A stretch of 64,000 nt of DNA from Gammaproteobacteria bacterium (GTDB lineage: Bacteria > Pseudomonadota > Gammaproteobacteria > Eutrophobiales > Eutrophobiaceae): assembly GCA_021773235.1 (NCBI GenBank), contig JAJFKL010000043.1:14072-78071 (forward strand). The letters are read 5' to 3'. The position numbers were made by a program, and so were the translations under genes. Within the stretch, counting starts at the first letter, position 1. Each line of letters starts with the position of its first letter. Below the pieces are notes generated by a model that worked only from the letters and a program-made list of their open reading frames with translations, was not told where the DNA came from and ran no database searches. Positions 1 through 64,000 of this stretch are shown one piece after another.

Positions 1-226
1 GAATGTCATTATTCTTTTGATGTGTATTGAATTGATGTTGTTATCGGTGAATATGAACTTCATTGCTTTTTCTCATTTTCTTGGCGATATACATGGACAG
101 ATTTTTGTATTCTTCATATTGACTGTTGCCGCTGCTGAGGCAGCAATTGGGTTGGCGATTTTGGTTGTTATGTTTCGTAGCAAAGAATCGATTAATGTTG
201 ATGATCTGGATAGCATGAAAGGATAG
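1..226 (+). CDS. nuoK: NADH-quinone oxidoreductase subunit K, 5'-truncated by window edge
   Basis: Translation ...[32 protein letters not shown] matches the conserved C-terminal half of NuoK (about 100 aa). It lies immediately upstream of nuoL in canonical order. The true start is upstream of the window. Confidence 0.8.
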
Positions 227-229
227 TCA

Positions 230-2212
230 ATGATGAATAATATGGAACAAATCTATCTCGCTATTGTACTGGCCCCATTAATAGGCTCTTTGATTGCTGG
301 TCTATTTGGTAAGGTTATTGGAAGAAGTGGTGCGCATTGGGTCACTATAATTGGCGTTGGCGTATCCAGTATCCTTTCTATGGTGGCGTATAAATATCAT
401 ATGTTTGATGGTGGTGAGATTTATAATCAAACCTTATATACCTGGCTGAGTAGCGGTGGTATAGATTTTAAGATTGGATTTCTAATTGATTCACTCTCGG
501 TCACTATGATGGTCGTTGTAACGTTTGTTTCATGGATGATTCATATCTACACCATAGGTTACATGCATGATGACCCGGGTTATCAACGCTTCTTTAGTTA
601 CATTTCCTTATTTACTTTTGCCATGCTGATGTTAGTCATGTCAAATAACTTCCTGCAGTTGTTCTTTGGTTGGGAAGCAGTTGGCCTGGTCTCATACTTG
701 TTGATTGGTTTTTGGTATAAAAAAGAAACCGCCATTTTCGCAAACATGAAGGCGTTTCTGGTAAACCGGGTAGGGGACTTTGGTTTCTTACTGGGTATCG
801 CTGCTATTTTAATGACTTTCAATTCACTTGATTATGCCGAAATCTTTAGCAATGTAGCTCAGCATGCCGATTCAACCATAATCATACTTGGTGATGAGCC
901 TTGGTCATTAATGACCGTGATCTGTATCTGTTTATTCATTGGTGCAATGGGTAAGTCAGCACAAGTCCCACTGCATGTCTGGTTGCCTGACTCAATGGAA
1001 GGTCCAACACCTATCTCAGCATTGATTCATGCTGCGACGATGGTGACCGCTGGCATTTTCATGGTGTCGAGAATGTCGCCACTGTTTGAATTATCAGAAA
1101 CAGCACTTAGTTTTATATTGGTGATTGGATCGATCACCGCACTGTTCATGGGATTATTAGGCTTGGTGCAAAACGATATTAAACGTGTTGTGGCTTATTC
1201 CACTTTATCGCAGTTAGGTTATATGACTGTTGCTCTAGGAGCCTCAGCCTATGCAGCGGGAATGTTCCACTTGGTAACGCATGCGTTTTTCAAGGCATTG
1301 TTATTCCTTGGTGCCGGTGCAGTGATTATTGTCATGCATCATGAACAAGATATGAGAAAGATGGGCGGCTTATATAAAGTAATGCCAATCACCTGGATCA
1401 CTTGTTTATTTGGAACACTCGCATTGATTGGTTTTCCCGGCACGTCTGGTTTCTTTTCTAAAGATGCCATTATCGAAGCGGTTCACCACTCTACATTAGC
1501 AGGGTCTGGTTTCGCATATTTCTCAGTTATGGCCGGTGTGTTTATAACAGCCTTGTATAGTTTCCGATTATTTTTTATGACCTTCCACGGCAAGCAAAGG
1601 ATGGATATTGATACATGGAAGCATTTGCATGAAGCACCTGCTGTTGTGACCGTGCCGTTAATTGTTTTAGCTATTCCTTCGGTAATATTAGGCGCTTTCT
1701 TAATCGAGCCAATGTTATTCGGTGATTATTTTGGTGACGCAATTTATGTTGCGAGTACCGGTGACCATGACGTTCTTGCTCAGATGGGTGAAGGCTATCA
1801 TGGCATTGGCGGCTTTTTATTACACTCCATTCAGCATCCACTAGTCCTTATTTTGATGTCTTCAGGTATCTTTGTCGCTTGGCTATGTTATATCAAGTTC
1901 CCGGATGTCCCTGGAAAAGTCGTGAATAAAATAGGTCCTGTGCACAAATTACTGGTCAATAAATACGGTTTTGATGACTTCAATCAACTTGTATTCGCAA
2001 AAGGCTCGACAGGAATTGGTCAATTACTTTGGCGAATAGGTGATATCAATATTATTGATGGTTTTTTTGTCAATGGCACGGCGAGAAGTGTACGAATCTT
2101 TTCAAGTATTGTTCGTCATGTACAGTCTGGCTATCTTTATCATTACGCCTTTTCGATTATCATCGGCTTGCTTGTGCTGTTAGCTATATTTGTACATGGT
2201 GTTTTGGGTTGA
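230..2212 (+). CDS. nuoL: NADH-quinone oxidoreductase subunit L
   Basis: 660-aa polytopic membrane protein with antiporter-like NuoL hallmarks (WLPDSMEGPTPISALIHAATMVTAG) and typical length. Position K-L-M-N. Confidence 0.9.
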   Translation: MMNNMEQIYLAIVLAPLIGSLIAGLFGKVIGRSGAHWVTIIGVGVSSILSMVAYKYHMFDGGEIYNQTLYTWLSSGGIDFKIGFLIDSLSVTMMVVVTFVSWMIHIYTIGYMHDDPGYQRFFSYISLFTFAMLMLVMSNNFLQLFFGWEAVGLVSYLLIGFWYKKETAIFANMKAFLVNRVGDFGFLLGIAAILMTFNSLDYAEIFSNVAQHADSTIIILGDEPWSLMTVICICLFIGAMGKSAQVPLHVWLPDSMEGPTPISALIHAATMVTAGIFMVSRMSPLFELSETALSFILVIGSITALFMGLLGLVQNDIKRVVAYSTLSQLGYMTVALGASAYAAGMFHLVTHAFFKALLFLGAGAVIIVMHHEQDMRKMGGLYKVMPITWITCLFGTLALIGFPGTSGFFSKDAIIEAVHHSTLAGSGFAYFSVMAGVFITALYSFRLFFMTFHGKQRMDIDTWKHLHEAPAVVTVPLIVLAIPSVILGAFLIEPMLFGDYFGDAIYVASTGDHDVLAQMGEGYHGIGGFLLHSIQHPLVLILMSSGIFVAWLCYIKFPDVPGKVVNKIGPVHKLLVNKYGFDDFNQLVFAKGSTGIGQLLWRIGDINIIDGFFVNGTARSVRIFSSIVRHVQSGYLYHYAFSIIIGLLVLLAIFVHGVLG

Positions 2213-2266
2213 TACACAGAGCTTGAATAAAAAAATAGAAGAACTATAGAAAAATAAATTTAAACA

Positions 2267-3787
2267 ATGACATTAAATAGTTTACCCATTTTAAGCATCC
2301 TTATCTGGACTCCGATTATCGGTGGTATCTGGGCATTGATTGCGGGCGATCGACAGGAACAAACAGTTAAGTATTTTTCATTCGCAGTCTCCGTCATTAC
2401 CTTTATATTTTCTGTCATTCTATATTGTCAGTTCGATCCTTCTTATGCAGGCATGCAATTTATTGAAGAATCAGATTGGATAAAAGCCTTTGATATTAAA
2501 TATCACTTAGGCGTGGATGGGATTGCCCTACCATTAATAATGCTCACTAGTTTTACCACTATTCTCGTAATATTGGCGGCATGGGATGTGATTGAAAAAC
2601 ACATCTCTTATTATATGTGTGCCTTCTTGATATTGACTGGCTTAATGAACGGCGTCTTTGTCGCGCTCGATGCCATTTTGTTTTATGTCTACTGGGAAGC
2701 GATGTTAATACCGATGTTCTTGATCATTGGTATTTGGGGTGGGCCAAACAGGGTCTATGCCACAATCAAGTTTTTCCTATATACCTTCCTCGGCTCGGTA
2801 TTCATGTTGGTGGCTTTTCTCTATCTATACTCTCAAGCAAATAGTTTTAATATTGAAGCCTTACATGATGTACCACTGACGTTAACGGCTCAGAAATATA
2901 TTTTTGTGGCATTCTTTTTAGCGTTTGCGGTGAAGATTCCAATGTGGCCAGTGCATACATGGTTACCAGATGCACACGTAGAAGCACCAACCGGCGGTTC
3001 TGTGATCTTGGCAGCGATTATGTTGAAGATGGGTGGTTATGGTTTTCTGAGGTTCAGTTTGCCAATCACACCAGACGCGAGTCTTTTCTTTGATGATATG
3101 ATGATTGTTCTTTCACTCATTGCCATAGTCTATATCGGCTTTGTTGCACTGGTTCAGGAAGATATGAAGAAACTGATTGCCTATTCTTCTATATCGCATA
3201 TGGGATTTGTGACACTCGGGTTCTTTATACCTTTTAGTATTGTTGCCGCAAGCGGGTCATCATCAGGCGCTATCATGGGTATGGAAGGCGCAATGATGCA
3301 GATGATTTCGCATGGTTTTATCTCAGCAGCAATGTTCTTGTGTGTTGGTGTTATGTATGACCGCATGCATAGTCGAATGATTAAAGACTATGGTGGTGTG
3401 GTAAATAGCATGCCGTACTTTGCTGCCTTTATGATGTTGTTTGCGATGGCAAATGCTGGCTTACCAGGGACATCGGGATTTGTTGGCGAATTTCTAGTTA
3501 TCCTAAGTAGCTTCGAGGCCAGTTTCTGGATCGCGTTTACTGCAGCAATGACATTAATTTTAGGCGCCGCTTATACCTTATGGATGTATAAACGCGTTGT
3601 CTTTGGTGACGTTACTAAAGAATCTGTTGCCGAATTAAAAGATATTAACGGACGAGAAGCGTTCATTCTCTTCCTCTTGGCTGTAGTTGTTTTAACATTC
3701 GGTATTTGGCCTGCACCAATATTCGAAGTCATGCATGTGACAGTAGAACAACTGATCGAGCATGTACTCCAATCAAAGATTCTATAA
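2267..3787 (+). CDS. nuoM: NADH-quinone oxidoreductase subunit M
   Basis: 506 aa with motif WLPDAHVEAPTGGSVILAAIMLKMGGYG typical of NuoM. Follows nuoL. Confidence 0.9.
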   Translation: MTLNSLPILSILIWTPIIGGIWALIAGDRQEQTVKYFSFAVSVITFIFSVILYCQFDPSYAGMQFIEESDWIKAFDIKYHLGVDGIALPLIMLTSFTTILVILAAWDVIEKHISYYMCAFLILTGLMNGVFVALDAILFYVYWEAMLIPMFLIIGIWGGPNRVYATIKFFLYTFLGSVFMLVAFLYLYSQANSFNIEALHDVPLTLTAQKYIFVAFFLAFAVKIPMWPVHTWLPDAHVEAPTGGSVILAAIMLKMGGYGFLRFSLPITPDASLFFDDMMIVLSLIAIVYIGFVALVQEDMKKLIAYSSISHMGFVTLGFFIPFSIVAASGSSSGAIMGMEGAMMQMISHGFISAAMFLCVGVMYDRMHSRMIKDYGGVVNSMPYFAAFMMLFAMANAGLPGTSGFVGEFLVILSSFEASFWIAFTAAMTLILGAAYTLWMYKRVVFGDVTKESVAELKDINGREAFILFLLAVVVLTFGIWPAPIFEVMHVTVEQLIEHVLQSKIL

Positions 3788-3797
3788 ATGGTGAATT

Positions 3798-5228
3798 ATG
3801 AATGCTGACTTAATCATTGCACTACCAGAGATAACGCTACTTACATTGGCGTGTTTGGTATTGCTAGTGGATGCATTTAGTAAAGATCCATTACATCTGT
3901 TGACGTACTGGACTACTCAAGCAAGTTTGTTAGCTGTCCTGACGTTAGTATTGTATTACTTCCCAGACAATGCACAGATTGCTTTTAATGGTAGTTTTGT
4001 CAGTGATTCCATGAGCGCCATTCTTAAAGCATTTATGTGTGGTATTACCTTTGTGGTATTTCTCTATTCGCATGAATATCTAAAAGAACACAAATCCCTA
4101 AAAGGTGAATACTTCGTGCTTGGCCTGTTTGCAGTACTCGGCATGATGATTATGGCATCGGCCTATAGCTTATTATCTGTCTACCTTGGTCTTGAACTCT
4201 TATCGCTTTCTCTCTATGCCATGGTTGCCATGCAACGTGACTCAAAGACTGCTCCTGAAGCGGCTATGAAATATTTTGTTTTGGGTGCAATAGCATCAGG
4301 TATGTTGCTGTACGGTATTTCAATGATCTATGGTCTAACAGGCTCTCTGGATTTACTTACCATTGCTGAAAGAATTAATGTTGACGATACAAATCATATG
4401 TATCTGGTTTATGGCATGATATTTTTGATTATTGGTATTGCATTTAAACTAGGTGCTGCACCGTTTCATATGTGGGTACCGGACGTTTATCAGGGTGCTC
4501 CTACATCGGTGACCTTGTTTATCAGTACCGCACCTAAACTGGCGGCATTTGCTATGGCGATGCGCGTACTGGTTGATGGTTTAATGCCATTAGTTAGCGA
4601 TTGGCAATCAATCCTGATGATTTTAGCTGTGCTCTCCATGGCTACAGGAAATATTATTGCTATCGCGCAAACCAACATGAAACGCATGTTGGCTTATTCA
4701 ACTATCGCCCATGTTGGGTTCTTATTTCTGGGGCTGATTGCCGGAACAACATCGGGTTTTTCTGGCTCAATGTTTTATATCATCAGTTATGCATTAATGA
4801 GTATGGGTGCGTTCGGCATGATAATCCTGCTTGGCCGTAATGGTTTCGAAGCAGATATGCTTGACGATTTTAAGGGCTTGTCAGAAAGAAGTCCCTGGTT
4901 TGCCTTTGTAATGTTGTGCATCATGTTTTCAATGGCAGGGGTTCCTCCCTTCCTGGGTTTTTGGTCAAAATGGTTTGTATTAAAAGAACTCGTTGCATCA
5001 GGTTTTGTTGAGCTGGCAGCTATAGCCGTTTTATTTTCAATAATCGGTGCTTATTATTATCTTCGTATTATTAAATTAATGTATTTTGATAAACCAGATT
5101 CAATGACAGCGATTAAGTCATCAAAACAAATGCGCTTTGTTTTGAGTGTTAATGGTATTGCTATTCTTGCATTGGGGTTAGCGCCTAATGTATTGATGAG
5201 TCTTTGTTTGGTGGCATTAGCAGGGTAA
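3798..5228 (+). CDS. nuoN: NADH-quinone oxidoreductase subunit N
   Basis: 476-aa membrane protein, antiporter-like fold (APFHMWVPDVYQGAPT). Last gene of the nuo operon. Confidence 0.9.
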   Translation: MNADLIIALPEITLLTLACLVLLVDAFSKDPLHLLTYWTTQASLLAVLTLVLYYFPDNAQIAFNGSFVSDSMSAILKAFMCGITFVVFLYSHEYLKEHKSLKGEYFVLGLFAVLGMMIMASAYSLLSVYLGLELLSLSLYAMVAMQRDSKTAPEAAMKYFVLGAIASGMLLYGISMIYGLTGSLDLLTIAERINVDDTNHMYLVYGMIFLIIGIAFKLGAAPFHMWVPDVYQGAPTSVTLFISTAPKLAAFAMAMRVLVDGLMPLVSDWQSILMILAVLSMATGNIIAIAQTNMKRMLAYSTIAHVGFLFLGLIAGTTSGFSGSMFYIISYALMSMGAFGMIILLGRNGFEADMLDDFKGLSERSPWFAFVMLCIMFSMAGVPPFLGFWSKWFVLKELVASGFVELAAIAVLFSIIGAYYYLRIIKLMYFDKPDSMTAIKSSKQMRFVLSVNGIAILALGLAPNVLMSLCLVALAG

Positions 5229-5238
5229 ACGTTCTTGT

Positions 5239-5300
5239 CATTCCTGCGTAGGCAGGAATCCAGTCTTAATAATTACATTATTCTTTATTTTTAAATTGGT
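5239..5300 (+). terminator. putative rho-independent terminator of the nuo operon
   Basis: Inverted repeat attcctgc-GTAG-gcaggaat (8-bp stem) 11 nt after the nuoN stop, followed by a T-rich tract (ttctttattttt). Confidence 0.4.
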
Positions 5301-5879
5301 TTCGCCTACTACGGCGAGTCCGCTGCTCCTTCGCATCCATGCGATCGCAGCATAAGTACGTCCATGTACAAAACTTTTTATTGCTTGCCCAAGATATAAG
5401 TAATCAAAGACGACATACACGGATGTATTAGTGTCGCGAGAGGACAGGAGTCCGAAGCGATTAAGGGCACCCTAATGTCCTGTCCTGCGGATACCCTCAG
5501 CATTCTTCTATTTCAATGGCACGCGCATACGGACTCCTCGACTCTGTCTCCTGATTCGTTCTACCTCCTGCGTCCATGCAGTCGTGTCCTAATGCGCTCT
5601 CGCAACACACCCCTCAAGGGGGTACCGAGGTCCATGTTGCTCAACCATTGAAATACAAGAATGCCTCGGCAAGTCATAAGGGTATTGATTAAACCTACAC
5701 CATTTGAAGTATGTTAAGAGAGCGTAAAATTCATCCTTTTCGTTAAATTGAGTCAATACCAAATGATATTAACCACGTCTGCTTTTAGTGATGGGTTAAA
5801 ATGTTAATATTCAGCTACCGACCCAAAGCGGACATTATCGTTATAAAATAAAGTACATTTAAATTTTATATAGAATGCT

Positions 5880-6695
5880 TCATTCAGAACATTGACTAAC
5901 TTTATTGATAAGTTGCTTACTAATGCCATGTTCTTGATTGTGTTCTTGTAAGAATTTTGCTTCGATTGTATAAGCCAGTGCTTCCAGCTCGTTTTTACAT
6001 TCAGAATCATCATCAAGATTTTCTTGATACTGCAAATAATGTACTAACTCATGTAGTAGAATGCCTCGACCCACTTCAGTTTTCAAATCAACCGAATCAA
6101 GTAAGTAAATTGCTTCTTCATTAAAATTATATAGCCCGAGAATATTTAAATTCGATGCGTTAACACTAGCAGGAAGTTTTCCTCCAAATGCAACTTGGGC
6201 AATTATTTGTGGGTTAACAAAATTTAATTTCGGCAATTGTTCTATTTTATATTCGAATGATGAATGTTCATTAATCCAATCAAGCAACCCATGCATCAAT
6301 TGCTCAGAGGTAGAAAATATGCTTGTTTGTAAATCAATACGAGGATAAGTTTGTACTTGTTCTAAACTGTTATTTAATGTTACCTCATCTACAATACCAG
6401 TATTATCTGCGATAACATTTTGAGAGAGTATACTTGCAGTGAGTATCAATATTGTAATGACATTTGCAGAAGAGGGATCTTTAACGCGCTTTATTCCTTC
6501 TAAAAAATCAGCGCGTCTATCTTCCTTAATAATGTAATCGTTATTTTTAGCAAAATTAACTAAAGCTAGATAAGCTACAGGATGTTTGTATTCAAGGCCG
6601 CGTTCATAGATAAGAGATCGTTGTCCATTTAAAATACAGGGATGAACCATAAATCTTTTCTTAATCTCATCGATGCTGTTTTTTCTTTTTTTCAT
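5880..6695 (-). CDS. hypothetical protein with HExxH...E zinc-metallopeptidase-like motif
   Basis: 271-aa ORF. C-terminal HELVHYLQ...ELEALAY resembles a gluzincin HExxH + E arrangement. No other recognisable family. Confidence 0.45.
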   Translation of the reverse strand: MKKRKNSIDEIKKRFMVHPCILNGQRSLIYERGLEYKHPVAYLALVNFAKNNDYIIKEDRRADFLEGIKRVKDPSSANVITILILTASILSQNVIADNTGIVDEVTLNNSLEQVQTYPRIDLQTSIFSTSEQLMHGLLDWINEHSSFEYKIEQLPKLNFVNPQIIAQVAFGGKLPASVNASNLNILGLYNFNEEAIYLLDSVDLKTEVGRGILLHELVHYLQYQENLDDDSECKNELEALAYTIEAKFLQEHNQEHGISKQLINKVSQCSE

Positions 6696-6821
6696 ATATG
6701 TAGTAACAAATGAATATTTATATAGCAGGTTAATTAAATTGTCATCGATGAAATATGAGGAATATTTTTTAGATTAGCATTAGAGATTAAATACTGAACA
6801 GTAATTACCTATAATTTAATA

Positions 6822-7895
6822 CTAGTGAAGACCAAACTCTTTGCCGTTTAGCCTTCCATCCTCAACAAGCGTACATGCTGCTGAAAGCGATGGATGATGA
6901 TATTTGTTTGGTTCCTGTTTCATGATTTCAATGGCGTCTTTAAATGAAAGCGCTTGCCGGTATGGACGAACGCCCGCAATTGCTTCTAGAGAATCAGCAA
7001 CTGCAACAATCGAAACTTCGATTGGAATACTAGAGCCTATCAACCCATAAGGGTAACCCGAACCATCCTGATGTTCATGGTGTAACAATACTATATTTTT
7101 TATTTTTTCATCGAAGTCAACTTCACCAAGAATTTCATAGCCAACAACAGGGTGCCGCTTTATAAATTCCCATTCGAATGTTTCTAATGTAGAAGGTTTT
7201 GTTAAAATTTCGGTTGGTACAGAAATTTTTCCAATATCATGAATACTGGCACCGAGTTGAATCATATCTATAGACTCCTGATTCAAACCTAACAATTTGG
7301 CGATCTCAGTAGAGATTGCTGCAGTACGGCTCATATGCCCAACTGTATAGGGATCTCTTTTTTCAATAGTGGAAGTTAATGCAAATGCTGTTTTTTGTAA
7401 TGCTATAATAATATTATTATTTACATTAACTGTAGGAGTGTTGTCTATGAATTCTGCTAGTCGGTATGTGACATTATCAATATTGATAATTAACGGGGAT
7501 ACTGTCGTATATTTAGTATTAGATTCCTTAGTAAGCAAACGTAACTTGTAACGTCCTGGGTTATTTTCACGGATTCGCTTTAATACCATCTCCTGATCTT
7601 GTTTTAAAATTAAATTAGTTACACTTTTCTTATATAATTCATTCCGAGTATAACCGACCATATCTAAGAAAGATTCGTTAGCCGCAACAACTTTACCATC
7701 GACAGATACAACAAATGCTCCTATGACAAAGGGCAGACTATTAGCCATAGCTTCCACGCCACCCTGTCTAAAAACGCTCTCCATAAATATATTAAATACA
7801 TCTTTATACTTGCTATCAATAGATTTAAGTGATGAGCTCATTTGTGAATGTATATCCTTATAATTATTCAAGTCATGTATGTCAGGAGTGTGCAT
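6822..7895 (-). CDS. PAS-domain HD-GYP phosphodiesterase (c-di-GMP signalling)
   Basis: 357 aa. C-terminal HD-GYP signature (HDIGK...HHEHQDGSGYPYGL). N-terminal PAS-like region. Confidence 0.85.
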   Translation of the reverse strand: MHTPDIHDLNNYKDIHSQMSSSLKSIDSKYKDVFNIFMESVFRQGGVEAMANSLPFVIGAFVVSVDGKVVAANESFLDMVGYTRNELYKKSVTNLILKQDQEMVLKRIRENNPGRYKLRLLTKESNTKYTTVSPLIINIDNVTYRLAEFIDNTPTVNVNNNIIIALQKTAFALTSTIEKRDPYTVGHMSRTAAISTEIAKLLGLNQESIDMIQLGASIHDIGKISVPTEILTKPSTLETFEWEFIKRHPVVGYEILGEVDFDEKIKNIVLLHHEHQDGSGYPYGLIGSSIPIEVSIVAVADSLEAIAGVRPYRQALSFKDAIEIMKQEPNKYHHPSLSAACTLVEDGRLNGKEFGLH

Positions 7896-7914
7896 AGTGT
7901 TTCTAATATAAAGA

Positions 7915-8319
7915 CTAGTGTAGAAGATCTTTATTGTGAATTAATTTCAATATATCCAGTGTTGAAATTATACCGTTACATTCTTTTCCATTAATTTCTA
8001 TATCATTAACTAAAATATGATGAACATGATTATTTAACATTAGTGTAATGACATCATTGATACTTGCACCCTTAGAAACACTTAATAACTTATGACTACA
8101 TATTTCCCATGCATGGGTTGCTTTCGTATTTTTCTGTTCTTTTTCTGCGATTAAAATATTAGCTTCTGTTATTACGCCAAATATTTTCTTATCATCATCT
8201 ACCACTACTACGCAGGAATGGTTCAGCCAATCATTATTGTTTTTTATCTTTTCAATTGAGTCATTGAAGTCGGAGTATTTTATTGCGTTGGCTATATCAG
8301 AAGCGTAAATGTTATCCAT
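7915..8319 (-). CDS. CBS-domain protein
   Basis: 134 aa with two CBS-like repeats (VVVDDDKKIFGVITEANIL; HHILVNDIEINGKECNGIISTLDIL). Confidence 0.7.
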   Translation of the reverse strand: MDNIYASDIANAIKYSDFNDSIEKIKNNNDWLNHSCVVVVDDDKKIFGVITEANILIAEKEQKNTKATHAWEICSHKLLSVSKGASINDVITLMLNNHVHHILVNDIEINGKECNGIISTLDILKLIHNKDLLH

Positions 8320-8751
8320 GATATTTGTCCGTCCATGTGTAACTCAGATTTTACATTTTAGGTAATGTAAAAAAACATTGTTAAGTCCTTCAAAGTTCAA
8401 GGAATGACAGTTAACAACTACTGAATTTAAAAAATTCACAATTTGCTAGGATAAGTATAGTTCTTTATTGAAAATTAACAGAATTATTATTTAAAGTTCT
8501 GATATATAACAACTTATTATGCTACATAATTTTGATTATATTTAAGCTATAGAGCTCTATATTGCCTTTGCATCAACATGTAAAGTTGTCATAAGTGCGA
8601 TTAATGCTTTTGCAAAATGATACCCTTAGAGAATACATGAAATACCGCTTATGGCCGAATGCAGAGTTTTAATTTTAACGCTCCAAAGCGGAAGTTAAAT
8701 ATCTATTAATATGAAATGAAATAAATAGGGGTAGACCGCGATTTTCCTACG

Positions 8752-8970
8752 ATGCCAAAAATAATTCTAGAATCTGTGCTTACTTGCCCTGAATGTGATC
8801 ACTGTAAGTAGGAAACTATGCCTACTGATTCATGTTTGTATTTTTATGAGTGTGAATAGTGTCATTCGTTGCTTAAGCCACAAGCTGGGGGTTGTTGTGT
8901 GTTTTGTTCTTATGGGACTGTTAAATGCCCACCGATTCAAGAAGGGGGAAAGTCTTGTTGTAAATGGTAA
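8752..8970 (+). pseudogene. small Cys-rich GDCCVxC-type ORF interrupted by two in-frame TAG codons
   Basis: A single frame reads MPKIILESVLTCPECDHCK*ETMPTDSCLYFYECE*CHSLLKPQAGGCCVFCSYGTVKCPPIQEGGKSCCKW*. Both internal stops are TAG and there is no frameshift. Motifs CPxC, FYEC and GxCCVFCSYG recall the small Cys-rich GDCCVxC protein family. Confidence 0.4.
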
Positions 8971-9374
8971 TTAGTATTCAGCAAGAATAATGTTAATCGC
9001 TTCTTGCATGTGTTCTGTCCAGAGTGCTTCAAGTCCTGATGTGAATTCTGGGTCATGTTTCTTTACGGTTTCGCAAAGACTATCTAACCATAAATTATAA
9101 AGTTCTGGTTTTATATTGAGGTTATCTTCCTTGTGAGTCTTGGCCACCATTGCCAATGTATTTTGTGTTCTTTTGTCTTCCAATGGAAAACGTATCATGC
9201 TGGTGACGGTTGCCTTTAATAATTTCTTTTGTTTATAAAATCAGTATTGGCAAAGAGTGGTGGGATTTCATCTGAAATAGATAGAAAGAGATCATAAAAT
9301 GTATCGTAAAACCCATCTGTCTTTACACAGCGGTTGTAACTTTCTTTTACAATTTCGTATGTTTCTGTGCTCAT
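8971..9374 (-). pseudogene. single-domain globin-like gene, apparently frameshifted
   Basis: Minus-strand ATG at 9374 encodes MSTETYEIVKESYNRCVKTDGFYDTFYDLFLSISDEIPPLFANTDFINKRNY* (about 52 aa). A 75-aa ORF (8971..9198) in another frame continues ...KRTQNTLAMVAKTHKE...ALWTEHMQEAINIIL. Together they resemble a bacterial single-domain (Vitreoscilla-type) globin split by a frameshift near 9200-9230. Confidence 0.4.
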
Positions 9375-9422
9375 TATATGGTTATTGCGTATAGGGGAAG
9401 GGTGCGTTAAATAGTGATGTGA

Positions 9423-9839
9423 TCACTGATTACTGCGTGATCGAATGACTTCGGCCGGTATTCCTAATTGAAATATCAGATATTCTTTAAAGTCGGCTTC
9501 GTATGCTTGTTCATCAATACTTTCTTTCATACAAGTTAGCCATTGATCACGTTCATCTGTACCTATTGATAGATGTTGGTGTACAGAAGGGATGCTGATG
9601 GGGCCGTATTTTTCTTGATATCGTTTAGGGCCACCTAGCCAACCGCAGAGGAATCTTGCGAGTTTGTCGATTGATATTTCTATATCGTCGGGGTGCATAT
9701 TATAGATGGTGCTAAACCGAGGGTCGCTTCCCATACGGTCGTAAAAATTATCGACCAGTTTTCTTATGCCTTCTTCTCCTCCTGCTGCCTGAAAAGAGGT
9801 GTCTCCTGTGCCATAGCTCATATTATTTTCTTTACTCAT
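9423..9839 (-). CDS. glbO: group 2 truncated haemoglobin (trHbO)
   Basis: 138 aa with FYDRMGSDPRFSTIY...HQHLSIGTDERDQWLTCM characteristic of 2/2 haemoglobin group II. Confidence 0.8.
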   Translation of the reverse strand: MSKENNMSYGTGDTSFQAAGGEEGIRKLVDNFYDRMGSDPRFSTIYNMHPDDIEISIDKLARFLCGWLGGPKRYQEKYGPISIPSVHQHLSIGTDERDQWLTCMKESIDEQAYEADFKEYLIFQLGIPAEVIRSRSNQ

Positions 9840-9886
9840 TATTCAGTTCTTCACTTTTCCTAATTATTGTTGTTTATAAGCTAATG

Positions 9887-10687
9887 CTAGTTATTAGACT
9901 CTGTGCTTTGTTTTTCAGCAATAGCGGCTTCACTTGATGCCATCCAATAGCCAACCGCCATAAAGAGACTGCCACCGATAATATTTCCTATCGTGACCCA
10001 CAACAGGTTATAGAACATGCCTGCAAGGGAAATGGTGTCCGGGTGTTCAGATAACAGAGAGATACTTAGCAACGTCATATTAGCAACACTGTGTTCAAAT
10101 CCACTAGCTATAAAGGCAAGCAGACACCAAAAGATGGCGATACATTTTGCAACTTCATTTTTGAGTCTGGCTGCCATCCATAAGGCGAGACATACCAGCC
10201 AATTACATAGAACGGCTCTTGCAATAAGCTCAATCACTGGAGAATTCATTTTGTATTCGGCCACTTTATGTAGCAGGCCAATACCGCCGTGAAGTAATTC
10301 ACCACCGCCACCGGCAACAAACAATACGGCAAGCAACACAGAGCCAATAAGGTTTCCAATCCAAGCTGCAGTCCATACCTTGCTTAGATCTAGTAGGCTG
10401 GTCTGTTTCTTTAACCAACCGAGTACCATATACATGGTATGTCCGGTAAAGAGTTCGGAACCCGCAAATACTACTAATGTAAGGGCGATACCGAAGGTCG
10501 CTCCCATTATCAATTTTTGAAAAGCTGGTGGAACTTGTCCAGCGACACTGAATATCAAGATAATCCCTAGGCCAACATAGGCACCGGCCATCATTGCACC
10601 CACTAGAAAGGCCAATGGTGAATGTTTGAGTACTCTTGTCTTTTGAACTGCAACACCTGAAAAATAATCGATAGTTTCTGAATACAT
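9887..10687 (-). CDS. formate/nitrite transporter (FNT) family channel (NirC/FocA-like)
   Basis: 266 aa, 6 TM. FNT signatures (LALTLVVFAGSELFTGH; LCNWLVCLALW; FEHSVANM). Confidence 0.85.
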   Translation of the reverse strand: MYSETIDYFSGVAVQKTRVLKHSPLAFLVGAMMAGAYVGLGIILIFSVAGQVPPAFQKLIMGATFGIALTLVVFAGSELFTGHTMYMVLGWLKKQTSLLDLSKVWTAAWIGNLIGSVLLAVLFVAGGGGELLHGGIGLLHKVAEYKMNSPVIELIARAVLCNWLVCLALWMAARLKNEVAKCIAIFWCLLAFIASGFEHSVANMTLLSISLLSEHPDTISLAGMFYNLLWVTIGNIIGGSLFMAVGYWMASSEAAIAEKQSTESNN

Positions 10688-10791
10688 TAAATCTTCACCA
10701 TGGTTGTGATTTCAAAAATATGTTTTGACATATTAAAAGTTGCATATAAGATATAACAATAAATTATTCTTGGCAATATGGAGAACTGAAA

Positions 10792-11319
10792 ATGCAGGAA
10801 ATCGCTTGGACTATTACTTTGGTGTTGATGTTGGTCATTATCGCTACCTTTGTATTCGTTGTTCTAAACTCGGGGCAGGTAGCTGAATATGAACCTGTAA
10901 AGAAACGTTTTTATTCGGTACGTACTGGTTTGTTCTGGGTGCTTGCCGTTGGCTTTGTTGTCGTAATGTTAAGTTCATATCAAGGTATGCCATATGCTGC
11001 TCAGCATAGGTCTGAAAATCCTATTGGTACTCAGGTTATCGATGTTGAAGGTTTTCAGTGGTACTGGAAGTTAAGTAGTAATGAAGTAAAGGCAAACCAA
11101 CCAGTTGTTTTTAACGTCACCAGTGGTGATGCAAATCATGGTTTTGCAATCTATGACGAATCATTAACGTTGCTGGCACAAACACAAGCGATGCCGGGTT
11201 ATATCAATAAGCTTGAGTATGTATTCAAGGAGCCAGGTACTTATAAGATTCTTTGCTTAGAATATTGCGGTATGGCACACCATTCTATGGTGTCAGCTAT
11301 AGAAGTCGTAGCAGAATAA
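10792..11319 (+). CDS. haem-copper oxidase subunit II (CuA cupredoxin, single N-terminal TM; ba3-like)
   Basis: 175 aa with one TM helix then a cupredoxin domain. CuA ligand motif H...CLEYCGMAHHSM. Confidence 0.8.
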   Translation: MQEIAWTITLVLMLVIIATFVFVVLNSGQVAEYEPVKKRFYSVRTGLFWVLAVGFVVVMLSSYQGMPYAAQHRSENPIGTQVIDVEGFQWYWKLSSNEVKANQPVVFNVTSGDANHGFAIYDESLTLLAQTQAMPGYINKLEYVFKEPGTYKILCLEYCGMAHHSMVSAIEVVAE

Positions 11320-11334
11320 AATCAGGAGAATAAT

Positions 11335-12795
11335 ATGTCGTCATCAATTTCTGTAATTCATCCGAACTTAAGTGCAGGTGCTAGAAAGACGCTTTTAACT
11401 TATCTAGCAATCAGTGCCGTAGTATTTTTACTCATGATGGTATTTGGTGCGAGTATGCGCTATGAGCAAAGCGAGTGGCTAGGTATGGGGCCGCAGTATT
11501 TTTATCAGATCATGACCGCGCATGGTATCGGTATGATTGGTATAGTTGGCTTGGCTGCCAGTGCGGTAATGTGGTTTTTTCTGTCTCGTCACGTTCAGTT
11601 AAGTACGCCAATATTAGTTGCTAATCTGGTTTTCTTTTTGATTGGTGTTGTATTAATACTGGGTGCAATATTTATCGGTGGATTTGCAGCAGCCTGGACA
11701 TTTCTTTATCCGTTACCTGCGATGGGCAAAGGAGTATGGGGAAATCATGCCGCTGCCAGTTATTTAGTTGGCCTTTTGCTGATAGGCGTAGGCTTTCTAC
11801 TGCTCTATCTGGATACTGCACGCGGTATTATGAAGAAATATGGAAATCTCGGAAAAGCACTGGGGTGGCCACAATTGTTCTTTAATAGTCAGGATGAAGC
11901 ACCGCCATCGGCTGTTATTGCAAGTACCATGGTATTGATCGTCAATATTGCCGGTATAGCTGCAGGTGCAGTTGTGCTTGTACTAAGCTTGGTCAATCTT
12001 TATATGCCGTCATATGAACTGGATCCTTTATTAGTAAAGAATCTGATATATTTTTTCGGACATGTATTTATTAACGCTGCTATTTATCAGGCAGTCATCG
12101 CCGTGTATGAAATTTTACCGCTCTACACCAATCGGCCGTGGAAACCGACTAAGGTTTTTATATTGTCGTGGACCTTATCAACCTTGATGGTGATGTCGGT
12201 ATACCCTCATCATTTATTAATGGATTTCGCTATGCCTAAATGGGCACTCATCATGGGACAAATTATTTCTTATATGAGTGGTTTCCCGGTATTGGTTGTC
12301 ACGGCGATTGGTGCTTTGACCCTAATCTATCGTTCCGGGATTAAATGGGACGTGACATCACGTTTATTAATCTTATCTATGCTTGGTTGGGCTTGTGGTG
12401 TTATTCCGGCAATAGTTGATGGCACGATTAGCGTTAATAATGTTATGCATAATACCTTATGGGTACCGGGTCATTTTCATATCTATCTTTTATTAGGTTT
12501 ATTGCCGATGCTATTTGGATTTATGTATTACCTCGTTCAGAGTAATGGTAATAAAGTCGGTGCTGTCGATGATGTTGCATTTTGGTTTTATCTAGTAGGT
12601 GGGATGGGTTTTGTCACCATGTTTTTACTGAGCGGTAAAGAAAGTATTCCACGTCGCTGGGCGGCGCATTTAAGTGAGTGGGTGCCTTATGATCGAATTG
12701 CATCTGTTTTTGCAACGTTAGTTGTTATTGGTGCACTAGTTTTTGCCTATCGCTTTTTGACTCGACTAAGCCGGATAAATATCGCTACATCGTGA
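11335..12795 (+). CDS. haem-copper oxidase subunit I, B-family-like
   Basis: 486 aa, 12 TM. All six canonical His ligands are present (IMTAHG; FFGHVF; YPHHLL; VPGHFHIY). Short, with no subunit III gene, like ba3-type enzymes. In a gapless motif comparison from memory, the position of the cross-linked Tyr (H+4) is Asn (GHVFIN). Confidence 0.85.
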   Translation: MSSSISVIHPNLSAGARKTLLTYLAISAVVFLLMMVFGASMRYEQSEWLGMGPQYFYQIMTAHGIGMIGIVGLAASAVMWFFLSRHVQLSTPILVANLVFFLIGVVLILGAIFIGGFAAAWTFLYPLPAMGKGVWGNHAAASYLVGLLLIGVGFLLLYLDTARGIMKKYGNLGKALGWPQLFFNSQDEAPPSAVIASTMVLIVNIAGIAAGAVVLVLSLVNLYMPSYELDPLLVKNLIYFFGHVFINAAIYQAVIAVYEILPLYTNRPWKPTKVFILSWTLSTLMVMSVYPHHLLMDFAMPKWALIMGQIISYMSGFPVLVVTAIGALTLIYRSGIKWDVTSRLLILSMLGWACGVIPAIVDGTISVNNVMHNTLWVPGHFHIYLLLGLLPMLFGFMYYLVQSNGNKVGAVDDVAFWFYLVGGMGFVTMFLLSGKESIPRRWAAHLSEWVPYDRIASVFATLVVIGALVFAYRFLTRLSRINIATS

Positions 12796-13415
12796 ATCGA
12801 TACAGCCTTATTAGCACTACACTAGTTTTAATAATCTCTGCTGCCGTCTGGTGGCAGGGAACCAGTGGCTTTAAGGCTTTTACTAGCGAGGCGGCAAGAA
12901 GGATTGATGTTTTAGAATACCCGAGAAAGCTATCAGGACTAGATTTTGAGAATCAGACCTTTGAAAATATTAATTTTTCAGATTATAAAGGCAAGGTAGT
13001 TCTACTAGATTTCATCTATACCAGTTGTCCCGATATATGCTATGCCCTAGGTTTTTCTTTTAAATCAATCAAGGCAGAACTTGAAGAAGCAGGACTGCAA
13101 GAACAAATACAGATAGTTAATATTACTTTTAATCTTGAACAAGATACACCGGAAAGATTAAGCGCATATGTGCAACGTTATACGTCCGACCATGATATGT
13201 GGCACGGTCTTCGATTAAAAGATCCCGGTCAGTTAAAACAACTTTTGTCAGACTTTGGCGTTGTTGTCATTCCTAATGAACATGGTGGCTTTGACCATAA
13301 TGCAGCAATTCATATACTGGATAAAGAAGGTCGTCTGGTGGGTATTCACGATTATCAGTCTCAACAACAGATCGTTGCCCAGATACGTGAGCAAATTAGT
13401 GCAACTGTGTTATGA
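12792..13415 (+). CDS. SCO1/SenC family copper chaperone
   Basis: 207 aa. CxxxC motif (SCPDICYALG) and conserved His (DHNAAIHILD). GTG start overlaps the coxA-like stop (GTGA). Confidence 0.75.
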   Translation: MNRYSLISTTLVLIISAAVWWQGTSGFKAFTSEAARRIDVLEYPRKLSGLDFENQTFENINFSDYKGKVVLLDFIYTSCPDICYALGFSFKSIKAELEEAGLQEQIQIVNITFNLEQDTPERLSAYVQRYTSDHDMWHGLRLKDPGQLKQLLSDFGVVVIPNEHGGFDHNAAIHILDKEGRLVGIHDYQSQQQIVAQIREQISATVL

Positions 13416-14011
13416 GCCGCTCTATCTTGTTTTTCGTGTTGTTTTTATACCTGTTAAGTTATTCAATCATTGGTCAATGGTTTGAAGTCTCTATGGTAAG
13501 GCATGTATTAATTCAGATACCCTGTCTTGTTCTGGCGGGATACTTGTTTGGCCGTAAATCCCTTATTAATAATCGGTTTCTTATTTTAATAAACGATAAA
13601 GGCCTTGCCGGTATATTGATGTGTATTTTTATCGGTGGCTATTGGATGTTGCCACGTGCACTGGATGCGGCATTGGCAGGATCAAATATGGCATTGGTTA
13701 AATATATTTCATTACCATTTTTTGTAGGAATACCACTGGCAATTAGTTGGCAAAGAATTCACCCCATTGCCAGAGCAGTAATCAAGATTGAATTCCTGAC
13801 GATGTTGTTTCGTTTAGGTTGGCTCTATCTGGTTTCTCCAAATAGGCTGTGTAATTTTTACCAATTAAATGAACAAATAATTCTAGGTAAGTGTTTTCTT
13901 ATTATTGCTACATCGCTTTCGTTGTACTGGATTTTGCAATTGTTTGCAGAGGATTATCGAGAACAGGAAACGCTGAAAAAAAATAATCTATATGATCAGG
14001 CCAGTAGTTGA
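13412..14011 (+). CDS. polytopic membrane protein, possible cytochrome oxidase assembly factor (CtaG/Caa3-type?)
   Basis: 199 aa, about 6 TM. ATGA overlap with the upstream sco. Assignment is by context only. Confidence 0.35.
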   Translation: MSRSILFFVLFLYLLSYSIIGQWFEVSMVRHVLIQIPCLVLAGYLFGRKSLINNRFLILINDKGLAGILMCIFIGGYWMLPRALDAALAGSNMALVKYISLPFFVGIPLAISWQRIHPIARAVIKIEFLTMLFRLGWLYLVSPNRLCNFYQLNEQIILGKCFLIIATSLSLYWILQLFAEDYREQETLKKNNLYDQASS

Positions 14012-14415
14012 TTTAATTTAATTTTATTAGTGATGATGTCGTCCAGAGAATATCCATCAAGGACATTTAGAAAAGCCTCGGTTGCCTCATTTAGTACCGA
14101 CTTAAGGCTGCATGCAGGGACGAAAGGGCACGCAGGTTCTGAACAATTTACTACATCCAGTGTCTGTTCTGTATTACGTATTACTTCGCCAACGCTGAGT
14201 GAGTCGGGTTCGTATGCCAACTCAAGACCACCACCACGGCCGCGTTTGGAAATAACATAGCCCAGTTTTACCAGATGGTTGACCACCTTGATTAGATGGT
14301 TGCGGGAAATATTAAATGATTCGGCAATATCGGAAATATTGCCTAGTTTTTCGGGTCTTAATGCTAGATACATTAAGACTCGCAGAGAATAATCTGAATA
14401 GCGTGTTAGATGCAT
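13996..14415 (-). CDS. nsrR: Rrf2-family transcriptional regulator, NsrR-like
   Basis: 139 aa. N-terminal wHTH (MHLTRYSDYSLRVLMYLA). Three Cys with Cx4Cx5C spacing (CSEPACPFVPAC), the NsrR pattern as opposed to the IscR Cx5Cx5C pattern. Confidence 0.75.
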   Translation of the reverse strand: MHLTRYSDYSLRVLMYLALRPEKLGNISDIAESFNISRNHLIKVVNHLVKLGYVISKRGRGGGLELAYEPDSLSVGEVIRNTEQTLDVVNCSEPACPFVPACSLKSVLNEATEAFLNVLDGYSLDDIITNKIKLNQLLA

Positions 14416-14493
14416 AGTTATATTTTAGTCTATTAGACTAAATAAAGCATATTAAATGCAACATTAATGTGAGAGGTAAAATCTACACATAGA

Positions 14494-15372
14494 CTATGAC
14501 TTACCTAATATTTGTCCTACCTGAATAGCGTTCCCAGTAGCCAGATTCTCTAGCCAATTTAATTTATTCTTTTCAAACACAAGTATGACTGTTGAACCCA
14601 TGTTGAAGTGTCCAAATTCCTGTCCTTGTTCAAGGATTACTGGGTTATCTTTGTATTCTTTAATAATTAATTGACGGGTATAAGGTGGCGTTATCTGTCC
14701 TAACCATACGGTTTCCATGCTGCCGACGAAGATGGCACCGACCATAATCTGGGCCATTAGTCCTAAGTCCGTTTCAAAAATAGTAATAAATCGTTCGTTA
14801 CGCGCAAATAGGTTATCAACGTTTCTAACTGTCGCATTATTTACCGCGAATAAATCACCAGGGACATAGATTGATTTTATCAATTTGCCTCTAACTGGCA
14901 TGTGTATGCGGTGATAGTCTCTAGGTGATAGATATAAGGTCGTAAACAATCCATCGCTTAGTTTTGCGATGGTGTCTGTATCGTTGGCCAAGAGTGTATC
15001 GAGAGTATAGGTTTTCCCCTTGGCTTGTATTATGTTGTTGTTATCCAATTTTCCAATTTGACTAATGGCACCATCTACTGGACTAAGGATACTGCTTTTA
15101 TTCAAGTTCCATGTTCTTGCAGATTGTTTCAGATGACGTGTAAAGAAATCATTAAACGAAATATAGTCTTCTGCAGTTTCTCTTTCAGCTTGATTCAGCT
15201 CGACATTGTATAGATTGACAACTTGATTGATTAACAGGTTTTTCCAGGGCTTAAATTGAATCCTCGTTAGCCAATACATTAGCTTTGATAAACTATGTTG
15301 TGGAATAAGGTATTGAGGCCAGACTTTAATACAATCCATTATTCCAGAATTAGATGTTGGTGTTTCAGACAT
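14494..15372 (-). CDS. psd: phosphatidylserine decarboxylase proenzyme
   Basis: 292 aa. Conserved FFTR and the C-terminal GST autocleavage site (FGHFNMGSTVIL). Confidence 0.85.
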   Translation of the reverse strand: MSETPTSNSGIMDCIKVWPQYLIPQHSLSKLMYWLTRIQFKPWKNLLINQVVNLYNVELNQAERETAEDYISFNDFFTRHLKQSARTWNLNKSSILSPVDGAISQIGKLDNNNIIQAKGKTYTLDTLLANDTDTIAKLSDGLFTTLYLSPRDYHRIHMPVRGKLIKSIYVPGDLFAVNNATVRNVDNLFARNERFITIFETDLGLMAQIMVGAIFVGSMETVWLGQITPPYTRQLIIKEYKDNPVILEQGQEFGHFNMGSTVILVFEKNKLNWLENLATGNAIQVGQILGKS

Positions 15373-15374
15373 AA

Positions 15375-15863
15375 TTAATGATGGTGATGTGAGTGATCTT
15401 CACTGCTATGGTCATGACTAGTTCGGCGTTCTACTTTTGCTTCTATGGTTTGATTGTGTCCATCAGAAAATGAAAAGTTGAGTGTTGCAGTATCGCCGGA
15501 GCGTAACGGCTTATCTGGATCAAATAACATCAGATGCAAATCGCCAGGAGATAACGTAAGAGTATTCTTTGCAGGTATTTCTAATGATTCTTGTTTTTCC
15601 ATAGAAACCATATCGCCATTTAATACGCTACGGTGGATTTCAACCTTAGAAAAGTTTGGGCTAGAAACGGATATTAGTGTTATTGGTTTATCTGAGGCAT
15701 TGTGAATATTTGCATATCCTGCAAGGACAGATAGCGTTGGAGGTGCCTCACTAATCCATGCATCAGAAAAACTAACTGCCACATTTTCATTGGTAAATGC
15801 AGAGCTGGAAAAAAGTATTTGAAAAATAAATGTAATCAGTAGAAATAAATTAACTTTGTTCAT
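15375..15863 (-). CDS. periplasmic copper chaperone PCu(A)C (DUF461)
   Basis: 162 aa with signal peptide. H(M)x10M...HxM motif (EIHRSVLNGDMVSM...DLHLMLF). His-rich tail HDHSSEDHSHHHH. Confidence 0.6.
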   Translation of the reverse strand: MNKVNLFLLITFIFQILFSSSAFTNENVAVSFSDAWISEAPPTLSVLAGYANIHNASDKPITLISVSSPNFSKVEIHRSVLNGDMVSMEKQESLEIPAKNTLTLSPGDLHLMLFDPDKPLRSGDTATLNFSFSDGHNQTIEAKVERRTSHDHSSEDHSHHHH

Positions 15864-16503
15864 TTATGAAGTTTTTTATTGTAGTGAACTGTTGGATGAT
15901 TTTGTTTTTCTCGTGAGGTGGAGATAGTTTGCCAACCATTCGACCTAAAGGGTCGATTAGAAATATTGAAGCTGAATGATCCACCAGATAGTCTTCAGCT
16001 TGATTCTCGTTATTCAAATAATAAGCAACGCCGATTTGGCCTGTGAGGCTAGTTATCATTTCATTAGTACCACCGAGACCAATAAAATCGGGATTGAAAT
16101 AACTGACATACTGGGACAGTATTTCTGGTGTATCGCGTTCCGGATCGACTGATGCAAATATAAGCTGTAGATCATTATTATCGCCGACAAGCTCTTTATA
16201 GGAGTCGGCCATCACAGACATTGTCACTGGACAGACATCCGGGCAATGGCTGTAACCAAAAAAAATGAAAGACCATTTACCCTTTATCTGGTTTAAACCA
16301 AAACCATTCCCATCTTGATCAAGAACAGAAAACTCATTTATTTGTTTTGGGTTTGGCCAAAACAAGCCCTCTATATTGGAAACAGCTTGCTGAGACTGTT
16401 GTGATTGTTTTACTGAAATATAGAATCCTGCACTGGTCGCTAACATGGCGAGAATGGCCATTGCCGGGATTAAAAATTTGCTATTGCTGAGTTTATTTAA
16501 CAT
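15850..16503 (-). CDS. SCO1/SenC family copper chaperone (second paralog)
   Basis: 217 aa. FGYSHCPDVCP CxxxC motif and DHSASIFLIDP. Confidence 0.8.
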   Translation of the reverse strand: MLNKLSNSKFLIPAMAILAMLATSAGFYISVKQSQQSQQAVSNIEGLFWPNPKQINEFSVLDQDGNGFGLNQIKGKWSFIFFGYSHCPDVCPVTMSVMADSYKELVGDNNDLQLIFASVDPERDTPEILSQYVSYFNPDFIGLGGTNEMITSLTGQIGVAYYLNNENQAEDYLVDHSASIFLIDPLGRMVGKLSPPHEKNKIIQQFTTIKNFINEQS

Positions 16504-16852
16504 TGCAGTATTATACCTGAACTAGACAATGGGTTGATGTTCTTAAAAGACCTGCTTTTTGTGAATTACTGCGAAAATTTTAAAGAAAATGAAATAGAAC
16601 CCGTTATATTCACTATGAATTCATGGTGATTAAGCTAGATGATGTCAATTTATTAATATTTGGCTCATCTAACGTTTCAATTTTGACCGTATAAGAGCTT
16701 GATACGTTCAAATTTGATATATGTGATTATCCTGCTAAATCAATGATTTATTGAACTAAATATTTAATAAATAAGGTTAAGTGTGGCATCATTGGTCTTA
16801 CTAAGACGCACCACGGTAACAAATACGGAATGCAATAATCAGGGGTTATGCA

Positions 16853-18331
16853 ATGAGAGTTAATATGAAGGCAATTTCAATTTCGATTTTATCGATATTT
16901 TTATCATTTCCTAATGTTGTTTTGGCAGCGGGCGATGCACACTTGCAGGATTTTACTGCTCATTGGGCAGGCATCGTTTGCCTTGTCGTTTTTGTTCTCG
17001 CCTATAGTCTGGTTGTTTTTGAAGACCAACTTCATATGCGAAAGTCTAAACCGGTGATGGTTGCTGCGGGTATTATCTGGATGTTTGTTGCCATTGTTTA
17101 TACACAAAGTGGTGATCAACATACGGCTGAAATTATGATTCGTCATAACCTGCTTGAATTCGGTGAATTATTTCTGTTTTTACTTGCTGCGATGACCTAT
17201 ATCAATACCATGGCGGAACGTAATGTATTTGATGCCTTACGTGCTTGGCTGGTATCACAAGGATTCTCATTAAGAACTATTTTCTGGATAACTGGCGTTA
17301 TATCTTTTCTTTTATCTCCTATAGCTGACAACCTTACTACGGCATTATTGATGTCGACCGTGGTGATGGCAGTAGGGGGTACTAATACAAAATTTATTGC
17401 AATTGCCTGTATCAATATTGTGGTAGCTGCTAATGCAGGCGGTGCATTTAGCCCGTTTGGCGATATAACTACCTTAATGGTCTGGCAAAAAGGTGTTATT
17501 CCTTTCGCAACTTTCTTTGCCTTAGTAATTCCTTCAGTGGTCAACTGGATAATACCTGCAGTGATCATGTCAATGTTTGTTGCTAAAGATAGGCCAGATG
17601 CGATTGATGAAAAGGTTGAATTAAAAGAGGGTGCTTTTATTGTTGTTGGTATGTTCATCATGACTATCAGCATGGCGGTTAGTGCACATAATTTCCTACA
17701 TTTACCACCGGTCATAGGCATGATGACGGGATTGGGTTTACTCAAACTGTTTGGTTATTATCTGAAGATGAAGAATATGCGTGCTCTAAAACAGAAAAAA
17801 CAAGCGTATGAATACACTCCTGGTGCCGGTGCATTAGATGCAGAATCAATTAGTGCGAGCGATCATACTGAAGAAGAAACCTATGATATCTTTGGGATAT
17901 TGGCAAAGGCCGAGTGGGATACGCTGATGTTTTTCTATGGTGTTATTTTATGTGTCGGTGGTCTGGGTACCATGGGTTATCTTGCTGCACTCTCTCAGTT
18001 TATGTATATCGATCTGGGACCAACAACGGCCAACGTACTAGTTGGTATCGTGTCAGCCATCATTGATAATATTCCGGTAATGTTTGCGGTGTTAACTATG
18101 ATGCCGGAGATGGATTCAGCGCAATGGTTGTTAGTGACATTAACTGCAGGTGTAGGTGGCTCATTACTCTCTGTTGGTTCTGCTGCGGGCGTTGCGGTAA
18201 TGGGACAAGCTAGAGGCATATATACCTTTTTTGCCCATCTTAAATGGACTTGGGCAATTGCATTAGGTTATGCCGCTAGCATTTGGGTACACTTCTTGGT
18301 TAATGGCCGTTTTATAGGTGTGCCAGTTTAA
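16853..18331 (+). CDS. nhaD: Na+/H+ antiporter NhaD
   Basis: 492 aa, about 12 TM, NhaD/ArsB-superfamily architecture. N-terminal region as in vibrio NhaD. The start may lie at a downstream Met. Confidence 0.75.
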   Translation: MRVNMKAISISILSIFLSFPNVVLAAGDAHLQDFTAHWAGIVCLVVFVLAYSLVVFEDQLHMRKSKPVMVAAGIIWMFVAIVYTQSGDQHTAEIMIRHNLLEFGELFLFLLAAMTYINTMAERNVFDALRAWLVSQGFSLRTIFWITGVISFLLSPIADNLTTALLMSTVVMAVGGTNTKFIAIACINIVVAANAGGAFSPFGDITTLMVWQKGVIPFATFFALVIPSVVNWIIPAVIMSMFVAKDRPDAIDEKVELKEGAFIVVGMFIMTISMAVSAHNFLHLPPVIGMMTGLGLLKLFGYYLKMKNMRALKQKKQAYEYTPGAGALDAESISASDHTEEETYDIFGILAKAEWDTLMFFYGVILCVGGLGTMGYLAALSQFMYIDLGPTTANVLVGIVSAIIDNIPVMFAVLTMMPEMDSAQWLLVTLTAGVGGSLLSVGSAAGVAVMGQARGIYTFFAHLKWTWAIALGYAASIWVHFLVNGRFIGVPV

Positions 18332-18357
18332 TAATTAATAGCGTTTTCAATTAATTA

Positions 18358-18393
18358 AAAAGTCGAATGTCTTCTGGCATTCGACTTTTTTTA
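18358..18393 (+). terminator. rho-independent terminator after nhaD
   Basis: aaaagtcgaatgcc-agaa-ggcattcgacttttttt: perfect 10-bp stem followed by a T7 run. Confidence 0.65.
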
Positions 18394-18644
18394 TGTCTGA
18401 GTATTAATGTAAGAATCCAATGATCCATTTGGATTAGTTCTTAGAGAGTAGTGATTACCTGCAAAAAAATCCCCAATTGAGGTAATAGACCTAGTCTAAA
18501 TAGATGGTTATATTATTGACACAACAAGGATGTTGCTTGTGATTAAAGCTTAGTCTCTGATTGCTCGAATCTGACGGATACGGTCACGGAAGAATGAGCG
18601 CTAAGGATGGCGCAACCAACTATATCTTTTTACCGCAAACGCAT

Positions 18645-19631
18645 CTATTTGTAGTTCTCTGCATTGAACCATTTTATAGCATCTTCAAGACCTTCAATTC
18701 CGGGTCTTGATTGATAGTCTAATTTATCTTTTGCCTTATTACTGGAAAAAAACATAATTTTTTTAGACATTTTGACACTCTCTACAGTGGCTCTAGGTTC
18801 ATTATGAGTAATGCTGGCAATACGTTCCATTAGCCAGGCAATAGGCAAAACTAAATTATGGGGTAAGCTGATAGAAGGCGGCTTCATTCCTTGATTGATA
18901 CAAATATATTTCAATATCTGTGCTAACGACATATTGTCGCCACCAAGAATATAACGTTCACCAATGGTTCCTTTTTCCAATGCAAGTAAATGTCCATTCG
19001 CAACATCATCAACATGCACAATATTTAAACCCGTTTCGACATAGGCCGGCATGCGATTACGAATTGTATCAAGGACGATTCTCCCTGTAGGTGTAGGTTT
19101 GATATCGCGTGGCCCGACTGGCGTTGAAGGATTAACAATAACAACTGGGCTGGCCATATCTTTAACTAGTTTATGTACTTCTTGCTCAGCCAGGTATTTT
19201 GAACGCTTATAATGGCCAATCATATCTTCAAGTGTTACCGGCGTAGTCTCATCAGAAGGAGTGCCATCTTTATTAATGCCCAAGGTTGCGACACTACTGG
19301 TATAGACAATTTTATCAACACGGGCTTTAGTAGCAGCGATAATTAAATCGCGTGTCCCGTCTACATTTGTGGCATACATAGGAGCTGGATCAGGCAGCCA
19401 TAAGCGGTAGTCTGCAGCAATATGAAACAAAGTATCACATCCTGTGACAGCACTTTGTAAAGAATTAGAATCTCGTAGATCACCTTCAATAACTTCCAGG
19501 TCAATGCCATCAAAGTTACGTCTATCCGAACCTGGCCTGACCAATGCACGTACTTCGTGTCCGTTTTTAATGAGTAGTCGTAAGACGGAAGATCCTACAA
19601 ATCCATTCGCGCCAGTTATTAATGTTTTCAT
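18645..19631 (-). CDS. hpnA: hopanoid-associated NAD-dependent sugar epimerase (HpnA-like)
   Basis: 328 aa. Rossmann GxxGxxG (ITGANGFVGSSV) and YxxxK (YKRSKY). Typical HpnA size. Sits in the hopanoid cluster. Confidence 0.65.
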   Translation of the reverse strand: MKTLITGANGFVGSSVLRLLIKNGHEVRALVRPGSDRRNFDGIDLEVIEGDLRDSNSLQSAVTGCDTLFHIAADYRLWLPDPAPMYATNVDGTRDLIIAATKARVDKIVYTSSVATLGINKDGTPSDETTPVTLEDMIGHYKRSKYLAEQEVHKLVKDMASPVVIVNPSTPVGPRDIKPTPTGRIVLDTIRNRMPAYVETGLNIVHVDDVANGHLLALEKGTIGERYILGGDNMSLAQILKYICINQGMKPPSISLPHNLVLPIAWLMERIASITHNEPRATVESVKMSKKIMFFSSNKAKDKLDYQSRPGIEGLEDAIKWFNAENYK

Positions 19632-19649
19632 ATAGAACAGTTATCGATT

Positions 19650-22280
19650 TCAATCACGGTTTAACAATCTAGGACTCATTGAATTTAGCCATATTAATAG
19701 TGCAGGTAGTACTAGTAATGTAGAGATCATCATTGAGGCTAGCCCTAATGATAATAGTAATCCCATGCTTGCAGTACCTTGATGCGACGAAAAGGCCAAG
19801 TTCCCGATGCTACAGATAGTTGTCAATGAACTAACAATAACGCCACGAGAAGAACTAGTCATAAAAATATTTCTTTTAGTTTGCTGTTCCTGACGAAACC
19901 GGTCGGCAATATGAATGCCACTGTCGACACCAATACCTAGTAGCAAAGGTAGGCCAATAATGTTTGCAAAATTGAGTGGGATGTTAAATAACAGCATAAA
20001 GCCAAAGGTAAACGTGCCACCAATTAAAACAGATAGTAATATGATTAATGCATCTATTTTAATTTTCATTAACAAAATTAATAATATTGATATAGCAATA
20101 AATGCATAAGTAAATGCTGATTTGAACGCGGTTATAACAGCATCACCTGCTTCAATACTAATTACCGGGGAACCGATAACATTGTTATTAAATGCTTGTA
20201 GTTGTTTTACAAATCTTTTCATTGCAGCATTATTATTAAGGTTCTCAACAGGTAAAACTTGTAATTTGTAATGATTATCACTGACCCAACGATCATGGAT
20301 TTCAGCAGGGATATTGTTTGAACCTACTTCCTCGGCATTGAGGGCATCAGCTAAAGATCGCATCCTGCCAGGGAAACTATTCAACAATTGTTGTTCCACC
20401 AATTTAATTTCTTCGTTATTTTTAGACGTATTTAATTTTAGTAATAAATTATGCAGGTTGTTTTTTAGAGACAACAGCTCTTCATTTGCCGTATCTGCTG
20501 ACATGGACTCAAGCTTTTTGATTAATTTTTTTATTGTATCAAGTCGTTCGTCATTATTAATTCCAGAGATTGTGCCAGATGATGTGAGCGTTCCTAATAA
20601 TAAATTCATGTCATCAATAATAAATAATTTATCTTCCTGCTCTTCAGGTATAAAGCTATTTAGAGAAACGACATCATCTACTAATGACAATGATGTAACA
20701 TCATTTTTAGTTGATTGGATCTCAGCAGAATTTTTGTTAAGTAAAATACCACTCCATGGCGATGTTTTACTGTCTTTTAATAAATCACGATAGGTCTGTA
20801 CAGATTCATTATCAGGATCTTGAAGATTTAATGTGTTTGTATCGAAACTTATTTTATTATATTGAGAGCTCAGGCCAAGAATAATTATTAATGTGAGTAG
20901 TAGTATTTTTTTAGTATGTTTATAAGGAATGTTAATTATTATTTCTAATACAGGGTTGATGTGCTTATTCTGGGTGTCTAGCCTTGGTTTTGAATGAATA
21001 AAAGTTAAAAGTGCAGGTAATAATGTAAAAGTAAATATTAAACTGATAAACATGCCACTACCGGCAATCCAGCCTAATTCAGCCACGCCCAGATAATCAG
21101 TTGGGATAAAAGAATAAAAACCAATTGCCGTTGTTATCGCACAAAGGATTAATGACTTAAAAATATGGGTTATTGCCATTTGCAATGCATGACTACTATC
21201 AGCTATCGAAAGCTTCTCTTCTCGAAAACGCAATAGTAAGTGGATTGCAAAATCAATCCCCAGACCGATATACAGAACGGCGAATGCGACTGAGATAAGA
21301 TTTAACTCACCAATTGTTGCAGTTGCAAAAGCAGTAGTAGCGATTAAGCCAAATAGTAATGTAGTCAAACATGCAGAGACTAGCGATAGTGAGCCCAGTC
21401 CTATGGATAGAATAATCGCAACCAGGATCAAGGAGATTAAAATAGCTTGAATATTCGCTTCAGAGACACTCTTTAATTCTTCATAAGAAAGGACAGTGCC
21501 GCCTGTCAACCGGACTTGAATCGAAATATTATTAGCTAATTTTATTGACTCTATAGTTGTTCGGACATGTTCTATTATATCTTCGTCAGGTAATAAAGAA
21601 TTACTGTTATCTTTAACTTGCAAGACAATGAATTCACGATAAGTATCTTCAATCTCATCGTCAGGATTCATTAATCGTTGCCAGGATACTTGATGGCTTT
21701 CATCTTCGAGTGCGTGATTAATTTCAAGTAACAAAGGCTTAATGTTTATATCTTCGCCATCTTGTTTTGCCTGAATTGCATCGTTCAACATATTAAACAA
21801 GCCGCGTAGATTCTGGTCTTCTATCAAGGTCCCCAGGAAAGGCTGGATCGTTGCTAATCGATCAGACAGGTCTTGCAATTCATCAAGCTCTAGAAACAGA
21901 AAAGCGGACTGACGAAAGTAGGGCAAGATTGCGGGGTAATAGATATCGTTCAAGAACGTCGAATCATTTTTAAACTCGGAATACAATAGCTCTGCTGTGT
22001 CACGTGCCTGATCAGGCGTCTTTGCTTCTACAACAACAAGGATATTATCGTTAAATTGTGGAAATAATCTTTCGTACTCAATATCAAGTTGTCGCCAATG
22101 CAGATCCTTTGACAGCATGTCAGTGGTACTGGTACTCATATCAAGATTATCTTTGATATAAAATACGGCGGCGATGGTGAGCGCAACAATGCCAATGATT
22201 ATTGGAACCCGAAATTTCTCAATGAATTGCAACCAGCAAAGTATCATACGTTCGGATGCCGATGTATGGGTTTGATTCAT
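19650..22280 (-). CDS. hpnN: hopanoid biosynthesis-associated RND/MMPL transporter HpnN
   Basis: 876 aa. Two 6-TM bundles separated by large periplasmic loops, MMPL-type. Adjacent to shc and hpnG. Confidence 0.75.
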   Translation of the reverse strand: MNQTHTSASERMILCWLQFIEKFRVPIIIGIVALTIAAVFYIKDNLDMSTSTTDMLSKDLHWRQLDIEYERLFPQFNDNILVVVEAKTPDQARDTAELLYSEFKNDSTFLNDIYYPAILPYFRQSAFLFLELDELQDLSDRLATIQPFLGTLIEDQNLRGLFNMLNDAIQAKQDGEDINIKPLLLEINHALEDESHQVSWQRLMNPDDEIEDTYREFIVLQVKDNSNSLLPDEDIIEHVRTTIESIKLANNISIQVRLTGGTVLSYEELKSVSEANIQAILISLILVAIILSIGLGSLSLVSACLTTLLFGLIATTAFATATIGELNLISVAFAVLYIGLGIDFAIHLLLRFREEKLSIADSSHALQMAITHIFKSLILCAITTAIGFYSFIPTDYLGVAELGWIAGSGMFISLIFTFTLLPALLTFIHSKPRLDTQNKHINPVLEIIINIPYKHTKKILLLTLIIILGLSSQYNKISFDTNTLNLQDPDNESVQTYRDLLKDSKTSPWSGILLNKNSAEIQSTKNDVTSLSLVDDVVSLNSFIPEEQEDKLFIIDDMNLLLGTLTSSGTISGINNDERLDTIKKLIKKLESMSADTANEELLSLKNNLHNLLLKLNTSKNNEEIKLVEQQLLNSFPGRMRSLADALNAEEVGSNNIPAEIHDRWVSDNHYKLQVLPVENLNNNAAMKRFVKQLQAFNNNVIGSPVISIEAGDAVITAFKSAFTYAFIAISILLILLMKIKIDALIILLSVLIGGTFTFGFMLLFNIPLNFANIIGLPLLLGIGVDSGIHIADRFRQEQQTKRNIFMTSSSRGVIVSSLTTICSIGNLAFSSHQGTASMGLLLSLGLASMMISTLLVLPALLIWLNSMSPRLLNRD

Positions 22281-22329
22281 TATTTGTTATCCAGTTTTGA
22301 CAAGCTAAACGGAGCTTGTCTGATAATCA

Positions 22330-23076
22330 CTAGACTCTAAACACGTATTCTTTTTCATCATCGCGTTCTATATCAGGTGGGTAACTGAGACGTTTGTCAT
22401 CATAATACTGTCTTCGATGATCGCCTTCAGCTGCAGCATTATATGTGACGTAAAGTACTCTTCGTTGCTCATTCGTCATATTTGGTTCTGAACGGTGTGG
22501 TGCAAATGAATCAAAAAAGACAGCATCGCCCGGATTGGTTGTTACTGATACATAATCCAGAGCATCTTCTTCAAGTGGTTTCCATGCTTCGCCTATTAAA
22601 CCCTTATCGTGATATCCGCTTGCCATTTGTAGACAACCATTTTCAATGGTAGAAGCATCAACACTGACTAAGGCAGTAATATGTAATTTGGAATAACGAT
22701 CCCAACCGGCTTGTACATCTTGATGCGCTTTAAAACCATCACCGCCAGGCATCTTGAAATTGATTTTGTCTTTAAACAAGATTGCTTCATCATTAAATAG
22801 TTGTGATGTAATTTGTTGTATCTCACCACGCATGAAAAGGTCGCTGAAGCCCTGGTGAAAGGGTTCAATATCTTCCATTCGTGACAATATGCGATCTCCT
22901 GAGGCCAGTTTACTTTTTTCGAAATACATCATGTATTTACCGGGGACTTCAGGATAATTTGTAACTTCTTCAGTCCATTCAATAATTTCCTGCATTCGCT
23001 CAGCGTTATATAAATCTCGTATAACTAGAAATCCTGTGCTGTTGAATTCTTCGATTTGTTCGTTGCTTATTTTCAT
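22330..23076 (-). CDS. phytanoyl-CoA dioxygenase (PhyH) family Fe(II)/2-oxoglutarate oxygenase
   Basis: 248 aa. HxD...H facial triad (KAHQDVQ ... FAPHRSEPN). Confidence 0.65.
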   Translation of the reverse strand: MKISNEQIEEFNSTGFLVIRDLYNAERMQEIIEWTEEVTNYPEVPGKYMMYFEKSKLASGDRILSRMEDIEPFHQGFSDLFMRGEIQQITSQLFNDEAILFKDKINFKMPGGDGFKAHQDVQAGWDRYSKLHITALVSVDASTIENGCLQMASGYHDKGLIGEAWKPLEEDALDYVSVTTNPGDAVFFDSFAPHRSEPNMTNEQRRVLYVTYNAAAEGDHRRQYYDDKRLSYPPDIERDDEKEYVFRV

Positions 23077-23150
23077 GATAGATGGTGTTTTAAATTAATA
23101 ATGTCGCTCTTATAAACCAGTTAGTAATCTATGACAAGTGACAGTAACAA

Positions 23151-23870
23151 TTAACTGTCAGAATAGAGAAAATGACTGTCTTTTAGTAGTTGTGCAATTT
23201 CTGATAAAGATGCCAGTCCTTTTTTATAACCGCTTGCCAATGAAGATATCTCTCGAATTTGTTTAGGTTTCAAAATACAGGACAACATAAAATTAAAAAT
23301 TCTGGGCTGCCCCAGATTGTTGGTGTGTTTCAAAATCGCCTCCGGTATGGCTGTGTCAGCATCATCAGAAATTGTTCGTATCACAAGTAGGTCAAGGTTG
23401 TTTTCCGTTGCCGTTTCTGCAATCGCTGCGCTTTCCATATCCACGGCCAAGGCCCCTGTGTTTTGTGATAGATGTTGCTTGTCCGCTATGGACGCACAAA
23501 TTTCTTTACATGATGCAATATCACCACTAAAGATATTAGGTTCTGACGGAAGAAAATGTTCCGATACTCGGCTTAGCCAATCCTCGGATACCGAATAACG
23601 ATTCTCCCCATTAATAATGGAACTAGCCAGAATAACATCGCCTGACTTTAAAGAATTATCAATTGCTCCCGCGACTCCCCAACTTATCAAGGCATCTACT
23701 TTTAAAGCGACTAGTTTTTTTGCAGCAAAGAGAGCGGATTCATGACCAATACCAGACAGACATAAAAAAACATCTTGCTGTATTTCGATAGGCAGACCAG
23801 CTTTTAATTTTTTACTAGAAAGACACTTTGCCTCTGCAGGTAAAGCTGCAATGATGCCAATTCTGCTCAA
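23151..23870 (-). CDS. hpnG: hopanoid-associated phosphorylase/nucleosidase HpnG (PNP/MTAN fold)
   Basis: 239 aa. N-terminus RIGIIAALPAEA like MTA/SAH nucleosidases. The apparent start is TTG at 23870. Confidence 0.65.
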   Translation of the reverse strand: MSRIGIIAALPAEAKCLSSKKLKAGLPIEIQQDVFLCLSGIGHESALFAAKKLVALKVDALISWGVAGAIDNSLKSGDVILASSIINGENRYSVSEDWLSRVSEHFLPSEPNIFSGDIASCKEICASIADKQHLSQNTGALAVDMESAAIAETATENNLDLLVIRTISDDADTAIPEAILKHTNNLGQPRIFNFMLSCILKPKQIREISSLASGYKKGLASLSEIAQLLKDSHFLYSDS

Positions 23871-23887
23871 GACTTAATGTAGGGCGT

Positions 23888-24009
23888 GTCTAAAAATAGT
23901 GGTTTTTTCGTGAGTGCAAGGGTGCTTCGCGCGGAGAACCGGAGTGTATTAACTACACATGAGGATTCGAGCACGAGACAGCCACAGCAATCGTGGAAAA
24001 AATGCATTT
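23888..24009. repeat. intra-operon repeat element, copy A (between shc and hpnG)
   Basis: About 75% identical to 45505..45656. Shared blocks: gtgagtgcaagg, cgcgc-gaaccgga, tacatgagga, caatcg-ggaaaaa. Internal hairpin gtgta-ttaac-tacac here versus atgtat-aaata-atacat in copy B (compensatory change). Confidence 0.6.
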
Positions 24010-25977
24010 TTAGGTGTGCCCTGTGAGATTGCGGTAACGGGCTAGTGCCCAAAGCGGAAAATATTTCGTGTAACCATGATATTTTAAATAGAACACACGT
24101 GGAAATCCTGGTGCCGTATAACTGTCATCATACCAATGACCATCCGTAGACTGGTTTGCTATGAGATAGTTAATGCCGCGTTTTACAGCATCTGTTTCTG
24201 CTTCGCCGACTGCTAATAATGAAAGTAAAGCCCATGCCGTTTGGAAGGCGGTGCTTTTATATGGGCGGTAATGTCTTGGTGGGTAATAACTATCATTACT
24301 CTCTCCCCAGCCACCATCTTCATTTTGTATTTCTTGAAAGTACGTAACGGCTTTTCTAATGTATTCCTGTTGAGGATCTTCATCAGTCAGTTCAAGTGCC
24401 GTCAGTACCGACCAGGTACCATAGATATAATTTGTTCCCCAACGACCAAACCAGGAACCATCTTCTTCCTGATCCGATTTTAAAAATTTAATGGCATCGC
24501 TGATAGTTGTTGCATATTTCTCTTTATCGGCGAGGGACAATAATGCGATTACACGACCGGTTACATCGGCCGTAGGCGGATCGAGTAGGGCGCCATGATC
24601 TGCGAAGGGAATGGCATTGAGATAATACTGGGTATTATTCACTTCAAATGATCCAAAACCGCCACCGCTGGATCGCATACCCGCCACCCAAACTGCTGCT
24701 CGTTCAATAGCTTCCGTATACTTCTCATTGCCAGTACGATGCATCGCCCAGGCGACCATGGAAGTATCATCCAGATCAGGGTAAAAATAATTACTGTATT
24801 GAAACGCCCAGCCTCCACCAGCAAGATGCGGTCTTGGTATGCGCCAATCACCGGGTTCATCGCTTAGCTGTCGATCTTTAAGCCAATCGAGAGCATGTTC
24901 AATCTCCGGGGTGATGTTTGCTTCGGTTTCCGTTTCGATCATTGCCTGTCCGGCCAAACATGTGTCCCATACGGGAGATACACATGGTTGAACATACATG
25001 CTATTACCGCGTTTGGTTAATAATGCATCAATAGCTTGTCGTGCCAGCTTGCGATCAGGATGCTCTTTCGGATAACCCAAAGCGACCATCGACTCAAACA
25101 CATTAACCATTGCTGGAAAAATACCACCAATGCCATGTTCTTCATTCATCCGCGCCAGGAACCATTGTTCACATTTACGGATAGAGTATTGGCGTATAAA
25201 TTTTGGTACTAGTTTTTCTGCCATGCGACCAATATTGTCAAGCAACAGAAAAGCTCTACTAAGCGTTGTGGTTACTTTGAAATAATGTTGCTCATCTTCA
25301 GGCGGTGTTATGAATAATTCTCTAATATCAATGCCGCGAGAATTTACAGCTAAGGGTTTCATCGTGCATAAAACAAATAGAGGCACCATTACCGTACGTG
25401 ACCAATAAGAAACCTTGTCTATATGGAATGGAAACCACTTCGGTAAAATAATCACTTCTGCAGGAATAAAGGGAACCGCTCTCCACGGGACCTGGCCAAA
25501 TAAAGCCATCGTGATTCGTGTAAATACATTGGCGTGTGACGCGCCGCCATGATTCAAGATCATATTCTTGGCTCGAACCATGTGTTCATCGTGTGGGTCA
25601 TCGCCTGTGATCTTCAAGGCATAGTAAGCTTTGACTGAACAGCTGATATCAAAATCACCACCGGTATAGAGAGACCAACCACCTTCTTCATTTTGTTGGT
25701 CACGTAAATATTGTGCGATCTTTTGTTCGGTTTCATCGTCGATTTCACCGACGAAGTGATTCATTAAAATATATTCAGCAGGGATAGTGCAGTCGGCTTC
25801 GAGTTCATAGACCCAATGACCGTCATCGTGTTGTTGCTCAAGTAATTTTTCTTTAGCAGATGATATAGTTTCATCCAGATTATTTATGTTTTTAGATGAG
25901 TGAGATTCATCTAATGGATGATTGGTGATATTTTCGTTTCTTGTTTCGAGGTTCATTACTATCGTTTGACAATCCAC
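24010..25977 (-). CDS. shc: squalene-hopene cyclase
   Basis: 655 aa. Multiple QW motifs. Catalytic DxDDT motif (PDLDDTSMV). Terpene cyclase size. Confidence 0.9.
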   Translation of the reverse strand: MDCQTIVMNLETRNENITNHPLDESHSSKNINNLDETISSAKEKLLEQQHDDGHWVYELEADCTIPAEYILMNHFVGEIDDETEQKIAQYLRDQQNEEGGWSLYTGGDFDISCSVKAYYALKITGDDPHDEHMVRAKNMILNHGGASHANVFTRITMALFGQVPWRAVPFIPAEVIILPKWFPFHIDKVSYWSRTVMVPLFVLCTMKPLAVNSRGIDIRELFITPPEDEQHYFKVTTTLSRAFLLLDNIGRMAEKLVPKFIRQYSIRKCEQWFLARMNEEHGIGGIFPAMVNVFESMVALGYPKEHPDRKLARQAIDALLTKRGNSMYVQPCVSPVWDTCLAGQAMIETETEANITPEIEHALDWLKDRQLSDEPGDWRIPRPHLAGGGWAFQYSNYFYPDLDDTSMVAWAMHRTGNEKYTEAIERAAVWVAGMRSSGGGFGSFEVNNTQYYLNAIPFADHGALLDPPTADVTGRVIALLSLADKEKYATTISDAIKFLKSDQEEDGSWFGRWGTNYIYGTWSVLTALELTDEDPQQEYIRKAVTYFQEIQNEDGGWGESNDSYYPPRHYRPYKSTAFQTAWALLSLLAVGEAETDAVKRGINYLIANQSTDGHWYDDSYTAPGFPRVFYLKYHGYTKYFPLWALARYRNLTGHT

Positions 25978-26086
25978 AGCGATGTTAAATTAGGGCACAT
26001 AGTGACAATCATTAAAAATTATTAATGTTTGTCGCTACTCTCTTTCCCCTCATTCTTATCAGTGTTTGTCATGCAACGCGCTGATA

Positions 26087-27145
26087 TCAACAGAGTTTCT
26101 CATGAATGTCTGCCATAGGCAAACGACGGCCACTGAATCGGAAAAGGGTCTTTAAAGCCCACTCATTGCCAACAAAGAGGCTGGTGAAAAATATCGTCGC
26201 TTTGACGCTGCGGCGGCTTATTTTTACTTCTTGACCGGTAGTAAAATTAGGCTTTTGCCGGATCTTTTCAAGCGTTAATACAGCCATTCCCAAAGCCCAT
26301 AGACAAAAACGACGCAGGCCCTTTTCTTTAGCAGGTATTTTCAGGGTATACAGTAAGGCATTGTGAATATGAGCATGCGCAACACCAAGCAATTCAATCA
26401 AGGCCTCATCAAACCCGGCTTCATTTTTGCCAAGTACCTTATGGCGTATATCGACCCCATATTTATTGAAAATATCACGTGGTAACCAGCAAGCCCCGCG
26501 TTCATGGTCTTCCCAGATGTCCTTCAAAATATTGGTCATTTGCAATCCCTGACCAAATGACACGCCTAATTGCATCATTTCTTCTCTTTGGGCATCAATT
26601 TCAGGGGAATAATCACAGAATAATTCGGTCAGCATCTCTCCAACCACGCCGGCAACGTAATAACAATATTGCCCCATGTCTTTCAAGTCAGCCATTCCAT
26701 CCAGCGTCTCGGCATCTTGATAACGAACCATGCCCTCGGCCATGATTGAGACACAGCGTTCGAGTGCTGTTCGCTGTCGTTCATTAAAACCATGGGTGAT
26801 TCGAATCACTGGAGCTGTATTGGCAATTAGATCATGCTCTGCCTCAGTGGCGGTTGGGGATAATAAAGGAAACAGGCCTTCAGCAAAGGTTTCAGCGCCA
26901 TCAGTACCTTTCACTACTTGAATAAATTGCTCAGCGTATTCACGTTTCAAGGCGGCCGTCATCAATTTATCATCTTCAATCGTATCGGCTATACGACATA
27001 AGAGATAGGCATTGCCAACAACCTCACAGAGTGATTCTGGTAATTGTGGAATGGTCAGTGCAAATGTACGGGAGACGTGCTGCAATATCTCATTCTGATA
27101 GGCGATATCATCCAGCTCGGTCGTAAATTCGTTTTTAGACTTCAT
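26087..27145 (-). CDS. squalene synthase (trans-isoprenyl diphosphate synthase, head-to-head; SQS/HpnC-D family)
   Basis: 352 aa. Asp-rich motifs CRIADTIEDD and NILKDIWED, plus YCYYVAGVVGEM. Its length fits a single-enzyme squalene synthase. Confidence 0.75.
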   Translation of the reverse strand: MKSKNEFTTELDDIAYQNEILQHVSRTFALTIPQLPESLCEVVGNAYLLCRIADTIEDDKLMTAALKREYAEQFIQVVKGTDGAETFAEGLFPLLSPTATEAEHDLIANTAPVIRITHGFNERQRTALERCVSIMAEGMVRYQDAETLDGMADLKDMGQYCYYVAGVVGEMLTELFCDYSPEIDAQREEMMQLGVSFGQGLQMTNILKDIWEDHERGACWLPRDIFNKYGVDIRHKVLGKNEAGFDEALIELLGVAHAHIHNALLYTLKIPAKEKGLRRFCLWALGMAVLTLEKIRQKPNFTTGQEVKISRRSVKATIFFTSLFVGNEWALKTLFRFSGRRLPMADIHEKLC

Positions 27146-27439
27146 TCTTTAAAATAATCCATTAAAAAACAATGTGTTATAAAAAGCAGCTATAATATTA
27201 AGCCCTATCAGCATGAATCTTGTGCAAAGCATCAGAAATCATGATGTTACCGGGTATAATTCCAGAAAAATGATACAATTCAACAATTAGGGCGATTCGG
27301 TGCTGCACATTACAGCCTCAATTATACGGATGCAAATAATCAATTCTGAATCCCCAAGACTAATTTTAATGAATGGAATTTAAATGTCTGATAATTTTCC
27401 GGCATTTCACACACCTTATATATAAAAGAGAGTAAAAGA

Positions 27440-29119
27440 GTGAATTCAGTTTCTGACATCATTCCGTCGGCAGGCATTACTGACGCTGATAATCAACCGA
27501 AGCAAATTGATTGGCATGCCGGTTCAAATGGACAGTTATTTGAAGTAGAAGCCTTGCCGGAAAGACTCTGCTCGCTTGATGTGCCATTTTCACTGGTATC
27601 AGATCAATCTCAAATCAAATTAGGGCTCGGTGGCTCAATCCATCTCGATGATAAAGTTGAGGATGAAAACGCTTATCAACATTTGGCCTTTGTACCGAAG
27701 CAAACGATCCAGGCATTGGGCAATAAACAGTTTTGTCATGATTATGCGATTAAGTATCCGTACATGACGGGTGCCATGGCAAATGGTATCGCCTCTGTCG
27801 AATTAGTCGAGGCCATAGCCAAGGCGGATATGCTGGCATCATTTGGTGCTGCAGGTTTATCGTTGGCAGAAGTTGAAAAAGCAATTCAGCGTATACAAGC
27901 CTCTATCCCAAACAAACCATTTTGTTTTAACCTTATCTATAGTCCGAATGAAAAGGGTCATGAAGATGCCGTAGTCGATCTCTATCTACGCTATGGTGTT
28001 GATCTGGTAGAAACCTCAGCTTACATGAAACTCACTTTACCGGTGGTACGTTATCGTGTGAAAGGTATTCATAAAGATGCACAAGGTAATATCGTTGTTC
28101 CAAATCGAATTATTGCCAAGGCATCACGTGTTGAACTGGCGAGTAAATGGTTTAGTCCTCCACCAGAAAAATTACTCAATGAGTTAGTAGCTCAGGGCGC
28201 AATTACTGAAGCAGAAGCTGGGCTAGCCAAAGATATTCCGATGGCACAGGATCTGACTGTCGAAGCTGACTCAGGCGGACACACAGATAATCGTCCAGCA
28301 ATAACACTACTACCAACGATGTTGGCCTTACGTGATCAAATACAAGCGGAATATAATTATGCACATGAACTGCGTGTTGGTGCAGCAGGCGGTATTGCAA
28401 CACCTGCTTCTGCCCTAGGCGCCTTTGCGATGGGTGCGGCGTATATTGTTACAGGCACGGTAAATCAAGCCTGCAAAGAATCAGGTTCATCGGATATTGT
28501 CAGAGAGATGTTAGCCAATACAGGACAAGCCGATGTGACGATGGCGCCGGCAGTTGATATGTTTGAAATGGGTGTGAAGTTACAAGTTTTAAAACGCGGT
28601 TCTATGTTTGCCATGCGTGGGAATAAACTTTATGAGCTATACAAAAAATACGCATCGATTGATGAAATACCAGAAAAGGACAAAGCCAATATAGAAAAAA
28701 CAATTTTTAAAATGTCCTTAGAGGATGTTTGGCAAAAGACCTATGATTTTTTTAGTGAACGCGATCCTTCACAAGTAGAAAAAGCAAAGAATGACCCGAA
28801 ACATAAAATGGCATTAATTTTTCGCTGGTACCTTGGCTTATCATCGCGTTGGGCAAATGCCGGCGTAGCAGATCGTCAAGTGGATTATCAAGTCTGGTGT
28901 GGCCCTGCCATGGGTGCCTTCAATGAATGGACACGTGATACGTTTTTGGCAACAACGGAGAAACGTGATGCAGTAACGGTTGCAATGAATATTATGTTTG
29001 GTGCGGCATTCTTAAGTCGTGCGAATGGAATTTTAAAACAAGGTGTTGAGCTTGCTGGTGTATTAACCCAGTTCCAACCGATGCAACTTGATGCAATAGA
29101 AAAATATTTAACTGAGTAA
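27440..29119 (+). CDS. pfaD: PfaD-family trans-acting enoyl reductase (FMN/TIM-barrel, 2-nitropropane dioxygenase-like)
   Basis: 559 aa. Highly conserved PfaD block KYPYMTGAMANGIASVELV. Confidence 0.9.
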   Translation: MNSVSDIIPSAGITDADNQPKQIDWHAGSNGQLFEVEALPERLCSLDVPFSLVSDQSQIKLGLGGSIHLDDKVEDENAYQHLAFVPKQTIQALGNKQFCHDYAIKYPYMTGAMANGIASVELVEAIAKADMLASFGAAGLSLAEVEKAIQRIQASIPNKPFCFNLIYSPNEKGHEDAVVDLYLRYGVDLVETSAYMKLTLPVVRYRVKGIHKDAQGNIVVPNRIIAKASRVELASKWFSPPPEKLLNELVAQGAITEAEAGLAKDIPMAQDLTVEADSGGHTDNRPAITLLPTMLALRDQIQAEYNYAHELRVGAAGGIATPASALGAFAMGAAYIVTGTVNQACKESGSSDIVREMLANTGQADVTMAPAVDMFEMGVKLQVLKRGSMFAMRGNKLYELYKKYASIDEIPEKDKANIEKTIFKMSLEDVWQKTYDFFSERDPSQVEKAKNDPKHKMALIFRWYLGLSSRWANAGVADRQVDYQVWCGPAMGAFNEWTRDTFLATTEKRDAVTVAMNIMFGAAFLSRANGILKQGVELAGVLTQFQPMQLDAIEKYLTE

Positions 29120-29124
29120 TAGTA

Positions 29125-32100
29125 ATGTCTAAAAAAGAAAATAATCAGATGAAACCTCTTGCCATCGTAGGCATAGGTTGTCTCTTCCCTAAAGCAAATA
29201 ACGCCGAAGAATATTGGGCCAATATTCGAGAAGGCGTTGATGCGATTACAGATATTCCAGAATCACATTGGAAGCCTTCGGATTATTTTGACGAAGACAA
29301 ATCAGCACCAGACATGACCTACGGTAAACGCGGTGGTTTTATCAATGCGATGGATTTCAATCCACTGTTATACGGAATGAGTCCAAACAATATAGAAGCG
29401 ACAGACACGACTCAGTTACTCGGAATGATGGTCGCACGACAAGCTCTATTGGATGCGGGTTACTCAACAGGTAAGGATGCAGGCGATGGTCGTGAGTTCG
29501 ATCGTGATCGTACCAGTGTTATTCTCGGTATCACCGGTACTTTAGAATTAGTCATCCCATTAGGCGCAAGGCTCGGACACCCTATCTGGCGCAAAGCACT
29601 TGCCGATGCCGGCGTAGATCCTGAAACTACCGAAGATGTTGTCCAACGTATCGCTGATGGTTATGTGCCTTGGCAAGAAAATTCATTCCCGGGTTTATTA
29701 GGTAATGTTGCTGCAGGAAGAATAGCGAATCGTTTTGATCTTGGTGGTACTAACTGCGTGGTCGATGCAGCTTGTGCGAGTTCATTAAGTGCGGTTCATC
29801 TCGCAGCATTAGAACTCAGTGCTGGTCGTGTAGACATGGCCATAACCGGTGGTATGGATACATTCAACGATATCTTTATGTATATGTGTTTTAGTAAAAC
29901 ACCTGCATTATCACCAACGGGAAACAGTCGACCGTTTGCAAAAGAAGGAGACGGTACGATTCTTGGTGAAGGCTTGGGTGCCGTTATATTGAAACGATTA
30001 GAAGACGCTGAACGAGATGGCGATAAAGTCTATGCTGTTTTAAAAGGCATGGGTTCCTCTTCCGATGGCAAGGGTAATGCGATCTACGCACCCAGTGCAG
30101 AAGGACAAACCAAGGCGCTATGGAACGCGTATCGCGAAGCAGATGTTACGCCAAGAAGTATAGAGTTAGTTGAAGCACATGGTACCGGGACATCTGTCGG
30201 TGATGCAGTTGAAGCCAAGGCCTTGTCCGGTGTTTACAGTCAGGATAATGAAGATGAAACCTGGTGTGCCGTTGGTTCAGTAAAGTCGATGATAGGGCAT
30301 ACCAAGGCAGCAGCAGGTGTCGCCGGACTTATAAAAACGGCAATGGCATTAAAATATAAAGTCTTACCGCCAAGCATAAAGGTTGATGAGCCTTTAGAGA
30401 TTATTAATCCCGGAACGGCACCCATTTATCTTAACTCAGTAAAGCGCCCTTGGTTAAAAACACAAGCGACACCACGGCGTGCAGCGTTGAGTGCATTTGG
30501 TTTTGGTGGTAGTAATTTCCATTGCGTGTTGGAAGAAGCAGAAGAAACAAAGACAGAGATAGAATGGGACGGGCAAGTATTAATTATTGCACTCAGTGCC
30601 GATTCGAAAGCAGAATTAATAAATAGATTACCGGATGCTGCCATATTAGCTTCGCCAGAGCAGCTTCGATTCTTTGCCTATGATTCATGTCAATCATTTA
30701 AGGTTGATGCAGCTCATCGTTTAACCATTGTTGTTGATAAGACAAATACAGATGTCACAAAACACATTGCAGATGTTAAACAACAACTAAATGAATCATC
30801 TGAAACAACATGGCAAAGACCAAACGGAGTGATGTATAGCTCCGGTGAAACAGATAATAAAATTGCCTTTGTTTTTCCTGGACAGGGATCTCAATACGTA
30901 GGGATGTGTCGTGATCTGGCTTGTCAGTTTCCGCAATTCTCAGGGGCACTTGAAGAAGCAAACCATCTCTTTATTGAAGCGACAGGTAAACAAAGTCTAG
31001 CAGATGTCTTATATCCTATTCCTGTCTTTTCCAAGACGGATGAAAAAGAACAGGAAAGTACATTACGCCAAACACAGAATGCACAACCTGCAATTGGTGC
31101 GGTGAGTGTTGGTGTGTTAAATATATTAAATCATTTTTCTGTTGAACCAACGGCAGCGATTGGCCATAGCTATGGTGAACTTACCGCTCTTTCTGCAGCG
31201 GGAGTATACAATACAGAAACCTTACATCGTTTATCACGAATCCGTGGTGAACTCATGGCCGCAGGCGAGGGTGATCGAGGATCAATGTTGGCGGTGGTTG
31301 CGTCATATGAACAAGTCGAATCATTGCTCAAAGAAAATAATATAGAGCTGATTATTGCCAACCATAATTCGCCGAGTCAGGTTGTCCTTTCTGGCGCGAC
31401 AGATCAAGTTGAACGTTTTGCCAAGATCGCAAAAGTTGAAAAAATTCGTGCGATTAAACTACCCGTTGCAGCTGCCTTTCATAGCCCCTTTGTTGCTGAT
31501 GCAGCTAAACCCTTCGGGGAGGCGTTAGTGCCATTTAAATTTTCAACAAATAAATATCAGGTGCTTTCAAACACAACAACAGAAGCCTATCCAAAAGAAG
31601 CTGATGCAGCAAAGCAGCTACTAGCAAACCAGTTAGCAGCGCCGGTTCGGTTTGTTGAGCAAGTAGAAAGATTGTATGCGGAAGGGTTTAATACCTTTGT
31701 TGAAGTAGGACCAGGCAAAACATTGACGGGGCTCGTTGGTGCAATCCTGGCAGATAAAGATTTTACTGCTATTGCTGTAGACGCATCTGCAGGCAAGAAA
31801 CAAGGACAATATGACTTGGCTATGGCATTGGCCAGTCTCGCGACAAAGGGAGTTAATGTTGATCTAACAAAATGGGATGCACGATGTTCGGAGTTAGAAA
31901 GACCCGCAAAAGACGCCAAGCCAGCAATGACAGTATCGATCAGTGGTGCCAATGTAATGTTACCGCGAGAATCCAGATCACCAAGCAAACCCCGGCCACC
32001 CAGTAAACCAAAGAAGACCATTATCAATATGACGGATGAAGTAAAACAAATTCCACAAACGACTACTCCTGTTGTACCACAACAAAATAATGGCTTATTA

Positions 32101-35100
32101 CAAGCAACTCAGGAAAGTATTCTTGCCTTGCAAAAAATGCAGGAACAAACAGCGCGGTTACATCAGCAATATCTTGAAGGACAGGAAACAGCACAAAAAT
32201 CTATTCAGTCATTATTAGAACAACAACAACGATTGATGTCTGGGCAACCATTAGCTGCAGTACCTCAACAAGCAGCGCAACAGCCCACACAACAACAAAT
32301 AAAATTAAATGTCCCTGCTCAAGAAATAAGTGTTTCACCAGCACAGGTTGAAAAACCAATTGTTAAAGAAAGCGAAGAATCAAAACAAACAAGTTCTATA
32401 ACTACTGAACAATCAGATGTTGATATTAATAACCTGTTATTAAACGTGGTCTCAGAAAAAACCGGTTACCCACTAGAAATGCTAAGTCTCGATATGAGTC
32501 TGGATACAGATCTTGGTATTGATTCGATCAAACGCGTGGAAATTTTATCGGCACTGCAAGAAAAGTTACCCTGGTCGGCAGCAGTAAACCCGGAAGAATT
32601 AGGGACCTTTCAGTTCTTGCAACACATCGTTGAGTTTATTGTTGCTGGAAGACCTGCTCATGAAGCATCAACACAGATAGCGGTAGTAGTAGAGGCAAAA
32701 CAAGTTGTCGCAACCGATAGTAATTTTGAAAAAACACTATTGAATATAGTCGCAGAAAAAACGGGCTACCCGATCGAGATGTTGGATCTGGAAATGAATC
32801 TCGATAGCGATTTGGGGATTGACTCGATTAAGCGCGTAGAGATCTTGTCGGCATTGCAAGAAGCCATGCCAGAATTACCAGTGGTTAGTCCAGATGAATT
32901 GGGGCAGTTACAAACACTACGGTCAATAACAGAATTATTTGATTCAGAACAAACTGTAGCAACATCAGAACCATCTATACAGACTGCATCGTCAGCAACA
33001 ACTCAAAACAGTGGCTTTGCAGAAACATTATTAGAAGTTGTTGCAGATAAAACGGGTTATCCAACTGACATGTTAAGTCTAGATATGAATCTAGATAGTG
33101 ATTTGGGTATTGATTCAATTAAGCGAGTAGAAATACTCTCGGCCATACAAGAACGACTTCCTGAATTGCCTGCTGTAAGCCCAGATGAAATGGCCGCTTT
33201 GCAAACACTGCAATCTATCGTTGATGTATTTAATGTGGCTGACGTTGTTACATCGAGCGCACCGCAAAAAGCTGATTCAGACCTATCAGTAATTTTACTT
33301 GAGGTTGTTGCAGATAAAACAGGTTACCCCGCCGAGATGTTAAATCTGGAAATGAATCTGGATAGTGATTTAGGCATAGATTCTATCAAACGAGTTGAAA
33401 TCTTATCAGCATTGCAAGATAAAATGCCAAATCTCCCGGTAGTTGCCGCAGATGACCTTGCCGCCTTACAAACCCTGCAACAAATCATAGACTATATGAA
33501 TGAGCAAACGGGCGAGAAGGCCCCAGAAACGTATCAGGGACAACAGGTAGAAATAAGCAAGAGCAATGATGCCAAAGAATCAAGACTGGTTCGCAGTGTT
33601 GTACATACTACTCCTATCGAACATGCGGAGAAAAGAAAGACGATTGCATTTGATCAGGCTAAAGAGATTTGGTTAAGCAAAAACGGTGGTGCGTTAGCTA
33701 AGCAATTAGCAGAAGAATTAAAAAGCCATGGTTATAAGACACGACTCGTTGGCAAGAATGTAAAACCCAATGACAAGCAGGGTGCTTTAATTCTCTTTGC
33801 TGATAATAAGTCAGGTAAACAAGACCTGCTGGATGCTTTTACATTAATGCAAATATGCAGCGCATCGCTTAAAAAATCTAAAGGACTTCTGATTTCGATT
33901 ACTACACTGGGTGGTCGTTTTGGTTTCGATGGCAATATAAGCGGTAATGCTGAACAAGCAGGACTTTACGGGCTTATAAAAACAGCAGATAAGGAATGGG
34001 ATGACGTTAGTTGTAAATCAATTGATGCTGATTCAAGTACATTATCTATCCCCTTACTCTATGAAGAGGTCTTTCTTGAGGGTCCATTGGAAACAGCTCT
34101 GGTAGATGATGAGATTATCGAATTAACCTTACATGAAGAAGCATTTGGTGGACTTGAAACTGAACATACCCTGCTAAGTGAAAAAGATTTAATCGTCATA
34201 TCAGGTGGGGCACGTGGTGTAACAGCGGAGGTGGCAGTAAAAATTGCAGAGTCCTACCAATGTAATCTTTTATTGTTGGGTCGTAGTCCTGAACCGGAAG
34301 ACGAAGCAGAATGGTTGATGACATTAACTGATCCAGCAGCGATAAAAAAAGCAATTCTCGATAATTCAGATGAAAAGCTTAAACCGGCTGAATTGGAAAA
34401 GCGTTATCAATCGGTACTAGCCAATCGTGAGATAAGAAAGTCTTTACAACGCATTCAACAAACTGGCGCGAATGTTCAATACGCGTCAGTCGATGTTACT
34501 GATAATGACGCTGTTGCCAATGTAATTGATATGGCACGTATTGAGTTAGGTAATGTGACCGGCATAATCCATGCAGCCGGCGTTTTGGCAGATCGAATAA
34601 TTGAAGACAAGACGACTGAACAATTTAATTCGGTTTATTCTACTAAGGTCGATGGATTGCAAAGCTTACTCTCCGCAACACGAGATGATGAATTGAAACT
34701 AATGGTGTTGTTTTCATCGACCACGGCACGTCTGGGACGTAAGGGGCAGGTTGATTATGCCGCAGCGAATGAAGTACTGAATAAAATCGCGCAAACAGAA
34801 AATCAACAACGCAAAAACTGTAAGGTGCTGTCGGTTAACTGGGGTCCATGGGACGGTGGCATGGTAACACCTGCCTTGAAAAAACTATTCGCAGAAGAGG
34901 GCGTTGGTGTCATTGGTCTAAATGCTGGTGCAGATTATTTAATACAAGAGATAGAATCAACTGGTCCAGTTGAAACAGTTGTCCTCGGTGAAGCAGATAA
35001 TGTCCTTAAGAAAATACCATTAAATAATTCATTAGCCATAGAAGAACGTGGTGATTTAGCAATCGCCTTTGAGCGAGATCTATCTGTTAGTTCGTATGAC

Positions 35101-35907
35101 TTTCTAAATTCACATGTGATGAATGGTCAAGCGGTTCTACCTGTTGCGGTAATTGTTGAGTGGTTCGCTCATGGCGCATTGCATTTAAATCCGGGGATGC
35201 AATTTCATGGGTTTGATGATTTCCGTGTTTTAAAAGGAATTACCTTAAAGGCGAATGAAAATATTCATTTAAGAATTCTGGCAGGGACTATGGTACAGCA
35301 AGGCAATCTATCGCTGGTGCCTGTTGAGTTACGTTCGGATGAATTGTTACATGCTAGTGCCGTCATGGTATTGGTAGATGCTTATGAAAAAAATGCGTTA
35401 CCAAAATTGAAAGCAGTAAAAGGCACTTATCAATATCAACAAGGCGAGTATTATAAAAATGGACAACTATTCCATGGGCAACATCTACATGGCATACGAG
35501 AAGTAACACACTGTAGTGAAAAAGGTATTGTTGCCAATGTGAATTCTGCACCACCACCAACGGCATGGATGAAGCAACCAATTCGGTCCAGTTGGCTAAC
35601 CGATCCGCTAATATTGGATTCAGCATTTCAGATGATGATCTTATGGAGCTTTGAACAACAAGGGATTGGTTCATTACCGACTGCAATAGCACATTATCGT
35701 CAATTTCAACGCAGCTATCCAAAAGATGGTGCGAAGGTAATTGCTGATGTGATTGAGCAAACGAACCATCGTGCTAATGCATCAATCGAATTTCTTAATA
35801 GCAAAGGTACTTTAATTGCATTAATGGAAGGATACGAATGCGTGCGTGATAGTTCATTACAAACTGCATTTGGCGATAATGAACTGCTTGGCAAAGAAAA
35901 CGTATAG
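29125..35907 (+). CDS. pfaA: PfaA-like multidomain PUFA/PKS-type synthase (KS-AT-ACPx4-KR-DH)
   Basis: 2260 aa. KS active-site region DAACASSL and HGTGT. AT motif GHSYGE. Four tandem ACPs (DLGIDSIKRVEILSALQE x4, about 32440-33480). KR Rossmann ISGGARGVTAEV. PKS-type DH HxxxGxxxxP (HVMNGQAVLP). Confidence 0.9.
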   Translation: MSKKENNQMKPLAIVGIGCLFPKANNAEEYWANIREGVDAITDIPESHWKPSDYFDEDKSAPDMTYGKRGGFINAMDFNPLLYGMSPNNIEATDTTQLLGMMVARQALLDAGYSTGKDAGDGREFDRDRTSVILGITGTLELVIPLGARLGHPIWRKALADAGVDPETTEDVVQRIADGYVPWQENSFPGLLGNVAAGRIANRFDLGGTNCVVDAACASSLSAVHLAALELSAGRVDMAITGGMDTFNDIFMYMCFSKTPALSPTGNSRPFAKEGDGTILGEGLGAVILKRLEDAERDGDKVYAVLKGMGSSSDGKGNAIYAPSAEGQTKALWNAYREADVTPRSIELVEAHGTGTSVGDAVEAKALSGVYSQDNEDETWCAVGSVKSMIGHTKAAAGVAGLIKTAMALKYKVLPPSIKVDEPLEIINPGTAPIYLNSVKRPWLKTQATPRRAALSAFGFGGSNFHCVLEEAEETKTEIEWDGQVLIIALSADSKAELINRLPDAAILASPEQLRFFAYDSCQSFKVDAAHRLTIVVDKTNTDVTKHIADVKQQLNESSETTWQRPNGVMYSSGETDNKIAFVFPGQGSQYVGMCRDLACQFPQFSGALEEANHLFIEATGKQSLADVLYPIPVFSKTDEKEQESTLRQTQNAQPAIGAVSVGVLNILNHFSVEPTAAIGHSYGELTALSAAGVYNTETLHRLSRIRGELMAAGEGDRGSMLAVVASYEQVESLLKENNIELIIANHNSPSQVVLSGATDQVERFAKIAKVEKIRAIKLPVAAAFHSPFVADAAKPFGEALVPFKFSTNKYQVLSNTTTEAYPKEADAAKQLLANQLAAPVRFVEQVERLYAEGFNTFVEVGPGKTLTGLVGAILADKDFTAIAVDASAGKKQGQYDLAMALASLATKGVNVDLTKWDARCSELERPAKDAKPAMTVSISGANVMLPRESRSPSKPRPPSKPKKTIINMTDEVKQIPQTTTPVVPQQNNGLLQATQESILALQKMQEQTARLHQQYLEGQETAQKSIQSLLEQQQRLMSGQPLAAVPQQAAQQPTQQQIKLNVPAQEISVSPAQVEKPIVKESEESKQTSSITTEQSDVDINNLLLNVVSEKTGYPLEMLSLDMSLDTDLGIDSIKRVEILSALQEKLPWSAAVNPEELGTFQFLQHIVEFIVAGRPAHEASTQIAVVVEAKQVVATDSNFEKTLLNIVAEKTGYPIEMLDLEMNLDSDLGIDSIKRVEILSALQEAMPELPVVSPDELGQLQTLRSITELFDSEQTVATSEPSIQTASSATTQNSGFAETLLEVVADKTGYPTDMLSLDMNLDSDLGIDSIKRVEILSAIQERLPELPAVSPDEMAALQTLQSIVDVFNVADVVTSSAPQKADSDLSVILLEVVADKTGYPAEMLNLEMNLDSDLGIDSIKRVEILSALQDKMPNLPVVAADDLAALQTLQQIIDYMNEQTGEKAPETYQGQQVEISKSNDAKESRLVRSVVHTTPIEHAEKRKTIAFDQAKEIWLSKNGGALAKQLAEELKSHGYKTRLVGKNVKPNDKQGALILFADNKSGKQDLLDAFTLMQICSASLKKSKGLLISITTLGGRFGFDGNISGNAEQAGLYGLIKTADKEWDDVSCKSIDADSSTLSIPLLYEEVFLEGPLETALVDDEIIELTLHEEAFGGLETEHTLLSEKDLIVISGGARGVTAEVAVKIAESYQCNLLLLGRSPEPEDEAEWLMTLTDPAAIKKAILDNSDEKLKPAELEKRYQSVLANREIRKSLQRIQQTGANVQYASVDVTDNDAVANVIDMARIELGNVTGIIHAAGVLADRIIEDKTTEQFNSVYSTKVDGLQSLLSATRDDELKLMVLFSSTTARLGRKGQVDYAAANEVLNKIAQTENQQRKNCKVLSVNWGPWDGGMVTPALKKLFAEEGVGVIGLNAGADYLIQEIESTGPVETVVLGEADNVLKKIPLNNSLAIEERGDLAIAFERDLSVSSYDFLNSHVMNGQAVLPVAVIVEWFAHGALHLNPGMQFHGFDDFRVLKGITLKANENIHLRILAGTMVQQGNLSLVPVELRSDELLHASAVMVLVDAYEKNALPKLKAVKGTYQYQQGEYYKNGQLFHGQHLHGIREVTHCSEKGIVANVNSAPPPTAWMKQPIRSSWLTDPLILDSAFQMMILWSFEQQGIGSLPTAIAHYRQFQRSYPKDGAKVIADVIEQTNHRANASIEFLNSKGTLIALMEGYECVRDSSLQTAFGDNELLGKENV

Positions 35908-36019
35908 TTACAACATTCGTCTATTTCTTATTAAAAAAAGCTTTGTTTTAAAATCGGTAGGGGAGCTTGAAAGCTATTTCGCACTGCTTAGACTCATAAA
36001 CCGAGAATAGAATTTAATA

Positions 36020-37432
36020 ATGGTAAAACAAAATAAAGGATTAATTCGACCTTATAGCAGTTTAATGGCTGCGATATTTAGAGGTGCGGATATATTAATT
36101 GTTGGCGGTAGTCTTTGGGCGTTAACATGGTTCTTAAATATTCCTTGGAGTGATTTTTATACCATAGCGACATTCGCAGCTATGATCTTATTTATTTTGG
36201 TATCTGAAATTTCTGGCTTATATGGTTCATGGCGTTTTTCCTATTTGCAACAAGAGATATCACAAGTCTTTGTGACCTGGTTCTGGGTTGTCTTCGGATT
36301 GTTGATTTTGGCTTATGCAACCAAGACATCATCTATCTATTCAAGAAGAATACTACTGACGTGGATCTTTCTTACACCAATATTTTTGTCTTTTCTAAGG
36401 GTTTTCATACGAAAAATATTACATGAGATCCGAAACAGGGGAAGGAATACCCGGTCTGTTGCAATTATCGGCGCGGGTGACCAGGCGACTCAGGTAGCAA
36501 AAGAATTAGAACGGTTATCCTGGCTCGGCATAAATATAGTGGGTTACTTTGACGATGATTTCTCTGGTGGATACCGCCCTATTACCGGGGATAAAATAGA
36601 AGTCATTGGTAACACAATGGATGTTGTAAATCGTGCCAAAAATAATGAATTCGATATTATCTTTATCGCATTACCGATGTCGTATGAATCAACAATTAGT
36701 AGTCTTGTTGGGGAACTTTCAGATACCACAGCGATTACTTATATCGTTCCTGATTTATTTATTTCTGGTCTATTGCAGACCCGTTGGGGTTATATGGGAA
36801 ATATTCCATTTTTGAGCATTCATGACAGACCGTTTAATGATATTGATGGATGGGTAAAACGCGCTGAGGATATTATTCTCGCCAGCCTCATATTTGTATG
36901 TATATCCGTTCCTATGTTGATCATTGCGATGTTAATAAAACTCACTTCGACAGGTCCCGTAATCTTTAAACAAAAACGATATGGTCTTTCGGGCGATGAG
37001 ATACGCGTTTGGAAGTTTCGAACGATGCATGTTAAAGAAGACGGCGATCATATAAAACAAGCGGAAAAAAACGATGCACGTCTAACAAAACTCGGGAAGT
37101 TCTTAAGAAGAACATCACTCGATGAACTTCCACAATTCATTAATGTAATTCAAGGAAAGATGTCGATAGTCGGTCCAAGGCCGCATGCCGTTGCGCATAA
37201 CGAGCAATATAGAAAGGAAATCTTTGGCTATACATTACGTCACACGATCAAACCCGGTATCACCGGTTGGGCGCAGGTCAATGGCTGGCGTGGTGAGACC
37301 GACACCTTAGACAAAATGGAAAATCGAGTCGATCATGACCTTTGGTACATCAATAACTGGAGCCTGTTACTCGATTTCAAGATAATCTTCCTGACCATAA
37401 CCCGTGGTTTTGTTGGAGAAAATGCGTATTAA
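36020..37432 (+). CDS. polyprenyl-phosphate hexose-1-phosphate transferase (WbaP/WcaJ-like initiating sugar transferase)
   Basis: 470 aa. N-terminal TM helices, CoA-binding-like Rossmann segment (IIGAGDQATQVAKEL), C-terminal bacterial sugar transferase domain (DELPQFINVIQGKMSIVGPRP). Confidence 0.85.
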   Translation: MVKQNKGLIRPYSSLMAAIFRGADILIVGGSLWALTWFLNIPWSDFYTIATFAAMILFILVSEISGLYGSWRFSYLQQEISQVFVTWFWVVFGLLILAYATKTSSIYSRRILLTWIFLTPIFLSFLRVFIRKILHEIRNRGRNTRSVAIIGAGDQATQVAKELERLSWLGINIVGYFDDDFSGGYRPITGDKIEVIGNTMDVVNRAKNNEFDIIFIALPMSYESTISSLVGELSDTTAITYIVPDLFISGLLQTRWGYMGNIPFLSIHDRPFNDIDGWVKRAEDIILASLIFVCISVPMLIIAMLIKLTSTGPVIFKQKRYGLSGDEIRVWKFRTMHVKEDGDHIKQAEKNDARLTKLGKFLRRTSLDELPQFINVIQGKMSIVGPRPHAVAHNEQYRKEIFGYTLRHTIKPGITGWAQVNGWRGETDTLDKMENRVDHDLWYINNWSLLLDFKIIFLTITRGFVGENAY

Positions 37433-37560
37433 TTAATTAGTTGATGTTGCCTAATAGATGACATACATTTTTATCTCTGGACGGTAATGTATATGACTAT
37501 TCCCAATTGAACAGAAGCCCTCTTAATTATATAGCTTAATTGCTTAAGATATACTTCAAT

Positions 37561-37890
37561 GAAAAAGGCATTGTTGTTAATGTAAACTCAGCACCACCAT
37601 CGTCGGCTTGGATGAAATAACGTATGCTCTCTTATTAGACTCTTTCAGGTGATGATCTTGTGGAACGGTTGAGCAACTGGGGATTGGTTCATTACTCACT
37701 GTAATAGCGCCTTATTGCCAATAATATTGTAGCTAGCCGAAGGATGGTACAAAGGTTCTCTGATGTAATCGAACATTAAGACAATCGTGCTAATTCAACT
37801 ATTGAGTTGATAGATGATAAAGGGCAGTTAATCGCATTGATGAAGGGTGATGAATGTGTGCGTGATAGTTTGTTTCAGACTGCAGTTAAA
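37561..37890 (+). pseudogene. degenerate duplicate of the 3' end (DH-domain tail) of the PfaA-like gene
   Basis: About 70-75% nucleotide identity to 35518..35880. Translates to EKGIVVNVNSAPPSSAWMK*...HCNSALLPIIL*...IALMKGDECVRDSLFQTA versus the original EKGIVANVNSAPPPTAWMKQ...IALMEGYECVRDSSLQTA. Contains stops and indels. Confidence 0.7.
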
Positions 37891-37999
37891 GAATATAAAT
37901 TCAGTAATAGAAAATATTCTAATAGCTCTCACAATCTCTGTGTAAGGTAATGTTATAAAAAAGTTTAGAAATCAGTTTATTAATATGGAATATCAAAAG

Positions 38000-40141
38000 C
38001 TATATATGCGGTAAGTGCTCAAGTTTACGTCGGAATTCATCCGTTATTTTTTTTGCATCTACGTTATTACGCACAACACGAGGAGTTAATAGGACAACTA
38101 GCTCCGTTCGTCTTTTTTCGACACTTGTATTACCAAATAATTTTCCTATAAATGGAATTTTATACAAACCGGGGATGCCACCTTCATTTTCCGACTCAGA
38201 ATTACGTATTAAGCCACCTAAAACAATGGTTTGTCCTGTATTGATCGCGACAGTACTTTCTATTTGTCGTTGCTGAATGGTGGGGGCATCAATATTTGAT
38301 GATGTTGTCGCTACGGCATTACTGACCTCTTGGCGAATATCCATAGTAACAAGACCACTATTATTCACGCGAGGGGTAACTTCAAGTGTGACACCCGTAT
38401 TTCTGAATTGGATTTCATTAACCGTTGGCGCATTTGGATCCACATTACTGCTTGATTGCCGAGTAGGCACAGGTATTTCATCACCAACATTAATTGTTGC
38501 TGTCTGATTATCTAAAACCATTAATGACGGAGCGGAAAGGACATTAACTTCTGATTCAGTTTCTAATGCATTTAAAGCAACTTTAATATTTGATGCACTA
38601 TTAACAATGGAATAAGAAAATCCCGGTGCCAATGCCGACAAGCCTGCTGTGCCTGAATCGAGTTGCCCCTGACCAGTTCGACTTCGACCAACTTGATTGT
38701 TGAAGAACCATTCGACGCCATAACTTAAATCACCATTTAACGTGACTTCCAAAATGCTTGCTTCAATAAGTACTTGTAGCGGGATTACATCCAGCTTTCT
38801 AATTGCGGCTGCAACCATTTTATAATCACGCGAAGAGGCGAGTATGACTAATGCATTACGTGTGTCGTCTGCAATGATCTCTACGGAGCTATTAGAGTTA
38901 ATAGAAAGTCCTGAGTCACCAACGCTGACCGGTGCTATAGGTGTCGATGTTGTATTTTCGTTAGCATTTGCATTTTCGTCTGTGGTTATTTCAACAGGTG
39001 TCGTTCCTGGCGCCAATTGAGGTGCTGTCGATGACGATGTTGACGTGTCACCATCAAAGATATTACCCAAGATTTCGGCAATTTCTATTGCTTTGGCATT
39101 TTGTACATTATAAACATAGAGGTTTTGGCCTACTTGTTCGCCTTGTCTATCCAGCCGGTAGAGCCAAATTTCTGCTTCACGAAGGGCGGCTTGTGTTGAA
39201 CTGATTAATAATATTGAATTTAATCGTTCTAGTGCAACACTGCGTACCAAACCATCTAATAATTCATTAGAAGATGAGCCTTCAACGCCGCCTAATATTT
39301 CATCCAGTTCTGTTTTTAATGTTTCTGGATCCACATAATCAAGTGGATAGAGTCCGACAGACATGCCACGTAACCAATCGACATCAAAGATGTTAATGGT
39401 TTCCTGAAGCTGTTGTAGTTCATCAGGTGTACCGCCAATAATTAGCATATTTCTTTGCTTATCTACTCTGAGCTCACCACCGTCGGTTATGAAAGGCTCA
39501 AGTATTTTTTGCATTTCCTGAGCGGCAATAAATTCTAAGGGAACAATTCTGACACTGTACCCACTTTGAACTGATACTTCAGGAGTGGTAGGCGAGAGAT
39601 TTCCTTTTACAACTTTGGATTTTGGTAAGACTTTATAAATACCATTCGATTCTATTATTGCAGCATTGTTAATCGATAAGAGCTCTTCCAGTAGCGGGAA
39701 TAATTGTTCTTTCTTTAAAGGGTTTGCTGTTTCTATTGTGACTGAACCGCTTACTTGAGGGTCGATAACAAAATTTACATTAAGGACATCACTTAGAATA
39801 ACTTTGACGAACTCATTAATATCAGTACCTTGAAAATTAAGTGTAATGTCGCCTGCATCAGTTTGTGTAGTCGTTATGTCTTTAGGTGTCGATTCTCCAA
39901 CATATTTACCATCGCCAATTTCAATTATTTGTTGGCGTTTATCATTAACAGGATCCGAATTTCCGATTAATACTTCATCTTGAACAATAGGTTCAAATTT
40001 TTCTGATTGGGTAGTGCTGGCGGGTACTGGATCTTCCTTAACAATAGTTGGCGCTATCGTATATCCGAACATATTGCAGCCCGTTACTAGAACTAGGGTA
40101 GCACTAGATATGACAATTAAATTTAACAGCTTCTTCTTCAT
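38000..40141 (-). CDS. gspD: type II secretion system secretin GspD (XpsD-like), lipoprotein-type signal
   Basis: 713 aa. Lipobox LVTGC. N-domain repeats. C-terminal secretin motif GGIPGLYKIPFIGKLFG. Last gene of the gsp operon. Confidence 0.85.
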   Translation of the reverse strand: MKKKLLNLIVISSATLVLVTGCNMFGYTIAPTIVKEDPVPASTTQSEKFEPIVQDEVLIGNSDPVNDKRQQIIEIGDGKYVGESTPKDITTTQTDAGDITLNFQGTDINEFVKVILSDVLNVNFVIDPQVSGSVTIETANPLKKEQLFPLLEELLSINNAAIIESNGIYKVLPKSKVVKGNLSPTTPEVSVQSGYSVRIVPLEFIAAQEMQKILEPFITDGGELRVDKQRNMLIIGGTPDELQQLQETINIFDVDWLRGMSVGLYPLDYVDPETLKTELDEILGGVEGSSSNELLDGLVRSVALERLNSILLISSTQAALREAEIWLYRLDRQGEQVGQNLYVYNVQNAKAIEIAEILGNIFDGDTSTSSSTAPQLAPGTTPVEITTDENANANENTTSTPIAPVSVGDSGLSINSNSSVEIIADDTRNALVILASSRDYKMVAAAIRKLDVIPLQVLIEASILEVTLNGDLSYGVEWFFNNQVGRSRTGQGQLDSGTAGLSALAPGFSYSIVNSASNIKVALNALETESEVNVLSAPSLMVLDNQTATINVGDEIPVPTRQSSSNVDPNAPTVNEIQFRNTGVTLEVTPRVNNSGLVTMDIRQEVSNAVATTSSNIDAPTIQQRQIESTVAINTGQTIVLGGLIRNSESENEGGIPGLYKIPFIGKLFGNTSVEKRRTELVVLLTPRVVRNNVDAKKITDEFRRKLEHLPHI

Positions 40142-40245
40142 GAAGATGAAACTCCTTTAAGATTACCGTTTTATATTATTATTATTACTTTATTCTATGC
40201 TTTCTCAGCTGAATATAAAGCATTATTAGCAATGTATTACCAAAT

Positions 40246-40887
40246 TTATGTGCCAGGCGGTGTTGATGTTTTGATGGGGATTGGGGGTGTTTTTTTAGTT
40301 TGTTGGTTTATTCCTTCTTTAGGACTCGTTTTGTTATTTTTCGTAGCCGGCTGTTTTTGAGGTTTGCTAGTTTTTATTTCGAGTTCAAGGTTTTTAGTTT
40401 CATTCCCTTTTTTTAGCAATACTGCTCGTGGTTCGATGGTTTCTAATATCCAGCCTTCTATTTCTTCACCGAGAGCAAGACGTTGTAATGTCTTGCTCCG
40501 ATCGGACTGAATGATGGCGAGTTGTCTTCCTGGCGTGATGATTACTGCATTTAATGAATATTGTTCAGTTTTTTTCGGAGTCGCTTTTTTCTTTTGCTTT
40601 GACGGTTTGGTCTGCTTTACAGGTGCAACATAAACGTAAGGTTTTCTATCTGCGAAAAACAAAGGTCGATTGATGACTTCATCGAATTCTGAAATATCGG
40701 GCGCTACATACTGGATTGCTTCAGCTGGTGCTGCGTTGGTAATAGTAGGTTTTTTTTCAACATAAATACTGTTCGGTATCGCTACAGTGTTATTTAAATC
40801 TGCCCAGAGTAGGTAACCTAATATACAACACGTAAATAACAGTGTTATTTTTAAAAAAGTTAATCTAGATTGAGCTGGTTTATTCAT
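40246..40887 (-). CDS. T2SS inner-membrane component GspC/XpsN-like
   Basis: 213 aa. One N-terminal TM. HR-like segment (AVIITPGRQLAIIQSDRSKTLQRLALGEEIEGWILETIEPRAVLL). Lys/Pro-rich linkers. Positioned as xpsN, immediately before gspD. Confidence 0.5.
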   Translation of the reverse strand: MNKPAQSRLTFLKITLLFTCCILGYLLWADLNNTVAIPNSIYVEKKPTITNAAPAEAIQYVAPDISEFDEVINRPLFFADRKPYVYVAPVKQTKPSKQKKKATPKKTEQYSLNAVIITPGRQLAIIQSDRSKTLQRLALGEEIEGWILETIEPRAVLLKKGNETKNLELEIKTSKPQKQPATKNNKTSPKEGINQQTKKTPPIPIKTSTPPGT

Positions 40888-41462
40888 GCGGCAACTCGAT
40901 TCAAATACCCGGTAACATCAAAACGCACCTCTAGTAGTCCTGTATTTTTATTTTGTCTTTTTGATGAAACGTGTCGACGTTGTATCAATAGGTTGTCTGT
41001 AAACAAAAGTGGTTTATTATTTGTTAGTTTGTATAACACTGCTTGCAGTGCTTTCATGTCAACTTGCATGTGTACTTTTATGGTGACTTTAGGATAAACA
41101 TCATCATCTTTACCTGTAATAGCATGCGTGCTAACCAGATTTCCGCCGCTGGCTTCAACGATAGTTTTTAGCTTTTTTTGTAGTTCAGCTGCAATAATGG
41201 CGGGCACATCGCCTGTTAGAAAGTCCGCTTTATTCGCATTATTGTTGTTAAGTGTTTTAATTTCGTTTTCCAATACTTTTATGTTTCCAGCAGCCCCTGA
41301 AAACTTGCTCAATTGAAATGTAAGATCCTCGATGCGGTCAACATTCGCTTTTCTAGTTGTAAGGGCAGGTTGTATGAGAACAAAATAAAATACAGCGACA
41401 GTGATTAATGAAATTCCTGCGGAAAATAGACCGTGTTGCCAATGGGAGAGTTTTGTTTTCAT
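40884..41462 (-). CDS. gspM: T2SS protein GspM-like
   Basis: 192 aa bitopic protein between gspL and gspC/N. Assignment by position and topology. Confidence 0.55.
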   Translation of the reverse strand: MKTKLSHWQHGLFSAGISLITVAVFYFVLIQPALTTRKANVDRIEDLTFQLSKFSGAAGNIKVLENEIKTLNNNNANKADFLTGDVPAIIAAELQKKLKTIVEASGGNLVSTHAITGKDDDVYPKVTIKVHMQVDMKALQAVLYKLTNNKPLLFTDNLLIQRRHVSSKRQNKNTGLLEVRFDVTGYLNRVAA

Positions 41463-42535
41463 ATTCTCTCCTGTTTGAATTTAGCTGATAAATGAAATTT
41501 ATCTTTGCCAGTTGATCTATTTTGTGTGACAGGTGATCTGAATTGTACTTTGGTAAAGTATGCAGAAGAATCCAGTGTTTGAATAAGTGATGAAGCGTTA
41601 CTTGATTCACCCTGTAATTGCAAATCACCGGTTTTCATAACAAAACGTGTTAACCAGGTATCGTCGGGAATAATTTGTGTCACCTCATCGATGAGTTTGA
41701 GGCTACTTATTTCATTTGCGCGTTTATTTTTCAGAAATTGCATTTGCCCCAATATCTTTTCTTTGTCTTGTCGGAGTTCTTGTAAACGCATAGCCGTTTT
41801 TCTTTGTTTGACTATTTCCGATTCAAGCAGACTTAGATTCTTTTGTTGGTTAATTATTGGAGCAAATAACAGGGCGACTAAAAGTAAGCATGTTGTTGTC
41901 ACCAAAATAAGTAAGGCATTGTCAGATTTGACATTTTCCTGAGGTCTTTTTTCAGCCGAGAGCAGGTTAAGACGTGGGTTGTCATATTGGCTTACAGGTT
42001 TAATTGAGTCTAGTTCAATATCCCACGTGTTCAGTTCGCCGAGTATACTGTCAATTCGATCACGTGGTACTAAAAACAATTCAAGATGAACTTTATCTGA
42101 ATCTACATTATTTTCATTTAAAAGATAATCATAATAGGTTTGTTCTGGTGTGAATGGAGTTTTTCGATTCATTTCAAACGAAAGCACTTCTCTTAAATTT
42201 GAACTTGCTGCTTTGGGGAAGGCCATTTTTTTTGTTAAAAAGAGTTCGTCAGGAATTATCAGTGAGACATAACAATTGTGTTGTAAGTTTTCCTGTAACC
42301 AACTCAAAACAACAGCACGTTCTATATCATCAGTTTTAACAAACTGTCGTATCTCACTGGCTTCTTTTAAACTATTTGAGTATCGCTTAAATAAAACCTG
42401 CTGCTCTTTGAATTCTATCGTGATCAATGCAGGAACAGGGTTAAATACCTTGCTTATTGAAGCAGGGCAGAGGTAGCCTAGACCTTCTGTCCACCATGCA
42501 ATCGCATCATTAAACTTTAAAATACCAAACATCAA
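41459..42535 (-). CDS. gspL: T2SS protein GspL-like
   Basis: 358 aa. Cytoplasmic domain, one TM, periplasmic domain. Position between gspK and gspM. Confidence 0.6.
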   Translation of the reverse strand: MMFGILKFNDAIAWWTEGLGYLCPASISKVFNPVPALITIEFKEQQVLFKRYSNSLKEASEIRQFVKTDDIERAVVLSWLQENLQHNCYVSLIIPDELFLTKKMAFPKAASSNLREVLSFEMNRKTPFTPEQTYYDYLLNENNVDSDKVHLELFLVPRDRIDSILGELNTWDIELDSIKPVSQYDNPRLNLLSAEKRPQENVKSDNALLILVTTTCLLLVALLFAPIINQQKNLSLLESEIVKQRKTAMRLQELRQDKEKILGQMQFLKNKRANEISSLKLIDEVTQIIPDDTWLTRFVMKTGDLQLQGESSNASSLIQTLDSSAYFTKVQFRSPVTQNRSTGKDKFHLSAKFKQERI

Positions 42536-43486
42536 TTAGCTCTCTGTTTCTTCAAATTCTGATTCACTTTCTTTTTTACTACTTTCTGAGGATTCTTGCC
42601 ATGATAAAATGGAATAAGGTCTATTTATATATTGCTTCATTAACACAATAACTTCGAGTTTTGCATGTGTATCGTGAATGATTCCTTCACTGGAAATTGA
42701 AAAAATCTGGCCGATGGATTTAGACAAGTGCTTCGAGTCTATACCAATCAAGGGAGGAGGAGTCTGTGTGTCGGTAATATTCAACCTTGATTCTATAAAA
42801 TCATCCACTTGTTCCACACTGATGCCAGGTATCGCTAGTAATGCTTCTCTTGGAGCAGAATTTGGATTTATGCCGGCTTGATGTGAATGTATAGTTAGCG
42901 CAGGCTTCAATCTATTATAGATAGTAGTGGTCATGCCTAAAACCAATTGCAATTCATCCAATGAATTAAATGAACCGTCTTTTGCACCATACTCATAGTC
43001 GAGACGTTGATAATCATCATCTTCAGCACCATTAGTGCGTACTAAATTATCCTTGTCACGCCAGTCGAGAATTGCCTGTAGCAGTTGCAAATGATCTTCT
43101 TCGGTTGATTCAGAAGCATCGCTTGATTGAATTAAACCATACAAGAGATCGGAGCGGGCTGTATTTAAATCTATTTTTCCCGATTCATCAATTATTTTTA
43201 AGTTGATATTGCCTTGTTTAAATTCATGTGAATAATTAGTTCCGTCAGTTTTCCAGATCTGCTCTACCCTCGGTTTTAATAGCTCAGATACGGCCTGCCA
43301 TACACCCGCTTCTGCAATGGCTTTTGCTTGGTTTGAATGAACAAGGTTTGCAGTTAACCCGGTTTCTATTCTAACCATACGGCTATAACCAGTAGCTAAT
43401 ATAATGAGTAACGACAGCATCCACAGCACAATCACAAGAGCGATACCTGATTGACGACTTTTAGATTGAATTACTTTTTGTGTCAT
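42536..43486 (-). CDS. gspK: T2SS minor pseudopilin GspK
   Basis: 316 aa. N-terminal SGIALVIVLWMLSLLIILA hydrophobic segment typical of GspK. Confidence 0.75.
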   Translation of the reverse strand: MTQKVIQSKSRQSGIALVIVLWMLSLLIILATGYSRMVRIETGLTANLVHSNQAKAIAEAGVWQAVSELLKPRVEQIWKTDGTNYSHEFKQGNINLKIIDESGKIDLNTARSDLLYGLIQSSDASESTEEDHLQLLQAILDWRDKDNLVRTNGAEDDDYQRLDYEYGAKDGSFNSLDELQLVLGMTTTIYNRLKPALTIHSHQAGINPNSAPREALLAIPGISVEQVDDFIESRLNITDTQTPPPLIGIDSKHLSKSIGQIFSISSEGIIHDTHAKLEVIVLMKQYINRPYSILSWQESSESSKKESESEFEETES

Positions 43487-43490
43487 CTGA

Positions 43491-44168
43491 TTAAATTGGA
43501 GATTGAGAGGTTTTACTCAGAACAAATTGCGCTTGTCCTCTGACAAAATGTGAGTGCAACGGGATCTTTAGTTCAGGCCAGTCTTGATTTTCATCTGTGC
43601 CGAGAATTTTTATACTGATAAGAAGAGGTAAAAATTGATCGTTCTGCCATTCATCTTGCCATTGCGGTGATTGATCTGCTTTTTCACGACCAAAGTAGGC
43701 GATTTCAATATCTTTTATATCTTCCAATAGCGTTACTTGCTCAAAATTTTCATTATCAAATGGATAAACATCTCCTCCAGCATGACGGTAATAGAAATCA
43801 AGATGATTCATGTCATCAGTGTTATTTATTTTCAGCGAGACCAGTTGTACGCCACCACCACCACGATGAGCAGGCAAAGTTGTTGTAAAACTTATTTCAT
43901 TATTTTTACCAGAAAACAGGAGTTTTTGCTTTTTATTGTCAGACCATAACAATGGCGTCATTTGAGTGAGCTGTCGTTGAATAAACTGAGCCACAATTCT
44001 GGTCTCATCATTGAGTGCTATTTTACGTTCAGTTGACTGCCAACTTTTGTTTGCAGTGAAAATAGTGCTAAAGAGTAAGACTAATATTAAACTGAGCAAG
44101 GTCATTGCGATGATTACTTCAATCAAGGTAAAGCCACTAGCGATTTTTATTTTAATATTATTCTTCAT
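43491..44168 (-). CDS. gspJ: T2SS minor pseudopilin GspJ
   Basis: 225 aa. Prepilin-type N-terminus GFTLIEVIIAMTLL. Confidence 0.75.
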   Translation of the reverse strand: MKNNIKIKIASGFTLIEVIIAMTLLSLILVLLFSTIFTANKSWQSTERKIALNDETRIVAQFIQRQLTQMTPLLWSDNKKQKLLFSGKNNEISFTTTLPAHRGGGGVQLVSLKINNTDDMNHLDFYYRHAGGDVYPFDNENFEQVTLLEDIKDIEIAYFGREKADQSPQWQDEWQNDQFLPLLISIKILGTDENQDWPELKIPLHSHFVRGQAQFVLSKTSQSPI

Positions 44169-44593
44169 GAGACTGGAATCATTTTTAAAGTGCTCAATTT
44201 AATGGAGCGAGTTTTTCCAAGGCTGTCCCAGCTTACTTCAACTTCGACCTCACGTTTGACAATACGAAATCTAGTTTCAAGTGTTCCATAATCATCGTCT
44301 GGTATCTGAATATTAGTGTTCCAGTGGTATTTGTTATTTTCAACGCCTGAAAGCACGCCATTATCAGATAGTTCGTCTATTCCGATGCTAGCCAATTTAG
44401 ATTGAGCCACAATTACTGCGCGCGAATATTCATCACTTAATACCGTTGAACGTGCGCCAGTACTATAGATTTGAAAAATAACACCAAGGCTTAAGGCAAA
44501 TATAGAGAAAGCAACCAACACCTCTAGTAATGAAAACCCTTTATGCTTCTTAATCATGTTTTGGGAAGGATCTTGATTTTCCCGGTTAACCAA
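44165..44593 (-). CDS. gspI: T2SS minor pseudopilin GspI
   Basis: 142 aa. Prepilin-type N-terminus KGFSLLEVLVAFSIFAL. Confidence 0.75.
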   Translation of the reverse strand: MVNRENQDPSQNMIKKHKGFSLLEVLVAFSIFALSLGVIFQIYSTGARSTVLSDEYSRAVIVAQSKLASIGIDELSDNGVLSGVENNKYHWNTNIQIPDDDYGTLETRFRIVKREVEVEVSWDSLGKTRSIKLSTLKMIPVS

Positions 44594-45009
44594 TTTACAT
44601 CGATCAAATACTCTTTCTTTTCAAAAGCTAGTTTTATTTGACCACCGGTTGAACTGCCGTCTGGAAAAAAACGGATACGACCTTCCTTTTCAGATAGTTG
44701 CTCTGAACGGGCTGTAATTATAGAAAGGGAGGACGATTCAGGAATGGTTAATGTTTTTTCTTTTTCATCAACAGTGAATGTTTTATTTTCTATGTTTAAA
44801 CTGAGTGTTGTTTCATGCTGACGGGATATCGCAAGGCTACGCGTTTTCTTTAGATTAGAGGCTAACTCTCGCGTTGCTGTTTTAGTTTGACTGCTAGCAA
44901 TTACATTCGGTAAAAAGGGTGGCACTATAGTCAATATCAATGCGAGTATGACAAAAACAACCAAAAGCTCGAATAGTGTGAATCCAGTATTGGTGTGTTT
45001 GATTCTCAT
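44554..45009 (-). CDS. gspH: T2SS minor pseudopilin GspH
   Basis: 151 aa. Prepilin-type N-terminus GFTLFELLVVFVILAL. Confidence 0.75.
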   Translation of the reverse strand: MRIKHTNTGFTLFELLVVFVILALILTIVPPFLPNVIASSQTKTATRELASNLKKTRSLAISRQHETTLSLNIENKTFTVDEKEKTLTIPESSSLSIITARSEQLSEKEGRIRFFPDGSSTGGQIKLAFEKKEYLIDVNWLTGKIKILPKT

Positions 45010-45033
45010 AAGGTATTACACATCGCCGGATGT

Positions 45034-45456
45034 CTATTCCCAGTTATTAATGTCCTTATCATCTTTTTCCCCGCCAGTTGTATTATCAGCACCTAAGGTA
45101 TAGAGATCATAGGGGCCATTTTGACCTGGCTCGACATAATGATATGGATTACCCCAGGGGTCGGTCGGTACTTTCTTTTTCTTTAAATAGGGGCCATTCC
45201 AACTTTCAAACCCTGCCGGTTGCGTGGAGAGAGCCTGCAAGCCTTCATCAGAGCTTGGGTAACGACTATTGTCGAGATAAAACAGATCAAGTGCAGCGCC
45301 TATATCTTCAATTTGCAGTCTGGCGGTATCAGATTTTGCCCCACCTACGTACTTCATGACCTGAGGTCCGACTAAGCCAGCCAATAAGCCAAGAATGACA
45401 AGCACAACAAGTAATTCAATTAAGGTAAAGCCAATCTGTTTTTTTGTATTCATCAT
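45034..45456 (-). CDS. gspG: T2SS major pseudopilin GspG
   Basis: The track ORF (196 aa) is over-extended. The start is probably the internal MMNTKKQIGFTLIELLVVLVILGLLAGLVGPQVM (about 141 aa), the classic GspG N-terminus. Confidence 0.85.
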   Translation of the reverse strand: MMNTKKQIGFTLIELLVVLVILGLLAGLVGPQVMKYVGGAKSDTARLQIEDIGAALDLFYLDNSRYPSSDEGLQALSTQPAGFESWNGPYLKKKKVPTDPWGNPYHYVEPGQNGPYDLYTLGADNTTGGEKDDKDINNWE

Positions 45457-45504
45457 AAAATTAATATTAACCATGTGACAATTTATATTTAAGTTAAGGA
45501 TGCT

Positions 45505-45656
45505 TCTATAAATAGTAATTTTTCTGTGAGTGCAAGGAATCATTGCGCGCAGAACCGGAATGTATAAATAATACATGAGGAGATCCTGCTCTGTGAGCAT
45601 TTGAGCACAGTGTTGACACCGCAATCGCGGAAAAAGTGTATTTATAGAGGTGTTCT
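45505..45656. repeat. intra-operon repeat element, copy B (between gspF and gspG)
   Basis: Homologous to 23888..24009. Both copies abut the stop codon of the upstream minus-strand gene. Carries an extra about 25-nt insert relative to copy A. Confidence 0.6.
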
Positions 45657-46889
45657 TTAGACAACAAGTTCATTTAGTCCCAATATTGCAACAAGAATAG
45701 ATAATATAATGACTGCAATCATACCACCAAGCCCAAGTATAAGAACGGGTTCGACTAAGGTCAGCATGCGTTTAATCAAAGAGTTTGTTTCCTGATCATA
45801 AATATCGGCAATTTTTAATAGCATATTCTCTAATTGCCCGGTTTCTTCGCCTACTGCTATTAATTGTATCGCGAGTTGAGGAAAGCGTTGTTCTTTACTT
45901 AATGCTTCTGCAAGTCGACCGCCTTGTTCAAGATTGTGTGTGACCGTGTCCATTACTTCAGCAATGATGCGGTTATTGATAACCTCGCGCACGATGGACA
46001 CACCCATTAATAAAGGAACGCCATTACTGAGTAGCGTACCTAAAGTACGGGAGAATCGTGACACTTCAATTTTCGAGATCAATTCACCATAAAGCGGTAT
46101 TGAAAGAAGAAAGTTATCCCAGCGCCAACGTTTTTCTGGATCTTCAAGTTGTCGTTGAAATAACCAATAGCCACCCACAGCTAATATAGGAAAGGCCCAC
46201 CAAAAACTTTGGAATAGTTCTGCTGTTCCAAACACAAGCTGTGTTGATAAGGGGAGTGCTTGACCGACATCTTCAAATAAAGGCACAAATTGAGGCACGA
46301 CAAACACCATTAACGCGATCACAGATATTATGGCAATGAAAAATAAAATTAGTGGATATATTAATGCAGAAATAATGGTTGAACGCATTTCAGCGCTGCG
46401 CTCAAGATAATCTGATAATCGTTGTAAGACTACTTCTAATGCACCACCAGCTTCACCCGCACGGATCATGTTGAGATAGAGGCGACTAAAACTTTTGCCT
46501 TGCGCTTCCATTGCATCTGACAAGGATGAACCGCCTTGAACGCGGGTATAAATATTATTCACCAAAGAGGCAACAACCGGGTTAGAGCTGACACCTTCTA
46601 AGGTTTGTAAGGCCTGATCAAGTGGTAACCCTGCATGCAAGAGTGTAGCGAGTTCTCTTGTCATGATCGTAATATGATTGGCATTTAATTGACCGTTATT
46701 AAAACGCGGTAATTTGAATGAACGATTTGTATTTCTCTTTACTTTAGAGGCTTCAATTGCGCTGATTGGGATATGACCAGAGTTCTGTAATTTTTCAATC
46801 GCAATAGACTGCGAAGCAGCCTCCATTTCACCTTCCAATTTTTTGCCGCTACTCGTTACAGCTTTATAGAAATAAGTGGGCATGATCAT
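45657..46889 (-). CDS. gspF: T2SS inner-membrane platform protein GspF
   Basis: 410 aa. Two GspF repeats. 3 TM. Confidence 0.9.
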   Translation of the reverse strand: MIMPTYFYKAVTSSGKKLEGEMEAASQSIAIEKLQNSGHIPISAIEASKVKRNTNRSFKLPRFNNGQLNANHITIMTRELATLLHAGLPLDQALQTLEGVSSNPVVASLVNNIYTRVQGGSSLSDAMEAQGKSFSRLYLNMIRAGEAGGALEVVLQRLSDYLERSAEMRSTIISALIYPLILFFIAIISVIALMVFVVPQFVPLFEDVGQALPLSTQLVFGTAELFQSFWWAFPILAVGGYWLFQRQLEDPEKRWRWDNFLLSIPLYGELISKIEVSRFSRTLGTLLSNGVPLLMGVSIVREVINNRIIAEVMDTVTHNLEQGGRLAEALSKEQRFPQLAIQLIAVGEETGQLENMLLKIADIYDQETNSLIKRMLTLVEPVLILGLGGMIAVIILSILVAILGLNELVV

Positions 46890-48613
46890 TCACGAGTAAC
46901 GCGCATAACATCGTCTATTGTTGTAATGCCTTTTAGCGCTTTTTTAATGCCATCGATTTGCATGGTGTCCATGCCTTCATTAATCGCTTCACTTTGTAAG
47001 GTCGTGCCGTCAGCATGAGATAAGATAAGTCGTCGTATGGATTCAGAAATTAATAAAAATTCATTTATAACACTGCGGCCAAGATAACCATTATCCATAC
47101 AACCAACACACCCCACCGGCTCGTATAAGGTTATCTCATTACTTGTTTCATACTGGTCAAGTTTTAACTCGTCGATTAACTCTGGCAGAGGCTGAAAAGA
47201 TTTTCGGCATGCGCCACACAATACTCTCACCAGACGTTGTGCAAGAATGCCATTTAAGGTGGAGGTTAAGAGATAATCTTCAACTCCCATATCGAGTAAG
47301 CGAGTAAGCGAACTACCCGCATCGTTAGTGTGCAATGTAGAAAAGACAAGATGGCCGGTCAAAGCTGATTGCACAGCAATACTCGCCGTTTCAAGATCAC
47401 GCATTTCGCCAATCATTATAACATCGGGGTCTTGTCGGACAATGGAGCGCAGCGCATCACCAAAGTTAAGACCAATCTGCGGTTTTACCTGAATTTGATT
47501 GACCCCTTCGAGTTGATACTCCACAGGATCTTCTACCGTAAGTATTTTTTTGTCTGGCGTATTGAGTTGGTCTAGTGCGGTGTATAGCGTGGTCGTTTTA
47601 CCACTACCTGTCGGACCCGTGACTAAAATAATGCCATGCGGAAGTTTTAAAACTTCCTGCACCTTTTCTTTATTCGCTTTAGAAAAGCCGAGTGAATCAA
47701 AACTAAGACTGACATGTTCTTTATCAAGGATACGCATTACCAGACTTTCACCATGCATGGTCGGAACAGTCGACACACGTAAATCAATCAATTTACCTTG
47801 TGTACGTATCTGAATACGTCCGTCCTGTGGTAATCGACGCTCAGCGATATTCATCTTTGCCATAATCTTGACTCTGGAGATAACAGCAGCAGTTGAACGG
47901 GCAGGGGGTGCTTCAGCTTCCTGCAAAACACCATCAATGCGATAGCGTATTTTTAAGCGACTTTCAAAGGGTTCAATGTGAATATCTGAGGCACGTGACT
48001 CAATAGCATTATTAATGACTAAGCTAACGAGTCTTATAACGGGCGCTTCAGCAGCCAAATCTTTTAAGCGTTCAATTGAATCATCCTCAGTGCCATTCTG
48101 GTCAATATCAATCTCTTCAACGATATCTGCGAGTTTTGTTTGACCATCGCCATAGAATCGTTCCAACGCATTTTCAATTTGTGAAATTGAAGCAATCTTT
48201 GGAATGACTTCTTTATTCGTTGCCAGTTTAATTGCTTGCAATGTATAAGAATCGGTTGGGTCTGCCATTGCGACAACAAGACTTTCCTCCTGTTGTTCAA
48301 TTGGAATAACAAAATATTCTTTTAAAAATTTTGCAGGAAGAGCATCTTCCAATAGAGGTGTATTAGGGAAATCATCATTATTTATTTCAGCAAGATTAGT
48401 GACCTTGCTAAGAGTCGACGCCATGTCACGGTCGGAGATAAGTCCTAATTGAACCAAAAGAATACCTAAAGCAGTGCCATTTTCATTATGTAGTTCTATT
48501 ATTCGTGTTAATTCATCCTGCTTCAATTTTCCTTCAGACAGTAGGAATTGAATGACGTCGCCATTGTCAGCATTCTCAGTAGAAGTCTTTTGTTCAGGTA
48601 AAGTCATTAACAT
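46886..48613 (-). CDS. gspE: T2SS ATPase GspE
   Basis: 575 aa. Walker A GPTGSGKTT. Tetracysteine CGAC...CVGC. Asp and His boxes. Confidence 0.9.
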   Translation of the reverse strand: MLMTLPEQKTSTENADNGDVIQFLLSEGKLKQDELTRIIELHNENGTALGILLVQLGLISDRDMASTLSKVTNLAEINNDDFPNTPLLEDALPAKFLKEYFVIPIEQQEESLVVAMADPTDSYTLQAIKLATNKEVIPKIASISQIENALERFYGDGQTKLADIVEEIDIDQNGTEDDSIERLKDLAAEAPVIRLVSLVINNAIESRASDIHIEPFESRLKIRYRIDGVLQEAEAPPARSTAAVISRVKIMAKMNIAERRLPQDGRIQIRTQGKLIDLRVSTVPTMHGESLVMRILDKEHVSLSFDSLGFSKANKEKVQEVLKLPHGIILVTGPTGSGKTTTLYTALDQLNTPDKKILTVEDPVEYQLEGVNQIQVKPQIGLNFGDALRSIVRQDPDVIMIGEMRDLETASIAVQSALTGHLVFSTLHTNDAGSSLTRLLDMGVEDYLLTSTLNGILAQRLVRVLCGACRKSFQPLPELIDELKLDQYETSNEITLYEPVGCVGCMDNGYLGRSVINEFLLISESIRRLILSHADGTTLQSEAINEGMDTMQIDGIKKALKGITTIDDVMRVTRE

Positions 48614-48845
48614 TTTTTAATTAGTGTTTCAGATAGAATACTACGCATAAATTCATATTATATAAAACAGTGTTTAATCAAAATGTCTTAATCAATTTTA
48701 TCAGGTTAATTCCTAACCATACTCTGTGTTGGGTAGTTAATTCCACATTTTAATTCATCAATTTAGAGGATACCTCTAACCATACCCCATGTGTTCTAAT
48801 TCGTAGCAATAAAGCGACATAACAATAAATAACAAGATAACGGGG

Positions 48846-49841
48846 ATGTCTATATTGATGGGATGGAGTAAACAAATAATCTCTGCTTCGAAGTTATTAT
48901 TCATTTCTTTATTATGTCTGAGCTTACACTCATATGCTGATACGCAACGTATTATTGAATATGGATACGATGGTGCAGGTAATATAATCAGTATTAGCTC
49001 GACAAGAAATTTAAACTCGCCTGTCATCTCAGATGTATCACCAAACCGTGTGCGCATCAACTCAAACATAGCCTTTACAGCAACAGGTACTGATCTGAAT
49101 AACACGCACGTAACGACTGATCACGTTGACTTAGTCGTTAGTAATGTTAATACCGCTGCCACGACAATCACGTTTGAACTAGATGCCGCAAACAGTGTTC
49201 CACTAGGACAGCATACGTTAACATTTACGACGCTACTCGGTAGTGTAACAGCACTGGTTGAAGTAGTATCCGAGATTCCAACTATTATGGTATTACCATC
49301 ACCTCTTACGTTGGAACCGGGTGGTGAAGTTATTACACTCGATGTTTTTTTTACCGCCAGTGATATAGTTGATCAGACATTAAGCATTTCTATCCCTGAT
49401 CCAAACATTGCGACTGTCAATGTTAGCAGCATTACGATCCTTGCCGGGCAAACCAGCGCAGCACAAACGATTCAGATCACCAGTAATAATCTCGGTTTTA
49501 CTTCACTGGATATTACAACGCCTGATTTGGTGGATGGGCATGTCAATCTATTTGTCACAGATCGTTTCGTTCCCGGAGTAGGGACACACACAACAAATGC
49601 AAAACCTATAAGTTTATTTATTCCTTCAGCTATCAGTGGACAAGGAACCACACAGATATCGCCATTGGTCAGCCCAGTACTCAGTGTCAATGTTGCCGAC
49701 AGTGCAAACGAAGATGTGGTGGTGTCGCCGGTTGTCTCACCCGTGCTGAGTGTGTTGATCAGTAATGAGACAACAACAACTAATTTAATAAGCCCAGTTG
49801 TCACACCTGTAATCAGTATTTTAAAGGAAGAAACGCCATGA
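48846..49841 (+). CDS. secreted protein with N-terminal YD-like motif and Ig/IPT-like domains
   Basis: 331 aa. Signal peptide. RIIEYGYDGAGNIISI resembles an RHS YD repeat. Beta-rich Thr/Val repeats. C-terminal SPVxSPV repeats. First gene of the operon that ends in the giant RHS gene. Confidence 0.6.
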   Translation: MSILMGWSKQIISASKLLFISLLCLSLHSYADTQRIIEYGYDGAGNIISISSTRNLNSPVISDVSPNRVRINSNIAFTATGTDLNNTHVTTDHVDLVVSNVNTAATTITFELDAANSVPLGQHTLTFTTLLGSVTALVEVVSEIPTIMVLPSPLTLEPGGEVITLDVFFTASDIVDQTLSISIPDPNIATVNVSSITILAGQTSAAQTIQITSNNLGFTSLDITTPDLVDGHVNLFVTDRFVPGVGTHTTNAKPISLFIPSAISGQGTTQISPLVSPVLSVNVADSANEDVVVSPVVSPVLSVLISNETTTTNLISPVVTPVISILKEETP

Positions 49842-49903
49842 ACAATTCACTTCAATTTATTACGATTAAATTCATCAAACCCCGGTTTAATGGGAGGACA
49901 ATT

Positions 49904-51415
49904 ATGGAAACCTTGAATAATAAAAATCACTTGTCAGCAACCATTGGCGCATTACTGTTGGTATTAAGTCAATCAGTCACTGCGTTTGACAGTGGCAGTA
50001 CCGGTGCCGATGGTGTCTTAAACCCGACCATAGATACAGTATTAAATGTGCCCGAGCCAGACGGTATTTTTAATTTCACCAGTGTTAATATTCCCTTAGG
50101 TGTGACAGTGACCTTCGCACCTAATACGACCAATACACCAGTGACTTTTTTGTCTAGCGGTGATGTCCAAATTGATGGGACGCTAAGCGTGAATGGCGGT
50201 GATTCTTTTGATGTGGGTACTGCAGGTGATAGTAATCTTGCTGATGATGGGCAACCTGGGTTAGGTGGGCCTGGTGGCTTTAATGGTGGTACTGGCGGAG
50301 ATTTTGGAGCCTCCGAGCGTGGTAGTGATGGACAAGGACCTGGTGCCGGCGGTGGCGGACGATTTCGTACTGGCACCACAGGTTGCGGCGGTGCCGGCGG
50401 CAGCTTTTCGACTTCTGCTGACGATGGAAGTGTAGTTGGTTTTGGTTGTGTTGGAAATAACGGCTTACGTGGGCCGAATTATGGGACAAACGAGCTTTCC
50501 CCGTTGATTGGCGGTTCTGGCGGCGGCGGTGCTGCTAGTGGGACTGTCTATAGAGGTTCTGGCGGCGGCGGTGGCAGCGGCGCGATTCTTATTGCAGCAA
50601 CCGGCATTATTACTGTGAATGGTCTACTTAGCGCGAGAGGTGGAAACTCAGGCGATAGTGCTGGCACGAGTGTGGAAGGTATCGGTGGTACCGGTGGTGC
50701 CGGTAGTGGTGGTGCAATTCGCCTAATCGCTACAGAAATAACAGGTGTAGGTACGTTAAATGTTGAAGAAGGTGTACCCGGTGATTCCATATCACAAAAC
50801 GGAAGAGAAGGTGGAAAGGGTGGCCGCGGACGCATTAGACTGGAATCGCCTTTAGCCACGTTTGCAGGCAGTATAATTCCATCCAATAGCTCAAGTATCT
50901 TTTCTCTTAGCAGTGTTCCGGGCAACGTCTTTGTCGCCGGCATGCCCAGTTTGTCAATCACCACAGTTGATGGCCAAACTGCACCAGTGTTGCCTACCGG
51001 TAATCTTGATCCAGCTAATACCGACATTACCTTGCCGGTCAGCACAGTAAATCCTGTAACAATCAATTTTGCGACTACGAATGTACCTGTGAATGGTACG
51101 ACAGCCGTCGACTTAACAGTTGTCCCAGAGTTTGCAACTGCAATAACAGTAACTTCAACAGTCTTAGCAGGGGATACAAATTCAGCCACAGCCAGTGCAT
51201 CCGTGTCTATCCCGCCGGGATTAAGTGTGTTGCAAGCCGAACTGAGTTTCACTGTGACGGTGGCGATGGGTGAAGAATTTTCTCGCTTTGCAGAAGGTGA
51301 GCAGGTTGCAAAAGTAAAGCTTAATGTCAATCCTGAAGGTCAATCCGAAACAACGTTTGTCACAATCAGTGGGGAAGAATTTACCTTTCTCTCGAATGCT
51401 ATCGCAATGCGCTGA
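49904..51415 (+). CDS. secreted glycine-rich (GGxGG) beta-helix-like protein
   Basis: The track ORF starts at 49838 (ATGA overlap with the upstream gene). The signal peptide begins at an internal Met (METLNNKNHLSATIGALLLVLSQSVTA). Contains long GGxGGxG tracts. Confidence 0.55.
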   Translation: METLNNKNHLSATIGALLLVLSQSVTAFDSGSTGADGVLNPTIDTVLNVPEPDGIFNFTSVNIPLGVTVTFAPNTTNTPVTFLSSGDVQIDGTLSVNGGDSFDVGTAGDSNLADDGQPGLGGPGGFNGGTGGDFGASERGSDGQGPGAGGGGRFRTGTTGCGGAGGSFSTSADDGSVVGFGCVGNNGLRGPNYGTNELSPLIGGSGGGGAASGTVYRGSGGGGGSGAILIAATGIITVNGLLSARGGNSGDSAGTSVEGIGGTGGAGSGGAIRLIATEITGVGTLNVEEGVPGDSISQNGREGGKGGRGRIRLESPLATFAGSIIPSNSSSIFSLSSVPGNVFVAGMPSLSITTVDGQTAPVLPTGNLDPANTDITLPVSTVNPVTINFATTNVPVNGTTAVDLTVVPEFATAITVTSTVLAGDTNSATASASVSIPPGLSVLQAELSFTVTVAMGEEFSRFAEGEQVAKVKLNVNPEGQSETTFVTISGEEFTFLSNAIAMR

Positions 51416-51420
51416 GTAAT

Positions 51421-54400
51421 ATGCGCGTAAGGGACAAGGCACTAAGTAAAATGAACAAACAACAGAGTGAGACTAAACACACGACGTTATCGCGACGCGT
51501 GTCAATACGGAAGCGTAAATGGTTAGTCGGTGTAACAGCGATGACAATTATTGCTGGTATTACAGCAACAGCCGTTTTGGATTTTAGTAAACAACGCTCG
51601 CTTAAAAATGCTAAAACAGTCACGCCTGCTCACGTGACTGTTAATAATAAACTTGCTCAAGCTGCTCTTATTAATAATTACGCTCAACTCCCCTTACAGT
51701 TCGAACAAAACCGTGGTCAAACCAATGACGAAGTGGAATACGTCTCACGTGGCTCTGGTTATACCTTATTTCTAACCCCAACTGAAACCGTGCTGACGTT
51801 ACAACGAAGCAGCGGCAAACAAAACGAGCAAGCCGTTGTTAGAACCTCCTTTGTCAATGCCAATGTGCCAGTAGTCTTTAATGGCAACAACGTCTTGCCC
51901 GGCAAAGTGAATTACCTCATTGGCCGTGATGAAAGCAAATGGCTCACCGATATCCCGACCTATACCGATGTCATCGCCAAAGAGATCTACCCTGGCATCG
52001 ACCTGCGTTATCACGGTGACCAAAGGCAACTCGAATATGATTTTATTGTTGCACCGGGAGTCAATACCGATGACATCCAACTACAGTTTAGTGGCGTTGA
52101 CCTATTACGTATCGGTGAAGAAGGGCAGTTAGTTATCGAAACAGCACAAGGCACACTGCAGCACAAAAAACCGATCGTCTATCAAGACATCAGCGGTGAA
52201 CGAATTACTGTCGAAGGTAACTACCTTCTGAGTGAAAATAAAATAGTAAGTTTTAAGTTAGGGCAATACGATCCAAACCATGAACTAATAATCGATCCTA
52301 TCCTCGACTACTCGACGTACCTTGGAGGTGAAGCGGATGACAGAGGCCTAGCCATAGCGGTTGATGATGCAGGCAATGCTTATGTTGCGGGCACCACCGT
52401 ATCGGCAAGTTTCCCGGTCGTGAATGCTTACCAAACAAGCCTTAGTGGGAGTAAAGATACCTTTATCGCCAAACTGAATGCCAATGGTGATGCTTTGGTC
52501 TACGCGACCTACTTTGGTGGCAGTGGTGATGAAGATGACGACGATGATGATGATAGTGATGATGACTACGGTGAAGACGACGAAGACGATAATGACGAAG
52601 GCGATTCTGATAAAGATACCGGTAAAGACATTACTGTTGATGCCAATGGATATCTTTATATTACTGGCAGCACCAACTCCGATACTGACTTCCCCATCGT
52701 CAATGCCGTACAAAGTACTTACGGCGGTGGTGATCGCGATGCTTATGTCGCCAAACTCTCGGTCGATGGCAGCAGCTTACTTTTTTCCACCTACCTCGGT
52801 GGAAGTAATAAAGACAAAGGCTTTGGCATTGCTTTAAGCAATAATGGTAACGTCTTTGTTACGGGTAAGACCAAATCAAACAACTTCCCAACGACGGCCA
52901 ATGCTTATCAAACCAGCCATGCCGGTAACGGCGATGCGTATGTTGTGCAACTGGCGGGCGACGGTTCACAACTCAACTATGCTACCTACTTGGGTGGCTC
53001 TAAATCCGATAATGCAAAAGCCATTGCAATAGATAGTTCAGGGAATGCTGCTATCACTGGTGTTACCAAATCCAAGAATGATTTTCCGTTACACAATGCC
53101 CTGCAACCGAGCTTTGGTGGTGGCGGACGCGATGCCTATGTCGCACAACTCAATGCCAGTGGTAATGCACTAAACTACTCCACCTATTTAGGCGGTGCCA
53201 AAAAAGACAAAGGCCGCGGAATTACGATCGATAGTCATGACAACGTTATCGTAGTTGGTTTAACAAAATCCAAGACCGACTTTCCCTTAGTCAATTCTCT
53301 ACAGTCCACCTATGGTGGTGGCAGTGATGACGGCTTCATCAGCAAACTCAACAGTGCAGGCAGTGGCCTAACTTTCTCTACCTACCTCGGTGGTGAAAAG
53401 ACCGACAGACTAAATAGTGTTGTGGTCGATAGCAACGATGACATCTATGTTGTCGGCACCACCAAATCTACCAACGGAATTCCGACCACTGATGCCGAGC
53501 AGGCACAACTGTCTGGTAGCAAACGCGATGCCTTTATTACCAAACTGAGTCATGATGGCAGTAGTGTTATTTATGGTACTTACCTAGGGGGTAGCAAGAG
53601 CGACCGCGGTAAAGATATCGCCGTTGATGGACAAGATGCCTACATCACCGGTGTCACCAAATCCGATATTGATTTCCCCACCCTGAATGCTCTGCAACCT
53701 CTATTCGGCGGCAGTAATAAAGATGCGTTTGTTGTCAAAATAGCCGAAGAGGTTACCAATCAAGATCCAGAAATTACATCAACACCAATAACCGATGCAT
53801 TGGCAGGACAACTCTATAGCTATGATGTCGATGCGACCGATGCAGATGAAGACGATGTTTTAGTTTACAACCTACAAGTCTTCCCCACAGGTATGGTTAT
53901 TGATACCAACACAGGACTCATTAGTTGGACGCCGACTGTAATCGGGGTAGTCAATGTCACTGTTCAAGTCGATGACGGTAACAATGGTACTGCAACACAA
54001 AGTTACAGTATTAATGTTACCGATTCAGATGTGATCGCACCAACGATCACGATTACCTCACCGCAAGAGGGTTTAAACACCAATCAGGCAAACCAGACAA
54101 TCACGGGCACACTTGATGAAACGGCGACATTGACATTGAATGGTAATTTGGTTGCCGTTAATCTGGACTTAAGCTTTAGTGCTACTGTTACTCTAGTTGA
54201 AGGTGTAAATAGTTATACTTTTGAAGCCACCGATGCAGCAACCAATTTTGGTGCAGCGTCACTAACATTGAATTTGGATACAGTCTTACCTGTCGTCACG
54301 ATTACATCGCCACAAGATGGACTCGTTACTAATCAAACCACACAAACGATCATCGGTAGTCTAAGTGAACCTGCAACATTCACGATCAATGGACAAGCAG

Positions 54401-57400
54401 TTACCGTTAACCCTGATCTCAGTTTTAGCACTAATGTCATCTTAGTCGAAGGTGCGAATGCAATCACCATTGAAGCGACGGATGCCGTAAGCAATGTCGG
54501 CAATGCTGCGTTAACTTTAAACCTCGATACCGAACCACCCGTTATTACGATTAACGCACCACAAGATGGATTAATTACGAATCAATCAGCACAAACCATA
54601 ACCGGTAGTTTAAGCGAAACAACTACGTTAACGATCAATGGACAAACAGTCACGGTTAATCCTGACTTAACCTTTAGTACAGATGTCACCTTAGTTGAAG
54701 GTGCAAACAGTTATACTTTTGAAGCCACCGATGCAGCAACCAATCTTGATGCAGCGTCACTAACATTGAATTTGGATACAGTCTTACCTGTCATCACGAT
54801 TACATCGCCACAAGATGGACTCATTACTAATCAAACCACACAAACGATCATCGGTAGTCTAAGTGAACCTGCAACACTCACGATCAATGGACAAGCAGTT
54901 ACCGTTAACCCTGATCTCAGTTTTAGCACTAATGTCATCTTAGTTGAAGGTGCGAATGCAATCACCATTGAAGCGACGGATGCCGCAAGCAATGTGGGGA
55001 ATGCAAGCTTAACCTTAATCCTTGATACGGTTGCACCGGATATCACAATTACTGATCCGCTTGATGGCAGTTTAACCAACCTTGTTGATCAAACCATTAC
55101 CGGTAATTTGGATGAAATAGCAACACTGACATTTAATACGGCCAGCGTACCCGTTAACCCGGACAATACATTTAGCGTTGGCCCGGTTGCATTAATAGAA
55201 GGGGGTAACACGTTTACCTTTGAAGCGACAGATACGGCAGGCAATGTTAGCACACAATCGATAACAGTCACACTCGATACCATTGCGCCTGCCATTACCG
55301 TGAACGATCCGGTCGATGGCAGTGTCACCAATCAAGCAAACCAAACTATTACTGGCTCGGTTGATGAGGCTGGTGCCTTTAGGATTAACGGTACTGCTGT
55401 GACACTAAACTCGGACAATACTTTTAGTTCCGATGTGCTCTTGGTTGAAGGCGAAAACACGTTTACGCTTGAGATCACCGATGCGACAATGAATGTTAAT
55501 ACTCAAACCTTAACGGTAACATTAGATACTGTTGCAGCAGTAATCACAGTGGTAAGCCCACAAGAGGGGTTGGTTACCAACCAGGCAGCACAAACCATAA
55601 CGGGTAGCATAAACGAAACCGCAAGCCTAACAATTAACGGGCAAGCTGTGTCCATCAACCCGGACAATACTTATAGTTTTGCCGTTACCTTAATGGAAGG
55701 TGTCAATAGCTTTACTCTGGAAGCGATAGATACGGGGACAAACACAAGCACACAAAACCTAACTCTGAACCTGGATACCATTACACCGGTAGTCACGATT
55801 ACCAATCCGGCTGATGGTTTACTATCTAATAACCCAAGTCAACTGATAACGGGTAGTGTTAGTGAAGTGGCATCGTTAACCATTAATGGACAAGCAGTAA
55901 GCCTAAACCCGGACAATAGTTTTAGCTTTGGCCCAATCACTATGGCAGAAGGTGCGAATACCATCACCGCGATTGCGACGGATGCGGCAACGAATAGCAC
56001 AACCACTACCATTAATGTAAGTCTCGATACCGTGGCTCCGGTGATTAGCGTTACCAGCCCAGTTGATGGTGCGTTGACGAATCAAAGTCAAATTGTTGTA
56101 GCAGGGAGCTTAAGTGAACAAGGTAACCTCACAATAAATGGACAAGCTATCACAGTAAATCTGGATGGCAGTTTTAGTGCGATAGTTAGCCTTGTTGAAG
56201 GTGCAAATACAGTTACCTTAACGGCAAGCGATGCAGCAACGAATGTCAGTCAAAGTGTTCTAACCGTCAATAGTGATACGATTGCACCGATCATTAACAT
56301 TACGACGCCAATCAATCGCAGTAGCACTAACCAAGCAGCGCAATTGGTCACAGGCTCATTAAGTGAAGCAGCAACCTTATTAATAAACGGTCAGGCAGTC
56401 ACAGTGAACCCCGACTTAAGCTTTAGCTTTGGTCCGATCACATTGGCCGAAGGGGCAAACTCGATCAGCGTAAGCGCGACCGATGCGGCAACGAACAATA
56501 GTGCGGGTAACGTCAGTGTCACCCTGGATACAGTCATACCCACGTTAATCTTGGATAGCCCAACAGGGGACATCCTCACTAACCAATCAACCGTTAGCTT
56601 TAGCGGTAGCGTAGATGAAACGGTAAGTCTTACGATTAATGGTCAAGCGGTAACCCAAAATCCGGACAATACCTTTAGCGCAAATGTCACGGTAGCTGAA
56701 GGCAGTAATGTAGTCGATGTTGTTGCAACCGATGCAGGTGGTAATAGCGTCACACAAAGCATCAACATCACTATCGATACGATTGCACCAAGCACGCCGA
56801 TTATTAGCTTAACCAATCGCGGTAATCCGCTAAATGGAATCGTTATGGTGACGGGTTTACCCGGTGCCGCTGAGCCGGGAACATTAATACACGTTATTAA
56901 TCCCGTCACCAATTATGAAGCCTTGGTCTTGGCACAAAGCGATGGTAGCTTTAGTACCGATGTTGCTGGTTTCGCCAATGATATCTTTTCTATCATTACG
57001 ATGGATGCGGCAGGTAATATCAGCGCACCTGTAGTTTTGATTCCAAACCCACCATTAGCATTAACGCTGGATGCCATTGGTAACAAAACCGCGCCCTTAG
57101 GGCAAATTACTCGCTTTACGGTAACTGCAAATGACAGTGAAGGTAATGTAATCGCCTTAGGTTTAACGCCACTTCCATTACCCGCTGGTATGGAATACAA
57201 CATCGCAACAGGTGAATTCAGTTTCCGACCAACAAGCGGACAAGAAGGGGACTATAATTTAACCTTTAGTGCCTTATCGGGTGATGAGCGTGTAGTTGAA
57301 AATGTCACCGTTAATGTATCTGCACCAAACGCAGCAGATCCAACCGATTTAACCGGTCGTATTTTAGATGCCAGTAGCATGCAAGGTGGCACGATTGAAC

Positions 57401-60400
57401 CGATTGTCGGTGCAACCGTATCATTCCTCGCGACAGGCGTGAGTACAACGACGGATACACAAGGCTTCTTTACCTTAAGTGGTTTGCCTGCGAATGCAGA
57501 AGTATTTGATATCGATACCAGCACGGCACAAGCAGGACCGGGCGGTACCAGCTATGCCGGTTTCCGTGAACAGTTTCCGTTAGTGATTAACGTAACGAAT
57601 ATTGTTGAGCGACCGTTCTACTTACCACGGTTGGCAGCGGAAAGTTTAACTACCGTTGATCCTCTGGTAGAAACGATTGTTAATAACCCAACATTAGGCA
57701 TTGATTTAAGTATCGCTGCAGGAAATGCGATTAATGATTCAGATGGGCAACCGTTTACCGGACAGGTTTCGATTTCGGAAGTACCGCGTAATCTGGCACC
57801 AGCTAACTTACCCGAGTTTATGGATCCGACTTTATTATTCACAATCCAACCGGTCGGTGTGAGTTATACCGTACCCGCACCAATTACTATCGCCAACACT
57901 GAAGGCCATGCGCCTAATAGCGAAGTGGATCTCTGGTCGGTTGATCCGGATCTGGGTCAATTTGTGATCGTAGGTACCGGACAAGTTTCAGCAGATGGGT
58001 CTGAGATCGTAACGATCTCAGGTGGTATCCGTGCTAATGATTGGCATGCATTCCAGCCACCGAATCCGAATACCGGTGGTTCTGGTACTAATGGGAAGAA
58101 ACCATGCCCAACGTGTCCTGAGGAAGATCTTACTTCTACGGTTAGTTTGAACGACGGTCATATGGGAACGCGACATACGCTGCCAGCATATCGTTCGTTA
58201 GAAACTTCACGTGCGTTAACTTTTAGCTATCGCACCTTCAGAGCCTATCCGAGTCCATCAATTCCATATAATAGTGCTATCGATGTCCGTAGTACGGTAC
58301 CAGCAACAGTCTCTTATGATCTGGAAGTCGGTGGCCTGAAACAAGGTCAGGAAGTCTTTATTGATACTTCCGGCTTCAGTGAAGGACTAACTGAAGCATT
58401 TAGTACAGCGATATCATTTGATGCAGCAGAATTTGATTCAGGAATGTATGACTATCGTTTGAAAGTTACCAGTAATTTTAATGGCGGTTCACGTCAAAGT
58501 TTGATTGTTGAAGATGTCGTAATGGTTGTGAATGAACAGCAAAGTCCTTTTGGTGCAGGCTGGATGCTAGAAGGTTTGTATAGCCTTCGGTTTAATGAAG
58601 ATAACAGTGTCACCATGATTGCGCCGAATGGTAACTCCATTTCTTATGATGCCACAGCGACACCGGATCTGTTTGATTCTCCAGACAGCGATTACGCTGT
58701 TTTCAACCGTAACCCGGATGGCAGCTACACCCATACTGAAAAAGATGGTGTCAAAATGCACTTTAATGCCGAAGGACAAATTACCGAGCATGAAGATCGT
58801 AATAACAATATCACGGCTTATGCCTATGATGTTGACGGTAAGTTAATAACGATTACTGATCCAGTGGGCTTAATCACGACCTTTGCTTATGACATAAATG
58901 GCTTGTTAGAAACAGTAACTGATCCAGCTACACGTGTGACTAACTTTGAATACGATGCCACGGGTAATATGACCAAGGTAACTTATCCTGACAATACCTT
59001 CGAGACCTATGAATACGATAATCGTCACTTGATGACGGCACACGAAGATGAACGCCAAAATCGTTTTACCGATCGTTACGATGCCTTTGGTCGAATTATT
59101 GATGGTACCTTGCCGGATGGTACGGTTCGCGCGGGAATTGGACAGAACTCAGCAGCATTAATTGATGTTTCCAGCGGCGTTGGTACAAGTGTCAATCCAG
59201 CACCCGTCATGCGTCCAGCAGATGTTGATGGTGAATACGTTGATGGTCGTGGCAATCCTTCTAATAAAGAACTAGATCCACAGGGCCGTGCAACATTAGA
59301 AATGGACGAAATAGGGCGTATGACATTGCATACGCGCGACGCCGATTCCAATCCAACACAGACAACACGTCCGATAGGTTCCGTTGTAACTCGAACCTTT
59401 GATACCTTCGGTAATGTGCTAACGCAGAAAGAAGAGTTTAATACGGCGACGACAACGTATACCTACGATCCATTTAGTTTGGTAACAACAGTAACAAACC
59501 CACGTAACCACACGACAACAATCACGCGTGATCCGGCTGATGGTAACCCATTAACAATTGTAAATGAGTTAGGTCATACAACGACCATGGTTTATGACAG
59601 CCGCGGCCTTGTTACCTCAATGACCAGCCCGAACGGATTAGTAACGACGTATACGTACAACACCGAAGGCCTCATGGACACCAAGACTGAAACACCGCCA
59701 GTCAGTAGCCCGGGTAATGTGCGTCTTTGGACTTATGCCTATTACCCAACGGGACTTTTACAAACTGTGAATACACCCGATGGGATTACACTGACCTATA
59801 CTTATGATGACCGTAGCTTCCTGACCAGTGTTACCGATAATCTCAATCAATCGATTATCTACACCTACGATGACCATAAAAACGTGACTCGAACAGAAAC
59901 GCGCAGTAGCGATGGTAGCTTGGCCTTGCTCGTTGACAGCATCTACGATAATCGTAATCGCCTGACACAGACTAAAGCGCCGCACGTTGGCATCGAAGAA
60001 TCCATCACGCAACGCATACTCGATGAAAATAGTAATTTGATTGGCTTAATTGATCCAAACGGTAATCCCCGCAGTAATGTCTATGATGCTTTCAATCGAC
60101 TCGATAATAACACCCATAGAGAGGGGGGTATTACGGACTACACTTATGATGATCAAGATCGTATTACCAAAGTCGAAGCCCCGAACGGTGTCGTTACTGA
60201 CTATGAATACGACATCATCAGTCGTCGCACCAAAGAGATAAGCCCAGACCGAGGCACGATTACTTATGTGTATGACTTGGCTAACAACGTCACCACCATC
60301 ACCGAGGGCAGAGGCATTGTTGCCAGCATGACCTATGATGAATTGGAACGTGTGGGCACCAAGACCTACCCGAACACCATCATTGGTAAAAATGAGAATG

Positions 60401-62082
60401 TCACCTATACCTATGATACCTGTAACTTTGGTTTAGGCTTTCTCTGTACCCGTGCCGATGAATCGGGAACGTATGACTACAACTACGATGCCTATGGCAA
60501 TATGACCGATGGCACCTTCACCGAGATCGAAGGCACCGTCTATACTATGAGTTACCTGTATGACGATGGTGACCATATCATCCAAAGCACCTATCCAAGT
60601 GGCAGGGTCGTTGATTATGCAAGAGATGGCGTACGCCGTGTCGAAGCAATCGACACCACACTGAATGGCACAGCACAGAGTATCGTCAGCAACATCCAAT
60701 ACCGGGGTGACAACCAAATCACACAATGCACCTTTGGTAATGGATTGATTGATGAAAGAAGCTATGATCTACAAGGACGACTCACCAATCAATTACTGCG
60801 AGATGCCTTGAATACACTGATTGACGACAGGACATATACCTACGACAAAAATAGCAACGTGTTAAACATTGCGACGAACGTAGAGGATAATGCGTATCTG
60901 TACGACAAGTTAGATCGACTAACGAGCGACACCATTGATAACAACACACCGTTCGACTTCAGTTATGACTTGAACGACAATCGCTTGACTAAAAACTTAC
61001 AAGACCTGACCTTGCAAGAATTCTTTGAGCAACAGGAAAATAGTAATCGCATCAGCATACTGGAAACCGTGCAAGCGGGCGCGACGCCGATAGATACCAC
61101 CCCCAATCGCGACCTCATCTATAACGACGTGGGCAGACTCTATCAACTGATAGAAGAGGGCACCTTAAAGGCCGAATACATCTACAACGATGCGGGGCAA
61201 CGAACAAGGAAAACAAACTACCAAGCTGATGGTATCACTGTAGACAATATCACCATCTACCACTACGACCATATGGGTTATTTGATAACGGAAACGACAG
61301 AGCTTGGTGACCTTATCAAAGATTACATTTGGCAAGAAGGTATGACACCTGTTGCCCAAATCGACAACAACGCCGGAACAGAGAGTATTGTTTATTTGTA
61401 TACAGATCATTTGATGACGAACCGACTTGCAACAGACGACACACAAGCAGTTGTATGGCGTTGGGAAGGGGAAGCGTTTGGGAATACGGCGGCGCAGGAA
61501 ATCTCAGGAGTAAGTGTTAATCTCCGATTCCCCGGACAGTACTTTGATTCTGAGACGAATCTGCATTACAACATGGCTCGCTATTACGACCCACAACTTG
61601 GAAGATATATAACAAGTGACCCAATTGGGTTAAATGGTGGATTAAATACGTATGTGTATGTTAACCAAAATCCTATTCTATCTTCTGATCCAGAAGGTCA
61701 AGCATCGATTGGTGGAGTAGCTGCAACTGTTGTACTTGCTGTCGGAGCCGCAGCTAGGTTATGTAGTAAATTTCCCAAAGCTTGTAACAAAGCTCTTAAA
61801 TGTATGAGGAATCCAAAACTATGTAGAAAAAAAGCATGTAATAAGGTTAACAGGGCTATGCATAAAGTATGTGATTCAGCACGTTCTTGTAAAGGCGGTG
61901 ACTCATGCATGGTTATAATTAGAAAAGCTGCGCATTTATCTTCATGTTTAGCAATGAGATATGCAGTAAGATTATGTCATGGTCGTAATAACGACCCAAG
62001 ACCAACAGGCCATGCGCAAGCAATACGGGAAACTAAAGGTAGAATTAAAGATTGTTGGGATAAGTTTAAATGTTGCTCTTAA
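51421..62082 (+). CDS. giant RHS-family polymorphic toxin (SBBP beta-propeller repeats + Ig-like repeat array + YD repeats + RHS core + C-terminal toxin domain)
   Basis: 3553 aa. N-terminal signal-anchor. SBBP-type repeats (YVAGTTVSASFPVVNAYQT..., 52320-53730). Cadherin-like/putative-Ig segment. About 12 Ig-like repeats of about 80 aa (54016-56790). CarbopepD-reg-like segment. Many YD repeats (58740-61320). RHS core PGQYFDSETNLHYNMARYYDPQLGRYITSDPIGL (DPxGL at about 61618). Then an AT-rich, Cys-rich C-terminal domain of about 135 aa. Confidence 0.9.
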   Translation: MRVRDKALSKMNKQQSETKHTTLSRRVSIRKRKWLVGVTAMTIIAGITATAVLDFSKQRSLKNAKTVTPAHVTVNNKLAQAALINNYAQLPLQFEQNRGQTNDEVEYVSRGSGYTLFLTPTETVLTLQRSSGKQNEQAVVRTSFVNANVPVVFNGNNVLPGKVNYLIGRDESKWLTDIPTYTDVIAKEIYPGIDLRYHGDQRQLEYDFIVAPGVNTDDIQLQFSGVDLLRIGEEGQLVIETAQGTLQHKKPIVYQDISGERITVEGNYLLSENKIVSFKLGQYDPNHELIIDPILDYSTYLGGEADDRGLAIAVDDAGNAYVAGTTVSASFPVVNAYQTSLSGSKDTFIAKLNANGDALVYATYFGGSGDEDDDDDDDSDDDYGEDDEDDNDEGDSDKDTGKDITVDANGYLYITGSTNSDTDFPIVNAVQSTYGGGDRDAYVAKLSVDGSSLLFSTYLGGSNKDKGFGIALSNNGNVFVTGKTKSNNFPTTANAYQTSHAGNGDAYVVQLAGDGSQLNYATYLGGSKSDNAKAIAIDSSGNAAITGVTKSKNDFPLHNALQPSFGGGGRDAYVAQLNASGNALNYSTYLGGAKKDKGRGITIDSHDNVIVVGLTKSKTDFPLVNSLQSTYGGGSDDGFISKLNSAGSGLTFSTYLGGEKTDRLNSVVVDSNDDIYVVGTTKSTNGIPTTDAEQAQLSGSKRDAFITKLSHDGSSVIYGTYLGGSKSDRGKDIAVDGQDAYITGVTKSDIDFPTLNALQPLFGGSNKDAFVVKIAEEVTNQDPEITSTPITDALAGQLYSYDVDATDADEDDVLVYNLQVFPTGMVIDTNTGLISWTPTVIGVVNVTVQVDDGNNGTATQSYSINVTDSDVIAPTITITSPQEGLNTNQANQTITGTLDETATLTLNGNLVAVNLDLSFSATVTLVEGVNSYTFEATDAATNFGAASLTLNLDTVLPVVTITSPQDGLVTNQTTQTIIGSLSEPATFTINGQAVTVNPDLSFSTNVILVEGANAITIEATDAVSNVGNAALTLNLDTEPPVITINAPQDGLITNQSAQTITGSLSETTTLTINGQTVTVNPDLTFSTDVTLVEGANSYTFEATDAATNLDAASLTLNLDTVLPVITITSPQDGLITNQTTQTIIGSLSEPATLTINGQAVTVNPDLSFSTNVILVEGANAITIEATDAASNVGNASLTLILDTVAPDITITDPLDGSLTNLVDQTITGNLDEIATLTFNTASVPVNPDNTFSVGPVALIEGGNTFTFEATDTAGNVSTQSITVTLDTIAPAITVNDPVDGSVTNQANQTITGSVDEAGAFRINGTAVTLNSDNTFSSDVLLVEGENTFTLEITDATMNVNTQTLTVTLDTVAAVITVVSPQEGLVTNQAAQTITGSINETASLTINGQAVSINPDNTYSFAVTLMEGVNSFTLEAIDTGTNTSTQNLTLNLDTITPVVTITNPADGLLSNNPSQLITGSVSEVASLTINGQAVSLNPDNSFSFGPITMAEGANTITAIATDAATNSTTTTINVSLDTVAPVISVTSPVDGALTNQSQIVVAGSLSEQGNLTINGQAITVNLDGSFSAIVSLVEGANTVTLTASDAATNVSQSVLTVNSDTIAPIINITTPINRSSTNQAAQLVTGSLSEAATLLINGQAVTVNPDLSFSFGPITLAEGANSISVSATDAATNNSAGNVSVTLDTVIPTLILDSPTGDILTNQSTVSFSGSVDETVSLTINGQAVTQNPDNTFSANVTVAEGSNVVDVVATDAGGNSVTQSINITIDTIAPSTPIISLTNRGNPLNGIVMVTGLPGAAEPGTLIHVINPVTNYEALVLAQSDGSFSTDVAGFANDIFSIITMDAAGNISAPVVLIPNPPLALTLDAIGNKTAPLGQITRFTVTANDSEGNVIALGLTPLPLPAGMEYNIATGEFSFRPTSGQEGDYNLTFSALSGDERVVENVTVNVSAPNAADPTDLTGRILDASSMQGGTIEPIVGATVSFLATGVSTTTDTQGFFTLSGLPANAEVFDIDTSTAQAGPGGTSYAGFREQFPLVINVTNIVERPFYLPRLAAESLTTVDPLVETIVNNPTLGIDLSIAAGNAINDSDGQPFTGQVSISEVPRNLAPANLPEFMDPTLLFTIQPVGVSYTVPAPITIANTEGHAPNSEVDLWSVDPDLGQFVIVGTGQVSADGSEIVTISGGIRANDWHAFQPPNPNTGGSGTNGKKPCPTCPEEDLTSTVSLNDGHMGTRHTLPAYRSLETSRALTFSYRTFRAYPSPSIPYNSAIDVRSTVPATVSYDLEVGGLKQGQEVFIDTSGFSEGLTEAFSTAISFDAAEFDSGMYDYRLKVTSNFNGGSRQSLIVEDVVMVVNEQQSPFGAGWMLEGLYSLRFNEDNSVTMIAPNGNSISYDATATPDLFDSPDSDYAVFNRNPDGSYTHTEKDGVKMHFNAEGQITEHEDRNNNITAYAYDVDGKLITITDPVGLITTFAYDINGLLETVTDPATRVTNFEYDATGNMTKVTYPDNTFETYEYDNRHLMTAHEDERQNRFTDRYDAFGRIIDGTLPDGTVRAGIGQNSAALIDVSSGVGTSVNPAPVMRPADVDGEYVDGRGNPSNKELDPQGRATLEMDEIGRMTLHTRDADSNPTQTTRPIGSVVTRTFDTFGNVLTQKEEFNTATTTYTYDPFSLVTTVTNPRNHTTTITRDPADGNPLTIVNELGHTTTMVYDSRGLVTSMTSPNGLVTTYTYNTEGLMDTKTETPPVSSPGNVRLWTYAYYPTGLLQTVNTPDGITLTYTYDDRSFLTSVTDNLNQSIIYTYDDHKNVTRTETRSSDGSLALLVDSIYDNRNRLTQTKAPHVGIEESITQRILDENSNLIGLIDPNGNPRSNVYDAFNRLDNNTHREGGITDYTYDDQDRITKVEAPNGVVTDYEYDIISRRTKEISPDRGTITYVYDLANNVTTITEGRGIVASMTYDELERVGTKTYPNTIIGKNENVTYTYDTCNFGLGFLCTRADESGTYDYNYDAYGNMTDGTFTEIEGTVYTMSYLYDDGDHIIQSTYPSGRVVDYARDGVRRVEAIDTTLNGTAQSIVSNIQYRGDNQITQCTFGNGLIDERSYDLQGRLTNQLLRDALNTLIDDRTYTYDKNSNVLNIATNVEDNAYLYDKLDRLTSDTIDNNTPFDFSYDLNDNRLTKNLQDLTLQEFFEQQENSNRISILETVQAGATPIDTTPNRDLIYNDVGRLYQLIEEGTLKAEYIYNDAGQRTRKTNYQADGITVDNITIYHYDHMGYLITETTELGDLIKDYIWQEGMTPVAQIDNNAGTESIVYLYTDHLMTNRLATDDTQAVVWRWEGEAFGNTAAQEISGVSVNLRFPGQYFDSETNLHYNMARYYDPQLGRYITSDPIGLNGGLNTYVYVNQNPILSSDPEGQASIGGVAATVVLAVGAAARLCSKFPKACNKALKCMRNPKLCRKKACNKVNRAMHKVCDSARSCKGGDSCMVIIRKAAHLSSCLAMRYAVRLCHGRNNDPRPTGHAQAIRETKGRIKDCWDKFKCCS

Positions 62083-62563
62083 ATTAAATCGAGATTTTAA
62101 TATTGTGAATAAAGATGAATTATTAAATTGCTTAGAGAGTGCTTTTGCTAACATAGCTTACCCGAAGAATAGAGATTTCTATAAAGCTATAGCTGAAAAA
62201 GAATATGAAGATTATATTGACCCTGGGGAGAATAAAAGGTGGGAAGATCTTTCGAAAGATGAACTACAAAAGCATTACGATTTTATTTATTACCTGGATT
62301 CTGATGCTAAAGTTTATTACTTGCCTTCCTATATAAAATTAATTCTTGAAAACAGTAAGTGTAAAGAAGATGAACATTTTATAGATTTGTGCACAAGTTG
62401 TTTGTTTACACTGTTATCTGAGATTGATATCAAAACCTTAAATGCTAGGCAGCTTCAAATTATTAATCATTTTTTGAATTATTGCCGAGAGATTATTTAT
62501 CCAATATTTGATTTAAATATAACTCATTTAAAAAAAATACAGAAACATTTAGAAGGGAATTAA
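62012..62563 (+). CDS. candidate cognate immunity protein for the RHS C-terminal toxin
   Basis: ORF immediately 3' of the toxin gene. No in-frame ATG after the RHS stop, so the start is either ATG 62012 (71-nt overlap) or GTG 62105. AT-rich like the C-terminal domain. Confidence 0.4.
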   Translation: MRKQYGKLKVELKIVGISLNVALKLNRDFNIVNKDELLNCLESAFANIAYPKNRDFYKAIAEKEYEDYIDPGENKRWEDLSKDELQKHYDFIYYLDSDAKVYYLPSYIKLILENSKCKEDEHFIDLCTSCLFTLLSEIDIKTLNARQLQIINHFLNYCREIIYPIFDLNITHLKKIQKHLEGN

Positions 62564-62582
62564 CATATTAATAGAGACAAAT

Positions 62583-62936
62583 ATGTTATCAGAATATACA
62601 AAAAAGAGAGTCTCAATTGTATTATTGTTTTTTTGTTTTTCAACCAGCGTTCTATATTCCTATATACTATCATTTTCTGAACGTGGCCTTCCTTTTCTTG
62701 ATTGGTTCAACATTTCTCTCTATATTATATGGTTTGGAATACTGGCTTGGATTGCATGGAATATTCATAGAGATAAACCAAGAGCGAAAGATGTGGTTTT
62801 ATTTTTTTCTTGCCTAGTAATATTATTAACAGGGTTTGACCTTTATGAGAAAGATGGTTCTTTACTACTGGCAGGAATTAGTTTGATTGAAGCATCGTTT
62901 CTTTTTTCAGTCTATGTACTTCTTAAGCAAGAATAA
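62583..62936 (+). CDS. small membrane protein (3-4 TM), possible orphan immunity protein
   Basis: 117 aa, hydrophobic. Located in the toxin/immunity graveyard downstream of the RHS gene. Confidence 0.35.
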   Translation: MLSEYTKKRVSIVLLFFCFSTSVLYSYILSFSERGLPFLDWFNISLYIIWFGILAWIAWNIHRDKPRAKDVVLFFSCLVILLTGFDLYEKDGSLLLAGISLIEASFLFSVYVLLKQE

Positions 62937-62995
62937 TAATGATAAAAAGGTGTCGGTGATATATTTTAACCATCAAAACTATAGCAGCTATCAAC

Positions 62996-63142
62996 ATGAC
63001 AAAAGAAAAGACAGGCAAAGACAAACCTGAAGATAAGCCGAAACCACATTACGAGTTGGATGAACTCCTCGCTAAAATCACTCCGGAAAATATGCACCCT
63101 GAAATCTCGATCGGTCCACCTGTCGGAGATGAACTTCTATAA
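62996..63142 (+). pseudogene. MazE/PemI-family antitoxin, C-terminal fragment only
   Basis: 48 aa ...ELDELLAKITPENMHPEISIGPPVGDELL resembles the C-terminal tail of MazE ([28 protein letters not shown]). Lacks the N-terminal AbrB-type domain. No toxin gene adjacent. Confidence 0.35.
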
Positions 63143-63200
63143 GAGCTCACTGAGCTTCCCAGACATTACAGAATAATTTAGATGATTCTTCTAAATGGTC

Positions 63201-63473
63201 TTATTCATGGTCACATTCGCCATCAAATTTGGAAGCTTCTTCTGGAATAGAAACAGTAAGAAATTCTTCTATCACTTTTTCAGGTAATTCATGCGTATAT
63301 AAAATTTGGCGATCCAAGGATTTCAGTCGAATAAACTCTTTAATAGAGAGCAGCACAACATCATCGTGGCCCCGGTGCGTAATCACAACGGGATTACTTT
63401 GAGCTTCTTTTCTATACCGACCAAATTCTTTTCGTAATTCTGATGCGCTTATTCTATTCATAATAGATTCCAC
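63201..63473 (-). CDS. Phd/YefM-family type II antitoxin (no adjacent toxin)
   Basis: 90 aa with ISASELRKEFGRY...NPVVITHRGHDDVVLLSIKEF typical of Phd/YefM. No Doc/YoeB/ParE-like ORF downstream. Confidence 0.65.
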   Translation of the reverse strand: MESIMNRISASELRKEFGRYRKEAQSNPVVITHRGHDDVVLLSIKEFIRLKSLDRQILYTHELPEKVIEEFLTVSIPEEASKFDGECDHE

Positions 63474-63804
63474 TTCTCAACATCGACTAGATGCCTGATG
63501 GCTAATAATCATATCGATTAATCACTATTTTGAATAGAAGCTCTTAGTGAAATTTTTTATTGTCTGCGATTTAATTGGAACACTACAGCACGATGGAACG
63601 GCATCACCAGAATCAGTGGAACGGGTTAACCAGCACAGTGGAATATTTGGGTCAGCGCATGCAACTGCGTATTCCGGTTAAATGTTCCAGTCGTTCTGTT
63701 TTGATTGGTTCATCAATTCTGGTTTGATTGGCCCACCATTATTGAATGTGCCATGCTGTATATAATAATTATTAATAGTTAGTTATCGTTAGACGATTTA
63801 TAAT

Positions 63805-64000
63805 ATGGCTATGACAAGGAATGCGCTAAGTCGAACATCTCACCTTAAGCGAACATCTGTATCTCGACGTTCCTCCTGGAATAATTCATCGTTAAATCAT
63901 CGTGGATACAGACGAAAATCTGTCGTAATTACGACAAATAAATTCAAAGCACTTCCCGGCCAGTACTTTGATGCGGAGACCAATCTGTATAATAGGGGAC
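63805..64000 (+). CDS. orphan rhs C-terminal fragment (3'-truncated by window edge)
   Basis: ORF reaching the window end encodes ...KFKALPGQYFDAETNLYNRG. It matches the RHS core motif of the main gene (LRFPGQYFDSETNLHYN) at the nucleotide level (63952..64000 versus 61531..61580). The upstream about 45 aa show no RHS similarity. Confidence 0.5.
   Translation, partial: MAMTRNALSRTSHLKRTSVSRRSSWNNSSLNHRGYRRKSVVITTNKFKALPGQYFDAETNLYNRG

Follow-up and report, generated by a model that had tools for sequence, protein, structure and literature searches.

The end of a giant Rhs/YD-repeat gene in the stretch of gammaproteobacterial DNA that we analysed (64,000 nucleotides, hereafter the window) very likely carries a toxin/immunity cassette, in which the predicted toxin belongs to the Ntox16 family and its putative immunity protein to the DUF6714 family. 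The evidence supports an exchangeable cassette of a Rhs polymorphic toxin, of the ordinary bacterial kind. The features of the region are the following:

51421 to 62082, forward strand: Rhs/YD-repeat protein gene, 3553 aa (open reading frame and domain matches)
61474 to 61701, forward strand: Rhs-associated core, aa 3352–3427 (TIGR03696, E = 1.3e-25)
61702 to 61806, forward strand: pre-toxin segment, aa 3428–3462 (alignment of relatives, AF2 model)
61807 to 62079, forward strand: Ntox16-type toxin core, aa 3463–3553 (hhalign, conservation, AF2)
62105 to 62563, forward strand: predicted immunity gene, DUF6714, 152 aa, GTG start (PF20461, homologues behind the toxin)
62583 to 62936, forward strand: 117-aa ORF, multi-pass membrane protein by eye (sequence reading)
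63806 to 64000, forward strand: orphan Rhs core fragment (…PGQYFDAETNLY…), of which only the start is present, cut by the end of the window (sequence, repeat)

The 3553-aa protein begins with a signal-anchor-like helix, a DUF7948 domain, SBBP beta-propeller repeats, and Ig-like domains, and continues with 11 Glucodextran_B domains, RHS repeats, the Rhs-associated core, and the toxin tail. Its RHS repeats (PF05593, E = 2.8e-50) place it among the Rhs proteins, and the core ends in NPILSSDPEGQ (aa 3417–3427, with D3423 at nt 61687), where DPEGQ is a variant of the DPxGL autoproteolysis motif that reads DPTGE in most relatives. Polymorphic toxins with Rhs/YD repeats include the Rhs toxins of Enterobacteria, WapA of Bacillus, and TcC of the Tc toxins. 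The window shares with Rhs polymorphic toxins the YD-repeat shell, the DPxG-ended core, and the variable toxin tail, as well as the adjacent immunity gene, the AT-rich cassette, and the orphan core fragment downstream. In contrast with them, it has no PAAR, VgrG, or Hcp (none in the 64 kb, according to the ORF list and a subset of ORFs scanned against Pfam), their place being taken by the N-terminal signal-anchor and a very long SBBP/Ig/Glucodextran_B array. Given this signal-anchor, the lack of those three proteins, and the type II secretion cluster that adjoins the Rhs gene, the predicted export is probably Sec-dependent rather than through a T6SS.

Beyond Q3427, the tail comprises 126 aa (aa 3428–3553, nt 61702–62079) with 13 cysteines, and not the 135 aa and about 14 cysteines reported in the first-pass annotation, which had correctly described it as rich in Cys and Lys/Arg (27 K+R and a pI of 9.9 in the 130-aa query, which starts at P3424). 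The same annotation considered it a novel toxin domain. Indeed, the tail alone had no match in Pfam, NCBIfam, or PDB, and none to the Pfam Ntox16 model (PF15523) even at E<=1, and so stays below the 25-bit gathering score. Nevertheless, an exhaustive HMMER search of 1.8 billion proteins retrieved 43 representative relatives, and 13 of 39 family members matched PF15523 at E<=1 (best, 2.4e-20), three of them above the 25-bit cut-off: P0043 (68.7 bits), P0044 (36.4), and P0034 (30.6). The window tail recognised these three proteins directly (phmmer, E = 5e-5 to 5e-4 against the 1.8 billion proteins), and hhalign aligned its subfamily with bona fide Ntox16 members over 89 columns (98.8% probability, E = 1.1e-16). 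Since the tail has no reportable Pfam score, its membership relies on transitive and profile-profile evidence; at this sequence level, the tail is a divergent member of Ntox16, and therefore neither novel nor a match to a known non-toxic domain, as Ntox16 is itself a toxin domain.

Ntox16 was catalogued in 2012 as an alpha-helical domain with a conserved R and a [DNE]xxH motif, listed under the heading 'Predicted metal-independent RNase toxins', associated with RHS and PVC-metallopeptidase, and given no immunity protein (Zhang, de Souza, Anantharaman, Iyer and Aravind 2012, Biol Direct 7:18; PMC3482391). The window tail and its relatives resemble that description in being alpha-helical C-terminal toxin domains of RHS and PVC/eCIS-metallopeptidase proteins, with Arg and His both conserved, the latter where the last helix begins (R3513 and H3531 align with the Ntox16 R and H). 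They differ from it in several respects: the window sequence lies under the Pfam detection limit; a 3-residue insertion in its subfamily displaces the acidic residue, turning DxxH into NDPxPxGH (NDPRPTGH in the window, that is, D-x5-H and not [DNE]xxH); and most Rhs-linked members, the window included, carry beyond the Ntox16 model an extra N-terminal Cys-containing helix-turn-helix with a hydrophobic leader. Likewise, the immunity role left empty in the 2012 table is here predicted to be played by DUF6714 or ankyrin proteins. We found no function, structure, or immunity partner published for Ntox16, and no toxicity, cleavage, or binding measurement on any Ntox16 protein, within the literature searched.

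The domain is C-terminal in nearly all 43 relatives, mostly behind a Rhs core. Besides Rhs proteins, its scaffolds include one eCIS_core (DUF4157) protein and one stand-alone protein, whose N-terminus looks, on visual inspection, like a Sec signal peptide; such recurrence on several delivery scaffolds is that of a toxin domain. The eCIS_core domain is a marker of injected effectors. Within the tail, the pre-toxin segment comprises a hydrophobic helix rich in Gly/Ala, followed by a helix-turn-helix bearing C25, C32, and C38 (130-aa query numbering). Situated outside the Pfam model, it is kept in most Rhs-linked relatives and missing from the close Rhs-linked P0005, P0006, and P0009, the eCIS-linked member, and the stand-alone member. 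The toxin core (pI about 10) is made of three long helices; C3490, H3531, and C3545 are its only invariant residues in the family alignment, with K3502 and R3513 among the nearly invariant ones. The spacing of cysteines on the helices is heptad-like (7, 6, 7, 5, 11, 6, 6, 13, 10), and across the family they are lost in pairs (C61 with C86, C25 with C32, and C73 with a tail Cys). The AF2 model of the tail is a five-helix bundle (pLDDT 88.4), in agreement with the alpha-helical character of Ntox16. Foldseek searches with this model against PDB and BFVD gave no significant match, nothing nuclease-like, and nothing saposin-like; the weak best matches include Cys-lined copper storage proteins, whose similarity is at noise level (17–18% identity, E = 2–5, rmsd 9–16 Å).

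The gene that starts 22 nt past the toxin stop encodes an acidic protein (pI 5.1) devoid of signal peptide, which belongs to DUF6714 (PF20461; 44.8 bits for a cut-off of 27, E = 1.7e-11, profile positions 1–138 of 161). Five independent close loci show downstream sequence, and each of them has a DUF6714 homologue directly behind the toxin, with scores of 32–44 bits in L003, L004, L005, and L008 and of 18.9 bits, under the cut-off, in L006/L007. The downstream ORF is thus conserved with the same C-terminal domain in every close locus examined, and the initial proposal of a C-terminal toxin/immunity module ending a Rhs protein is supported. Directly behind more distant Ntox16-like toxins we found ankyrin-repeat proteins instead (L010/L011, L014, and weakly L012, an Eleftheria terrae plasmid being among these loci); the ankyrin association is based on only three loci. 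The gene immediately downstream therefore co-varies with toxin type, being DUF6714 in the close subfamily and ankyrin in distant members. Both partner types lack a signal peptide, and partner proteins are acidic (pI 4.4–5.8) where the toxin family has a median pI of 9.0. These sequence comparisons support DUF6714 as the candidate immunity partner of one Ntox16 branch. An orphan DUF6714 copy occurs on an Acaryochloris plasmid, and no function for the family has been published within the literature searched. Imm-Ank is a known ankyrin-repeat immunity type, linked only to Tox-AHH in Zhang et al. 2012 (PMC3482391). The ankyrin proteins that adjoin distant Ntox16-like toxins resemble it, whereas the window's own partner is DUF6714.

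The start of the immunity gene posed a real dilemma, already recognised in the first-pass annotation: its frame (61979–62563) contains no Met codon past the toxin stop (62080–62082), as had been stated. The two starts then considered, ATG 62012 (71-nt overlap with the toxin) and GTG 62105, both exist, but ATG 61979 (104-nt overlap) had been missed. An immunity gene beginning at either ATG would encode a protein of 183 or 194 aa, and these are the only ATGs in frame; moreover, overlapping toxin and immunity genes are common, with overlaps of 1–8 nt in the relatives. However, position 1 of the DUF6714 profile falls on the residue after GTG 62105 and covers none of the 42 residues upstream, the long form adds no score (44.8 versus 43.7 bits), and the L003 and L004 homologues begin at most about 8 residues earlier. 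Those of L005 (MNKQDLLNEI) and Acaryochloris (MNKEIVANNI) begin exactly at the window's VNKDELLNCL, and a public collection of proteins (sources NCBI and Logan) contains a 152-aa product identical to that of the GTG start. Shine-Dalgarno strength did not discriminate among the three candidates (−1.4, −2.5, and −3.0 kcal/mol, all at background level). We thus consider an upstream start highly improbable and, because of the Pfam profile start and the homologues beginning with MNKQ/MNKE, take GTG 62105, the sole canonical start past the toxin stop, as the better answer; such a start is ordinary, not unusual.

Nucleotide composition changes along the cassette, with a GC content of 0.454 in the Rhs body, 0.392 in the tail, 0.37 in its Ntox16 core, and 0.281 in the downstream ORF. 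The overall value for 61690–62563 (0.327) agrees with the fall from about 45% to about 33% noted earlier. Only 4.3% of the same-length segments across the 64 kb reach such an AT content; further AT-rich islands lie at about 5.6–9 kb and 20–21 kb, so that the cassette region is not unique in this respect. GC3 within the Rhs ORF is a sharper signal than regional GC: it decreases from 0.42 in the Rhs body to 0.20 in the last 130 codons of the ORF, a value that, among all its 130-codon segments (mean 0.413, sd 0.073), only the C-terminal ones reach. The composition shifts at about codons 3401–3420 and thus a little before DPEGQ, not immediately behind SSDPEGQ as had been claimed.

By analogy with established Rhs biology, the Rhs shell would enclose the tail, the aspartyl protease of the core would cut at the DPEGQ junction, and the freed tail would enter a neighbouring cell and act in its cytoplasm, while the DUF6714 protein would protect the producer by binding the toxin 1:1. 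An intracellular target is suggested by the fusion of one member to eCIS_core and by the absence of signal peptides in both immunity types. The activity might be exerted on nucleic acid, most likely by RNA cleavage as proposed by Zhang et al. 2012 (PMC3482391) from conserved residues only, and would then use the invariant H3531 with the conserved R3513 and K3502; the many conserved cysteines might staple the helices by disulfides or bound metal. Nonetheless, 8–13 conserved cysteines are unusual for a toxin working in the reducing cytoplasm, and the signal-peptide-like N-terminus of the stand-alone member fits an extracytoplasmic, disulfide-bonded protein. We regard RNase activity of the tail as a rather doubtful prediction.

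The same cysteines admit other readings. The tail could be a disulfide-stapled cationic membrane-active peptide of saposin-like/NK-lysin type, acting outside the cell or in the periplasm, with the 117-aa membrane protein as the real immunity factor. An all-helical, basic domain of roughly 100 aa, rich in conserved cysteines and led by a hydrophobic Gly/Ala-rich helix, would suit this role, as would the paired Cys covariation expected from disulfides, the N-terminus of the stand-alone member, and the similarly AT-rich membrane-protein ORF behind the cassette. Yet that ORF has no counterpart in related loci, all of which have a soluble partner (DUF6714 or ankyrin), and partners without signal peptide imply that the toxin is met in the cytoplasm. 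The eCIS loading domain likewise implies delivery into cells, P0005, P0006, and P0009 keep the core without the hydrophobic leader, and Foldseek provided no saposin-like match, all of which makes this peptide quite improbable. Only slightly less so is a Cys-lined bundle that chiefly binds metal (Zn or Cu(I) clusters), either binding or sequestering a target without catalysis or forming a Cys/His metal-dependent active site. The heptad-like Cys spacing, the invariance of just two Cys and one His, the copper storage proteins among the best weak Foldseek matches, and an intracellular action, which disfavours disulfides, all speak for it. However, those matches are noise, pairwise Cys loss suits disulfide partners equally well as ligand sets, and a polyanionic substrate is what the near-invariant K and R and the strongly positive charge suggest. 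A broader possibility, still tentative, is that Ntox16 represents a structurally new Cys-stapled all-alpha fold whose activity is not that of a conventional RNase (e.g., new nucleic-acid-modifying or metal-dependent chemistry on the invariant Cys/His), the unrelated DUF6714 and ankyrin proteins having been recruited branch by branch. Were it true, the window subfamily, which has an additional entry segment bearing cysteines, would offer a convenient and previously unannotated model pair.

The cassette assignment places an unannotated Rhs tail in a named toxin family, proposes for Ntox16 candidate immunity partners absent from the 2012 catalogue (DUF6714 in one branch, ankyrin proteins in another), and provides DUF6714 with a first functional context. 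As Ntox16 has no solved structure or tested activity, and its predicted fold no significant structural neighbour, this compact pair (126 + 152 aa) is a practical starting point for biochemistry; the locus is otherwise a standard polymorphic-toxin cassette and leaves the general picture unchanged. Further downstream, the 117-aa ORF has a GC content of 0.31, AT-rich like the cassette, with no family match and no homologue in any related locus. Its belonging to the cassette is doubtful, and it could be an immunity gene left behind by an orphan toxin that was lost. Within the orphan Rhs core fragment, a 36-nt stretch (63955–63990) is 86% identical to 61531–61566 in the main Rhs gene and could plausibly serve as a handle for recombination when cassettes are exchanged.

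The cassette is formed by the end of an Rhs gene and the ORF that follows it:

51421–62082, + strand: Rhs ORF of 3553 aa (ORF list)
aa 3352–3427 of the Rhs protein: Rhs-associated core (Pfam/NCBIfam)
62105–62563, + strand: downstream ORF with a GTG start, within the longer frame 61979–62563

Behind a signal-anchor-like N-terminal helix, Pfam and NCBIfam identified in the Rhs protein DUF7948, SBBP beta-propeller repeats, Ig-like domains, eleven Glucodextran_B domains and RHS/YD repeats. In translation, the core ends with NPILSSDPEGQ (aa 3417–3427), followed by ASIGGVAATVVLAVGAAARLCSKFPKACNKALKCMRNPKLCRKKACNKVNRAMHKVCDSARSCKGGDSCMVIIRKAAHLSSCLAMRYAVRLCHGRNNDPRPTGHAQAIRETKGRIKDCWDKFKCCS and the stop codon. 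This tail after DPEGQ has 126 aa and 13 Cys, close to the 135 aa and about 14 Cys of the first-pass annotation, and the 130-aa stretch that we analysed (starting at P3424) contains 27 K+R (pI 9.9). GC content decreases from 0.454 in the Rhs body to 0.392 in the tail and 0.281 in the next ORF; it is 0.327 over 61690–62563, an AT-richness equalled in only 4.3% of equal-length windows across the 64 kb. Checking the ORF, tail, composition and downstream frame confirmed the original observation as a whole, including the sharp GC drop, although this does not start exactly after DPEGQ: GC3 falls from 0.42 to 0.20 with a change point at about codons 3401–3420, slightly upstream. Further AT-rich islands at 5600–9000 and 19900–21300 reach values as low as those of the cassette (GC ≤ 0.33 in 874-nt windows).

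The tail alone had no match in Pfam, NCBIfam, PADLOC or PDB sequences. Because word-indexed protein searches retrieved no homologues with the tail and only 3 proteins with the family profile, an exhaustive HMMER search was required; run against 1.84 billion representatives, it yielded 43 proteins with E ≤ 0.001, of which 13 had E ≤ 1e-10. Scanning viral contigs turned up no relatives. The match is C-terminal in nearly all 43 proteins and in most it comes after the Rhs core end PGQYxDxETGLxYNxxRxYDPxxGRYxxxDPxGLxGG...DPTGE. In an alignment of 39 relatives (residues numbered on the 130-aa query, residue 1 being P3424), C67, H108 and C122 are invariant and P42, C45, C50, C61, K79, C86, R90 and C96 nearly so. 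When each member was scanned with Pfam, 13 of the 39 matched Ntox16 (PF15523) at E ≤ 1 (best E 2.4e-20) and three passed the Pfam cut-off of 25 bits: P0043 (68.7 bits), which also carries an eCIS_core/DUF4157 domain, P0044 (36.4 bits), and P0034 (30.6 bits), a stand-alone protein of 116 aa with, by eye, a Sec signal peptide-like N-terminus. Alignment with hhalign of the close subfamily (7 sequences) against these three bona fide members gave a probability of 98.8% (E 1.1e-16) over query residues 40–130. Zhang et al. 2012 (PMC3482391) described Ntox16 in T2SS, T6SS and PVC secretion contexts, associated with RHS repeats and PVC-metallopeptidase, and listed it among the "Predicted metal-independent RNase toxins" with an empty immunity column. 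The Pfam-passing members, the hhalign result and that description identify the tail, as judged by sequence comparison, as a divergent Ntox16 domain (aa 3463–3553) plus a preceding 35-aa segment (aa 3428–3462). What had been taken for a novel toxin domain thus belongs to an already known family, in a subfamily that falls below the reach of the Pfam model. A weak Pfam DUF19 match (E 0.16) was rejected as Cys-composition noise.

The pre-toxin segment comprises a hydrophobic Gly/Ala-rich helix and a Cys-bearing helix-turn-helix. Most Rhs-linked relatives have it; three close ones (P0005, P0006 and P0009) do not, and neither do the eCIS-linked and stand-alone members. The subfamily also has NDPxPxGH where other family members have DxxH. 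The closest full-length relative, P0005, has the same toxin type and 61% identity over 2386 aa (~80% towards the end of the core, ~60% in the toxin), and lacks the 26-residue leader. We also observed, in locus L007 (also L009), two tandem orphan Rhs-CT cassettes (189–1354 and 2352–3801), with domains of Ntox16 type in both. That of the first cassette is classical Ntox16, and the 152-aa ORF after it resembles DUF6714 only weakly (hhalign probability 31%).

After the toxin stop, the downstream frame 61979–62563 is devoid of Met codons, confirming the claimed lack of an in-frame ATG there. The two starts initially proposed, ATG 62012 and GTG 62105, both exist, and a further in-frame ATG occurs at 61979; both ATG codons fall within the toxin gene; past its stop, the sole canonical start is GTG 62105. 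The GTG-initiated product (152 aa; an identical protein is listed in a public collection whose sources are NCBI and Logan) scores 44.8 bits with DUF6714 (PF20461; cut-off 27), and position 1 of the profile aligns to its residue 2. In the long form, with 42 additional upstream residues, the match is not extended (43.7 bits over residues 44–170). A DUF6714 protein from an Acaryochloris plasmid starts MNKEIVANNIKSAF, in exact alignment with VNKDELLNCLESAF of our sequence. Profile start, long-form result and homologue starts favour GTG 62105 as the probable start over either ATG. Shine-Dalgarno energies were weak for all three candidates and did not discriminate among them, and a promoter/terminator scan gave chance-level results. 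The immunity ORF is a member of DUF6714, also a known family, with an ordinary GTG start. Its single-sequence structure model was unusable (pLDDT 47.7). In Acaryochloris sp., the DUF6714 gene stands alone on the mobilizable plasmid pMB08 (4001–4453), adjacent to a transposase; there is no trace of Ntox16 in its vicinity, and it resembles an orphan immunity gene.

We inspected ~9 loci in all. The genome collection scanned did not contain the window's own genome; identical contigs were present in Logan for SRR15505517 and SRR15505519. Loci with the close toxin subfamily came from genome and metagenome collections, and in every one of these showing downstream sequence, a homologue of the downstream ORF lies directly 3′ of the toxin; more distant Ntox16-like toxins are followed instead by ankyrin-repeat proteins:

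L003 (Granulosicoccaceae MAG): partner of 154 aa that overlaps the toxin gene by 8 nt
L004 (Gammaproteobacteria MAG): toxin remnant, then an ORF of 151 aa
L005: partner starting MNKQDLLNEI, with an ATG that overlaps the toxin stop
L008: partner of 149 aa, ATGA overlap
L006/L007: more divergent ORF of 168 aa
L010/L011 (toxin P0027): ankyrin partner (Ank_5, E 1.6e-14)
L012 (toxin P0046): weak ankyrin partner (Ank_4, E 0.003)
L014 (Eleftheria terrae plasmid Rhs): partner annotated as ankyrin repeat protein

DUF6714 scores were 32–44 bits for four close-locus partners and 18.9 bits for that of L006. Ankyrin repeats are among the recognised immunity types (Zhang et al. 2012, PMC3482391). The toxins are basic (family median pI 9.0, 9.9 here) and the partners all acidic (pI 4.4–5.8), none of them with a signal peptide by inspection. 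Rhs architecture, family membership and conserved gene pairing bear out the toxin/immunity reading made from the sequence alone. The novelty is modest: an Ntox16 subfamily too divergent for the Pfam model, an Rhs-associated pre-toxin segment, and the first candidate immunity partners assigned to Ntox16, namely DUF6714 and ankyrin proteins.

From the 39-sequence alignment, AlphaFold2 produced a confident toxin model (mean pLDDT 88.4, pTM 0.68) with five helices (7–27, 29–40, 42–62, 73–97 and 107–129). Foldseek found no significant neighbour for it among solved structures in the PDB (best E 0.7), and PDB sequence and profile searches were empty for both toxin and immunity protein. Matches to BAG-domain, designed-bundle and copper-storage proteins, the latter Cys-lined with E 2–5 and large rmsd, were rejected as generic helical-bundle noise. 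Nothing was significant in BFVD either (best E 0.01); two Marseillevirus LCMAC101 proteins, A0A481YS82 and A0A481YU90, superposed over ~85 columns with rmsd 2.1–2.3 Å (21–22% identity, E 0.15–0.4) and may carry a related Cys-rich helical domain of giant-virus origin. Across the family, loss of C61 goes with loss of C86, C25 covaries with C32 (r = 0.84), and C73 co-occurs with an extra Cys in the C-terminal tail, a pattern that would fit paired Cys, as disulfides or shared metal ligands.

On its 3′ side the cassette is followed by a putative membrane protein gene, antitoxin-related genes and the start of another Rhs core:

62583–62936: ORF of 117 aa, four-pass membrane protein by eye, AT-rich like the cassette
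within 62996–63473: ORF of 48 aa whose resemblance to MazE (E 7e-4) is confined to the latter's C-terminal part
63201–63473, strand opposite to the 48-aa ORF: Phd/YefM antitoxin gene, no obvious toxin partner
63806–64000, beginning at the window end: orphan Rhs core fragment (…PGQYFDAETNLY…)

The 117-aa ORF has no family match, and none of the related loci has an equivalent; it may be an immunity gene left behind by an orphan toxin that has been lost. Region 62996–63473 looks like a decayed toxin-antitoxin remnant. The PGQYFD-encoding stretch of the orphan fragment (63955–63990) shares 86% identity over 36 nt with 61531–61566 in the main gene. An arrangement of this sort is typical of cassette exchange, and the repeat is a likely handle for the recombination by which toxin/immunity cassettes would be swapped.

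By analogy with established Rhs biology, the YD shell would enclose the tail, the aspartyl protease of the core would cut at the DPEGQ junction, the tail would be delivered into a neighbouring cell, and the DUF6714 protein would protect the producer. The cytoplasmic nature of both immunity types, the fusion of one member to an eCIS loading domain, the strongly positive toxin with its acidic partners, and the conserved His, Arg and Lys point to an intracellular, polyanionic target. The metal-independent RNase activity predicted in 2012 is the most specific hypothesis available, and we consider it a rather doubtful one. An HEPN-like Rx4-6H RNase motif was rejected, since 18 residues separate the conserved R from the conserved H and Foldseek retrieved no HEPN structure. 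The many conserved Cys of the tail family and the stand-alone member with its signal-peptide-like N-terminus keep alive two other readings: a metal-binding bundle, and a membrane-active peptide rich in disulfides whose immunity factor would be the 117-aa membrane ORF. The latter is weakened because that ORF has no counterpart in related loci, whereas the soluble partner is always there.

On the upstream side (region 38000–51415), a type II secretion cluster transcribed divergently from the Rhs gene directly adjoins the Rhs operon, and two ORFs precede the Rhs gene:

38000–40141, − strand: GspD
45657–46889, − strand: GspF
46886–48613, − strand: GspE
48846–49841 and 49838–51415, co-directional with the Rhs gene: two ORFs with no match in Pfam, NCBIfam or PADLOC

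Neither the ORF list nor the ORFs scanned against Pfam included a T6SS gene, so Rhs export may depend on Sec and T2SS. Farther upstream, a large multidomain PKS-like synthase (27440–35907; KS-AT-4xACP-KR-DH, 2260 aa) follows an enoyl-reductase/FabD-like protein, an arrangement reminiscent of synthase clusters for polyunsaturated fatty acids or related lipids, and a squalene-hopene cyclase is encoded at 24010–25977.
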